Part shown: positions 1-64,000 of the stretch, piece after piece
Position numbering within the stretch: position 1 is the stretch's first letter
Layout of the letters: every line of letters starts with the position of its first letter
NCBI GenBank assembly: GCA_973895155.1
Contig: OZ316892.1
Location: forward strand, 14,686,861 to 14,750,860
From: Marsupella aquatica
Taxonomy: Eukaryota; Plantae; Marchantiophyta
Length of the DNA: 64,000 nt
Direction of reading: 5' to 3'
The notes under the pieces: generated by a model
Told to the model about the DNA's origin: nothing
Seen by the model: only the letters and a program-made list of their open reading frames with translations
Database searches by the model: none
Translations under genes and position numbers: made by a program

Positions 1-340
1 TAGATTCACCTCTGAACTTAATTTTTCAATCGCAGATAAGCGCATGCTCGAGTTCTCCATGAAGCCTATGTTCTCTGTGTTTGTCTGCTTTAATCCATAA
101 TCTATAGTCATCTAATAAATTCTAAAACTTGACGGTGAAGACCATAAGCACAATAAACACACGCAGAAGCAAGATAGGATAAGCAATTGGATGAATCAAC
201 AGATGGACGAAGGAAGAGTATTTTTACTGTTGTGATAAAGCAAAGAAACCATCACTCTTGAATAGTGGAATCAGGGGAATGCAAATTGACATGAACAACA
301 AAAAGGTTGGCCTTCACATGCACTCTCTTCTGTGGTGCAG

Positions 341-3115
341 GGTTGGGCTAGCAGCGCGTATAGGTTCAGATTTCCCCTCTTCGTGTAAAACCTGGCTCGA
401 AGACATGGAAATTGATGTGTCGGGCCTCCTACTGTGGCCCTATCCAACACTAAGAGCTTGGCAGGTTGGGGAAAACTTTCATTGCTCACTGGGAGGATAT
501 AAGCCTCCTGGAATACTTAGTGTCTTTAACTTCAATCCAACCCCTCGACGTAACGGTACTTTGATGGCTCTGACGTTCTATCGCATTTTTAACAAAACAC
601 AACAGTCACCTCCCTATCTTGCAGTACTGGCTTAGCGATGTACGAAATTAGAGGTGCATTGACAAGAGACTAAAGGAGCACTAAATTTGTCCGTCTTGGT
701 AAATTTCTCCAGTATTTTGATAGTTTGGGTTGGTGTAGAAAATTTCTGGGAACAATTTTGGAGATTTGTTTGACACAGCCCTTATACCCTCAACGTCAAG
801 TGTTGCAGTCTTAGGATCTCTGTGTATATGTACTGAGGAACATGCCCTTTGAGTGGTAATTTGGACATGCGCGTTAAGATGGGATCTGCTTGTCTGACTA
901 ACGCAATCTCCATGTGGCACCTTCCATGCCCTCTCAATTCAACATTTCATTGTGTGTCAGCTACTGGAGGATGACGGCCGACGTGGTCAGGTAATTGCTG
1001 TTCCTTTAGTTTTGTAATGATTGACAATGCAAGGTCCAGACCTGGAAGATCACCGTCGCAACTTCTCTCCTTTTTGTTAAAGTTCTTAAACTAACAAGTC
1101 GTTAGTGGCATGACATGAATCATTTAAACTTGCTACAAATCATAATTCTTTTGTAGGCTGTTCATTTACTCAGGTTTGGAGAATGGAGGTCGTAGAAGAT
1201 GTGTTGCGTTTACTTCGTCCATCCATCAAAGAGCTTCCTCTGGATTACAGGTGGGCTATCCACTAAACTACCTTTAAATGTCAATGCGCTTGCAGCCATT
1301 GACTCGAAAGAATTTACGTTCAGCGGATACAATTGCTTACTTAGCATATACTCTGGAAAGCCACGAAAAAGTTTCTAATGGTTCCATTGGCTCTATATTA
1401 GTACCTGTGCTAGATTCAGCTTTGTTGTGGCATCAGTCCCATGGGATCAGTTGTGTTTTACTCTGACTAACAGTTTACTTGGTGCAATCCTTGAATAGGA
1501 GCGCCCGTGCATACCATGCATGTGTTCACCCTAGCGGTCTTGATGTGGGCTTCATTCAAGAACTGAGAAGTTCTGGTGCGGAAGTTGTTAGCATCGAGCC
1601 CTATACCCAGGCCGAGACTATTGTGACCCGCACAGAGCTACAGTAGGTTATTTTCTCATATTTGTCTTTCTTCCCGGGTTCAGCATTAACCCCACCATAG
1701 AGGGAGGGCACGGATCTCCTTACTTATTAGTTTTATATTCCTTTGCTTCTTTTGATTCAGTCCTAGGTAGCAGTGCAGGATTTCATCAAGCTTACTTCGT
1801 TGTCACTGTATAGAGTAAGCTTGTTCAGGGTGTAGACTGTTCAAATTAATGATCATAGAAAACTTGATCATCAGGGGTTGAGTTGGGTGTCTTTGCGAAG
1901 ATTCTTCATGAAGCTTGATATCTAATTGCCATTAATCGGATATTCGAATTCATTGTCAGGGGACTAGTCTCTGGAGGTCACATATTTTCACCAACTGAGA
2001 ACGAAGCTATTTCACTTGTCGGTCCAGGGCCACCACTGGACTTGATCAGCCGACTTGTGGAGCTTGGAGCTGAGGTTTGACTCCTATTTTATGACTTGTG
2101 TCTGGATAATCCGCGCGTACGTCAAAGTTTGCTAAAATCGGATTAATTAGCATGCTCTCAAATTTAGCACCAGACAGGCTATTTGCTACGAGTTGCTAAA
2201 ATGAGATAAATTAGCATACTCTCTTTCGCACCAGACAGGCGATTTGCCACGAGTTCTGATTTGCTATTCATCCCTTATGCCAATCCTATGCAAATGCTTG
2301 GAACCATCTCTTTTCTTTAATCATTGAAGGTTGGAGTTCATTTGGAAGATGAGTCTGCGTGCATCTACATATGCCTTTCTTGAATTTCGAATTTCTGAAA
2401 GATATTGATGAAAAATGCAGGTAGTGTCCTTGAGACGTGGCCAACAAGGTTGCATTGTCCACAGGTAATATCTCAGAATGTGAGAAGATTATTATGATCA
2501 TGGGCTAGTTTCATCTGAGGTCGAATCAGTTTCGTTTAGACAAAGAAATCTAAACTACGATTGCAGCTATCTTTTCGTTACATTCGTTTTTCCTCTTCCA
2601 AGCATTGCTACTGGTGCAACGTTCGTTTCTCTTGACAGGGCTGATACGGGGGAGACATGGGAAGTGCCAGCTTTTCATTCAGTGTTCAAGGAAGTGAAGC
2701 AGCCGACTGCGTTTTCACTGGTTGATGCAAGTGGTGTTATAGGGGTAGTTGATCCAACTGGCTGTGGTAACTCTTTCTGTGGAGGTTTTCTTGCTGGCTG
2801 GGTAAGGACAAGTGATCTTCTCACAGCTGCGCTATGGGGAAGCATTGCAGCAAGCTTCAGTAAGTCGCAGCACACCTTTTGTTAGGTCTTTTTCTGATAT
2901 TTCAGGACTAGTCTTGAACTTTGAAACGATTTGGCCGTCTTACTGATGATGTGTGCTTTTCCCCTCCTGCCGGATCTTCTGGCATGAACCTGTTGTGCAA
3001 TTCAATGATAGTGGTGGAGCATGAAGGGGTGCCGCCGCCGCCTTTATCATTACTCAGACCACAAGCAACTGCACGTCTTGACTTATTACGTCCATATGCG
3101 ACGCAACTAAAATAG
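341..3115 (+). CDS. pfkB/ribokinase-family carbohydrate kinase-like gene, multi-exon; 5' exons lie outside the window
   Basis: GT-AG bounded exons at ~341-464, 961-990, 1174-1250, ~1499-1642, ~1960-2074, ~2421-2464, ~2639-2859 and ~3012-3115. Encodes VGLAARIGSDFP, HIFSPTENEA and the C-terminal pfkB signature VVDPTGCGNSFCGGFLAG. Confidence 0.85.
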
Positions 3116-3775
3116 ATCCATTTTTGGCCATTCTTCATGATTCATTGTCGAGATATGACCTTCGATAGTTGGAAGAGCCAGATAAAGCACAAAGGGAAAC
3201 AAATATTCTGTGGGCATATTTTTTTGATGTTGAAGGTCTACAATCATTCTTATTTCCCACAATCTCCCGCGTTTTCTTTCACTTAAACAGCTGATGAGCT
3301 GAGATTATTGAGAGTGGTTGTTGCTCAGTATTTAAGAGACAACAATGCTCCAATTCCCTTTGGCTGTTATTCTATAGTAACTACTTCCATGTGGGGGATT
3401 AGCAGTGATCCCTCAAGGACATATAAATGAGTCGCCTTGAGAGGCTTTTTGAAAACATCATCAAGGCTTTGCTTTTGAGTCCCCCATACATAAACCACGC
3501 CATGATCAGTCTGAACAAGCATTTATACAAGAGCCACGTAAAGCCCAGAAGTTGTATCCAGACGCCTTCCCATCGTTGCGAGAGCATCTTCTCTTCCTTC
3601 AATGCAGTAGTCCGTTGCCATTCTTGTACCAATGCACGGATCTTTCCTGTGCAACATGGATTACAAGTTCGAGTCCAAGACACAAAGTCATTGAGCCTAC
3701 AGTTCCTTGAAGTGAGTTTATTGAAAATTAATGAATGTAATGGTTACTTAGGTGCAAAACAGTACAATGGGTGAC

Positions 3776-8300
<4,525 letters not shown>

Positions 8301-10523
8301 TCACAATATGTATCCGTCCTCCACGAAACCAGCAGGACAGACGTCTATAGAAGGCCCTCTCAGTGGTTTCCACACATTGTCCCAATTCTAGCCCCAAGAA
8401 GCTACAGATAGTCTGAGTCTATACACAGTACATCTCCATTATGATACAACTGTTCAAGTCGCTCTATAACTGTTGTAAGCTAGTCTCCCCGGGTAGGCTG
8501 CTAAATTACTGAAACGTATATCTATTCGGGAGAAATAGCAAGAGCCAAAGTTGCTAGGATTGCTGTGCCTTCGGGAAATACTCAATCCCCGAGACAATCG
8601 AGCAAAGGCGATCAAAACAAGCTTATGCTCTAACCCGAGTAACATGGGGCACGTGGAATCCCGTGTGAATCAGCAAGGACCACCTTGCAAGGCTAAATAC
8701 TCCTGGGGGACTTTCCATGCCCCCACTCGCAACCACATTCACTCAGGTCGTCAATTCGGAGCAGCTGCTGGAGAGCTCAGGGCAGCGCTCAATGGCCGCC
8801 GTGGCGACAGACTGGCGTGGAAGTGAGCCGATGCTGCCTGCCTCGAATGGTTGCATTGCAGCTCAGTCAGCTCGATCTGCTCACGAGGGAGATTATCATT
8901 CACGACCAAGATCATCAAGTCTGTTCGGTGTGGTGCAAGTCACGACCAAGATCGGTCTATATAGTGCTTGAATTCCCGAGCGCGGGTACGTACACCCATC
9001 ACAGATTGCGCGCTCCGCTCAACAATCATCACTCTGCCTCAAGCTCCCTCCGTCTTCTGCTGGGCTGGCGACAATAACAAGGCCAGGCCTCACATCAGAG
9101 TACCTTCCTGACAGTACAGTCGTTCTCGCCTAGCAAGTGCAAGCAGCGGTATATGAAAGCTCACACTAGTTAGTCATCACTCACGCCGCGATGGAGCGAA
9201 TTGACGCCAAAACTGGCTAGTTCCATCAGTCATGGATCACTGCAGAATCGACTCACTGGCGCGCTCGAAAGTCCATTCATGAGTCGATTCTGCATTAATT
9301 GGACCACGGAATGCGATATTCCTATGGGAGCAAGTAAGTGTCACATTCAATCTCGAAATAAAGCACTTTATGCCATCCCGTGCAAAGGATTCCTCTCCGG
9401 AATCTAGCTGCTAAGTCCGACGTTGTGGCTCGAGCAGTCCGAACCGAAGTCTGAAATGAAGTCAGCATGAAATTACTGTTACATGCTAACTTGATTTCTG
9501 ACCTTCAAATGCTTTTTCTCCGCCGAACCTGATCGATCAAGGTCCAAACATCCAAAGGTACATTTCAATTTGATGAATCACAGTACGACGTTAATTGCTA
9601 GTAACGAGAATATCTATCTTCTAACATTTCTCGAGCCCGGCTTGTAGAAGTCTCGTATTTTGATGACTACGGTACTACTATGAATCTGAGTTAAGTGAAT
9701 GCAACCTCGTTTCCAGTCAGACTCCAAATTCCTTGCGTCCGACATGATCAAGACTTTAACTATCATGAATGGATGCATTCAATCAGAGTGTGACTTGCAT
9801 GCATGCAAACTCCTGTTTCTGTCTTTAAATCTGAGAATATAACCAACGTCGATGCAGTCGATCGTGTTCTTAAGTTTCGAATCCGTTATTTCTCTTTCGT
9901 TGGACATCAGCGAGACTTTCTATTTAATTTGTGAAAAGCGTTCATAAAATAGATTACAAAATAAGGGACTCATTGATGAAAGCTTCTGCAGCTACCATTC
10001 TCCAAATTAACAAAATGAAAACCAAAAATGCAATCGATGGTGTTATGAAGCTAGAATGCAAACGGTACTTCGCTCGAGTGGTCTTAAGATTCACTTATGT
10101 AATGTGGATTATTCCCGGAGCCTGTCACACCTACTCAGTCTAATCGACAAGTGACTGACAGCCACTGTAAGAATGAAAGCAGGGGTTTTCTGCAGTCTAT
10201 CAAAGTTGGTAGAAGGAGTGTCGTCTGAGGGAGATATTTGAATCGCGTCTCGATCCAACGGAAACATTGGAGCGGCCTACGAACTTCGGAATCCTCTCAA
10301 ATCGACGGTCATCATGGGAAAAACAAAATTAATGAACAGAGTTAGGTCTGTAATATTTGAATTTTTAATCTTGTGAGATCTTGAGGAGCAAAAACGCTTC
10401 GCCGTTTCGACGTGCATTCTTGAGGATAACGTGATTAATATTTTCATCATGGCGTATTCTAAAGCTAGGACCATCTTCAATAACCAAATTAAGTGTTCAG
10501 ATTGGTAAATGTATACATATAGA

Positions 10524-10614
10524 TAGCGTGTTGGCACAAATATTTAATCGAGAGCAGTGGTGATTCGTTTAGCGCGTTGGCAAAATATTTAATCGAGAGC
10601 AGCGGTGATTCGTT
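10524..10614. repeat. Tandem duplication, ~46-bp unit x2
   Basis: tagcg(t/c)gttggca(c)aaatatttaatcgagagcag(t/c)ggtgattcgtt starts at 10524 and again at 10570. Confidence 0.85.
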
Positions 10615-11131
10615 CACAAGTGGCGAGAAAGTTGTGGCACTGCATCTGGAGTTCTTAGTTTCATCATGATTTTTAGTTCAAATCCTCGCAGAATTTATCC
10701 GTTCCATATATCCATCGCCGGTTGACCCTGGCTGCATTCGAGGTACGCGTGCGTAAACAAGGTATTACTAAGTTAAAATGCTGAGAGGAAGAAATGGAGA
10801 AGGCGTGTCTCCAACGACAGACGGTATACAATCTTTGAGCTGGAAATTAAGGCGCTCTCATATATACTTTGGCGGGCAATCTCAGAGTGCAAAGAGGGTT
10901 CAGAATTACGCCTGTCGGACGTTCATAGGCTTGGAGAGAGACTCCGTTTCAACTTGGCAGCTAGAGACTTATCAAGGCAACGTCGAAGAGCGCTGTTTCT
11001 ATCTATCTCCGCCAGGGCAGTCAGACGATCGAGTGAACTAGGTAGTACTATATTTCTCTTCCAATCCATGACGATCAGTACGATGTAAGTCAAACTAAGA
11101 AAACACCATGATTGTGTTCTCGTAAAGTAGC

Positions 11132-11290
11132 TAGAGAATCTGGTTCCCATGAAAAGTTAGTCCGGAGAGGAGTGGTTGAAGGTGTTGGAAATGAACCACG
11201 AAGGTGCAGGCATACAGTAGAGAATCAGGTTCCCATGAAAGTTAGTCTGGATCGAGAGGAGTAGATGATGTTGAAAATGAACCACACCTG
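11132..11290. repeat. Direct repeat, ~86-bp unit x2
   Basis: tagagaatc(t/a)ggttcccatgaaa(a)gttagtc...gaggagt...aaatgaaccac occurs at ~11132 and ~11218. Confidence 0.75.
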
Positions 11291-11448
11291 AAGGAGTTGA
11301 TGAACCCATGAAGATGCAAGCAGACAGGGCTTGTATCTCGCAGAGTATTAAGATGTACAGAGGAGATCGTAGATCCAATTCCTAGCGGGTCTAGGTTGTT
11401 GAAAGCCTTATCAAAACCAAAAAGATGAATATCTCTTGAAGCCAACTG

Positions 11449-11850
11449 TGTGACTCAAAGGAGTATGTTGGAACTGCACCACATTTGGACCATGAATGTG
11501 CAGGTATACAAGGCCAGTAGCTCAATAACAGAGCACTGCAATGTACACCATGAATTTCTTTTGAAGCTACTACTGTGACGCACTAGCATGTACACCATGA
11601 ATTTCTTTTGAAGCTAGTGTGACTCAAAGGAGTATGTTGGACATGCACAACACTTGGACGCATGAAAATTGTATGCCTGCAGCTCAATAATAGAGCACTA
11701 AGATGCACACAATAATATAGCACTAAGATGACTGTACACCATGACAGCGTAGGCATACAAGACCTGCAGCTCAGTGGTAAAGCAACTCAGTGGTAATTAA
11801 AGCACTACGATGTACACGATGTACCCCAAAGATCATAGGTTCAATTTCGG
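11449..11850 (+). repeat. Degenerate, internally duplicated repeat with tRNA-like A/B-box fragments (possible SINE remnant)
   Basis: gtgactcaaaggagtatgttgga x2 and atgtacaccatgaatttcttttgaagcta x2. Also agctcagtggtaaagca (A-box-like, ~11769) and ggttcaatttc (B-box-like, ~11838). Confidence 0.4.
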
Positions 11851-13156
11851 TCGATTTGCACTTGCGATTTTTAGGCGTTATGTTTTAAGATATCTCATTA
11901 ATTGACCGGCGTATTCGAATCTTGACGATTTTTAAGCGTTATGTTTCGGTAGCTACATGGATTACTGTCTAGTGTACGTGACTAGATCCTGGTGGTTGAG
12001 GTACACGGTCGGTGTGGTGGTCGGCTGGAGCGAACCAGGGCATTGGCTATGAGATTGCTGTCTCCTCGCGGAAGCAACGCGGGTAGACAATTGTCTTGAC
12101 AGCACGGGAATGAGTTGAGGGCAAGCCGCCGTTGATGCCATGAATCCAGCCGGACACCAATGTATCTAGGTATGTCGAGAACTTATCAACATGCTGCAAG
12201 TCGTGTGTGGCGGAATTGAGGCCTTGGTACTTCGTCGACAGTGGAGACATGCGACCTTAAGGACAAACACAGAACTAATTCTATGAGACCCTGCGCGAAA
12301 AGCGTTTTCAGATGAGATTGACTGACGAAATTTCTACCTTGTTACATGAATATATGATAGTTTCTAAACAACTACCTTGTCACAAGGAAATCGGGAGTTT
12401 GGCAGAGGTCCTTTGCAAAAGCTTGGGCCACATGCTACTCTGTTTTTGCAGAAATTTACAGTACATGTTACGGTTTTTGGAAGGCTGATTGAGGTCATGA
12501 GGTTGATGCATGGATTACAGTAAAAAGTAGTGCAATCTAAACACTAAACTATGCAATTACTTTATTTCATTCTCATGGTCTCTTTACGTAATGTCATTAT
12601 GCTGTGAATTCTTTCGTCATTGTTCGGGTGGGAAGCCTTCCTATTCTACTATAGTGATTTTGTCCTAGCCATGAAATGGGCCTAAAGGTCATGGGCCTAA
12701 AGGTCTTATTGTGCACTTTTCCCATGCCATTCTTGCTTGCACACTCTTTGAAATCTAGGTGCCAGGCCAATTCACTCACTGACATACCCACCCTCATACA
12801 GACCCTTTTGAAACGGATAAAGTGCTTCCAAGCACTATACTGATTGTCAAAGGCTCTTATAGATAAGTGCAATTTGAGGTAAATTTCATTGGAGTAATTC
12901 TAATTGTGTTTACATTAAATATTTGAGGGTTTGTTTTTCATGTCTCCTCCATCTCTAGTTGCCTTGCAGGTACAGAACTAAAACTTATTTCAGACCTCAT
13001 AATCAACAAGTTATGAACCCCAAACTCCCATGGACCACTGAAATGCAGTACACAGGGGAGCACTGTGTCAAAACATGGTGGTCCAACTTGGCTTTAGTTT
13101 CCACCAAGGCGAATTTCCCAAAGTGAAAAAGAAAAAGAAAAAACCTTAGAACTATG

Positions 13157-13558
13157 TTGCCCCCTTCTCCCCAATGCGCTCAATGTCGGGAGTGGGGGGG
13201 CTCCCATGCCTACAACAGGGCAAACCTCAAACCTCTTAATTTTGTCTCCTGTTACGGTCAAGGGCATTTTCCCAAAAAAAATGTGGTGGACAAAACAACT
13301 TGTCCAAACTCTCATGACTTGTCCGCACACTTGTGACAGGAAACCAAAGCTGCTATTTTTCAGGCCAAGTTTTTTTGTGCCCACCTAAAGGTGCCCCCTT
13401 CTCCTCAATGCGCTCTCAGGAGTGGGGGGCTCCCGTGCCTACAATTTCGTCCCCTTGTCCCCAATGCGCCCCCGGGAGTAGGGGCCTCCCGTGCCCTCAA
13501 TTTTGCCCCCTTCTCTCCATTGCGCTCCCGGGAGTGGGGGCCTCCCGTGCCCACAATT
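13157..13558. repeat. GC-rich ~57-bp repeat: three tandem copies (~13392-13558) plus one detached copy (~13157-13215), upstream of PBG1
   Basis: Unit is approximately gcccccttctccccaatgcgctc..ggagtggggg(g/c)ctcccgtgcc(t/c)acaatt. Confidence 0.8.
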
Positions 13559-13885
13559 GCGCAGCGGTTCAGTCAAAACAGAGCGCAGCAGACGAAAGGC
13601 ACAAAAATCAGCGCGAATCAAAACGAGAAAAATCAGCGCGAATCAAAACGAGGGAGAGTTGTAGAAGCGAGCCATTCGATTACATCCGAAGAATTCCGAG
13701 TTGAGCAAATCGAATTGTATCACCTTTTCAACAATTTCGCACGGTAATTGTCATTTCCGTCGCCCTGTCCGTTTTTCTTGCTCTTCTCAGCTCTGCATCC
13801 ATGAGTTTTGTTTCAGAGAATTGATTTTAATCCGCAGTTTGGTGTGCTTGTTTTGTTACAGAGCCTGAAGAAGAGTTAGCTAGCG

Positions 13886-16455
13886 ATGGATATGTCGTCC
13901 GGTCAGAGCCGTGCGTGGACAGGCCTCAAGGGCACGGTCTGTTTGCTTTCTCTCATCCAAGCAATTGCTGAATCTTGTCCCATAGTGGTCGTTCTTTCGT
14001 CAGTCATAGAGTCTGCTCTCTCTGCACATTTCTGATTCGCAATGCCAGGAGGGATGGTACTTAGTGAGTCCAGCCCTAATGTATCTCCTTCGATGTGATT
14101 TCCTTCTTCGTCGATTTTCTTAGATGCTATCTAGCTTCCTACCTTGCTAGTTGATCTAACAGGTTTGGCAATCAATCCAGTCGTCTCGCATTCCGCCCGA
14201 CAGTTTGAGCGGTAAGGCAATCCTTCGTGTGAGTTCATCTTGATGCCCATCCTCCTCGCTCGGTTCATTGGTTGGTCGTCTCGTGAATTAATTTGTTGAC
14301 GTTGGTCCTGGAAGCAGGTTCAGCAGCAGCCTTTTGTTGGCACACCGCTGGAATCGCCTCATAACTTTACTATGCTGCCGGGACCTTCCAAACACACACA
14401 GTATGTCTCTCTGAATCCCGGTCCTGAAAGTTGCAGTTGCTAGCTGCCCACTCCTCGTATGAACGTCACTTGTCTAGCGTACCGTGGTAGCCATCACAGT
14501 TAGGGTTCTGAAGCTTAATTGGCTTGTTGTTTTGTTTACAGATATCCCTATGTAACTGGAACGTCGGTGCTGGGGATTAAGTACAAGGATGGCGTGCTTC
14601 TCGCAGCTGATACAGCAGGTGCTTTCACATTCTCCCTTTGCTCCGGTTGGAACGGAATCTAAGGCTATCAAGGATGCTTCTTCTGGTGGTTCACATGTTG
14701 TTTCATACAACTATTGGATGGAAATTCCTGCAGGTTCTTACGGCTCAACTGTGAGGTACAAGAGTGTTGAACGTCTGAGGCCTATAGGAAAGCTTGCTTG
14801 TATTGGGGCAAGTGGCGAGATCAGTGACTTCCAACAAATTGTTCAACATGTGGATAAACTCATGTATGTATCGAAAAGCACGAGTGATTAGATATGCCTT
14901 TAGGTGTTATTCGGGTTTCTCCCATCACAAAGTCACAATTCCTGGGCTTCAATGATAGAACTCTGATATAGATCATCGTGTTGATGCGCTCTCAGGTAGC
15001 TCTGATTGGAAAATGATCGTGATTGTATTAGTTGCTTCTTGGCCACAGAAAATGTATACAAGTATGAGTTTTGTTTTGCTTGGTGGGGGTATTTGCTAGA
15101 TGTATTCAGTCCGCTTTTCTTTGAACTTGAATATTATTGTGTCTGTGTTGCAGTCTCAATGACTACATGTGGGATGATGGGAACAACCTGGGCCCAAGAG
15201 ATATCCACAACTATCTGACTCGAATCATGTATAATAAGCGCAACAATTTTGATCCTCTCTGGAATACAATTGTCCTTGGTGGAGTAAAGAATGGCGAGAA
15301 GTATCTTGGAGTGGTATGTAGTATATCAGCTTGACGCTACCAGTGAAAAAATTACTTTGCAGATGGTTTGCTGCTGTGGCTTTGATATAGATCAAATATG
15401 TAATCTATGTCAGTTGTCTGCCATAGCCTTGCGGCCCTAGACCCGCTTTGAGATTGATCAGAGTCTGTATGCCATTCACAGGTCAGCATGATCGGAGTAC
15501 ATTATGAAGATAACCATGTTGCGTCTGGATTTGGCAATCATCTTGCCCGTCCCATATTTCGAAATGAGTGGCGAGAAGATTTGACACTAGAGGAAGGGAT
15601 TCAATTGCTCGAGAAGGCCTTGACAGTGCTCTACTATCGGGATCGGGGTGCTATCAATAAAGTGCAGGTAATGACATTATTTTCATTTGCATCCACGTCA
15701 TTTACATCTATTGTAATCATCATAATTGCGTTGGTAAAGCTTGTGGCTGATATTAGCGTTGTGGTAATCTCCTCGAGAGTGTTCTGGAAGGGATACGACT
15801 GTATAGGTTTTTCTACTTATTAGTAGTACTATATGGGTGACGTAGGTTATTGGCAGCCATGACTTGTCTCGCAAAGCCTGTTCACTCTACGTGTCAAATT
15901 AGACTCCAAAACCTTAACGATAGGCCCTGTGCATCACAATCGTTTTGTCTTCCTACTATCATATGGCAACTTCTGTTTTTACATTACTAATGTAGAAAAC
16001 CAAAAATTCGATGGCCTGGGAGTCGACAGTACATGTCTAGAGGTTTGCGATTATATTAACGACCATGTGCAGTTTCCACCGTAACTTCTAGTTTTATGTA
16101 TGATAGATTGTCATAGCTCTCACATCCAACAATCTTATTAGGGGGCTGATGGAGTAGTATCGAATTCTAGGCTTGATGTTCCTAGTCATAAGTCATCAGC
16201 ATTGTGAGCTACTCAAACTTGTGTCCCTTCCAGGTGGGATCTGTGATGAAAACTATAGATAAGTGTCTTGGTTAAAATGGATGATCTTGATTTGAAAGGT
16301 TGATGCTCTTCAGTAAGTATTCAACTGTTTGTTCGTTGCAGGTCGCAAATATCACAGAGCATGGTGTTAGTATCTCAGAGCCATATGCATTGAAAAGCAA
16401 TTGGTCCTTGAAGGCTTTCAAGAATCCAACAGCCGGTGCAGAAGGGTCTTGGTAG
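13886..16455 (+). CDS. PBG1: 20S proteasome subunit beta type-4 (beta-7), multi-exon
   Basis: Spliced exons give HTQ-YPYVTGTSVLGIKYKDGV, GSYGSTVRYKSVERL, GASGEISDFQ, YLTRIMYNKRNNFDPLWN, VASGFGNHLARPIFR, LYYRDRGAINKVQ and the C-terminus NPTAGAEGSW*. The start ATG at 13886 is less certain than the body. Confidence 0.95.
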
Positions 16456-19400
16456 TATCATTGGTAATTAGATGTAGGATATGCAGAAGCTTGTGCTTGA
16501 AGTGGCGCAAGCTCGGTCCCGAGGACTTCTCCCAAGCTTATCGAACCTAAAATGGTTCTTACTTTCTTTTAGAAAAGTCTGACACGCGAGTGTGGAGTCC
16601 TGACATGCATTGGCATGATTTGCTAAGCTTCCCAATTTTACCTTTTGGCAAATTTTCACATTGATAAATCTATACAGCCTTGCTTTTAGGGGGTTCATGT
16701 TGGCATTCGTAAATCTATGCAGCCTTTAATGAGGTGCATGTTGGATCTTTTGACTGGGGCTAGGTAGTCAATTTAGAGATAATATACCTTAGTGGGTACT
16801 TCTTTCAATACGAATGAAGCCAAGCTATAATCTCTCCTGGTTATACCTGGTCTCTTTTCAGTGATTTATGTGGTGTAGATGAGGGCACTCCTTCGCAAAA
16901 AAGAGGTTTTGCACGAAACATATTTGTAGATAGGCTCCGGAAATGAATCCTGATCAACTGTGGAAAAGTGTATCAACGGTAAGTGCCGTTTGATATTTTG
17001 CGACTGCTTGTTATGAGTTCTACTTTTTGGGTTCCAATTTCCTCCGCAGGTGAGGGGTCGGGTGCCGTGTGGTACTTTTCGCGCCAGGATTCACACCCTC
17101 TCTCATGAATTGCATGCTCATTTTTCGGGGACGATCATTGATACCATCTCTGTTCCCTTCGATGGTCATGGACAGTTGTGACTTCAGCTCATGAGACCGA
17201 CGCTTCAATTTCAGAGATGCTGCATTAAATTCAAGAATCTAATTTATTGGCTGCACCATGTCAGGTAGAGTGATTTTGAGGTCTTTGATATCTTTCCCGT
17301 TGCATCCAGGACTGCCTGCCTCCTTGATAGGTATAACCAATGAGTGATCAAAAATTCCAAGCAATCAGACTCATTATTGTAACTAGTGTGTGTATTCACT
17401 GAATCTTGTCAGAATGGAATCGTACTCTACCGTCTTACACCTTTGTCATTCGTTGTTACTCTTGACAGATCCTAGCATATAAAATGAACCCTACCGACCT
17501 ATGAGGACTTATTAAAAAATATTATTACTCTTTACGGTTCCTAGTATCTAAAACGAACCCTACTGAGCTATAAAGACTTATTCAAAGACGTTGCAGTCCC
17601 CAGGTTTATAGCTCCAGCAGACTCCTAACCTGACAGAAGAGGAAATGGACCCTCAAGGACAAATATGAAATGGACCACCTTTGGCTTGTAGAAACCATTC
17701 TGATCAATACATAGTTGAGGACAGGGGTAATCATGCCTTGCGTGTAAGGGGTAATCACTAATAGATGGGACAGGGGTAACCAAAACCCTTAAGACATAAA
17801 AGACTTAAAAAAAAGGTGGAGGCCCCTCTCTTATCACCTAAATGGAAATACGAAAGTGTGAACCAACGGGATGTAATACATGTATGCAAGAGTTTGACCC
17901 AAGGGATTTTAATACGTGAGTTCCCCATGACCAGGGAACCAGAATTTTGCCAACTTCTACCCCTAGTTCTGGCAAAGAGTGGCACCAACAGTGGTGTACT
18001 ATTGTTTGAGCTGTGCACTTTCTGTGTCACCCCACTTGCTACAATCAGGGTAGGAGGTGACTAGAGGAGTATTTAAAGAGGGCCAACTTGCATGTGGATT
18101 CAAAACCTAAACCCTAGACCCTAAAAGTACAAAACCAAAAATGATTCACAGACCTTTTCCCAGAATCCAAGATGCACTGAATATTTTTGGTACGGAAATC
18201 CACCAAAAACCCTTTTTTAGAACTTTTGCAAATCTAACCTCACATAGCTTAGTGTCATTTGCATGTGCAAGGTCCTTTGTTTTCCTGTCCTCAAGTGAAC
18301 CCTCAAGCAACAGTTAGGCAGTCCTGAAGGTGTATTTGGTGGAGAAGCAACCAAAGCTTCAAAACCAAATAAAACAAACGTACAGACTCATACTGCCATG
18401 TGGAATGGAGGGGTGGACACAACAAGAAAGACACCAGAGTGAGTGGACACATTATGCCTACAGTATTTCCTTTGCTGATTATGTGCACATTTGAGTTCTC
18501 ACTTTTTCCCTACAATTTTGGGCTGGTAAGGCGGCTGTTTTGAATACCTTGCACATGCAAAACAGCCCTTAGTAACTCAAGTCTAATGTTGCGGTTAGGT
18601 TCTTCTCCCCTCTCCTCCAGGTCTCCAGATACACAACGATCTTGTTCCCCTCTCCACCATCGCCGTGAGATGGAGAGAAGGCAGGCAGCAAGGGAGCATC
18701 GAGGGAGTAGTTTTGGCAAAGCAGGGTGCAACTTCGATGGCCTTCAACTTCGACCTTTGATCCATCGCGGGTGCTGTCCCAGTTTTGGGGCACCCTCTCT
18801 GTATGCTGTCTTTCAGAATGGGAATTCAAAATGACGTTTCAAGGCAAAAATATGGTGTATTGAACACTTCTATACGAGGAATGGAAGTGGAAGTGCATCT
18901 GGGGTTCCACAAAATTATTTCGAAGGTGGAACCGAAACAGGCAATCTCTCTTGGATTCGCTACTTTGCGAGCAATGTCGACTGGAGACGACAAATATTTC
19001 CCCTCTTTCGGAGCAGGCAATAGTTCAGGACAGATATCAGAGTACAGACGAATATCGCGTTAATGAAGTCTACAATTCTACAATTCACTCGCCATCTTGC
19101 CCTTCTCAAGCAAGGTCAAAGATATATAAAACGGTACTAAAGAGGTTGTTTACACTGCGCTCAGACGATCCTGAGTGTAAAGGTTGAATAGCATGAATAT
19201 GGTCTATCTAATGTCAACACAAATTGCTTTGTGATAGTTTACTTTCATTTAAGATACCGTGTGACCGGTGGAACCTTGAATATCGGACCCAAGAACCGAA
19301 CTATGGAGAAGTCAAGCTCACGCGGAGCAGAGAAACAGAGGAATCGGCTGAACTACGCTTTCAAACGCCCAGACTTTCATTCTTCGATTACAGAGACTCC

Positions 19401-19670
19401 ACTGATGGCGAAGTACAGAAACGCTGCTCATGGCACAGCATAGCCAAGCCGAGCCAGACATTGCAGAGACTGAAACGATATGTACAAATGAATGACGCCT
19501 GATATGTGGCGAGAATGATGCCCCAGCTACTACCCTAACCTGATTCCAAGCTTCCACAAGATGGTTGAAACGAGTGAGAATTTGGGTTTGTTGTCGTTGG
19601 GTCCCCCTTCCGCGTTTCCACGGTTACGGTCCCCCAAGAATTGGAGTGCTTTCTGCTCACGCGAAGCTTC

Positions 19671-22638
19671 TCAAAAGTCTTCCGGTTCATAGAATCTGGC
19701 TTCGGGCCTTGGTGTGGCTACAGCCACGAGGGGGATCCGTTTCCTTAAAACGATAGCGTATGTCTCAGACAAGTCCATGTCCTCTGGTCTGACGCCCAGA
19801 GGGGGAGCCCAATCAAACGCTTGAACCAAAGCAGCTGTCGTGCGGGTAACAGAGGCCATGCCGAGCTGAATCCCTACACATTTTCGGCGGCCAGAGCCAA
19901 ACGGAAGGAGCTCATAGTCTGTCCCCAAGATACTGACGTTGTGTGTCAAAAACCTATCCGGGTTGAACTCCTGGGGGTTTACCCAGTCCTTCGGGTCGTG
20001 GGCTATGGCATAGATGTTCACGAATATAGTGGAGAGCGGAGGAATGTCATATCCGCCGAGCGTCGAGGCATTATCATTCAAGCGAGGAAGAGTCAGGGGC
20101 ACCGATGTGTGAAAACGAAGGATCTCTTTCACAAATGCTTGAAGATATGGAAGATTAGGAATATCTGATTCTTCCACTCGACGCTCGGTTCCCACTACCC
20201 TCTCGATTTCCTCTCGCAATTTCCGCTGGATTTCGGGACAGCGCACGACCTCCAGGATACACCATTCGATTGTTGTAGCTGTGGTATCTGTCCCACCCAT
20301 AATCATATCCTGCACGAGACGCGCACATCTGTCAGAATTTCTTCCCCAATAAGGAGGACTTAGACGAACAAGAATCTGCATCTGCGAAGTCTGTTCGTGT
20401 CTGTTACTGACAAGATTCAACATCAATCCAAAACAAGAGAATTACAGCAGAACAAGAGTCTGGATCAGCAGTGTATACACCTGACACCGACAAGTTTGTC
20501 AGTCCGAGAATCATGGCATAACAGGGTACACCAGGAAAATGCACGATTTAACAGCTTCCGATGAGAATCTCATATCCATCCTGACACTTGCTCTTTAGGT
20601 AATAAAACTGAGAATTCAGGAACACTTAGACAAGACCCTCCAAATGATCCAACTCTGGGCTCTGGTGGTTCATGATTTGATCCAACTATTGATTTTAAAC
20701 GCTCCAAGGGTACCTAATTAAATCTTGAGCAGGAAGCAGAAACTCCAGGCAGAAAGGTCGCCAAGCGGACCATTGAAGGTGCGCAATCCAATGTCCCAGA
20801 CGAAGTTCAGGAACAGGTCTCCTGGTTGTCGTGGAACTTGTTGAGAGAGAGACAGCAACAACGACAACAAGTCCAGGTGTATTGGAGTTCTCAGGAAATG
20901 CAGCTCACCATAATTGTGCCAGAGATCGCCTTGTCCGACAGCGTTTCATTTCCCATTGGGCTCAGCAAGACGTCCACGAAATCCCTCGTATCAGTGTGGT
21001 CGGTCCGTCCTGTGTAAGTTTTCTTTTGCCGATGCTCGTCAATGATCTTCCCGACCATCCTATCCATCTGCGGACGAATTCGTTTCCATTGTGCTTCGAT
21101 GCCTTGCAAGTCAAACCAACGCAATGCCGGGATAAGATCAGCGAAGTTGAGCTTTCCCACGTTGTCGAAGACGTCCCTGATGATTCTCGCGAAGGTTTCT
21201 CCCTCTTCAGTTTGCGGGGTATCCATGCCGTAATATCGCTTCCCGAAAAGCATCATACAAATACTGTTCATAGTCATCGTATGAAGATATTCTCTCAGCT
21301 CCACCGCCTTTCCTTCGTCTGCAGCTTTCTTCACTGAGGTCACCAAAATGCCAACCTCTTTGGTCCGAATCTGCAACAAGAACCACAGATGTTATTTCAT
21401 ATTCAGAATTCACCTCTTAATTGGTAAACCCATCTTAAGTAGCTCTATCATCGATCAAGAATACAGGGAAGCACTTGACACAGCAATCATCAAACTCCTT
21501 CCAGTCCTAAGTGTGCATCCAGTCTACGATCTCATTAGATCTCGGAATGTAGATCTCATTACATCTCGGAATGTAGATCTCATTCCAGTCCCGGAGTACA
21601 TCCCGAGATCTACACTAGTTATATCATCAATGTCTCGAGAGATCCAATCATGAAGATGTCTTTTTGTTTTCCACGATAATGCTGCATTCCGATCAGGATC
21701 TGAGGTCAGCTAGGAATGGATACGATTCACAGTTTGAGAAATCGAATTTCGAAATTATCAGTGACTGGCCTACGTAGCCTCTCTCGGCACCCCGCTATCG
21801 TCCACTGGGATGATCAAAGTCTTCCCAATGTCTGATCTGTTATATCCAGGCATATGCAAACATTGTGAACAATCTTGCTCACAGTCCATGAGCAGAGGTG
21901 ACCTACATCCCAGTTCCTTCCGATCGAGGCTTAACATGGCCAACCGCCTTCCTTGCAGATCCCGGAGAGCAGATTGATATCCCAATCCTTGTGAATCCCA
22001 GCAATTATATTCCCATCGGTAATAGACGTGTGGGTAGATCTATTGGACTTGATCACATGCTTACACCCAGTGGAAATAGCATGACTAAGGAAACTTTGCA
22101 CGGATAACCGACCGAGAAAAGCTAAGGTAACCGTACAAACCTTAGAAGATGCTATCATGCGATTATTGGTGAAGAGCTCGGTGGCCACAAATTTCCTGAG
22201 AAGCCTGAGGTGAGGATTGTATTCAGCGAAGGCGATATCGTGAGACTCAATACCAATGTACTTGGCAGCGCTACGTTGAATAGTCCTCCCAGCTCTGTGA
22301 GAGAATTCCAAATCCTTCTTCTTCATGAGCTCCTCTGCCGCCTCTGCGCTGGAGATGACAATCAAAGTGTACTGCCCTAACCCAACTTTCATCACTGGAC
22401 CATGCTTCTTCGCCAGCTCCCACAACACCTGGTGGAGCTCTCCTCCCAAATACATGAGAGATCCCAAAACTGGCCAAGAAGGAGGCCCCGGCGGTAAGTT
22501 CTTACCTAGATTTTTCAAGTATGGGAGACACCCAAGCAGCACCAGAGAAGCCACAATAATGGCAATCCACACGCTCGGCTCCAACGATCTCAGCTCCTGC
22601 CATGCGACCCCTGCCCAGTGCGGTATATCCAGAGCCAT
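19671..22638 (-). CDS. Cytochrome P450, CYP71 clan (A-type); 3 exons, ~532 aa
   Basis: Exons 22638-22141, 21370-20909 and 20309-19671 join in frame at GT-AG sites. Has a TM anchor plus LPPGPPSWP, I-helix GGTDTT, EILR, PDRF and the heme motif PFGSGRRKCVG. Confidence 0.95.
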
Positions 22639-25079
22639 GACTTCAATCTACACTATGCAATCCAAGCCCGTTTCTATTTCCCAGTCAGCCCTGAAACCGT
22701 TGTCAGGACGATCGAGCTAGAGTGCGGTCACAAATGTACCTCATGTACTACGTCTTCTTCACCAGCAGAGCGTAAATCTTCACAAACCCAACTCGTCACG
22801 GAACAAGGTTCATGTGTGAGTTGAGGCCTCAATATTGAAGAGAACCCTCGGTCCTATAAGCAAAAAGTTCACCCGAAATCGTCACCAAGAGGGAACAGTC
22901 AGAAGAAGGGGTCGAATTTGTGAAGGACCCCACGAGGATGGGACCAGAGGAGCATTGCAGACCTCGAGAGTCTGGGAAGGGCAGTTGCTTCGGAAGAAAC
23001 TGACTACGAATGTAGCCTACGGTAGGGGACACACGAGGGGACGTGATTTAGGAGAAACCTGGCATTACCACAAGGCTTCACGACAGTGGAAGAGTCACGA
23101 AGCTTCTGATCGTCTGAGAAACGCATAAGCGAGGTGGAGCCTACTTCGAAGGACCTTATCGTCGGGTCAAAAGTTACTGAGGAGGAATAAGCTGACGGCG
23201 TAGCGATAATTCAGAACTAAGAGCTAATTTTGGCCAGGAGATCCAAAAACGCCAGCCCTGTTCAGTGGGTTCGCAGGAAAATGAAATAGAATGGACAAGT
23301 CATGACCACGCCAGAAAGAGTTAATAAATGAGCGAGGCCAGAATGAAACAGTTCTCGGGCCTCGGGGTGATGAATCAAGGAGTCTCTGGTAGTCAATGGC
23401 CGACATCCTACTACCTACTGGCTGGCCCTCCTCTTGACTTTTTCCAAAGTGAGGTACAGAATCCGCTCTCACCGGCTTTTGAAGAGACGAGATCGACCGA
23501 GAATGGAGACCGTCGTGAATAGCAAGCTACTGAACGGGACGGGCAGGATGGAGTGGGCCCATCTACCAACAACTTCAACTTGAGGGCCTTGATCAAAAAG
23601 ATTCCGGACCTGGACGTGTGACCAAGTACCAAATTTTAGGCTCACCTCGTACTCTAGAATGCGCAGATTAACTAGACAACTACTGTTAGTAGCGACGATC
23701 CAGCGGGATGGGGTCGTTGCTCTTGTCACGTTGGAGCAACCACGAAAAATTTGTCTGCCGGTACCGCTGCCGTGGCCTGCCTACTCCCCAATTGAACCAG
23801 GCAAGAAGAATCAAGTCAGTCCTTGCCTCCTAAGTGATGTACTTCGTAAGCTACTAACCTGTTCACGTCGCTCGGGAAGATGGTTATTCTGTGGGATAAT
23901 TCGACCGAGATGATGGTGAGGGGTTGATGCTAGTTTGATTCAAAACAGAAACACCGACGGGTCCAGCGAGGATGGCAGTTGTTGTCATTTATAGCATTGA
24001 GATCGACTTCCAGCTTGCCAATGAAGAAAAGCGCACTTTTACCGTAGTATGTACTTTCTGGGACATGTTTCAGTTCAAAAACCAAAGAACAAGCCAGCAA
24101 TTATTGGATGATTGTTCAGTGCTCCGTTATCGTTATCTTTTACCAGTGATGGGCTTTGCTTCAGTAGTGGACCCCTCTACTCCAGTACCTAGCATACGAT
24201 TGCATGTCCGTTCTCAACTTCTCACTCCACTCAGCCTCAAGTCCTCAATCATTTCAATTGCGATTTTGCCAAGTAAAACTCTGCTCAACGTTGCGTGAAA
24301 TGCTGCAAATGAGGCCATAGCTGGAAGTGTCTGAAGCCCAGGGGTTGTAATAAATCACCTCAACCTGCAATTTACAGTTCGAACGACTGGGCCCTGAACA
24401 TGCATTTTGCAGTTAGACCCACTGCACCGACGAGAGTACTACTATTATGGCGACGATGATGGTTTCTCGCCCATCACGACTCTCAGGTAATGGCAGAATA
24501 ATAAATGGGCGTTGAGATGGGAGTCTCCGAGGACACTCGTCCACCCGAAGCAGACAAGCAGTCCTCCATGCCGGGACCACGAGGAAAGGGAAGCTATGCA
24601 AGGACCGGAAGGACCGGAGGGAATGAAGGATCTATCCATCGCGACTGCTGACAAGCCCGTGGCCCGTGCAACGAGAGGCCGTGGTCACCTTGAAGGCCTG
24701 AACCCTGACCGAGTGACCGGGGCTCTTGTCATTAATGAACTAAACCACACCGCTGGCGAATCTGGTGATGACTGATTGACGTGACGAGCCGCACCTCGGA
24801 AGGTCTTTCTTTCGTCAGGCTGTTGAGTTGATGAGGGGTGGCTTTACAGTCGTGGGGCACTCGCCACTTCTCCTGCCAAAAGCACATTGGAGGGGGCTAT
24901 TGAGCTATTTCTTGCCCCAACGACAGGTGGCCTTACAAGTGTGGCGCACTTGTCACTCCTTCTGCAAAAGCAAATTGGAGGGCTGGTTCTTGTCCCGAAG
25001 ATAGACTCGGGAGGCCCCTGTAGCTAGAGCGTTTTCTCGGGGGCGTAAATTAGCTAGATTCCATTTTTGGCAAAATTGG

Positions 25080-25427
25080 GGAGGAATATGCTCAATAGAC
25101 CCCCTTCAGGAGAAATTTTACTTGATCAGCCCCTCCAAACTTTTTTGCCCCAGTCAGCCCCCTCATTATGGCCCGTATCCTTTTCTACCGTGTAAAGGCC
25201 ATACTGTACAGTTTTCAGCCTTACTGGGTGACTTTCACAGTACCCATTCAACCACGCAATAACCAGGCAAAAATCATAGTGACCGTGCTAAGATCCATTA
25301 CCAACGGGACCTCGTAGTTAGAGGTGAAAATCGGGCCTTGCACCTCCGCGCCGCCACTATGAACATTAGGGTTATCTTATGCTAATTAATTAGAATACAT
25401 TGACATGAGTGTATTCTATTTGTAAAA
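25080..25427 (+). repeat. MULE left TIR
   Basis: Reverse-complement match to 58081-58574 in two blocks: 25080-~25210 with ~58425-58574, and ~25302-25427 with ~58081-58203. Confidence 0.9.
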
Positions 25428-25526
25428 CCAATTTCCGTGCTTTAGGTTCAAGGTCTGTCATCTTTTGTGGGGGTTCTAGGTAGGATCGACGTTTTGCGTG
25501 GTTTTACGGAGGTTTTGTGCAGGATC

Positions 25527-26045
25527 TCGTTTACTGTTGACGACGGGCCATTTTGCTGATGATCGTGCTAGTTGACGATTGTGGTGGTTGATGATTGTGT
25601 TTCTTTCGTGGCTTTACGGAGGATTTGGGCATAGGTGTGGTTGACTGTTGGCGGCAGGACATTTTGGAGACAATCGTGTTGGTTGACGTTTTTGCTGGGC
25701 GTCGTTTACTGCTAGCGGCGGGCCATTTTGCTGTCGATCGTGCTGGTTGACGATTGTGGTGGTTGATGATCGTGTTTCTTTCGTGGCTTTATGGAGGATT
25801 TGGGCAGAGGTGTGGTTGACAGTTGGCGGCGGGACATTTTGGAGACAATCGTGCTGGTTGATGTTTTTGTTGGGCGTCGTTTACTGCTAGCGGTGGGCCA
25901 TTTTGCTGTCGATCGTGCTGGTTGACGATTGTGGTGGTTGATGATCGTGTTTCTTTCGTGGCTTTATGGAGGATTTGGGCAGAGTTATCGTTGACTGTTG
26001 GTAGCGGGCCATTTTGGAGATGATCGTGCTATTGACGATTCTGCT
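25527..26045. repeat. Tandem array, 175-bp period (~3 copies) built of ~55-65-bp subunits, inside the MULE
   Basis: gttgacgattgtggtggttgatgat recurs at 25571, 25746 and 25921. Confidence 0.9.
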
Positions 26046-26994
26046 GGTCGACTTCGCTCAATTCTGGCAAGTTCCATTTCACTTCAATGATTGTTGTTTT
26101 TGGTGGTTTTAGATTGAGATGATCACTTCCGGTATTGATTTCCTGGCGAACTTGTGAAAATCCATCACCTAGATTGAAGTTCTCTTTCTGTTTCAACCTT
26201 CTGTTTTCATTTTCCTGCATGATACGAGTGGATGAATGGGTAATCAATATGCTTGCTCAGTAGGGAGGATTCTAGCCAGGAGTCCAGGTTTGGAGTACCA
26301 CGAGGCACAATGCAAGGAACTGGACCATGAAGGGGAGGGGAGGGGAAGATAATACGAGCTTAGTGGTACGATAATTTGCTTTCTTACATCTAAATTTTCT
26401 CAACTTCTCTTGTTGGTTTGGTCTAGCTATCATCAGAATCACCTCTTGTTGTGCTCTTCTTCATAATAGTGCAGATCATTTGCATCGTCTTCCCAGTTCT
26501 TATGCAATTTTTGATCACCATCACATCCATGTCTTCCAGTTCTGTTGCATAGTTTCAATACTACATGGATAACAGTGTAGGGACTGCTTTCATTTGGCAG
26601 TTGAATCCTGTCCTTGAATTTGTGAATGAAGTTTCCTCTCAGGATTTTGTGGTTGCCTGCGAGCTCTAGGCAAAGTGGACTTCATGACAGGGATTGATCT
26701 GCGTCTGACTTGAAGGGGGAGATTCTCGGTCGAAGCACTAGGTATGACTGACTGCATGTCGACGAATGTTGGAGGTGCATGTTTTGAATACCATGACATG
26801 GATGTTTGCGAGTTCTTCTACTCTCTTTGAATACCATGACATTCGTGTCTTCTAAATTTGCTTATCTGTTGAAGTCGTTGGCATGAGTGTAGGGACATTA
26901 AGGAGTGGAAAGCAATACAGGCAGAAGGTCAAGGTCATAGGCTGGAGAGGTTGGGTTCGATTTTGAGCCCAACCAAGGTTCATGCTCAGTTTCC

Positions 26995-29900
26995 ATGGTG
27001 CCACGAATGAGAAGAATTCGGGTAGCAGAGGAAGAGAATCACTTTCGACATTGTGTCGATGCTGAAGGCAAGCATGTGTTTGTCTGCATAGCTGGTGATC
27101 ACAAGCCTCAATCATTTTCTTCCTTTGCTGGTTTCCACCACATGGACGTCACACACAAGTTGGAGTTGCCACCTGCATTACTGGAGGCGGGCAAACCTTG
27201 GTTGTTCTCAAAATACGACTTCTCCACTTGGATTGCCAAGAAACATAAGGCCCCTGGGCCAAATGTGAGGAAGGACAACAATCAGGCCTCTTGGAACCGG
27301 CTTCGATCCACTGTGCGACTTCGGTGGAGACAAACTAAGTTGCGGAAGAAGACAATGCTAAAGAAGAAGTATGGTGTTGCTGCAGATGAGCCGCTTGTTC
27401 CTGCAAAATCATTGCTTATTTGTGTCATCAAGGAAGTGCACATACATGCAGGGCAGGCTAATGGTTGGTCATCCTTGTTGGATGACAGTTTGTACGAGAT
27501 GTTGCAAGACTCTATGTCAGCTACTGCAATTTCTCCTATTCTGTCTCGCTGGGTTGCTTCAATCCAAGCTTTGCCGGTACTCCTACCTAGAGATCGTAAG
27601 TTGCAAGCACTTCAATTAGATTGTAGTGTCCTGCCATGCATTTTCCCCCGGGCAGATGTGGAGGTGCAACCTCCCGAGCTGATGCAGTTTGATACAATTC
27701 GAGAGGCTCTCATTGCAGATGCCTTGAATTACTTGACTCAGAAAAGAGCGCTTCTGCAGTGGAAGCATGGGCCCAAAGAAGTGGACTTTGATGTTGCATA
27801 CCAAGATTACAAGGAGTGGAAAGAAGAGCAAAAGCCTATCAGCATAGCCACAGCCACTAACAATTTGCTACAAGAATACAAAGGTCGGGGCATGACCACT
27901 GAAGCTGCACGAATAGAGGTATGAACTTTTTATTTTACTTCCTACAATCTTTGCTTGTTGTTTGTACATTCCAAATGTTCTCATCTTGTCCCAACCATGT
28001 GCAGGCTGGACTAAATGAAGAGTGGGAGGACACTTCTGACGATAGTGACTATGAGCCTGGGCCTGAGAAGTGGGGTCTATTGCTAAATGATGCTGATAAA
28101 CAGCCAGATGAGCCAGACGTTGTATCTGAACCTGTCCTCAATACTTCAGTTGAGGACCCGCCTCTTGTACAAGATCCTATTCAGGTTCCTTCTCATGTTC
28201 AGGATGATGAAGACAGTGATCATCAGAATCCTTCTCATGTTGAGGATGTTGACCATCTTATTGAGCATCCTGTTCATGATCCTATTGACCATTCTGTTCA
28301 GGATCCCATTGACAATCCTATTCAGGATGTTTATGAACAAGGAATCAACTTTTCACAACAGTGTGACTTGGTTTCAAGCCTCCAAAATATTCTTCACGCC
28401 TATGGAGAGGGAGAGGACGGCTACCCCCTCCAGGTTAGTCTTTGTTTCTTTGCTTCAATTACTTTTGAAATTTCTTTGCAAATTGTGAATACATGAGCCT
28501 CATCATATTTGGATGCTCCTTGTGTTCATTGCAGGAAGGAGTAGTATCGGAGACTATCTCGGAGTTCGTAGCACCACCAACCCCTACACCTGAGACTCTA
28601 CTCCCAGACTTCATAGCGCCAGTCGCAACAACAGCACCAGCCCCTATACCATGTATATTAGTCTCGGAGTCCTTACCACCACTTGCACCAGCACCACCAG
28701 CCATTGCACCACATGTACTATTAGAGTCGGTACCAGTAGCAGCAGCACGACCACCACCAGCAACCCCTGCACCACAGATTGTAAGTCTCTAAAGTGCAAA
28801 CTTGGAAGTCATTCAATTGCAATCTAGTCTGAATACTTAAACCCCAATGTCTTTTCACTCCCCTAAGCATTCATTTCATATATTGTAGGGACAAAGACGA
28901 AGGGGAAGGGGTGTACCACTGGAGTCCCCATCCCCAGTATAGAAAGCAGCACCATCCCCTCCAATGTCAACAAACCCCTTCCAGGTTTGCCTTTGTGTTT
29001 TTTGTAAAAACATATGTTTGCAATGCTTTGCAATGTCTGAATACAGCTGCCTCATTGTCTTCGCCGTGCACTGCAATTTCTTCATTCTAGAGACGGAGCG
29101 GAAGGACAAGTGGAGGGGTTGTAGCAGTGGAATCACCAGCACCAGCCCTCGCACCACGGATTGTAAGTCTCAGAAGTGCTTAGTTGGAAGTCATACAATT
29201 GCAATCTAGTCTAAATACTTCAACCCCAATGTCTTTTCACTCCCAGGTTTGCCTTTGTGTTTTTGGTAAAAACATTTGTTTGCAATGCTTTGCAATGTCT
29301 GAATACATCTGCCTCATTGTCTTTGGTGTGCACTGCAATGTCTTCATTCTAGAGACGAAGCGGAAGGGCTCCTGGAGGGGTTGTAGCAGTGGAATCACCA
29401 GCACCAGCCCTCGCACCACAGATTGTAAGTCTCAAAAGCGCTTACTTGGAAGTTTGAATACATCACCCTAATTGTCTTCTGCGTGCACTACAATTTCTTC
29501 ATTCTAGCCCGTGCACGGGAAAGAAATTTGATATAGGTCAGCCTGGTTTGCCTTCTTGTACAAGGCCACATTCCTTTCTATTCATATTACTTTGTAGGGG
29601 TTAAATACACAACCCTCGGTGTATTCAAGTCACTTAATGATATTCTCCATTGTAGAGAGGAAGTAGAAGGGGAAGGGGTGTATCAGCGGTGCCCCCAAAA
29701 CCAGTAGCAGCACCGGCACCGACAAGCAACCCCTCCCAGGTATGTCTTGATGTACCAGGCTAATTTCCTTATCAAACTGCTTTGCATGGAGTGAATACAC
29801 AACCCTCACTGTCTTCTATGTCAATTAATAATTTTGTTCATTGTAGGGAGGAAGACAAAGGGGAAGGGATGTGTCAGCAATGTCCTCAGCACCAGTGGCA

Positions 29901-30843
29901 CTAGCAATCCCAGTACCAGCAACCAACCCCTCCAAGGTACGCCTTTGTGTCTTAGGCCACATAATTGAATTCCTTCTCATCAGCGGCGTCCAATTGTTGA
30001 GTAATGTGAATACCTCGTTGTCGATGTCTTTTGATGTTGCTTTGGATTGTAGGAAGGGCAACAACGGGAAAAGGCAAGCAAAAGGCGAAAAGGAAAGGGA
30101 AGTTTGGTGGAGCAATCCCTTGCACCTGCCCCAACCCCTATCCCAACAAATGAACACTCAGCCCCTGCCCCTGTAACAACACCAACACATGCACCTGCCG
30201 GTATCCCTGGACCACCACTAGCACATGCCCCTACACCAGGACCAGCAGAAGCACCAGCCCCTATACCAGTGCCAACACCAGACCCTGCACCGGCTACAAA
30301 CTCCTCACAGGTATGCCTAAGGGTGCAGCAGCAAACTTCCTCTGCTTCATTGTGGAATGTGAATACCTCTTTGTCCATGTATTCTAATGTCTTTGTGGGT
30401 TGTAGGTACCACAAGGAGGAGCTGCTTTGTCCTTAGTACCTGTTCCTGTCTCAAGGAAGAGGAAGGAGGCCTCTAAATCAAGCAAGGGTATGAGCCAGGC
30501 ATTGCAGGTTGTTCCTCTATTGGCAGTCAACCCCAAAACAAAAGTTGTGTTTTTGCACCCCGAAGATGATGACTTAGCAACATCAGAAGTTGAAGATAGA
30601 GTGAGAGGCAAGCCAAAGCGAAGTAAAAGCGCGACAAGTAGAGGCGGGGGGCAAGGGAGAGGAAGAGGAGCACAGTCTTCTACTCAACCAACTCCCTTGC
30701 ATGAAATCCTGCTAGGTGATGGTGACAATGTAGACACATTTGGGCCATCACAACTTTTGCATGACTCCCAAATGACTGCTTCACAAGATACATTCAGGGA
30801 GGTTATTGACCAACTCCCGCACCCTTCCCAATATGCTGACTGA
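26995..30843 (+). CDS. MULE accessory gene convergent with the transposase (mudrB-like position); unknown function; spliced, possibly degenerate
   Basis: A 309-aa ORF ends at a GAG|GTATGA donor (~27918). It is followed by an acidic exon (~28006-28433), Pro-rich exons and a last exon with SRKRK and a stop at 30843. Confidence 0.6.
28770..30310 (+). repeat. Tandemly reiterated short exon+intron modules within the MULE accessory gene
   Basis: Near-identical ~260-bp blocks at ~28982-29210 and ~29243-29460. Recurring mini-exons begin (t/g)tag-(a/g)gag...aaggggaagggg and end at ...ccctcccag|gt or ...cacagatt|gtaagt. Confidence 0.7.
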
Positions 30844-30912
30844 GTGTGGACACCCTTCCCGTGTGGTACTAAGCCATTTTTGTGGTAGCTTCAGTGGTCT
30901 TTAGATGCAATG

Positions 30913-31271
30913 TGTCATGCCGAGGGACAATGCCGCTTGTGCACATCGGCATGTCCCTCGCATGCCCGCTAGGTATGTAGTTAGGGCTAGTGTACTACTT
31001 GAGTTAGTGTCATGTTCTTGTAGCAAGTCTGGGCCGTTCTTGAAGCAAAACGTGCTTGTTAGTGTGACGCCTTGACTTGATCTACTTAGGGCATGTCTTT
31101 CTTTGTCGGTTTTCAGTTCTTCTTGAATCGCTGTTGACAGAGCTCAGATAGTGCTCGTCAATTCCGTACACGGGATTCACACAGTGATTCGTTAGATGCT
31201 CCCGGCCGATCTTGGCATCCCGCCGGTTTTCGATTCGATTTCAGTACGATTGTTTCTCTTACGCCTTTTAT
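30913..31271 (+). repeat. Element 1 repeat A1 (359 bp)
   Basis: Direct repeat of 42023-42381, with about 11 mismatches by eye, mostly transitions. Confidence 0.95.
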
Positions 31272-31283
31272 TCAAGAAGAACT
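31270..31283 (+). promoter_or_regulatory. Putative self-priming PBS of element 1
   Basis: ATTCAAGAAGAACT sits at the end of A1 and is the exact reverse complement of 31115-31128 (AGTTCTTCTTGAAT), which starts in an initiator-like TCAGTT. Confidence 0.7.
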
Positions 31284-34200
31284 CGTCGAGATAGGGAAGA
31301 AGATTGCTTGTGACGATTTCGATAATTTCTGGTGAAGCCATTGCAATTTCTTCGACGGACATCGGAGTGACGAGTTAAAAGTTATGGGTTTATTGTGGTG
31401 TTATGTGTATACTTAAGTGTATACACATATGTATACACATAACAAGGGGTCCGGAGTTCCCTTTCCGGTTGCATCCGCGACTCTTTTGCTGCTTCCGACT
31501 GTCACTGCCGTTTGCCGCACGACCACCTCCCGACTACAACCTGTGGTTTGTAGGCCGCTGGCCCTTCATATTCCGGCCGCGACCTGCTTCCGGCCCAGTT
31601 TGCCTCCCGGCCGTGGAGACTCCTGCACCTTGCACGCCCGTCTTCCTCATTTTTGCTGCTTCCTGCTGTGGTCATTTCTCAGCCGCGTGACCACCTGAGT
31701 TTACAGGGCGCACCTCTCTTCCCGACTGCATAGGGCCGCGCGCCCGTTTTCTCTTGTTTTTTTTTCTCATTTTTGCCTTGCCAGCCTCGATATTTTCTTT
31801 CCTCTTTTCCTGCCGCTGCCAGTTTCCTGCCTTTATCTTGTAGGCTGTGCGTACAGGGCATCGTGTCTCCCACTGCCAGCATTTAATTAAGGAGAGGAGG
31901 GGGAGCAAGTACAAGCCGGGAGTCGAGAGGAGAAGGCACAGAGGCCTATGAAGCATTAACGAGGGGAGGGGGAGAGCCGAGCCACGGAGGGGAGGGGGGA
32001 AGCAGAAGGAGGGCACGAAGCCCTATGAGGAATTAAGGAGGAGCAGGGGAGTTAAGTCGACTCCCTTCTCGGGAGTACATACGACTCCCTCCTCAAGAGT
32101 TTCTGCCAGGGGCCCAAGGCCCTATGAGGGATTTAAAGCAGGGGAGTGGGAGCTCGTAGCTTCCCTTCGAGCTCATAAAGAGGGGGTGCGAAGCCCTATG
32201 CAGGGCTCGTGCCATTAAGAGGCCCAGTGTCATTCCTTTTGCCTTGACCTCCTCCCTCTTCGCCATTTTCCACTTCCTGCCCTTTTCTTTCTCCCTGCCA
32301 CCTTTGTATACACATACGGGAATGCAGTGTGCCCGCCTTTACTCCCCCCGATCCTGTCACACGCGACTTCTTTCCGGCCGCGATCTGCTTCCGACACCTT
32401 TTTCTTTCTGGCCACCACGCTGATGCATACACATTGGGCACCGGCCGGTGCCCTTTACGTGTATACACTGGCCTCCTGTGTATAAACATAAGGGAGCCAC
32501 CCTTTCCACTGTTTTTTGGTTGTTTTTCTTCGTTTTTATTTTGACCCTTTTAGGCAAGGTCGGTATACACATCGGGGCCAATTTCATCCTGTTTAGCCCC
32601 GGCCTCCTTGCCTCACGCGATTGCTTCATTTGTGGGTTAATTTTCTAGCCTGGGGGCTGTCATTTCTTTTTCTTGTCAGTTTCTTTCCCGACAGCCCCCC
32701 ATTCCACCAGAAACAGGGGGAGAAGACATTTCCTAAGACATTTCCTATTGCTACCATTTCCAATAATTTGGCACCCCGGGTGAGCATGCAGCATGTCAGC
32801 AGAGGAGCCGAGTCGTAGTAGCTCATCGCCACCAACACCCCGGTACCACTTACGGAGTGATCCACGACCGTTGATGCCAATTTCATTGGAATCTCGGCAA
32901 TTTTGACGACGTCAGCAGATAGCAACAGCACCCACACCACGCAATCCTTCTGCTACATTTGGCGGTAGCTTCACCACTACTCTGAAGCCTGCTATCACTT
33001 CATTGCCATTTACCCCTTTTGCATCCGTGGTTGTTCCTGCTTCACCGACATACAGCATGGACGCCAGCCACTCATCTGGCCGCATTGAACGCTTCAACGG
33101 GCGGCCAGGCACTGTTTCTTTGCGTGAGTTCAAATCCACTTTCTACACTGTCGTTTACAAATTGGAGTTGAAGTACGGTAGCAATTTCACAAATGCTTTT
33201 GCATTTAAGCAGCTAGCCAGGTATGTGCACCATGAGGCTTTGGATGTGTATGAGCAGCACTCTCAACGGCTGCTTGCTGTCACACAATTGCCTAACCCTG
33301 CCTATGCCAGTGCAATTGCGGCAGCATCATAATTGGCCTTACAGAATGCCATTGCAGCCCATGCTGCTGCTCCTGCCACTTCCCCTCCTACTCCAGTTCC
33401 TACCACGGCGCCAGTTACTCCCATTGTCTTGGCACAAGCTACATCAGGCATTTCTCCCACCATTGATTCTCCTGCCTTTGCTGATCCAGTGGCTGAGTTT
33501 TTCCAGGTTCTTGAATTGGAATTCCCAATCAAGAGTGCTGACAAAATCATGCAGTTGGCCACCTTTGTGAGGCAGCGCGATGAAACATTGAAGATGATGT
33601 ATTTCCTGCTTCTCAAGCTGAAGGAGGACACCCAGAGCATCATTGACCTGGAAGCTGCTCATCGCTATCTTCGCGCATTGGAGAGCACACCAGCTCTCCA
33701 TTCCCAAGTGTTGCAACAAGTATTCTCAAAGTTTGGAGATAGCTACACCCTGCTCAATGTCTATGACACTGCTGAGAAACTTGAGTTGGCCCATGCACAT
33801 TATGAGGCCAGTATTGCGCGCCCACCGCGATCCAGGTACCAGGCTACTGCCCCTACACTGGCCACCCCTTTGCGTGTGCCACAGTATGGTTCCAAGACCA
33901 AGCCAGCCCATGCTGCTTTCATGCTGCCATCTTTCAACTACTGTGGTAACCCCAATCACAAGGCTAATGAATGTGATATTGTTGCTGAGAACCTGTCTTG
34001 TGATTTTTGCGGGAAAGTGGGCCACTTGGAGGCAGTTTGTTTTGCCAAATTCCCAGAGAGGAAGCAGCTATGACAACAGGCCACTCATCTTGCTCCTGTT
34101 TCCACTCCCCCACCAGCTCGGAGGGCTCCTACTGCATCAGTTGCTCCTCCTTCCAGTGGCAAAGCACCCAGTGCCAACAAATTGCCCAAGCAGCAACAGA

Positions 34201-35898
34201 AAGCAACCAGCTCAAAAAGAGGCTCACAACGCACAGACAACTCAACTCTAGTCTCTAACTCATGAGGTTGAGTCCCTACGTGCCCAACTTGCCAACATCA
34301 AAGGCAAGTCAATTGCCTCTACTGGTCCTTCTCAACCGGCTGGTCACGTGCAACCCATTCCTGGCCCAGGCACCACTGACAGTTTAGCATCTCTACCCCG
34401 CTCTTTCTATGGCTTGCCATTTGATGCTCATATGGGTGAGTGTGTGCTGTCCTCTGCTACACAGCCTGGCCTTACAGCAGAATTTTCAGATTCATTCTGC
34501 CCTTCCTATTTTGCTTACCAGCAGGCTAGTGCAGCCTCCCGTATTGCTCCCACCCGCCGCATTGTACAAGCTGATGGTCTTGCTGCCGGTCCTATGACTA
34601 GAGCCAGGGAAGCTCAAGCTGTCTTGCCCCAATCTTTTCAGCCACTCACACTTGCTGGAGAGCGCACCTTGTTGGTGAGGGGGGAGGGAGCTGCAGCTAC
34701 ATCCATTCCATCACCAGGTGTTGCTGACATTTCACAGGGAGTTGTTTCTCCTGAGCTGCTTGAGCATTTCACCTCCGGTATGGCACAAAGGATCCTTACA
34801 ACTCCACTTTTCAGTTGCCATGATTTACAACTGGATGCTAGAGCTGTCATCAGAGCGCTAGAGGGCTCACTACATTCTTCATCAGCCCCTGTGACACTGG
34901 TTTTGGAGGTCCAATCTTATGTACATACTGGACCTTCTTCTTCTCCTTTACATGTTTCCACTGGTTTGACTGCCCCAGTACCGATTGCTGCTGATTGTGT
35001 GACCAGAGCTACACTTGATTCTGGTCATGCTGCTCCATCTTTCCTGGCTATGTTGTTGAGTGGAAAGACCGTGGACACTAACTCCCTTCACAAGGTACCT
35101 CATCATTTGCCGAGAGTGGTGCCTAGTGACAGGACTTCAGTTTCCACCACCATTGCCATTGTTGACAACAGGAATTCAGTGGTTAAGTTGGAGGGTCACA
35201 CTCCTCAGGTGGTCATGCTAGACACAGGTGCTCAACCAGTGATATTGGGCATTCAGTTTGCCAAGAAGATGAGACTGTTGACTGATCATTTACAGCAATC
35301 CAAGTGGCACATTCGGACTGCTAGTGGCACTGTGGAGGATGTGCTGGGTGAGAGTTCTACTTTACTCACTCTCACTTTTAATGGAGGTACAGATCAGGAA
35401 CTGCATTTCCCAGTCAGATGTTTGGTTACCAATGCCACTACGTATGATGTGCTCATTAGCCAGGAGGCTTTGTTCCCACCAGGTTTTACCATTGACAACT
35501 GGCATGAGCATGCATACTACAGACTTGATTAGCATACTGATGGCTCACACTTGGGCTACATTCCACTTGATTTGCATGGTGCCCATACACCTATGGCTCA
35601 CCACTGTGTGTTGAAAGCAGTGCACACAGCTACCTATGTCAACCACCCATTGCAAGATTGGATTGAGGAGGATGACGATGAGGTGGCTGCTGCACATGCT
35701 GCTACACGTATAGCAGCACTTTCCAGCAACGTGGATCATCAACCAGAGATGGTACAACGGCTCCAAGCAGCCCATGGACCTTTGGTGGCTGCATTGCGCA
35801 AGTTTGAAGACCTTGGATAGCACAATGGACAGCCAATAGCCCCAATCTTGAGCGCACTAGTTACATGGACTCCCCATCTTAGTTTGACCAGCGACCAC

Positions 35899-36399
35899 AG
35901 GTCAAAGAGGATTTCAGTGTGGTCCAGCACTACTTGGGACCACCCCTTCTCATTGATGCAGTGCACTGTGGTTCTTATGCACATCGTCTTCGTAACTTTT
36001 GGACTAACCTTGCACCACCTTCCTTGTTGGAGTTAGCTCTTCACCACACATCCAGGGACACTAACCTCACAGTGGACCAGATTTTGGATCCTGATAGTTC
36101 TTGCCAACCAGTTACACGGCAAGAGCCAGCACCTTGGTATCCAGCCAATACCATTGGACAGCCCCGTGTTGCTTGGCCTACATTTGTGTCCTTTCCAGGT
36201 GCACATGCTTTTCAGGGTGATGGTCCTGGCCTGGTTTACCGGCATTCTACCGGTACATGGGATGAACCCTAGTCCTGAGGAGAGAGAACGGGCTATGGGC
36301 TTCCAACCCGGTACTACATGCCACACCAAAATCACCAAGCTGGCCAGGAATGCTTTACTTGGCAGGGTAATGGATCTTAATGCTCTCACTTGGCTCCTG
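35899..36399 (+). pseudogene. C-terminal half of a DNMT3-like C5 methyltransferase in element 1 (motifs VIII-X only)
   Basis: LIDAVHCGSYAHRLRNFWTNL, EP-SPEERERAMGF and RNALLGRVMD align with the element 2 domain. The FGG, PC and ENV motifs are absent upstream. Confidence 0.8.
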
Positions 36400-39300
36400 G
36401 TCACTTGCATCCTTTTTCAGATGTACATTCATCCAACATCAGGAGTTCCAGCCCTACCACTCCATGGTGCTGCTACATGGCATCCAGAAGTGCACTTATC
36501 TCTATTCAACACTCACCGCTCCAGTCCAAGTGTTAGGGGGGAGGAGGTCCCTTGTAACGTGGCTGATATTATTTCTGAGTTTCATGGTGTGGATCAGACC
36601 AGAGCAACAGATACAACAGGCCGTGGAGAGGCCTCATCACCTTATCAGCAGCATGCTAGCAGCTTGGACAGTGGAGAGGCTAGCACTTCTGGCTCTTCAA
36701 GCATGAGTACATCAGGGCCTATTCCTAGTGTTGCCAACTACACGTTCATCATGGGCAACCACCTGAGTAAAAGACAGAAGGACCAGTTGCTGAATTTGCT
36801 CCTCAAGCATGAGAACGTGTTTGCTTTCTCTATGAAGGACTTGGGTAAGTGCAAGACCATGCAGTTCTCCATTGAGTTGGCTGATGAAACACCTATCTTC
36901 AGGCGGAGACATCGTTTGAGTAAGCATGAGTGGCAGCTGGTGGATGAGAGGTGCCAAGAGTTATATGAAGTTGGTCTTATTCAGCCATCTACATCAGATT
37001 TTGCAGCAGCTACAGTGATGCCAGCAAAGAAGGATTCCAGTGGATTGTGGACAGAGAAGCGCATGTGTGGGGACTACAGGCCACTGAACCTGGTCACACC
37101 CCAGGACAGGTACCCCATGCCACGGCTAGAGGAGCTATTTGACAACATTGGAGACTTAGACATCTTCACTCTTGTGGATCTAAGGCAAGGCTTTAACCAG
37201 ATTTTGCTGCTTGCAAAGGACCGCAAGAAAACAGCTTTCCATGGCAGTAACCAACTATGGGAGTGGTTGGTGATGCCATTTGGCTTGAAGAATGCGCCCA
37301 TATTCTTTCAAAGAGTCATGGACCAGGTTCTTCAAGGTGCTGAGTTTCTGAAATGCTACATTGATGATGTCTTGGTCCACAGCAAAGGATTTGACCAGCA
37401 TCTACTTGACCTCGAGGAGCTATTCATGAGGCTTAAGAAGGTGAACCTAAAGATACACCCCAAGAAGTGTGAATTTGCTGTCAGATCAGTAGTATACCTT
37501 GGGCACCGCATTCTTCCAAATGGAACCATGGCTCACTGGGCCAAGGTGGTATCCATCTTGGAAATGCCCACTCCTACCGATGTTCACACTTTGAGGAGTT
37601 TTATTGGGTTGTGCAATTACTACCGGATCTACATCAAAGATTTCAGCACCATTGCACACCCATTGTATGCTTTGTTGAAAAAGAATGTGACTTGGACATG
37701 GAGTACAGATGTTGAGGCAGCATTTGCCACTTTGAAGGAGAAGCTCTCAGAATACCCGATGCTGAGAAGACCTGATTTCAGCAAGGTCTTTGTGCTCCAC
37801 ACAGATTGGAGTGCCCTTGGGATTGGTGCCATTCTGGGCCAGCATGATGAGGAAGGTAAAGAGTACGTCATTGTCTATGCATCTAGGAGCAACAATCAGG
37901 CAGAGAGTCATTATTCTTCGTATGAGGGTGAATGTCTTGCTGTTGTGTGGGCTATCATACATTACAGGCCCTACCTCTATGGGACCAGGTTTGTCCTCTA
38001 CACCGACCACCAGCCCTTGAAGTGGTTGATGACCAACGACAAGCTTACTGGCAAGCTTGCTCGTTGGGCGCTCATACTCCAGGAGTATGATTTTGAGGTA
38101 ATTCATAGGCCTGGTGTGACACATCAAAATGCTGACACTATGTCCCGCAGCCCTTTGATTGCCTCTGATGATTCCTCAGATGCACGGCAGGATTTTGACC
38201 AGGTTTCCATCCTGCCTACATTTCATGCATCTACCTATCTTGCTTTGCTGCCATGCTACGTTGTCGACCAACCTGTGGTGGACATATGGGAGGAGAGCGA
38301 CACTCTGAGATTTCTGCAGCATGGGGAGTACCCCACCCATGTTACTGCTGCCCAGAGAGACTGAATTTAGCAAAGGTCCAAGCGCTACTTGTGGAAGGGA
38401 GATCATCTTGTGCGCTGCTTGCCAGATAGGGAAGTGGTGGTTCCACCCATTCATGAGAGGGTTGGCCTTATCCGTAAGGTACATTCTGAGCTTGGTCATT
38501 TTGGCGTTAAGAGGACTTACAGCCTCTTGGTCCCTCATTATCATTGGAGAGGCATGCATGGCCAGGTTCGAGATGTTATTGCCCGGTGTGAGCAGTGTGA
38601 TAGGGTAAGGACTTCTTTCACATCTCGGCAACCCACACTTCATCCACTCCCTATTCAGGGCATGTTTTATCGTTGGTCATGTGATTTGGCTGGAGAATTA
38701 CCCCTCACATCTCGGGGTAATCTCTAAATCATGATCATGATAGAGCATTTCTCCAAGTGGATAGAACTTGTGGCATTGCCGGATAAGACCTCCCGTAGCA
38801 CCAGCCAGGCATTCCTGCAACAAGTTCTCAGCCGCTTTGGAGCTTGTGCAGAATGTCTCACTGACCAGGGCTCAGAGTTTAGAGGAGAGTTCCAGGAGCT
38901 GTTGATCAGGCCCTCATTGATCATCGTCGGACATCACGAGATCACCCACAGGCAGATGGCTTGGCAGAGTGCATGGTTCAGACATGCAAGAAGGGTCTCC
39001 GAAAGATTTGCCTCACCAAAAACAAGGAGGATTGGGACCTGGCCTTACCCTACATTGCCATGGGGTATAGGATGTCTAGACATGCATCATTGTCTAACTT
39101 TTCTCCCTACTTCTTGTTGTTTGGTCGTCACCTAGTTCCACCTTCTGCTATTGCTGCTCACATGCTTCAGGTGGTGGACTTGGATTCAACTGTGACTTGG
39201 TCTGATGTGATCTCTGAGAGGGCTACCCTATTCAGGAGGGTTATGCCCATGGCCATGGAGAATTTGGCCATTGCACAACATAGGGACACACTGCGTTATG

Positions 39301-39570
39301 CACACACACTAGGGGGCACTTTTCAGCCCAAGGTCAGGAAGTTTGATATGGGAGATTTTGTGTACTTGCAGCGGCAAGCTAACGACACCCTGGACACCTC
39401 TACCAGTCGTACTATTCTCAGGGTTAAAGCTATTCGACCGTCTGGAGTGCTAGAGTTACAAGGGGCAGATGGGCGCACAATTGCTGACAATGCCAAGAAT
39501 TGCGCCCCTTGTCATCTGCCTAACCTGGATCCCACCATTGTGACTTCTACCTGGATTCCACCTGTGGACT

Positions 39571-41639
39571 CCCTAGGCCCTTAGCTTAGCTAATATGGGA
39601 CCCCCCGTGCAAACAACTCAAGGGGTTTATAAATCCTTTTTTTGAATAATAGTTATAATCGCTTATAATGTAACAACCCTTTGTTTTATTGGGTTCCATG
39701 TTATAATGAACCAAGGTGATCTAAAAAATAGGGTTCAAGTAGTTTTATGGAAGGGTAAAGCATATGGGGCCGCCACACGTCAATAACTCATTCATCCACG
39801 TGTCATTACATCCTTGGTTTGGGGTGTGCAAACACATTTGAATTTTGGGGGATAGGGGCAATTTTTCCTTTATGGGGTCTCGTTTACCATTTATGGATGA
39901 CCAAAATGGTCTGCCATTGATCTCTTTGATGCTCTATATCAAACGGTGTAGGGATATATATATATGGCCTTGTAGGGCCCCCAAAGGAGGAGGTCAAGTT
40001 GACAACGTTGTTCAATGCGTGTTGCGTTATATGTGGATTCTATGATGCCCCAAGTGATAGAGAGAGTCTCAATCCAGAGTCACTTATGTACCTCGGTGGA
40101 TATTTATCACTCCTAGTGATCAAAGAATTGGTTTAAATGTAATAAGTTTTCCAATGCTTTAGACTCAAAGGATAACTTTCTTGTAAACAATGATGAATAT
40201 GCTTAACAAACTATGGGACAAACTTAAGTGCAATGTGGACTTACAATTTTCATAGATGACAGCGTAGGATGTTTACAACTTAAATTTGGATACTTGTATG
40301 CGTTTGTTTGACTCTTAAATGCCTTGACTCCTACCTTCTTGCGAGGAAGTGTGTACATAAAGAATCCCTGGGCCCTCAGCATTACTAATACAGGGAGGAC
40401 GTGCGAACAACGCAAGGGTATTTTTAATGTAATACAAACAAATTTTAATAATAATTTTGAAAGTAGGCAACATCCCTTTATATACATTCATCACAATATT
40501 AGTAATAAGGCTCTTATCAAATACATGTCACATTATTCTTACGCAAGGGTACCCAAAATGCCAAGTACACGCGTCACTATATGGTTGGGACACATACAGT
40601 CATCACCTCATTTGCACACGTGTTCATATAGTAAATCAGACATTTAATTATTTGTTGTCTTAAGGCAAGTTTAGTTTTGTGGGACCCTTTATGGTGGGAC
40701 AAATGGTTTTGGGTAGACATGTTTACCCACATGTTTAGGAGTTAAGTCTGGAGTTGAGTAAATGTTGGGAATCTGGGATTGATGGGGATCATGGATCAAC
40801 CCCACATGGACGGACAAGATTACTTTTGAATTCTCTTGAATAAAAAAGCCAGGTATGAGGCTAGATGTGTTTGCGTGTGTAGGGGGTATCGGGTGCTCAA
40901 CCAATGCTTGTTATAGTTGGTTCAGACTTTGGAGTATTATCCCTCGATTATACATATAGTACTCATGAAACCAGAAGTTTAGAGGCACTGTTGCGAACAC
41001 TAAGAGGAGAGTGCATGCCTGTTTGTATACTATAGGAAGAACTATTCTTGTAGTGTATTAATTTTGTTCATCTATATAAAATATGTATCCTGAACATTGG
41101 GCGTAACAGCCATACAAGTCCCCTATGCAGTCTCATCTATTTCAGTATGATATTTGCAATTTTAAAAATTCAAGGGTTTTTTCAATTCCTTGAAAAACTC
41201 TATTATAATTTACAAAAGGATAAAATTTAATAGAAAAGTTAATATTTTTACATTAACAAGGATATTTTTTTTGTGAACAAAAATATTAAGAAGGGGTACA
41301 CGGGGGGTGTCTGTTCTCAGGGGGGTTCACTTAATATAGTAAGAGTGAGGGCCCAGGGTAAAGAATATGTTGTTCCTATTTTTGCTTTTGATAATGTGAA
41401 ATGTTTATTCCAATCTGTTTGACTTAGAATCTCTTTGACAAGATTTTTTTTATAACACCTGAAGAGCATATTTAATGTCATTTTGATGAAGATTATAATA
41501 GCCCAAAGGGCTTTCTTAATGACCCAAAAGTAATTTATTAATACTAATAAGAGCTTTTTAAAAGAGCAAAAAATAGTACTGGAGGGGAGGGGCGTTCACA
41601 GACGGGTTCCATTAATATACACGGAGTACGGGCCCAGGG
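39571..41639. mobile_element. Non-autonomous TIR DNA element inserted between integrase and PHD of element 1
   Basis: Ends are CCCTAGGCCC...GGGCCCAGGG. 8-bp TSD TGTGGACT at 39563-39570 and 41640-41647. Removing it restores ...WIPPVDYPCKMC. Confidence 0.9.
40366..41358. mobile_element. Second non-autonomous TIR element with the same end type, nested in the previous one
   Basis: Perfect 13-bp TIR CCCTGGGCCCTCA. 8-bp TSD TAAAGAAT at 40358-40365 and 41359-41366. Confidence 0.9.
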
Positions 41640-41844
41640 TGTGGACTACCCTTGCAAAATGTGTTTGCGAATTGACGATGCTGACCAGATGCTGCTATGT
41701 GATAATTGCAATGGAGGGTACCATCTTTTCTGCTTGCGGCCTGAACTTACCCAGGTGCCAGAAGGGTTATGGTTTTGCCCTTCCTGTGCTCCACATGCCA
41801 CCTGACTTTTCCTCAGCCCTCCTTGTGACTGTGGTCTGGGGGGG

Positions 41845-42381
41845 ATACAGAGGTTTACACCTCCACTACGTACATACCACCTCAGTTGCTTTTTCTTGGC
41901 ACTTGGGAATGTGATTGGACTTTTTCTATGCATGTTGGTTGCTAGCAGCTTGCACATATGCATTGCCGGTGACTTGTATGTTTTCGATACACTATGGCTA
42001 CGATACTATATGTCACGACAGCTATCATGCCGAGGGACAGTGCCGCTTGTGCACATCGGCATGTCCCTCGCATGCCCGATAGGTATGTAGTTAGGGCTAG
42101 TGTACTACTTGAGTTAGTGTCATGTTCTTGTAGCAAGTCTGGGCCGTTCTTGAAGCAAAACGTGCTTGTTAGTGTGACACCTTGACTTGATCTACTTAGG
42201 GCATGTCTTTCTTTGTCGGTTTTCAGTTCTTCTTGAATCGCTGTTGACAGAGCTCAGACAGTGCTCGTCAGTTCCGTACACGGGATTCACACAGTGATTC
42301 GTTAGGTGCTCCCGGCCAATCTTGGCATCCCGCTGGTTTTTTATTCGATTTCAGTACGATTGTTTCTCTTACGCCTTTTAT
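41845..42381 (+). repeat. Element 1 B1 (41845-42020) + GC + A2 (42023-42381); the unpermuted 3' LTR-equivalent
   Basis: Directly follows a G7 tract (41838-41844, PPT-like). B1 matches 42384-42406 + 51527-51679 (176 bp, ~3 mismatches). A2 matches A1. Confidence 0.9.
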
Positions 42382-42716
42382 ATATACAGAGGTTTACACC
42401 TCCACTTGTCGTGCGCATACATATCGCTACACAACATACATCGCTTGTCACATACATCCAGACATAGTCACACTGCCACATCACAAATACAAGAGAATGG
42501 AATACAAGTGGAACTCATGTCCACACATGTCCAAAACCCACAATCGCCCCCCTAGCTGGGAGTAAGGTCCCCTAACTCTAGCTAGCCATGAGTTCTACAA
42601 GGTTGATATACACCTTTTTAGGTGTGAAGATCAGGAGGCCGGGTGCAAGTGAGCCCCATCGATCACCTACCTCCAATCCATATCTGCCAAGAGAACACAA
42701 ATGATACTAGTCGGCT

Positions 42717-45700
42717 TCACCGACACTGAGGACACAACCATGATCCACTAGGAATCACCTGTAATGGTGGTGTCAAACATGACATGTGCCATCCTCTAGA
42801 ACACTTATCACAAATCAACATAGTAGCTGCTCCCTGAGCAGATCCACACAACATACATTTCAAGCCAGCACGAACATGTGCCAAGCTTGGATCTACTGTA
42901 CCATCAATGTTGGGAAGGTGACATGGTGCATAGTTGCGCACATGATCCTTCCAAACCATACCATCGCGTCCCTCCAACATCAGGACACCAGAAGGCAACA
43001 CTTCACGCACACGTAAGATTGTCCGGCCTGCGGTCACATCAAGTGTCGTGGGTGCTGTCTGCTGCAAATAAACATAATCACCAGGATGAAATCGTCGAAT
43101 GCTTGCACGATAACCTCCTCCACGAATAGTGGCATACCTCAAAGTATCACGATGTTGGGCAATGGCAAGGTTGTCAAAAGCCATGGGCATCACTCTCTGA
43201 AATACCCGTGCTCTCTCTGAACACACCTTGACCCAAACATCAGGATCATCCAAGTTCACAACTGGTGCAGCATGACGACGAATAGCTGCTGGAAAATCTG
43301 GCTCTCTACCATAGAGCAAAAAGTAGGGTGAGAAGGATGCAAGTGATGCTTGCCGACTGAAACGGTAGCCCATAGCTAACCAAGGTAGCTGGAGATCCCA
43401 ATCTCCCAGATGACCAACCTGCAAGCCATACTTACGCAATCCTCTCTTCACAGTTTGCACAACTCTCTCAGCTAATCCATCTGCCTCAGGATGATCACGA
43501 GAGGTAGTGCGATGATCAATCAGAGCTTGTTCACACAAACTCTCAAACTCTCCACGGAACTCAATTCCTTAATCAGTCAATACCTCAGCTGGTGCTCCAA
43601 AATGACTGAGTACACGATCCAAAAATGTAGCAGCAACTCCTCCACTGGCTTTATCTGGCAACGCCACTAGCTCAATCCACTTGGAGAAGTGCTCCACCAT
43701 GACCAAAACATACCGATTATGACGTTGGGTAAGAGGTAATGGACCAGCAAAATCCAAACTCCAACGATATCCCAAACCCATGATCGGTAACGGGTGCAAC
43801 TGGGGAGTGGGAGCATTAAATGATGCTCTCACTCTGTCACATACCACACACTTAGCTATCAACTGCTGGACATGAGTGTGCATACCACGCCACCAATATT
43901 GTGTCTACAGCAAGCTGTAAGTGCGCTTCACACCAAAGTGACCCAACTCCTCGTGCGCATGTCGCACCAAATGTACTCGTTGTGATGGTTTTGGTACCAC
44001 CAACATCCTACCATCATGCAGTACTCTCAAAAGATGGTTTCCCTCCCATCGAAACCTCTTGGCTCTCTGTAGAACCCTGTCACGTTCCTTGGCATCAACA
44101 CTGCCAACAATAGAACTATTGCGCAAATATTCCAACACTCTCACATCATTGTGAATATCTTGTTGTCCAGAAGTTACCTCACCAACATCCACATCTGAAG
44201 ACTCATCATCCACTCCATCCAATGAGGTAGAGTCCACAGATCCACTGTATGCTGGCACCCAACAAAGAAAGGCAGATGCATGCCATCCTGGCACCATCTC
44301 CTTATCTGACTCATCACGCCATCTGGCTTCAGTCTCATCGTGCTGACTGGTACATGGATTGCGGCTTAATCCATCTGCATCCAAGTTCACTTTTCCAGGC
44401 CTATGCACCACCTGGAAATCATACTCCTGTAACAACAATGCCCATCGTGCAAGCTTCCCTTTAAGCTTGTCAGACTCCATTAACCACTTAAGAGGCTGAT
44501 GATCAGTGATCAAGGTGAAGGGGTTACCAAACAAGTAGCAATGAAAGTGTGCAATAGCCCACACTGCTGCCAAACACTCTCCCTCATAAGAGCTATACTT
44601 AGCCTCTGCTGAATTGTTTGATCTACTGGCATAAGCCACAACAAACTCATTCCCCTCATCATCCTTCTGAGTCAGCACTGCTCCAAGTCCTACTCCACTC
44701 CAATCAGTGTGTAGCTGAAATGGTCTGCCTGAAATGGGTCTTCTCAAAATAGGGGATGATGCCAACCTTTGCTTCAACTCCTGAAAGGCATGCTCCTGGT
44801 CATCACCCCAAATCCATTCCTGATCCAACTTAGTGAGTATGGTCAAAGGTTTAGCAAGCTGGCTAAATCCTTTAACATACCTCCTGTAGTAGCTCGCCAA
44901 TCCCAAGAATGCACGAACTCTACTCACATCAGTAGGACAAGGAATCTGTGTAATGGCCTCCACTTTAGTCTGCTGTACACCCAATCCCCCTGGATATATG
45001 GTGTGGCCCAAATACTCAATCTGGTCTTGGAAGAACTTACACTTGCTAGGATGGAGCTTCAACCCATGTGCTCTCAATCTCTCCAACACAGTCTGCAAGT
45101 GCTGCTGATGTTCTTCCACAGTAGAATAATAGACCAAAATATCATCAATATAACATCTGACAAAATCCAAACCTGCAAGGATTCGATCCATGACTCTCTG
45201 GAACTCAGCTGGTGCATTCTTCAACCCAAATGGTAAGAATAACCATTGATACAAACGATCTTTGCCATAAGAATCAATCCCCCAGAATGCTGTCTTGGAC
45301 CTGTCAGCATGCCTAATTGGAAGCTGATGGTATCCTGCCCTCAGAATCAATGAACTGAAAACCTTTGCATGCCCCACAGCATCAAAGATCTCCTCAGGTG
45401 TGGGCATGGCATATCGATCAGATTTTGTCTGGCGATTAATAGGTCTGTAATCACCACACATGCGCCTATCTGTGTAATTGCCATGCACATCCTTCTTGGC
45501 TGGCATCACTATGGCAGATGCATACTCCCCATATGAAATCTCCACCAATCCAGCCTCCAACAAATCTTGAGTTCTGCTTTGAATCAGAGCTCTCTCCATG
45601 TCACTATAACGGTATGGTCTACGAAAGATTGGCGCATCACTAGCCAATTCAATCTGAATACCAGGGCCCTTCAATGTCCCCAAATCCTTCATGCTGAATG

Positions 45701-48700
45701 CAAAACAATTCCAATAACTCTTCAGGAATCGATGCATGCGACATCTCTCCTCCCCTATTAACTTAGGGCCAAGCTGTGGTTCCCAACTCTCCACCAAATC
45801 CCTAATATCTCTTTGTAGGGTAGAAGAGATAGCCGATGATTGCTATTTAGCAGTAGATTGAGAAGTCCCTTCCTGCTCAACAATCTGTCCAGCCGCCAAT
45901 CCTGTCATAGGTCCATGAACTGTCTGCTCGCCCCCAGCTGTGGTCAATACTGTCTCAGTGGACCGCAAGCTCACCAAGGGACAATCAGTAATTCCGCCAG
46001 AGCGCATCCGCAACTGTTCAGCTACTCCCAAGCTGATAATCCAAGTCAAACAATTCAAATCCATTGCTTGACCAAGAACCTGGCACCGCAAACCCTCTGA
46101 CACAGAGGCAACTGCAGTGGTGCCAGTCAAAAATCCCATAGCACGCTCTCTCTCATCAGCAGTAGGCTCCACTAACTGCTGGAGAGCTGTGTCCCATAGA
46201 AGTCCAGGGCCACCTACTCTGAATGCATATGAAGCAGAGTGGCTTACAAGAGTGGGTAATGCACAACGTGGGCACCCAACTACATTGACCATTGCCAATG
46301 GAGGTCTATCAGGTTGGGTCACACCCTGTGCACGATGCCCTGGATCCAAAATATCATCCACCACTAAGGCTGGTGAGCGTGGAATGTTGTCAAATGCGCG
46401 CTTCAGCACCTCACATGGGATCAAATTAGTCCACCACAAGCGTGGACGATGTGCACGAGAACCCACACGTGCAGCATCCAATAACACAACAGGTCCAATC
46501 CAAGACCTCACCTGGTGAACACTGGCAACGATCTGACTACGATCATCACCTAACAATGGCACATTCTCCAAAATGTATGCTGGAGACTATGTCTGATGTA
46601 GCTGGAGATGACGCAGCACCCGTAACATCTCCCAAAACAATGCAGAGCGTGGATCATGAAGTCCATGCCCAATGCCAGCTCTAGATTGGCCCTGACATGG
46701 CCAACCAGCAATCACCAAATCAATGGGGCCAACACGATGTAGATGATCCGCCCCCAACAATGAAATATCAGCAGGTAGTGCATGCTGATAACCACGAACA
46801 GCATCCACTGGCAGCAACTGTGGATATCTATCCACCAACATAGCTAGCCACATGTCGCAATGAGACCCTCCGTGTTGTCTCATCTGTCTCCACATACAAA
46901 TAACGACGCACAGGAATTCCTGCCTGAAGAACAGCAGCCAATCCAGTGCTAATCCCACCAAAAAGATCCAACAAACAAATACCCTCCGGTGGATACTGCC
47001 AAGCAATAGGAGTGGTATCCAATGGTGAAAGAGTCACAGGTCCATTTGCAAGAGACTGCTCTGCTCCTGACTGTGGTGTAAAAGCATGACGCCATGCATC
47101 ATGTACCAATCGTGTTGCTGCCTGTGGTAAGGCTTGTGCAATGCCCCACACTGGTGGCACAACACTGCCAACAGGTAATCCTCGCATGACGTGCTCTTCA
47201 TGAGACTCCTCCAATGGTGGAACATCGGCTGCATGCGCATTACCCTCAATCAAATCATCAGGTCTAGCAATTACACCACTGAATGCTGCCAAAGACAATG
47301 GTGTGGATTTAGGGCCTCCCACAGGTCCACTAAATCTCACTGGCAATTTGCTCAATCGAGCATCTCCTGACTGCCAATCAGGTCTATATGACACTGATTC
47401 CTCCCAAAAATCAAGAATAAATCCCATGGGGTAGAGCACTGTACATCCCACCAACACATCATATGACTCTGCCTTAGTCAGAATAGCTCGCGCCTGTATC
47501 TGTGAGCTATCTGTGGTATGACCTTCCTGAATCCTCAAATCAAGTGGTCTCCTGGTGATATGCTGTGTAGGTGTAGGTCCCCCCAATGAAGTCTGAATGG
47601 GAAAGGGACAATCCTCCAAATCCTCTGGATGCAATCCCAATCCACGTATGACAGACTTCCCCAACATCAAGGGCTGAGCACCAGTATCCAGTAACACTCT
47701 CTCTGGCTGGTATACTGCTCTAGAAGGCTCAACTAATCGGAAGATACCACTCCGATTATCCAATGACACAACACTAGGTTTAAACCTAGTCCTCTCAAAT
47801 GCAGGGCGTGCTGGTAAATCCACCAACCTCGCTGCTGTTGCATGCCATGTCTCACTAGTAGCAGTAGGTGGCATGGTCTTCACTACATCAACACTGCAAG
47901 TTGCTTCTGCATGGGAAACAACCACTGGAGTGTCCTCACAGAGTGTAGCTGCCAATCTGAACACTTCTGCAGGACCAACTCCCAAGTTCAGCATGTTTGT
48001 CATTGAAAATAATGGGGTGCATACTATGGCAGTAGCCGCCCCCAGCAAGGTACCTGTCATCCCTGCTGCATCACTACCTGATTCTGCCAACTTACCCACA
48101 TCAGGGTTTGTCCAAACCGGGTTCATAGAGGCAGTCTGAACAATGTAAAAGACTGAGGAAGCTTTGTCTGCCTACGTGCATCCCCCCTTTGTGGATCTAA
48201 CTCCACTACTGCTCCTCGGGGCTCAAGAGCTTTGGCTGCCCCACGTGTCAAAGCTGCTGATGCATCAATATGTGCAGTGCCACACATGAATCCCATGGTG
48301 GCAAGGTCTCCATCAGCTCCATAAGATGTGGAAGGACCATGGGATATGGAAGGTCCATAGGATGTAGATGCCCCATCACCAGAATTAGGTCTCACCTGGG
48401 AACTAGCCATGGCAGCTAGTTGTTGCTCCAATTGAGCAATCTTAGCATCCTTTGGATCTATGGTTACAGCAGGGGCAGCGTCACCTCCCTGTCTCCCTGC
48501 ATGTGGCATGCCACGACCACGTCCACCACCTCTACCTCCTCCTCCTCTTCCCTGATCATGTGTACGGGATCCTCCTCTCCGTAACTCAGGGTGGAGTGAG
48601 AAACACCTATCCTTGGTGTGTCCAGGAGCTCCACAGTGATCACACTATCGCTGATCAGGCGCTGATGCTCCCCCTGATCCTCTATGATCTGGACAATATC

Positions 48701-49826
48701 TCTATGCATGATCCCCACCATAGGTCCAACATCCTGACTGCTGTCCAGCATAAGAGGGCACAGGTCTTTGGCTGGTAGACTTTCGTGCAGTAGGCTTCTC
48801 CCTCTGGCTCTTCCATGCAGTAGGCTGTGGTATGGATGTAGATGCAGCCTTTGGTGCTTCCTTGGCAAATCCGGAAGTCACCACCTTCTCATTCACCATA
48901 TTGAGCTCAATGCGCTCAGAAAGGGTGAAAACAACTGCTAATGTGGGATCTGCATCCCTAAGCAGAGTGACATCTCTCACTCTGCGTCGCAATTCTCTGT
49001 CCAAAATTGCATACCAAAACTGGACTGCCTGAGCCTCTGTCACTCCCTTGGTGATAGTGATCAATCTGTGCATACGTGTGTATGCCTCACGTAGGCTCTC
49101 TCCAGTCTTGCGTTGGAACTCCTGAAGACCCTTCAACTTATCAGTTCTCACACCCTGATAGTTCTGCTTCAGTACCTCAAAGAATTCCACCACGGGATTA
49201 AATGCTGGCGCAACTCCAGTTCCTGTCATAATCACACCGGCAGGAGTAGTGGTGGATGCTGCTGGAGTGCTGCTGGTGGATGGTGTGCCACTCTGGCTAG
49301 TGCTGCTAGAAGAAGCAGCAGCTGTGGCAATGGGTTGGGCAGCCGCACTAGTGCCATAGGTGATGGACACGTAATTAGGCGACCAATGCTGCCTCCATGC
49401 CTCAATCTCAACCAAATGAGCCTTCCGAAACTCATTGTAGTCATCCATGGGTGGCCCCTCCAAATGCTGGAATAATCCCTTCCATGCCATGAAAGGGGTA
49501 AACAACGTGACGTTACGCAATGTCTGCATATCGCACCACGTATCAAACTCCTGGATGAAGTCATCCAGATCAATTGTGCCAACTGCACCAGAGTATCGTC
49601 GTGGGTCCTTTGTAGCCCCGTACATCTCGTCCATATCCCACAACAAAGGTGCAACCACCTGATGATGAGGAGAACTGGTCACTGAGTCCTCATCAGAATC
49701 ACTGTCTGAAGCTGCACTGCTGACTGCTACCAATGCCGCTGGCCGAAACTGTGCCCCACTCCGAGTGAAACCGGTCCGTCGTCCATCGGGTAATCCAGCA
49801 GCACCAAAAGAATCCGTGGTGACCAA
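42717..49826 (-). pseudogene. Element 2 gag-pol polyprotein: Gag(CCHC)-PR-DNMT-RT-RNaseH-IN-PHD; several in-frame stops and about two frameshifts
   Basis: Motifs CDHCGAPGHTKDRC; LLDTGAQP; RMCGDYRPIN, LPFGLKNAP, YIDD; LHTDWS, DHQPL; HEELGHFG..CVVC, WSLDFAG, ADGLAERVV. PHD CMLC..LICDKC..WHMSC..WLCPQC*. Confidence 0.95.
46032..46980 (-). pseudogene. Full-length DNMT3-like C5 cytosine methyltransferase domain between protease and RT of element 2
   Basis: Motif I LDLFGGI; II YVE; IV DLVIAGWPCQG; VI ILENV; VIII SRAHRPRLWWTNL; IX ERERAMGF; X RCQVLGQAMD. One frameshift (~46848) and one TAG (46587-46589). Confidence 0.92.
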
Positions 49827-50374
49827 CCCTAACCTAATCTATGTGCTAACCCTAAGGGCAATCTATCTCTGTCAGCACCACAAGCACTCACCATGGTGTG
49901 TTGGGTATCACTCCAACATCACCAAGAGAGAAATACACAGCACACTAGAATGTCTAGTTGCAAACCCGGATCACTCCTATGGAATCAAGCGCCCACACGA
50001 AACTAACATGGCGCATAAACAGGAAATATGTGTGAAGAGGATCCAGAAACAAGAATGGATACCATTCAACTCTCCACACAAAAGCAAATGCAAATCAATA
50101 TGACAATGTGCATAAGGTTCAAGGAAGAGCCTTCATAATAGGCTTCACAATGGCACTCCAATGTTGTAGATGAGAACCAAGGCAAAATTGGTTCAATCTG
50201 TGAGTCTAGATGGACTCAGAAGTATCAAAAACCCTAAAACAGCCTCTGATTTGGCCTAGAATAGGCCTCTAAACAAACCGGGAAGTGTATAAAGCCCCCT
50301 GGCGCTTGAATCTAAACAACAAGTTGTCAAAGCTTATGTGTACACAAGGTGGGATGAGAACTTGCCAGTTAAGC

Positions 50375-50925
50375 GCTCGCGGCTGGGAATAGCCCCGGGA
50401 TGGGTGACCTCCTCGCACTCAACCTTGTGCCTCCCCTCGCGCTCACGGCCCGGAATAGCCCCGGGATGGGTGACCTCGACCTCGCGCCTGCCTGCGCTCG
50501 CGATGGGTGACTTCGCGCTCGCGGTTGGGAGCACTTTCGGGATGGGTGACCTCTCGCGTCGCCTCGCGCGAGCACTTTTGGGATGGGTGACCTTGTGTGC
50601 CTCACACCTGACCCCAAAAACGACTACTTCCTTCACGAAAAGCTCCCGAAAACTGTCGATTTTCTTCATGAAAAACGCAGCCCTTCCACAGAATTGGCAG
50701 CAGCTTGATTCAACACCTTTGACCCTCATTTCTTTCACTGAAATGATGATACCGTCGCACGGGGCATTGGCAGCTCTTTTCCTTCAGGAAAAGAGCCGTC
50801 GCTTCACCTGCGCCTTGCCAACATCGTCCAACAATAGCCGGCAATCAGATCTGAAGCCCCACAGTAGCCGACAATCAGATCTGAAGCCTCACAGTAGCTG
50901 GCAATCGGATCTGAAGCCTCACGGA
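50375..50925. repeat. Tandem repeats in the 5' leader of element 2
   Basis: gatgggtgac recurs about 5 times in 50398-50595. A 30-bp unit acagtagc(c/t)g(a/g)caatc(a/g)gatctgaagcc(c/t)c occurs x3 at ~50831-50922. Confidence 0.8.
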
Positions 50926-51181
50926 TTGACTTCCACTGTCCAACATCTACTCAACATTCGCTTTCCTCCACGAATCATCAATCGACCTCCAACTCAAAAC
51001 CTGTCACAAATCACAGATTTGTACATCGATCGGGAAGCAGGCCGATCGGACAACAACGATACAGGTCAAGATACCAACGATCTGTTCGATAACAACACAC
51101 GATCCGAGCTACCACGAACCGTCAACAACTCAATCAATCAAACTTCTGTCTGCACAGTCCGTACAACAGATTTTGAATGCG

Positions 51182-51193
51182 ATCTTTCAATGT
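51182..51193 (-). promoter_or_regulatory. Putative self-priming PBS of element 2
   Basis: 51182-51193 (ATCTTTCAATGT) is the exact reverse complement of 51372-51383 (ACATTGAAAGAT). On the minus strand the latter begins in an initiator-like TCATCT. Confidence 0.6.
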
Positions 51194-52168
51194 AATCTCC
51201 ATACAATCGGCACAATGATCTCGGTCAACAATACCCCATCGATCCCGCACCGATCCGATCACACACGTATGTCAAGCCAACGCACCTTGCACTACTCAAG
51301 GAATCCACGTTACACAAGCGGAGCTCACAGCCACCATAGCCACACTCAAGCTCCTCTCTCTCCAAGGCTCAACATTGAAAGATGACCTTTCAATGCCTCA
51401 CAAGTGAGAAGTACCCCCTCACACAAACCTGACAGAACCTTATCGGCTCCAATAGCACTCATACCAAACGTACATACTCTAATAGCACGATATACTACTA
51501 CACTACTCAGAATGGTGTGACACACTACGTACATACCACCTCAGTTGCTTTTTCTTGGCACTTGGGAATGTGATTGGACTTTTTCTATGCATGTTGGTTG
51601 CTAGCAGCTTGCACATATGCATTGCCGGTGACTTGTATGTTTTTAATACACTATGGCTACGATACTATACGTCACGACAAATGTAGCAGTAGCTTCAGAT
51701 ACAATGTAGCTTGATTGGAAGGCAAGGAGGCCCATGATACATCTACACTGCAAGGTCACAACTCGACTTGCAACTTGTACTGGAAACATTTATGAATAAA
51801 AAGCAAGTTACATTCACTGTGTTCTTATGTATAAAAGTTATTCATTCTGCTGGATACTACCTTCAGTCTGCACCTTCAGTTTTGGAAGACATTGTCCATA
51901 TAGTCTTCGCACCACACTTAGCCATTTTTCCAACGACAGGATATTTTGCTTGAAGAAGAAATTTGAGCGAGGGTACGTAAATGGCCAACACTAGTGGTTT
52001 CACACAAGATGCACATGACAACTGCAAAACAGTTTCGAAATTTGTAGAACATCTCTAAATTGTTGGAGTACAATGCTGTTGCAGACTTCAATGTCTGCAA
52101 CTAAAGCAAAATTGCAATTGCTACTTCCTGTGAGCTATTATTTGAACTTGTTACCACTGTGGTGTAAA

Positions 52169-53384
52169 CTAAGTCAAGAGCTCATTGCTACAAAATACTT
52201 CCCCACAACAGGTGCACCTAAATACTTCATGCCCAGACTCATCTACTCCCAGCAACTCAACATTAACTCTATGACCATCTGCTTTGATAGGAGCCCTCCA
52301 TTGTGCACCCATTGCACTAAATTGTCGTTGAAGCCATGCCTCCGCCTCAGAATGGGACCTAAAAGACTTGTGACTAGCTCCACTTAATCCACTCACCTGA
52401 CATTCTGCCTCCTCCCAAGTACGATATATTCCAGGACTGCGCCCCCTAGCAATGGCATACCATTTCTTCTTTGAGGTAGAGCCTAGATCACAATTGTATG
52501 GAAGAGCAATTGACTTAGAGCGAGAGGACAAAGTCTGTGATTGTAATTTCACCCTTGTGGCAGGCTGAGTTTGCGCAACGTCAACCAATTGTGCTTGTGA
52601 GGCTGACGAAGATGGACCCCGGGTACGCAACTCTTATATAATAGACAGGGGTCTACATTTTTATGTGGACTAAAAAGTTGGTTATACAAAATAATTAAAA
52701 TTTGAAAAAACCTGGGTTTTCCACTTTTAAAAATTTTCAAGTCATATAAAAGGTTTGGTTTTCTTCATTTTCCATATGAAATTAAAAAATATTCTTATAC
52801 ATGTTGTAATTTTTATTAAAAGATTTTTAAAATTTTAATAAAAATCCTAAAAAGCTGGCTAGTTTGGCTGTAGACCCCTGTATTAAAAAAAACCCATATA
52901 ATTTGGTTTTGATCAACTTTTTGTACATCAAAACATGTTTGGTTTTTTTTTAAAGTTACATTTTTGAATTCCTTGAGTTCAGAGGTACAAGACTTTAGTA
53001 GACTAAAATGAAATCTAAGATGGTCAATTGGATATAAGGCCGTTATAAGGAATTAAAAACTTGCCTTATAAAAAGGGGAGTTGCATACCCGGGAGATGGA
53101 CCTGCATTAGCACCCTGGCGCCGAGCCAATACAGGTTTTGGTGGCCCAACAACAGCCACTACAGGGGAATCGTGACCCTCTGATTTTGATGGCACTGTAC
53201 TTTGAGCAAGGGGAGGTAGCCTATCTCGATTCCACACTGAAGACAAACACAAAATCCGTTCCAACATGCGATGGAGGAAGAAGAGTAGTGCACTCAAACC
53301 TGCAAATACGGTCCATATGGCGAACCCCAATGCCCAAAACAACTGAACTACAAAACCAACACTGCCTTCATTGAACTTGGCCAT
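52169..53384 (-). pseudogene. MULE-borne gene: N-terminal hydrophobic helix + RNase H1 N-terminal/caulimovirus P6-like hybrid-binding domain; ~243 aa once the MITE is removed
   Basis: MAKF..FVVQLFWALGFAIWTVFAGLSALLFFL joins in frame (GANAGPS|SSASQ) to KWYAIARGRSPGIYRTWEEAECQVSGLSGASHKSFRSHSEAEAWL after excising 52618-53093 and one TSD copy. Confidence 0.8.
52618..53093. mobile_element. 476-bp AT-rich MITE
   Basis: 16-bp TIR CCCGGGTA(C/T)GCAACTC. 8-bp TSD AGATGGAC at 52610-52617 and 53094-53101. Confidence 0.92.
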
Positions 53385-53889
53385 TGCCAAATGGCAATCT
53401 TGTCCTTGGCGCTCTCGTTGTCGCTCTCCTGTCCCTGGTGCTCTTGCTCTCTCTAGCGCTCTCGGGCGTTGCACAATCTACTCAGACCTCTCTCTCTGGC
53501 GCTGCAGTGCTGTCCTGTCCGTCCTCTACTACACTGGTCTCCTAAGACCTCCTCCCTTTGTTGTCACTCACGTGGACGACTTCAAAGACTCCGCTTTAGT
53601 CCGCTCGCAAAACGCGCACATTCTCCATGGAACACTCAATGTCGACCGACGGTCCCGCGCGCCAATATCATTGCGGAAGTAGATTCAAATTTGAAGACAT
53701 TATGGTCAATGTCTTCAATAACAATGAAGGAAGTTAAGAAGACAACATGGTCGCTGTCTTCAAGTGCAAGCATGCATGGAAGATAAACGGGAAGACAACA
53801 TGAATATGTTGTATTCATCAGAGAATAATGGTGGAAAAAAGTGACAAGAGTCTGTTTTGATGCACAACCAAAGTTCAGTAATAAAGTAA

Positions 53890-56800
53890 CTAGTAAGGTT
53901 CAGTAATATCAACATGATATTGTGACCCAAATCCCTGACACTCTATTGCAGCCTCATTGGCCAATTCCATGCACCTATCAATGAAAGCTTGTGGCAATTG
54001 TTGTTCACTATTTGGGAGAAGGGGCTGAGATACAATGCTCTCGATTGGTCCTGTGCCTGCTGTTGGTGCGGTCGATTCAATACTATATTCAGTCTGCAAT
54101 AGTTGGTCTTCCCAAGGAAAGGGTGACACAGGTGGGTGCTCCAAATTGACTGCATCACCATTATCCACCTGCATATGAAGGCAATTTTAAAATTTGTCCC
54201 TAGCATGAGACCACACATGCATGAAGCCCACAAGTAATGATATATACTTGTAAGAAGACTGTTAATGTTGGAATCCTTACTCTTGCTGGATCTGTTGGCG
54301 TCACACTATGGACTTTATCACAAGATCTTTGGTTATGTCCAACTTGCCCACACTTACTGCACCTGCACTTCCCAGTGTTAGGCCCCGCTTTCTTTGCCCT
54401 CGATTGAACAAGAACAATTGGAAGTCCAGCAATAGTGTTTGCTATTGAAAAGGGTTCCACCCTGTTTGGATCATCATCTAGTGGATATCTCAAGAACAGT
54501 TGTCCAAGGGAGTCAATCATTGATTCTTCGCCTTCTCCAAGAGCCCTAGGTGGATGCCTCCCTCCACGACCCTGTTCGATGCGGACCATTCTATGTCTGC
54601 CCCTTTTCACAGCAGCCACAGGAGCAACACAATTTGGACTTGGCATTAAGTCTGATACAATAAAGCTAGGTAAAACATTGTCATACAAAGCCCTAATTGA
54701 AGCAGTCCGCCAACATTTGTGAAAATGAGTAGAAAAGTTTCTGCCTTCTTGGTCATCCCAAGCCATTATATGCTCACATGGCCACACCATCTCTTGCAGC
54801 TCCCAACAAGTGCAACATTTCTTTGGTGATAGTGACACTAGATACTCCTCACTTTGGGATGTAGTTTGAACCTTGGCTGTGGACGCACCATCATCAAACA
54901 CCTGAGCATATGAAAACTTGGATATAATTACAAAACTATTCAAATAAAGAATACATTCATACTAGTGTATTTTAATTCAACACCGAGCTATTAAGAAGAC
55001 ATTGATGTTACAGTATATACAGAACACGTAGCTATTAATGCATACACAAGACCAGGCATGAAGATTACCTGCCATTGACCAAACGTCTTGAGATTCTTGT
55101 TGTACCTGACCAGGGCTGGAATAGTGAGTACTTCCTGTCTCGCCAACGCAACTACTTTCCTTTCTTTAAACTTTTGCTGAACATATACCCACATGCACTC
55201 CATCAACTTGCAAGGAGAAAATTCGCGCAAGGGGAGTAAGCCTGAATTTGCTTGCTCAGCAGGGTTGCTTGTAACCTTTGCCATGCGGGGAAGTGGAAAG
55301 GCATGCCTGGCATAAAGTTTTGCATCAAAACTTCTGATGTAGTCTACAGCATTTGCATTCTCATATGCCTTGACGGACTCTGCCAGTCGCTTCAAACATG
55401 CTTCAAATCTGATACAGGTGCACAGGGTAAACATTGATGTTAATGTATACAATCATGTCATACACAGAGAAAACATTTGCGTGAGTGATATGTACTTCAC
55501 ATTCTGTATTCTAGGAGAGGTAATATAATTACTGTATTGAACATTGAGTATGCGGTGTATACATAAGAAGTCAAATGTATGTAGAATCAAAGCAATGAAG
55601 GTTTTTGGACTTACTGTCTTTCATCGTTGGCATATATGCATCCTGTAAAAATATCTGCTGCTGCTTTGCCATGCCTGTTCTTGACATTAGCTCTCAGGTG
55701 GTTTGCACATGCTGCATGTATCTTACCTGGCCACATGTAACTCACAGCGGCAAGTAGACCTTTCTGTCGGTCTGATATGAGTGGCATGTGAGGCGATTCA
55801 ATGCCGTAGAGTGATCTATCTACCAATTCCAGAAACCAGATCCAATTATCTGTGTTCTCAACTGGAGCTACTGCGTAACATAGAATCAATCCTTGGCCAT
55901 TTCCATCCAAACATGTAGCTAAGAATAGTTGAGTGGGGTACTTCCTGTTCTTTGTATGACATGCATCAAGAGAGATGAGAGGTTGAATGTAGGTACATGC
56001 TTTTCGTGTAGCTGATGGGCAAATGAATGCTCGACAGAAAACGTTGGAGTTTTCCATTGGGGACCAGACTGCCACTCCACCAGGGTCAGTCTCTCTCACC
56101 CTGGCAATTAATGCCGGAATCATTTGAAACGTGTCTTCCTGCCCACCAAGATGCAGATCCCGTACATAGTCTTTTGCTCGCCACATTTGGTGGTAAGTGC
56201 TGTTCTTTTTATAATCCCCTTGAAATCCACAGAGTAGTTCTTTGACCGGCACCTTCAGATTTCTACACACTCTAGGTGCCAGTGTGTCTCCTAACCACAT
56301 TGCCTTTTGTGTTGGGCCCCTCCGCTTGTGTTTAGATGCTGGAAAATTGTGTTTCAGCTCACACACAGTAATGATATGAGCCCCGCTGTGAGCTTGCCTA
56401 TGACATCGGACCCTGAATGGCAGTAGGCTGAACAATCAAAACCATCTTCATCGTACTCTGGCGGGGGCCTAAACCTAGAAAACTCCCCGCATACTCCTGT
56501 GGTAGATATCTTCCTGACTTTTACCGTGCCAGGGGCATGTGACCCAGGTAGCCACACACTGCTATGCTGCACTATTGTGCGTGGTTTCTTTGCCATCGTT
56601 GTGTTCCTCTGGAGACAGTTTGGATCCAGAGGTCCAAGGGGTGCACAAACCTCCTATTGCAATCCACACAAAACATATTCATGTTATTGTATATGGAAAC
56701 ACAGAAGACAGTGGTGTCATTGTATATAGAATACACACCACAATGGGGATGTTTATATGAAACATAGAAGACACTCATGACGTCGTATACAAAACATTGA

Positions 56801-57776
56801 TGGTAAAATGCAAAGAAGACGTTCCGGTTGAGGTATACCTATGGAGCATTTGTGAGAACGATTGCTCCAAACTGGTTTGTTGATCCTGTCATCTGTTGAA
56901 TAGCAATTTGAAACTCACGGTCTTCCATCTGCAATGGCAGCACAAACATACCATGCATCAAAACACAGAGTGACAAGTATTACATTTCTAACCCTTCAAA
57001 AAAACCACAATGATATAGGTATGGACTCTTGGAAAGCTTTACCTCTTCCGCTGTCAATAATGGTTCTGCATAGGCATTGTGTGTCCTTCGTGTCCCCCTT
57101 GGTTTGGATGTCATTCCTCTGTCACAGAACCCACTATACTCACTGTAACGACTGTTATAGTGCCAATCTAATTCATGTTCATCTTCATCATCCAATTCAT
57201 GGATATATAGTGAATCTTCATCTTCTGAACTATCACTACATTCAGAACTGTCTGGCCCAGGTCTGATGTCACCACTTGACTTCCTTTCATGTTGATGAGC
57301 AATCTTACTAAATCGGAAAACCCTTGTTCGAAAATTGGGGGAGGTTTTAAGTCTATACACTACTCGGCCATGCATGACAGCCCACGAGTCCAAACATCTA
57401 TCAAATTCATCAAAATTGTTAAAATGCTCGCCCAGATGAATGCGAGCCGCCTCTGCTTCCACTGCCAAGAGCATTGTAGAATACATAATGAAGAACGTCT
57501 ACGGGAGCTCTCCACTTCAACAGTGCAAAACTTATGATTCATACGGGAGCAACTTCATACTTAAGCCAAACAAATCCTCCAAATACTAACTTGAAGCACA
57601 GTAGATTCACCTTCTTCGGGACTCTTCCCATCCAGGATTGATTTCAGATTTTTCAGATGTCTTCGTGTTGTTCCCCACCTTGCTCTTTGTGGTGATTGCC
57701 TGTCTGAATTGGGAATGTCCACCTCACAGACATCCCCTCGACGCCAAAGATTGATGTCACTTACATCATCTGCCAT
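53890..57776 (-). CDS. MULE (MuDRA-like) transposase, multi-exon; probably frameshifted near 56425
   Basis: N-terminal FNNFDEF..SWAV and PFRVRC..H motifs; DDE triad ISLDACH / ISDRQKGL / SNPAEQANS; CANH motif; SWIM CTC..WPCEH; knuckle CSKCGQVGHNQRSC. The outer exon boundaries are approximate. Confidence 0.88.
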
Positions 57777-58080
57777 CGTGTACTTCAATGTGCATATGAG
57801 TACTGTGCAGAGGTTAGTCATGTCCATTTAACGTAAAGCTCAAAAACATTTACTAAGCCACATGCGAAAGGGCTCTGAAGCCCATGAACAGACGTCGTTT
57901 CCTGACATTGTTTGTGCCTTCAGTTTACACATTCTAACATATGCACAGTAGTACCTTGTTTTCCTGTGCAATCAATGGTGGCAGGTGCGTGTGCCGTGCG
58001 CCTCGTGGAAAGTTGAGTGTACTTGTTATCGAGCATGGACAAAAGTTGGGATGGGAGGATATTAAAAAATGCGGAGATCA

Positions 58081-58574
58081 GTTTACAAATAGAATACAAT
58101 CATGTCAATGTATTCGCATGCACGTAACATAACCCTAATGTTGATCGTGGCGGTGTGGATGGGCAAATGCCCAATTTTGACTTCTAATTATGAGGTCCCG
58201 TTGCCTGATTAATGCGCGCTTGACCCTAAACCGCCCCGACAATGTGCGCCCCAACAATGTGCGCCCTAAACAGAAATTTTGTTGAATACATAAACCACGA
58301 AGTATTCACGCTCATAAGGGACCATAGTGCGAGAACGCAAAACCGCGTAGTTGCGGCCCTACTGCAGCGGAGTCTCATGGTCGACTGCGGGAGGCGACCC
58401 TGCATGGTGGCATGGCTCCCAACTGTGTAGTATGGCCTTTACACGGGGGAAACTGCCTTACACGGGAGAAAAGGGTACGGGCCATAATGAGGGGGCTGAT
58501 TGGGGCAAAAAAATTTGGAGGGGGCTGATCAAGTAAAGTTTCTCCTGGAGGGGGTCTATTGAGCATATCCCTCC
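58081..58574 (-). repeat. MULE right TIR
   Basis: Reverse complement of 25080-25427, with a diverged and longer middle section. Confidence 0.9.
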
Positions 58575-58734
58575 AAAATTGGCTAAGCCATTTTCTCGGC
58601 TGCGTAAATTCGCTAGATTCCATTTTTGGCAAAATTGTCTGAGCCATGCTTTGCTCATAAATAGATGGCGTAAGTTCTCTAGATTCCATTTTTGGCAAAA
58701 TTGGCTAAGCCAATGCTTTGCTCATAAATAGATG
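58575..58734. repeat. Short tandem repeat interrupted by the MULE; another copy lies at 25032-25079
   Basis: gcgtaa(a/g)tt..ctagattccatttttggcaaaattg occurs at ~25043, ~58602 and ~58668. Confidence 0.85.
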
Positions 58735-58973
58735 GGGGAATACCATGTGCCTGTTGCAAGTTTCACCCAATCTACCGGTGCCCAATCATGGTGTAGCGGT
58801 TTGACTATATAAATTAGGCCCTTATCGTAGTTTTATTGGATAGATTCGTCAGATCCCCACGTTGCCACTGACCCTACTAGCCAGAATTCATGGTTACCTT
58901 CATATCTAAGGACTTCCAACACTCGAAAAATTAATGAATGAAATTAGATAACTAATAGTAACATTGGACACCC

Positions 58974-59650
58974 TGTGGGGTCTTGGAGACGATGCAACAT
59001 TTGTTCATTGAATGTTCCCATGCCTCATGTTGCTGGAGGATGTGTGACAGGATTTTGACGGAGCTTCGCTTACCCATTGGAGGTGGTCTGCTGGCTATTC
59101 TTGATGCATCGACAGGACCGGAGCCTATTCACACTGCTAGGATCTTTTGTGTATATCAGACTCTCTGGATGATTTGGCTGGGAAGAAATGAACATATGTT
59201 CTCTGACAAGGTGGGACGTTCATTTGACTTGGGCCTGATGCTTGCTGAGACTGCCAATCACATCCATGCGGTTGGGGCTGGTTTACGCTTTGGGCGGCGT
59301 CGCTCTCGGTTGAACCGGGCTCAGGAATGGTTGCGGGGAACGAGGCAAATCTGGCTGAGACGGGGTGGGGACAGGATTCTCTTGGTGCCCTCTAGCGGCG
59401 GCGTTGCTGATTGAGGGGTCTGCTTTTTGGGGGGCTGCTGTTGGAAGGGCATGGGTGCTCTCTTGATCGGTGTTATTTCCCTTCTTTGAGGGGGGGCTCT
59501 CCCTGGGGCTTTGATGCTCTCTTTTGTGCTTTTGGGCTCTCTTTGTGGCTCGCTAGTGTGCTGTTGCTGTCCCTGTATTAAGGGCTGTTGTTCCCCCTAT
59601 CCGTGGGGTCTTTCACGGTATTAAAATTTATAAAAAAAACCATTCCAAGG
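58974..59650 (+). mobile_element. 5'-truncated LINE fragment (ORF2 C-terminal zinc-binding region, 3' UTR, poly-A)
   Basis: ETMQHLFIEC...W...LWMIWLGRNEHMF, an A-tract at 59632-59639, and a 14-bp TSD AACATTGGACACCC at 58960-58973 and 59651-59664. Confidence 0.88.
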
Positions 59651-61548
59651 AACATTGGACACCCGGGTGTAAAAGAGAAAACCTGACCATTTATGTTGCT
59701 CCAGACCAAGCGCCTTCAAAATGAAGTGCAAAGATTTGCAAATCCCTGGACGAAAGATGTGGAAATGTTTGGGTAACCTTGGAAGTGGTGTTCAAATTGT
59801 GGATAAAACACGTAGTCCCGTCAGCTTTTTCTTGGGCCGGTTGCCCACTGGATAGGATATGCAGACACCATGTATGTAAAGCCAACTGCAGCCATTCCCA
59901 CCCACTCTATGGCTCAGACTTGATTTAAATAGAAACCCCTGACTTCTTTTAATGCTAACCTTGCAGAATAGCCTAAGGATGGTCAGTTTTCTATGCAGGT
60001 ACAACAAAAATTGGTAACCTGTCCCTCGATCTATGTTATTTGTCACCTTGACCCCCATTTTGTATGTGGAGTTAACTAAACCACTGTAGTTAACCTAAGG
60101 TCCACGGCCAATATTACCACAAACTAGGCTGGTCCGTAAGTCCTGATTGTGAACACGGGCAGGAGACGCCCCAAGTCACGAGCTACTTCCTCACTATGGT
60201 TGACCCTGCGTATGTGTTAATCCTACTCTCATTTTTCCCTGAGAAAAAACCACTGAATGTTGCTACATTTGGACCCTCAATAGGGCAGGCATGGGCTGGG
60301 CTGCTTGATCTTGGGGGAATTAAGGTCTGCGAGTGCAGGAGGGACATGGGCAACAGTTTGTGAGTGCAAGTGGATTAGGTCAGGGGAAACGGTGGGCTGC
60401 TGCTGTAATTTTGACCAGGTTCAGCAGGGCCAATGGGGCCTTGCCACACGGCACAGACCAATCACGGGTAAACTCAGGTGAACTATAGCATTCAAGTTAG
60501 GGCCATATTTGAGAGGGGTCAAGGTGGCAATCTATTTAGTTTGTGGGACACACTAGTAAAACATAGATTATTGACAAGTTTATACAGGCACTTATGGAGG
60601 GATTCCCCTCTCTCTTGTACTGTAGCTCCAGAAACCCTCATAAATCTGCATGAAATCTGCAATTTAACAAAGTAAAGACACCCCAAGGTTTGAACTTAGC
60701 CATAGACTGTATTCTTTCCACCTACACTCTGGCAATGGTCAAACTCTGGTTATACTACTATGTCTCGTTCTCTAAACGTGTGCCATGCAAGGAGGGGGAA
60801 AAGACGGGTACTCCACACTTTCTAGGTTTATAAATCCTGGATCTTCAAGGCGAAAAGAAAGAGGGGTCCTCTATATAAATGTTAGTAGGCCTGTCAGGGT
60901 CGGTGAAAAAGGGGTCTACTTTATGGTAGTTGGGAAGACTTGACTGCGGTTCATATAGCTGGCTCGTTGCACTAAATCACTGTTTTATTTTGTAGAAACA
61001 CTAAAGAAGTGTATTTATCCATTTTATTGGGAGAACAATAAATGTTCGATATATGAATGATAAATTCTTTCTGCTACACGTAGTATGACAGAGTTACTTT
61101 TGGGGGGCTTGTGATTTTGCTTGTGGGGATGTTGTGGATTCCCTGGCACAGCCATTTATTTTGGGTCCGGTCTTGACCAAAGGAGTGGCCACTTTGAAAA
61201 GTGTGCATATTTTTTGCAGTGTTTTTGCAAAAGAAAGTGAAGTGCCCTTGTGTAAATTGAATACGAATTTTTTGGAGCAGCATTATTTTCTAGTGTCAGC
61301 TAAAATTGCTTGTCATGTTGTAGGTGTTACCAGTGGCAATTAATGTAGACCCACCTCGGACATGGACTAAATTCCCACTTGTGCAAGATGTACCATCAGG
61401 GTAACATATATTGCTAACAAGACACTAATACTGGCCTGACCAGGACATGGAGACCAGATGGCCTACATGGCACCCATAGTGTTTGACAGTTCTACTAAGC
61501 AACCAAAGATAGAGATATATGCTTAATGGGACCCTTGCCGAAACAAAT

Positions 61549-62845
61549 TTATGCGATGGGCCCTATGAAACTTTTGTTATAAACTAGGCGCCCCACAAAA
61601 TTGTTGTTAGAAACTAGGTTCCATACACATGGTTCTCATGTGGTGCCTAATTGCATGGTCAACCATACATTTCCCACCGCATTCCAATGCACGCCGTCCA
61701 CCACGTGTATGTACTTGAAGACATAATGGATTATATCTTAACATGATTATAGAATTTTAGGGGATCCGCTGCTACACGATAGTGGGTTGTATAACATTTA
61801 GTCTAGTTTTTGCAGGCTAACAAAGTTTCTCCTCCCTAAGTAAAGTTACATCATTAGTTATCAGTGTTTTCCATCAGTCAACCTGATACCAGTTGCCATG
61901 TCATCTCAGAGAGGCAGCCAAGTTGCGGCATCAAAAAAAATGCAAAAAAAAAATGATTTTTTTCTCAAAATTTGAGGGAGAAAAAAATTGGAAATTTTTT
62001 TCACTATGGGTATCCGTACCATATGGATACCACATCTCGGCGAGGCCAGGTGTCTGTACAATACGGACACATGATTTCGCCGAAAAAACATTTTTCAAAT
62101 TTTTTTCTAGAATTTTTCAACAAAAAAAAGTGGTCCATACGCCCATCTTGGCGAGGGTAGCTGAAATGCATGGAAGTGCAACGGCCCCATCTCAGCTGCT
62201 CAGCTGAGATTCAGAAATTTAAAGGCGACAAAACTGATAACTGATGATCCTCTGTACCCCTCCCTTTATGATTGAGTCTATCTGTGTTGTCTTTGTTTCA
62301 CACTTAACCAATTTTTGAAAGTTACAACAAAAGGGACAATAGCCAAAATTAAACAGTTATCCTTGGTTCCTTCCATACTTAGACAAATTTGAGGTCTAGA
62401 TGTGAGGAGACAATATCCACGTTGTCTTTGTTCCACACTTTGACAATTTTTGAAAGTTGCAATATGGGCCAACGGCCAAAAGCAGAGGATTCATTCCATA
62501 CATAGACAAAAGAAACATGTCAACTTATCAGCAACCTAAAGATGAGCGGTATGGTCAAAATTTAAACCTGAAGTTAGATATAAACCATATTGTCATTGCT
62601 CAAAAACTTGCAGTTTGTGCGATAACCGCCACTACGTACTCTGCAGTTCCCCACACGATGCAGTTTATCAATCAGCATGCTTAATTTCACTCTAAACTTT
62701 ACCCTGGCTCGTATTGGTGATAATATCAATTAACCTAAAACTTCTTGTAGGAACTGTTACAACTTCTTGTAATCTGAACTGTTACTGAAAGTGTCAGAGG
62801 CGCCCTAGTTTGTAACAGAAGTTTTGTAAGGGCCTATCACATCAA
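61549..62845. mobile_element. Foldback/MITE-like region with nested inverted repeats
   Basis: ~61549-61592 is an imperfect inverted repeat of ~62799-62845. An inner pair is ~61850-61870 with ~62229-62248 (atcat(t/c)agttatcagt). No TSD was identified. Confidence 0.5.
62287..62481. repeat. Imperfect direct repeat, ~134-bp spacing
   Basis: gttgtctttgtt(t/c)cacactt..caattttt gaaagtt(a/g)caa occurs at ~62287 and ~62421. Confidence 0.7.
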
Positions 62846-64000
62846 TATACCTCATGAAAAATATAATTTGATTCATGAGGTGGATTGTGGATGGTTTCAT
62901 TTGAGAAAAGGAAAGGTCTGGCTAGTCACATCTGATTTGTCAATGTCCTTTCATTTATGTTTACCTTATTTTTGACTACATACCCCCTGAACTGGTCAAA
63001 ATTACTAGCCAATTCCCAAAACTCATCACTTGGTAATCCCCTCCAACCGTACCTTCACTCTCGACCAAGCTCTCCCATTTGAGACTTGCTGGAAAGCAAG
63101 TGCCACCTACTAGCTATGAGGAAAAACTATCACATTTTGGTCCCCTCACTTTCTGCCGCTTTCATGGTTAGCTGGAACAAATTATCAACCTCCATGTGTT
63201 CCTAGATCAATTACCTGTCATTTTGAGTTAGTTTAGTCTGGTCAACCCACCACTCGTCATATATAACCCAGAAGTGTCAAAGTCCGCCCACTTTTTCCAC
63301 ATTCCACTCACTTTTCTTCTCTAGGGTGCAAGTTTGCTCCACAATCTCAGGAAAATGTTACTTTTGAATGTAACTATGGGTGACTTGTAGCTTTTGAAGG
63401 GCAGGTGTGGTTCAATCAAACTCTCAAACCAAATCGGGGGCAACCTAATTAGTTTTGGGGGCAGATTTTGGGGACTCATTTGGGGGAACAGGAAAGTAAA
63501 ATTGGTTCTGTCTATCAGAATACTCATTTGTTTCATATGACTCATCTAGTAATTAAGTCTAAACTTGAAGGCATTTAGTCTTGGGTCTAGAGTTGTGTAA
63601 CTGTTGCTCTACTAACTGGAATTAGGTACTTTGTTAAGTTTGGATGTGCCACTATCATATTCACTAGCATGACTTGGCTAGTGAGTGAAACTGAGGCTCA
63701 TTGTTATGGAGCCCTCTGAGAGATGATTAAGGAGAGCTTACGCCCTGGAGACTTTGTATGGTTGAAGGGCATATAGTTCATCAATAAAGCTATCTTGTCT
63801 GTTCCTGTGGGCGTAGCCTCTAAGATGTGAATAGACTAATTCCAGAAACAGCAAACCCAAGACCCTTCCCCATAGCCAAACAGGAGGCCAACTAGACTGA
63901 TAGCAAAATGCATTCAAGGTCAAACTACCCAAACATGGCAAGCTGAATAACAAACCACTTAGAAAGACCACCAACATAGGTTCGTGACTTCATTTTGATC

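Follow-up and report, generated by a model that had tools for sequence, protein, structure and literature searches.

Nested Ty3/Gypsy elements in Marsupella aquatica carry att sites inside their repeats and may integrate from circularised cDNA

The window analysed here, a 64,000-nucleotide stretch of contig OZ316892.1 of the liverwort Marsupella aquatica, contains two retroelements of one clade, each encoding gag, protease, a cytosine methyltransferase, reverse transcriptase (RT), RNase H (RH), a DDE integrase and a PHD finger (Table 1). Element 2 (9.1 kb) lies on the minus strand, from 51522 to 42407, within the last repeat of element 1. The gag-PR-RT-RH-IN order, together with the gypsy-type RT/RH and the DDE integrase, is that of Ty3/Gypsy elements, and among solved structures the clade integrase is closest to those of Ty3 and foamy virus. 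A DDE-type enzyme had been proposed in the first-pass annotation, in agreement with the rve and H2C2 domains and D-x34-E spacing found here; the tyrosine recombinase domain PF00589 was matched by none of the scanned ORFs, either in the window or among the eight of 16 ORFs scanned in the related locus L080, which included both long ones. The methyltransferase domain PF00145 was also detected in L080, and the element 1 remnant alone gave no Pfam match. For the non-coding insert in element 1, the letters of the empty site are present in run X3 as a loose end at 41640. The earlier reading had overlooked the nested element, the methyltransferase and PHD domains, the predicted self-priming and the published KnitGypsy-Dnmt3 layout.

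Table 1. Features of the two nested elements (window positions).
Feature	Position	Strand	Remarks
Element 1 left TSD, AATG	30909..30912	+	right copy AATG at 51680..51683 (+)
A1, 359 bp	30913..31271	+	starts at att TGTCATG; putative distal U3 + R + U5
Predicted self-primer, element 1	31115..31127	+	putative RNA 5' end; complementary to PBS
PBS, element 1	31271..31283	+	directly after A1; no TGG start
Element 1 gag (weak zinc knuckle) + aspartyl protease	32907..35529	+	interrupted by stops/frameshifts
Element 1 C5 cytosine methyltransferase remnant	35883..36269	+	about 0.4 kb missing relative to family copy L054
Element 1 RT-RNase H frame	36037..38361	+
Element 1 integrase (H2C2, rve), broken	38371..39581	+
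Non-coding insert, 2,069 bp	39571..41639	.	short TIRs, 8-bp TSD TGTGGACT; parts integrase from PHD
Element 1 PHD finger	41650..41802	+
G7 polypurine tract, element 1	41838..41844	+
B1, 176 bp	41845..42020	+	putative proximal U3; ends in att CACGACA
Spacer GC of internal head-to-tail att junction, 2 bp, element 1	42021..42022	+
A2, 359 bp	42023..42381	+	G to A at second base, private to this copy
AT, 2 extra bases at element 1 A|B join	42382..42383	+
B2, first 23 bp	42384..42406	+	ends in element 2's TSD CACT
Element 2 B', 138 bp	42407..42544	-	ends CACGACA; preceded by G6 tract
Element 2 integrase (H2C2, rve, D-x34-E spacing) + PHD	42720..43904	-
Element 2 RT-RNase H	43908..45842	-
Element 2 protease + C5 cytosine methyltransferase (PF00145)	45846..48171	-
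Element 2 gag	48126..49838	-	weak Retrotrans_gag match, E 0.041
Element 2 PBS	51182..51193	-	complementary to 51372-51383 inside A'
Element 2 A', 330 bp	51193..51522	-	starts TGTCACA
Element 2 TSD second copy, CACT	51523..51526	+
B2, remainder	51527..51679	+	ends in att CACGACA

Element 1 is bounded by TGTCATG on the left and CACGACA on the right, with AATG on both sides. The layout first described for it, A1-coding-B1-GC-A2-AT-B2, stands in its order, lengths, ends and TSD; only the contiguity of B2 falls away, as this repeat is split by element 2. A1 and A2 show 11 differences over 359 bp, and the two pieces of B2 together differ from B1 at three of 176 bp. The internal junction (42014-42029) reads CACGACA-GC-TATCATG in the window. 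In three other runs, practically the whole contig depth shows G at 42024, where the window has A; the family therefore carries CACGACA-GC-TGTCATG, a form with 7/8 palindromic pairs that bears out the near-palindrome built with the A1 base. The TA at the A2 start of element 1, L033, L054 and L071 was considered as a functional block and rejected because A1 keeps TG, other samples have G and CHG deamination fits. The same deamination may have derived the spacers AC, GT and AT from GC; the spacer CT of L072 is an exception. At the A|B join, a precise form is common in other samples, their contigs leaving out two bases at 42379 relative to element 1.

Element 2 has the same kind of termini (TGTCACA...CACGACA, TSD CACT) and the simpler layout A'-coding-B', without a repeat. 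In contigs from other samples, A' to B' joints were found together with one B'-NN-A' joint (51522-AC-42407, NN denoting the spacer), and its family thus also has a 2-bp-spaced junction.

The unit between polypurine tract (PPT) and PBS had been read as B-GC-A, and this reading extends to the whole family as B-NN-A, with the att ends TGTCA and CGACA lying inside it, 2 bp apart. On this evidence, B-NN-A is predicted to be the reverse-transcribed repeat, delimited on one side by a G-run PPT and on the other by a self-complementary PBS like that of Tf1, with its att ends internal. A PPT and a PBS flank the internal region as in Ty3/Gypsy elements, and the PBS may function in self-priming. A G-run was located 57-193 nt upstream of all 20 tabulated junctions. 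In element 1, the primer/PBS match of 13 nt exceeds those at all 143 control positions and its helix is present in the MFE fold. Folding of the whole region gave modest z-scores (-1.9 and -1.6). Matches of 10-13 nt, with letters differing by family, were seen in 9 of 13 copies; in these old copies the match failed four times. No tRNA was detected in the window by ARAGORN. The sole grounds for rejecting a tRNA primer are that the PBSs lack a TGG start and match their own A.

Most of the family loci come from a few similar metagenome sets, and the runs compared consist of Logan contigs. As the first-pass annotation had anticipated, independent insertions begin with TGTCA at A, with the PBS after A (16/16 distinct visible 5' ends), and carry 4-bp TSDs that are exact in seven of nine complete copies (L034 has no clean 4-bp TSD and L033 matches at three of four positions). 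Two layouts recur, A-coding-B-NN-A-B (14 copies) and A-coding-B (13 copies). The TG...CA element ends and the TSD length are those of Ty3/Gypsy elements (TSDs of 4-6 bp), whereas the pair of full terminal TG...CA LTRs adjoining PBS and PPT was seen at none of the 16 5' ends; B lies upstream in none of them, and no conventional copy with a full B-NN-A at its 5' end was found among them. The mirror layout A|B-NN-A-coding-B was likewise absent from the 16 ends. In the outgroup L087, TG follows soon after the PPT.

The internal junction is equally general. Of 19 B-to-A continuations recovered by alignment, 18 have a spacer of 2 bp; contigs ending at 42020 numbered 15, 8 and 8 in three runs (flank agreement 0.40-0.47), and those starting at the TG of the A start, next to diverse flanks, numbered 9, 5 and 8 (0.48-0.52). 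Distant loci keep the symmetry of the junction with altered letters (GGCA-GC-TGCC in L078; 8/8 pairs in L082), and B-NN-A was seen again in distant, alga-like relatives. A junction-pattern search of five binned genomes returned only two junctions already known, plus background matches at about the control level, and a scan of viral contigs found no relative of the clade. That the element 1 locus is a one-off rearrangement or an assembly artefact has a practically negligible probability, as the same layout recurs in 13 other insertions on independent contigs, matching joints occur in three runs and both nested elements have TSDs. An error at 41845-42406 in particular is made unlikely by the mutual differences of the repeats and by contigs of runs X1, X2 and X5 in which the B start follows on from the A end. 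L080 assembled as a circle with a 127-bp terminal overlap, but this was not accepted as evidence of eccDNA, since an assembly graph folds A-coding-B-A-B repeats into a cycle.

In contrast to the fixed B-NN-A junction, the A|B seam is variable. Among 14 A2|B2 joins, six are precise, four carry deletions of 1-147 bp, three carry fillers of 2-18 bp and one is ambiguous, a spectrum that varies like the products of end-joining. Together with the PBS following A rather than B and the PPT preceding B rather than A, this variability makes it very improbable that the true LTR is A+B (TG...CA), with a truncated left LTR, an extra internal repeat in B1 and ordinary linear-end integration. A2+B2 does run TG...CA, and Gypsy-7a_cRei is described with LTR subparts in the available text (PMC9940879), but in 13 copies A and B each occur once. 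A PAT/Ngaro-like cycle, in which the RNA would pass through B2, the A|B join would be inherited and the junction would be rebuilt by templating and then integrated, is quite improbable as well. Its A-pol-B-A-B order is that of Ngaro as described (PMC3783388; PMC5890265), and no other single form of the join is as common as the precise one. Against such a cycle, at least seven of the 14 joins differ, the PPT and PBS are positioned as LTR-type reverse transcription needs, 4-bp TSDs are present with no tyrosine recombinase match in the ORFs scanned, and B2 follows its own B1 rather than other B2s: divergence within an element is 7.3% (B1/B2) and 9.9% (A1/A2), compared with 10.7-10.9% (B) and 13.4-13.5% (A) between elements, with no B2-specific lineage.

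Combined, these results place both elements in a green-plant Ty3/Gypsy clade whose DDE integrase, at somewhat better than an even chance, opens the internal CA-NN-TG on cDNA that was circularised first. Integration through the internal att sites is by itself very probable; that a circle forms before integration is only slightly likelier true than false. The evidence for the route consists of integrated products. RNA would start inside A1 and stop inside A2; its first 11-13 nt would, to judge from their complementarity, prime the minus strand at the PBS as in Tf1, and the G-run would prime the plus strand, the product being a linear B-NN-A-coding-B-NN-A whose tips lack att sites. Host end-joining, as the join spectrum suggests, would then connect the A end to the B start, and the integrase would nick each strand of a junction following its CA, so that the 2-bp spacer gives rise to a pair of 3'-recessed ends carrying 2-nt 5' overhangs, as is usual after processing. 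Insertion with a 4-bp TSD would leave A-coding-B-NN-A-B, the product observed. Copies of the A-coding-B type, such as element 2, may arise from 1-LTR circles, by pairing of half-sites belonging to two junctions or by recombination between B1 and B2; having no 3' repeat, they would not replicate in cis.

The proposal that a 2-LTR circle is opened by the integrase thus held in part: the internal att sites, the DDE integrase and the layout bear it out, but linear cDNA can give the same product and the mirror layout is absent. As the two junctions of a free 2-LTR circle are equivalent, the mirror layout would be expected about as often as the observed one, and the circle route needs an extra assumption, for example that the integrase loads the left junction first. 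The same internal att sites could instead be used without a circle, the integrase opening the left junction of linear cDNA and inserting both half-sites, and the host connecting the two loose ends, that of A and the start of B, while repairing the chromosome break. This course of events, which is rather unlikely, would yield an identical A-coding-B-NN-A-B product with an equally variable join, and it accounts more easily for left-only junction use (0/16 mirror layouts) because the left LTR becomes double-stranded first. Additionally, L016 terminates in an inverted A att beginning at the primer/PBS complement, suggesting that half-sites from different junctions can pair. Every insertion would, however, leave a chromosome break, and the right att is retained in 14/14 two-repeat copies, even in L052 with its 147-bp deletion, a pattern expected of joining that comes before att selection, although copies without it may have escaped this count. 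Prior circularisation remains the reading that we prefer; the stronger form, in which a widespread green-lineage clade has a hard-coded 2-LTR-circle-type att junction in U3 and integrates obligately from end-joined circles, is tentative, at somewhat below an even chance.

Among known systems, DDE enzymes of the IS3/IS30 family transpose through circles and act on ends embedded in flanking DNA, as DNA transposons without RT; Tf1 elements, with LTRs of the conventional kind, integrate through linear ends; and REM1 of Chlamydomonas is reportedly a PHD-bearing Gypsy element with odd, subdivided LTRs. Gypsy-7a_cRei of Chlamydomonas, compared by its description only, has these same traits (PMC9940879). 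In Tf1/Tj1 self-priming, the PBS is complementary to a segment inside the 5' repeat, as it is here to the putative RNA 5' end (PMC4600332). Canonical Ty3/Gypsy elements share the gag-PR-RT-RH-IN order, H2C2, the DDE core (REXdb, PMC6317226; Ty3 integrase 7Q5B), PPT, PBS, 4-bp TSD and TG...CA element ends (PMC6317226), whereas the clade has its att inside the repeat rather than at its ends, no full terminal LTR pair and D-x34-E in place of D-x35-E. REXdb elements were predicted with LTR_FINDER requiring TG...CA LTR pairs, and the available text mentions neither PHD nor methyltransferase (PMC6317226). The split direct repeats, with the A-coding-B-A-B order and an internal copy of the end-to-end junction, are shared with Ngaro/PAT (PMC3783388), from which the clade differs in its DDE integrase, protease, 4-bp TSD, PPT/PBS, variable A|B join and lack of a tyrosine recombinase match in the ORFs scanned. 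Ginger1 transposases share TGT ends, a 4-bp TSD, a YPYY-like motif (by eye) and sometimes a PHD, but are described as DNA transposons without RT (PMC2836005). The foamy virus integrase, a retroviral-type enzyme, cuts the palindromic CA...TG LTR-LTR junction after CA and leaves 2-nt 5' overhangs, as in the proposed clade route (PMC1180852). In that case and in the Panganiban-Temin model, ligation creates the att junction, which is not the principal route (PMC1180852, PMC11054761), whereas in the clade it would be templated within the repeat, and no other att appears to be available.

The combination of this layout with a DNMT has been noted in print once, in the literature consulted, without a mechanism, for KnitGypsy-Dnmt3 of Klebsormidium nitens, for which the legend of Fig. 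4c gives a DIRS repeat structure (de Mendoza et al. 2018, PMC5890265). Like both elements here, it has Gypsy domains with a C5 cytosine methyltransferase in Pol and A-coding-B-A-B repeats; the text consulted is silent on its termini, TSD, att junction, priming and mechanism (PMC5890265), and the supplementary figures, like the Chlamydomonas repeat library, may describe termini. K. nitens integrases, one of them with a PHD, are 47-50% identical to a clade integrase, and the junction of KnitGypsy-Dnmt3 is probably the same. In a quick tree, which contained neither the K. nitens RT nor Tf1, two algal chromodomain elements fell outside the clade. Its protein relatives were found in liverworts, Klebsormidium, Closterium and chlorophytes, and it is abundant in the runs compared, with thousands of contigs.

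LTR elements and retroviruses are held to integrate linear cDNA only, with circles as dead ends (PMC11054761, PMC7197481), and the circle-junction model is described as refuted for retroviruses (PMC11054761). The anatomy described here, as far as it can be read from sequence, argues against integration of linear cDNA through terminal att sites: as the predicted cDNA tips carry no att, the integrase would have to act on sites embedded in DNA. If the circle route is true, this would be an LTR lineage with a circle as productive intermediate, realising the discarded Panganiban-Temin model in nature, and the D-x34-E integrase would be a junction-cleaving transposase. Finders requiring two TG...CA LTRs would miss or mis-date copies of the clade. 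The clade would offer a natural setting in which to test integration from circle junctions and the part that host end-joining plays, and the published DNMT-carrying Gypsy elements would be tied to a distinct replication route.

Two nested Gypsy-type elements were resolved in the window: element 1 on the forward strand and element 2, a 9.1-kb relative from the same clade. Direct reading bore out the layout that the first-pass annotation gave for element 1, except for a contiguous B2, which is broken after 23 bp by element 2. The two copies of the element 1 repeat parts A and B differ at 11 of 359 positions (A1 vs A2) and 3 of 176 (B1 vs B2); element 2 has a single A', a single B' and no internal repeat by window self-comparison.

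Features of the window (TSD, target site duplication; TIR, terminal inverted repeat)
Feature	Position	Strand	Remarks
Element 1, A1	30913-31271	+	preceded by TSD AATG; direct sequence reading
Element 1, G7 tract	41838-41844	+	direct sequence reading
Element 1, B1	41845-42020	+	then spacer GC; direct sequence reading
Element 1, A2	42023-42381	+	then AT, B2 and AATG; direct sequence reading
Element 2	51522 (TGTCACA) to 42407 (CACGACA)	minus	TSD CACT
Element 2 insertion point	42403-42406		in the B2 repeat of its own relative, 23 bp off the A/B join
A pair	30915-31271 / 42025-42381		97% identity, window self-comparison
B pair	41864-42020 / 51523-51679		98% identity, window self-comparison
AT-rich non-coding insert	39571-41639		2,069 bp, in element 1 integrase; 10-bp TIRs, 8-bp TSD; probably a non-autonomous DNA transposon of the hAT or MULE type
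ORF with RNase H1 N-terminal (Cauli_VI) domain	52169-52633	-	downstream of element 1
MULE transposase with SWIM finger	54200-56435	-	downstream of element 1
GH9 and P450 exons; several tandem repeat arrays	4024-4668, 19671-22647, 25000-30400
Inverted repeat pair	25074-25426 / 58082-58580

ORF domain scans matched protease, RT, RNase H, H2C2, rve and PHD domains in both elements and gag weakly in both; the coding frames of both are disrupted by stops and frameshifts. In element 2, a C5 cytosine methyltransferase (PF00145, E 1e-8) separates protease from RT; about 0.4 kb has been lost from element 1 at this position. No tyrosine recombinase was matched among the ORFs scanned, the nearest named RT is from Marchantia, and the best solved-structure relatives of a clade integrase are those of Ty3 and foamy virus. 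Together with the Marchantia RT, the P450, GH9 and MULE genes of the window point to a land-plant host, likely a bryophyte. Elsewhere, one genome-bin locus (L086:3832-8466) has its methyltransferase not ahead of RT but between RNase H and integrase, with an extra open frame after PHD, and in P0112, a protein adjoining the clade, PF05869 (Dam-type methylase) and PHD replace it.

The survey comprised 79 metagenome and 13 genome-bin loci retrieved by RT alignment and mapped with A and B queries from three surveyed loci and the window; duplicate records of one insertion were merged via their flanks, and loci that were too short or lacked ends did not enter the counts. In the test of independent insertions that the first-pass annotation had asked for, all 16 visible 5' ends (14 distinct loci and both window elements) begin TGTCA, with the primer binding site (PBS) after A, and distinct exact 4-bp TSDs were found in 7 of 9 two-ended copies (AATG, CACT, TACA, CCAA, CCAC, GGTC, TGAC), the others being L033 (3 of 4 bp matched) and L034 (none). 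The one-off rearrangement that conventional terminal LTRs in most copies would have indicated is not borne out, as B-NN (NN, 2-bp spacer) stood upstream of A at none of these 16 ends. In L042 and L057, A is absent from the available DNA. The 3' ends, window included, read coding-B-flank in 13 cases and B-NN-A-B in 14; four further loci show B-NN-A with no second B visible, and L008 and L010 share a deletion spanning the junction. Contigs of other runs showed, for the element 1 family, varied flanks after 42020 and before the A-start TG, the PBS after 42381 and A ends joined to B starts, and, for the element 2 family, A'-to-B' joints, one 3'end-NN-5'end joint and varied flanks at 42407. The feature seen in elements 1 and 2 is real and family-wide, a Ty3/Gypsy variant. 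Four of the loci (L080, L081, L082, L086) are plant or algal retrotransposon contigs inside bins labelled bacterial, likely through binning contamination.

The sequence immediately following A1 is complementary, over 13 nt in element 1 and 12 nt in element 2, to a stretch within A, so that the LTR in the reverse-transcription sense is B-NN-A. Such primer/PBS complementarity spans 10-13 nt in 9 of 13 copies, each above all of about 140 control positions, and failed in the other four, all old; further loci hold pairs of 12-16 nt with different letters in 4 of 6 cases (counted without control comparison). In two families a TATA motif precedes the predicted primer segment by 32-33 nt, and the primer/PBS helix is present in both predicted folds, whose overall z-scores are weak. 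Self-priming is thus predicted from sequence, with the integrase (att) ends falling putatively within U3 of the B-NN-A repeat; the likeness to Tf1/Tj1 self-priming (PMC4600332) is a PBS complementary to a segment within the repeat. In L016:3243-3878, B-GC-A-PBS runs into an inverted A(1-180), the att of which makes the right end. The switch falls at the primer/PBS complement, which suggests an integrated fold-back product of reverse transcription.

The two seams behave differently. The B-NN-A seam is fixed: 18 of 19 alignment-found cases have a 2-bp spacer, as do two distant ones picked up by motif or by eye; the spacer letters (n=20) are GC 9, AC 6, GT 2, AT 2 and CT 1, and a G-run lies 57-193 nt upstream of the junction in 20/20. 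In L086, which groups with Monoraphidium, the junction's first part sits at the contig end. The A/B seam (n=14) is precise in 6 cases, deleted in 4 (1, 2, 2, 147 bp), filled in 3 (2, 6, 18 bp) and unclear in 1, a variability that resembles end-joined 2-LTR junctions, which are established for retroviruses (PMC1180852, PMC7197481). The B copies of one element, and likewise its A copies, resemble one another more than they resemble those of other elements. Rare variants recur in the partner copy in 5 of 13 cases for B (chance share 0.06) and in 23 of 37 for A (chance share 0.11), and the comparison of B copies yielded no B2-specific column; B2 is therefore re-copied from B1 every cycle, like U3.

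In the sequence layout, the only TG/CA sites in use lie head to tail within the repeat, and the predicted cDNA tips would be without att. Integration very probably proceeds via the internal att. Nicks after CA on both strands of the 2-bp-spaced junction would give ordinary processed ends, as nicking after CA does for foamy virus integrase on its circle junction (PMC1180852); if the left junction is opened and the tips are joined, the product would be A-coding-B-NN-A-B, the sole observed layout retaining the terminal redundancy required for the next cycle. Joining of the tips before strand transfer is modestly favoured, and joining after it is a weaker possibility; the two are indistinguishable because the integrated product is the same. 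The free circle with two equal junctions is disfavoured by the lack of any mirror layout among the 16 5' ends, unless integrase loads first on the left junction.

De Mendoza et al. (2018; Fig. 4c legend) described KnitGypsy-Dnmt3, a Klebsormidium nitens element with a cytosine methyltransferase, as Gypsy domains with DIRS-like repeats, and the sections available offer no mechanism for its layout. A literature search that took in few subscription papers, Repbase reports or theses turned up no account of an internal att junction, of self-priming or of a circle route in this clade. The layout has thus been noted once already, and the integration route appears undescribed, short of an established absence from print.

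A quick 44-row tree of RT-RNase H (SH-aLRT support only) places all 14 rows with the junction or att-type ends inside one 28-row clade (support 98, root uncertain), which includes Marchantia, Closterium, Haematococcus, Pleodorina, Monoraphidium and Tetraselmis, known here as proteins only; outside it lie L087, with a TG soon after the polypurine tract, and two chromodomain elements. Among pattern-matching proteins of a 240-protein set with a 24-protein outgroup list, 163 of 164 non-outgroup proteins have a spacing of 34 residues between the second and third catalytic positions, and 15 of 16 outgroup proteins have one of 35. This D-x34-E spacing of the clade (P0007 and others; window 42720-43904) could relate to the cutting of embedded junctions.

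Follow-up and report, generated by a model that had tools for sequence, protein, structure and literature searches.

A gypsy-type retrotransposon family in liverworts with a DNMT3-like methyltransferase parted from reverse transcriptase by a conserved, putatively leaky stop codon

Background

A Ty3/gypsy-type retrotransposon, here called E2, was found in the window, i.e. the whole 64,000-nucleotide stretch of Marsupella aquatica DNA that was analysed, and it encodes a DNMT3-like cytosine methyltransferase (DNMT) between its protease (PR) and its reverse transcriptase (RT). A Gypsy-borne DNMT3 is known from the alga Klebsormidium, and the land-plant range is an extension of that finding. The parts that appear to be new, judged from sequence comparison, are the split of DNMT from RT by a conserved stop codon, for which readthrough is predicted, and a conserved junction between the split terminal repeats.

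The use that a transposon makes of its own DNMT3 was left open by the 2018 paper on such elements (PMC5890265), in which the algal domain was inactive in yeast. The question is now testable, since Marchantia polymorpha, a model with methylation mutants, carries such elements; its copies are annotated as hypothetical proteins (e.g. Mp4g09160 and Mp8g17980).

Results and discussion

Identity and setting of the methyltransferase

The preliminary description of this DNA had named a series of C5-methyltransferase motifs and had read them as DNMT3-like and non-permuted; all were recovered in that order, on the minus strand (Table 1). The Pfam comparison that it suggested was made with the part of the domain 3' of a frameshift, X being written at the single internal stop, and gave a match to PF00145 (E 3.1e-11; 43.7 bits, the cut-off being 22). 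With a profile from 59 relatives, DNMT3A scored 104.7 bits, 4onj (which we take to be a DRM-type structure) 54.4, DRM2 42.8, HhaI 36.1 and DNMT2 27.9. The solved structures closest to the E2 domain are those of DNMT3A, 3C and 3B, and an AlphaFold2 model (pLDDT 95.6) of the intact relative L007, which is 69% identical to the E2 domain, retrieved a DNMT3 structure as each top match listed by Foldseek. The family has the non-permuted motif order with the catalytic PC, ENV and RxR; the catalytic Cys and the Glu of ENV are conserved in all 59 aligned sequences, and for each of the two Arg of RxR the count is 57. At the level of sequence the E2 domain is thereby confirmed as a non-permuted DNMT3-like methyltransferase. 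Cellular DNMT3A/B and plant DNMT3 (PMC6453930) share the order of its motifs and its catalytic residues and have a similar fold, with a TM-score of about 0.70 when normalised by query length, whereas the identity to them is only about 21% and the element domain comes without PWWP, ADD or the plant N-terminal domain.

Table 1. Positions of the features of E2 and E1 in the window
Feature	Position	Strand	Basis or remark
E2, whole element, A-coding-B form	42407..51522	-	TGTC start, GACA end; dead copy
E2 target-site duplication (TSD) CACT, left copy	42403..42406	+	4 bp
E2 TSD CACT, right copy	51523..51526	+	4 bp
E2 Gag with zinc knuckle	48141..49634	-	two in-frame stops; 55% to Marchantia P0006 residues 1-479
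E2 aspartic protease (LLDTGA)	47380..47720	-	Pfam E 0.0025, weak, below cut-off; homologues up to 82%
E2 DNMT3-like C5 methyltransferase domain, motifs I-X in order	46011..47000	-	Pfam, profile and structure matches
DLFGGI	about 46968-46951	-
IAGWPCQ, Cys codon	46697-46695	-
LENV	about 46571-46560	-
AHRPRLWWTNL	about 46450-46420	-
ERERAMGF	about 46150-46128	-
VLGQAM	about 46080-46060	-
E2 stop TAG then CAA TCA (CAR-YYA), predicted readthrough site ORF1/ORF2	45837..45845	-	sequence comparison
E2 reverse transcriptase and RNase H, beginning of integrase zinc finger	43905..45842	-	Pfam
E2 DDE integrase (H2C2 and rve)	42900..43990	-	Pfam; in-frame stops at 43905, 43569
E2 C-terminal PHD finger and final stop	42717..42860	-	E 1.5e-10
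E2 G-rich polypurine-tract-like run immediately upstream of repeat B	42545..42558	-	sequence
E2 repeat B, CACGACA end	42407..42544	-	74-76% alike to B of related loci
E1, second Gypsy-DNMT3 lineage, A-coding-B-A-B	30913..51679	+	TSD AATG; E2 nested in last B
E1 repeat A1	30913..31271	+	97% to A2
E1 DNMT remnant, C-terminal half only	35886..36432	+	alignment; motifs I-VI absent, frameshifted
E1 repeat B1, preceded by G7 run	41845..42020	+	sequence
E1 internal B/A junction CACGACA-GC-TATCATG	42014..42029	+	sequence; two-base spacer, near-palindrome
E1 repeat A2	42023..42381	+	97% to A1

The order of domains in E2 is Gag, zinc knuckle, protease, DNMT, RT, RNase H (RH), integrase (INT) and PHD finger, and thus includes the PR-RT-RH-INT order with a DDE integrase of Ty3/gypsy elements. 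E2 is a dead copy, as follows from two frameshifts and several stops, and its damage differs in part from the single frameshift with in-frame stops first described: a frameshift (about 46850) and a stop (46587-46589) do lie within the domain, but a second frameshift is found at about 48140, upstream of PR, and the stop at 45843-45845 is shared across the family, as a conserved trait and not decay. Likewise, the placing of DNMT in the polyprotein between PR and RT holds for the order of the domains, but not for an uninterrupted polyprotein, DNMT being parted from RT by a conserved UAG-CAR stop. The PHD finger of E2 is closest to those of CHD4, DPF3, KMT2D, ATXR5, KDM5 and PHF21A; several such fingers bind H3 tails that are unmethylated at K4, as does the ADD domain of DNMT3.

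A conserved stop codon closes the Gag-PR-DNMT frame

The stop of E2 (TAG-CAA-TCA) fully matches the consensus of TMV-type readthrough, in which the stop is followed by CAR-YYA (PMC2194720). The linker between DNMT and RT was surveyed in 83 sequences (81 loci, E1 and E2); the end of DNMT and the start of RT share a frame in 38 of these, or in 32 once near-identical sequences are dropped. A stop lies 100-112 codons upstream of RT in 28 of the 32 and is followed by CAA or CAG in 23 and by the full CAR-YYA in 7, against 2 cases of CAR after the 53 other linker stops. The 23 cases are not independent, as 16 belong to one family (the L001 family), with a CAA-CCC/CCT context that is one base off the consensus. 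Outside that family, the intact element L027 has a Gag-PR-DNMT frame of 1369 codons and a single TAG-CAG-TTA, after which the same frame stays open for another 1047 codons, and L081, otherwise intact, has the same two-ORF plan with TAG-CAA-TCA.

The proteins agree with this picture. Among the best 120 of 126 database matches, 28 of the 38 PR-DNMT proteins without RT have their C-terminus 62-173 residues past DNMT, and the closest of them (P0005, 85% identical) ends at the very residue of the E2 stop. Against it, DNMT is fused to RT/RH in 11 of the same 120, all of them eukaryote gene models; the three fused Marchantia models that were checked, at the level of the proteins, skip the stop region. 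The algal-type relatives, in contrast, are called without introns and have DNMT truly fused to RT, for which reason the stop, which is absent from them and from E1, was probably acquired in a single clade, supported at 98/98 by the RT tree. DNMT hence shares an ORF with RT/RH in E1 and the algal-type relatives but not in the E2 lineage.

Recurrent CAG-to-TAG decay was rejected as the source of the shared stop, which is carried by 16/16 copies of one family and by two otherwise intact elements. A stem-loop after the stop was rejected as well: single folds gave z-scores of -0.4 to -2.8, but no conserved pairs were predicted 3' of the stop in an alignment of 12 sequences. Taken together, the linker and protein comparisons indicate that the stop of the E2 lineage is a family feature and that DNMT closes the Gag-PR-DNMT frame, and RT, RH, integrase and PHD are very probably made by ribosomal readthrough of the UAG-CAR stop.

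Other stops were seen in the same region. At 111 codons upstream of RT, two copies of the E1 lineage (L053 and L071) have TAA or TAG with TTG-GAT after it; L039 and E1 itself have sense codons at this place, and the stops may be due to decay or may be a different signal. Another lineage has a readthrough-like stop 13 codons past DNMT (TGA-CAA-TTA or TGA-CGG; L052:1291-1302 and L065:875-886), and several of its proteins end 11-24 residues past DNMT; by its context this is possibly a second, independent leaky stop.

Distribution, phylogeny and selection

The protein search with DNMT gave 126 matches, and the named relatives among the best 120 are from Marchantia polymorpha (up to 75%), Calypogeia fissa (70%), Sphagnum, Closterium and Haematococcus; a profile search added P0327 of Klebsormidium nitens. 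No named vascular plant occurs among the DNMT matches listed (best 120 per search), and two scans of viral contigs yielded no relative. As to domain layout, 38 of the best 120 of 126 have PR-DNMT without RT and 11 have DNMT followed by RT/RH, against 62 with DNMT after RNase H or before integrase (the domain stands alone in 9), so that DNMT occupies two places in related polyproteins. The second place is exemplified by a large sister group (P0048-P0124, loci L044 and L061) in which a single ORF has DNMT inserted between RNase H and integrase and whose named members are from the chlorophyte Haematococcus; no description of this group was found in the literature searched.

A kinship with the DNMT-bearing retrotransposon of a charophyte, already suspected in the preliminary description, is suggested by P0327, which has the PR-DNMT-RT-RH-INT order of E2, a DNMT 46% identical to it, and a place with these elements on one side of a 100/97 branch of the RT tree (midpoint-rooted, without DNMT-free Gypsy outgroups). 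Under that midpoint root, the Klebsormidium type is sister to the Closterium type plus the E2/Marchantia clade (96/95), a branching that resembles the host tree. E1 belongs to another lineage of bryophyte elements, which is closer to the Closterium type. The RT and DNMT trees, which comprise element domains only and no host DNMT3, broadly match; the long branches P0243 and L058 were left out of the final tree and 13 RH/IN-type rows were kept.

The dN/dS ratios indicate that DNMT is under purifying selection across the family, and not evolving neutrally, which would have spoken against the earlier reading. For DNMT the ratio is 0.12 between L026 and L027 (dS 0.29) and 0.15-0.18 between E2 and seven related loci, at dS values (1.5-1.7) that are near saturation, and the RT of such pairs gives 0.07-0.18. 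Three pairs of close dead copies have ratios of 0.49-0.69, as decay after insertion would give.

Prokaryote genomes were also searched, and a single one of 56 pattern matches (L081) is a relative. Since L081 is complete, Gag, RT and PHD included, we read it as eukaryote contamination and rejected a bacterial donor. Whole or partial elements are filed under bacterial metagenome-assembled genomes (MAGs) in three cases (L081, P0091 and P0285, under Synechococcales, Minisyncoccia and Obscuribacterales), most likely all through such contamination. Elements of this kind may contaminate bacterial MAGs and may also inflate the DNMT counts in annotations of bryophytes.

Split repeats and the internal junction

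The complete form of these elements, A-coding-B-A-B, is present in E1, L034, L063 and L074; no internal repeat pair was found in E2. B is preceded by a polypurine-tract-like G-run and has CACGACA at its end, and A has TGTCA at its start. The spacer at the internal B/A junction is invariably two bases long (GC in E1, L001, L069/L074 and L081; AC, TC, GT or AT in others), and a GC spacer makes the junction, of CA-NN-TG type, an almost perfect palindrome. Of the distinct 3' ends, 10 run on into A and 12, that of E2 included, stop after the first B, and both forms carry 4-bp TSDs; the duplication is exact in 8 of the 11 elements with both ends and agrees in three of four bases in the other 3. TG...CA ends with a TSD in the range of 4-6 bp are those of Ty3/gypsy elements, but two matching terminal LTRs, as in ordinary Ty3/gypsy, are absent, and finders that require two LTRs would miss such elements. 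Two tRNA primer-binding motifs that were looked for were absent, as was a TGG after A1 in E1, L034, L063 and L074, and the ORFs of the element gave no Pfam match to a tyrosine recombinase, having an rve integrase instead.

The split repeats and 4-bp TSDs suggest an undescribed route to integrase ends. A cut after CA on both strands of the junction would give the same ends as 3' processing by integrase, and the circle junctions of the IS3 family are a parallel. Symmetrical cutting of a two-junction circle predicts A-B-A-coding-B copies, of which there are none among 14 distinct 5' ends, and this counts against a simple circle model. The short A-coding-B form may instead have arisen once the element was inserted, one B repeat recombining with the other. 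The ends of L081 overlap by 30 bases. An assignment to Troyka was rejected, since Troyka has CG...CG ends and a 3-bp TSD and is confined to animals in the available part of PMC12440569, against TG...CA, 4 bp and a liverwort host here.

A possible role for the methyltransferase

The sequence itself provides two in-frame ORFs, one conserved stop, intact catalytic residues in the family and purifying selection. The conserved, putatively leaky stop suggests that, in the E2 lineage, selection favoured a much larger amount of DNMT than of RT and integrase, which narrows the possible functions; bulk expression is not required by the wider group, as the stop is missing in the algal relatives and E1. 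We propose, at about even odds, that the Gag-PR-DNMT frame together with readthrough leads to packing of DNMT at Gag-like amounts and to methylation of new cDNA. A few percent of the ribosomes would pass the stop, and the protease would release DNMT within the particle, where it would methylate cytosines of the cDNA (probably in CG, like other DNMT3s) before or at integration. A new copy would then arrive pre-marked, and host maintenance enzymes would retain the mark. The PHD finger may guide integrase to histone H3 tails, and, as the weakest step, integrase might use the internal CA-NN-TG junction to obtain the TG...CA ends and the 4-bp TSD.

The reading that joins all of this, i.e. that a lineage as old as the streptophytes, and surviving in liverworts (Marchantia among them) and mosses, packs DNMT3 in capsid-like amounts by means of a leaky stop and integrates by cutting the palindromic CA-NN-TG junction of a circular cDNA, so that its copies land methylated, is put forward tentatively, being much less likely to be true than false. 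If true, the chemistry of an integrase would be combined with a circle of the DIRS kind, and land plants would have a transposon among their sources of de novo 5mC.

The surplus DNMT could instead act in trans on chromatin, be it resident copies, competing elements or host loci, and so limit the element itself or silence its rivals. Gag-level expression would far exceed the enzyme need of one cDNA, and self-limitation was raised by de Mendoza et al. (PMC5890265). We nevertheless hold action in trans to be unlikely, as the DNMT domain is without a targeting module of its own, the PHD finger being on ORF2, and the K. nitens methylome is ordinary (PMC5890265).

With regard to the predicted readthrough, the stop might be real and yet be avoided in another way, through splicing, reinitiation or a promoter inside the element. 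An ATG lies three codons past the stop in the L001 family and five in L026, Marchantia gene models place introns over the region, and the gag stop of Tca2 gave no readthrough in a reporter (PMC2194720). However, the frame of ORF1 and ORF2 is kept and CAR follows the stop in four diverged groups, and L027, L045 and L068 have no Met before codon 117 of ORF2, which in L027 is the earliest Met and lies inside RT; a bypass is accordingly quite unlikely.

About as little credit is given to a domain that would bind SAM together with nucleic acid, or would act on RNA as a modifying enzyme, without meaningful DNA methylation. The Klebsormidium domain produced no methylation in yeast, a result that its authors call inconclusive, and the DIRS-borne Dnmt3 of Symbiodinium methylated CG in the same host (PMC5890265). 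The element also has no distinctive CpG footprint: observed/expected CpG is 0.34 in the E2 coding region, 0.33 and 0.40 in unrelated transposon stretches of the window and 0.74-0.76 in host genes. CpG depletion was therefore rejected as a sign of self-methylation and marks methylation of transposons in general. Against a role without DNA methylation stand the invariant Cys and Glu, the conserved RxR and the score of DNMT3 far above that of DNMT2 (104.7 vs 27.9 bits). Within the elements, CpG is retained in the leaders of E1 and E2 (0.77-0.81) and depleted in their coding regions (0.28-0.34), and CpG-rich tandem repeats are present in the E2 leader (window 50371-50553).

That E2 alone captured a host gene fragment, now a decaying passenger, is extremely improbable: E2 is indeed broken and E1 lacks half its domain, but the domain has the same position in many relatives from liverworts, mosses and algae, is without introns or a TSD of its own, is under purifying selection and has a tree that broadly matches that of RT, so that the original view stands, by which it belongs to the element and did not enter it as a secondary insertion.

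Comparison with known elements

The closest known case, KnitGypsy-Dnmt3 of K. nitens, has DIRS-like repeats, DNMT in the Pol ORF and a Ka/Ks below 0.2; its origin was assigned to the K. nitens lineage (PMC5890265), and later work cites it as a streptophyte element (PMC12344493; bioRxiv 10.64898/2026.05.21.726589). The E2 family resembles it in the intronless, non-permuted Dnmt3 within a Gypsy coding region, the DIRS-like repeats and the purifying selection, and differs from it in the land-plant host, in the conserved stop that parts DNMT from RT, and in the short A-coding-B forms with TSDs that are common in the present family. The main text of PMC5890265 contains no mention of readthrough, PHD or target sites. 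SymbioDIRS-Dnmt3 likewise combines a retroelement Dnmt3 domain with A-coding-B-A-B repeats, but has a tyrosine recombinase where the E2 family has a DDE integrase and 4-bp TSDs (PMC5890265).

An in-frame stop followed by CAR-YYA, as in E2, is found in TMV-type readthrough and at gag/pol or pol/env stops of MuLV, Tca2 and SIRE1 (PMC2194720); the E2 stop comes not after gag but after protease plus an accessory enzyme and before RT. The Chlamydomonas elements Gypsy-7a_cRei and REM1 share a PHD finger in the polyprotein with E2, but no methyltransferase is described for them in the consulted parts of PMC9940879 and PMC6673714. Those parts, and the corresponding ones of PMC6453930, PMC10952607, 10.1101/363937, PMC7466625 and PMC12440569, contain no closer case. 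No report of the land-plant occurrence, the readthrough stop or the junction was found in the mostly open literature, Repbase aside and exclusive of the supplementary trees of PMC12344493 and 10.64898/2026.05.21.726589, which possibly hold bryophyte sequences.

Surroundings of the elements

E1 has no stop between its DNMT remnant and RT. Its integrase is split from its PHD finger by an AT-rich stretch of about 2 kb (window about 39570-41570). Both retroelements, together with a MULE transposase (54200-56435), are enclosed by inverted repeat arms 33 kb apart (25074-25379 and 58125-58580, 77-94%), the whole being probably a Mutator-like element with nested insertions. An ORF on the minus strand (52169-52633) matches PF01693, the N-terminal domain of RNase H1 (E 6e-19), and likely derives from another transposon. 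Host genes in the window are a GH9 glucanase (4024-5273) and a P450 close to MpCYP823A (19671-22647); an exon of the latter shares 92% of its residues with a protein of Calypogeia fissa and 58-63% with proteins of Marchantia, Riccia and Plagiochasma, an affinity to leafy liverworts close to Calypogeia that upholds the occurrence of the lineage in a land-plant genome.
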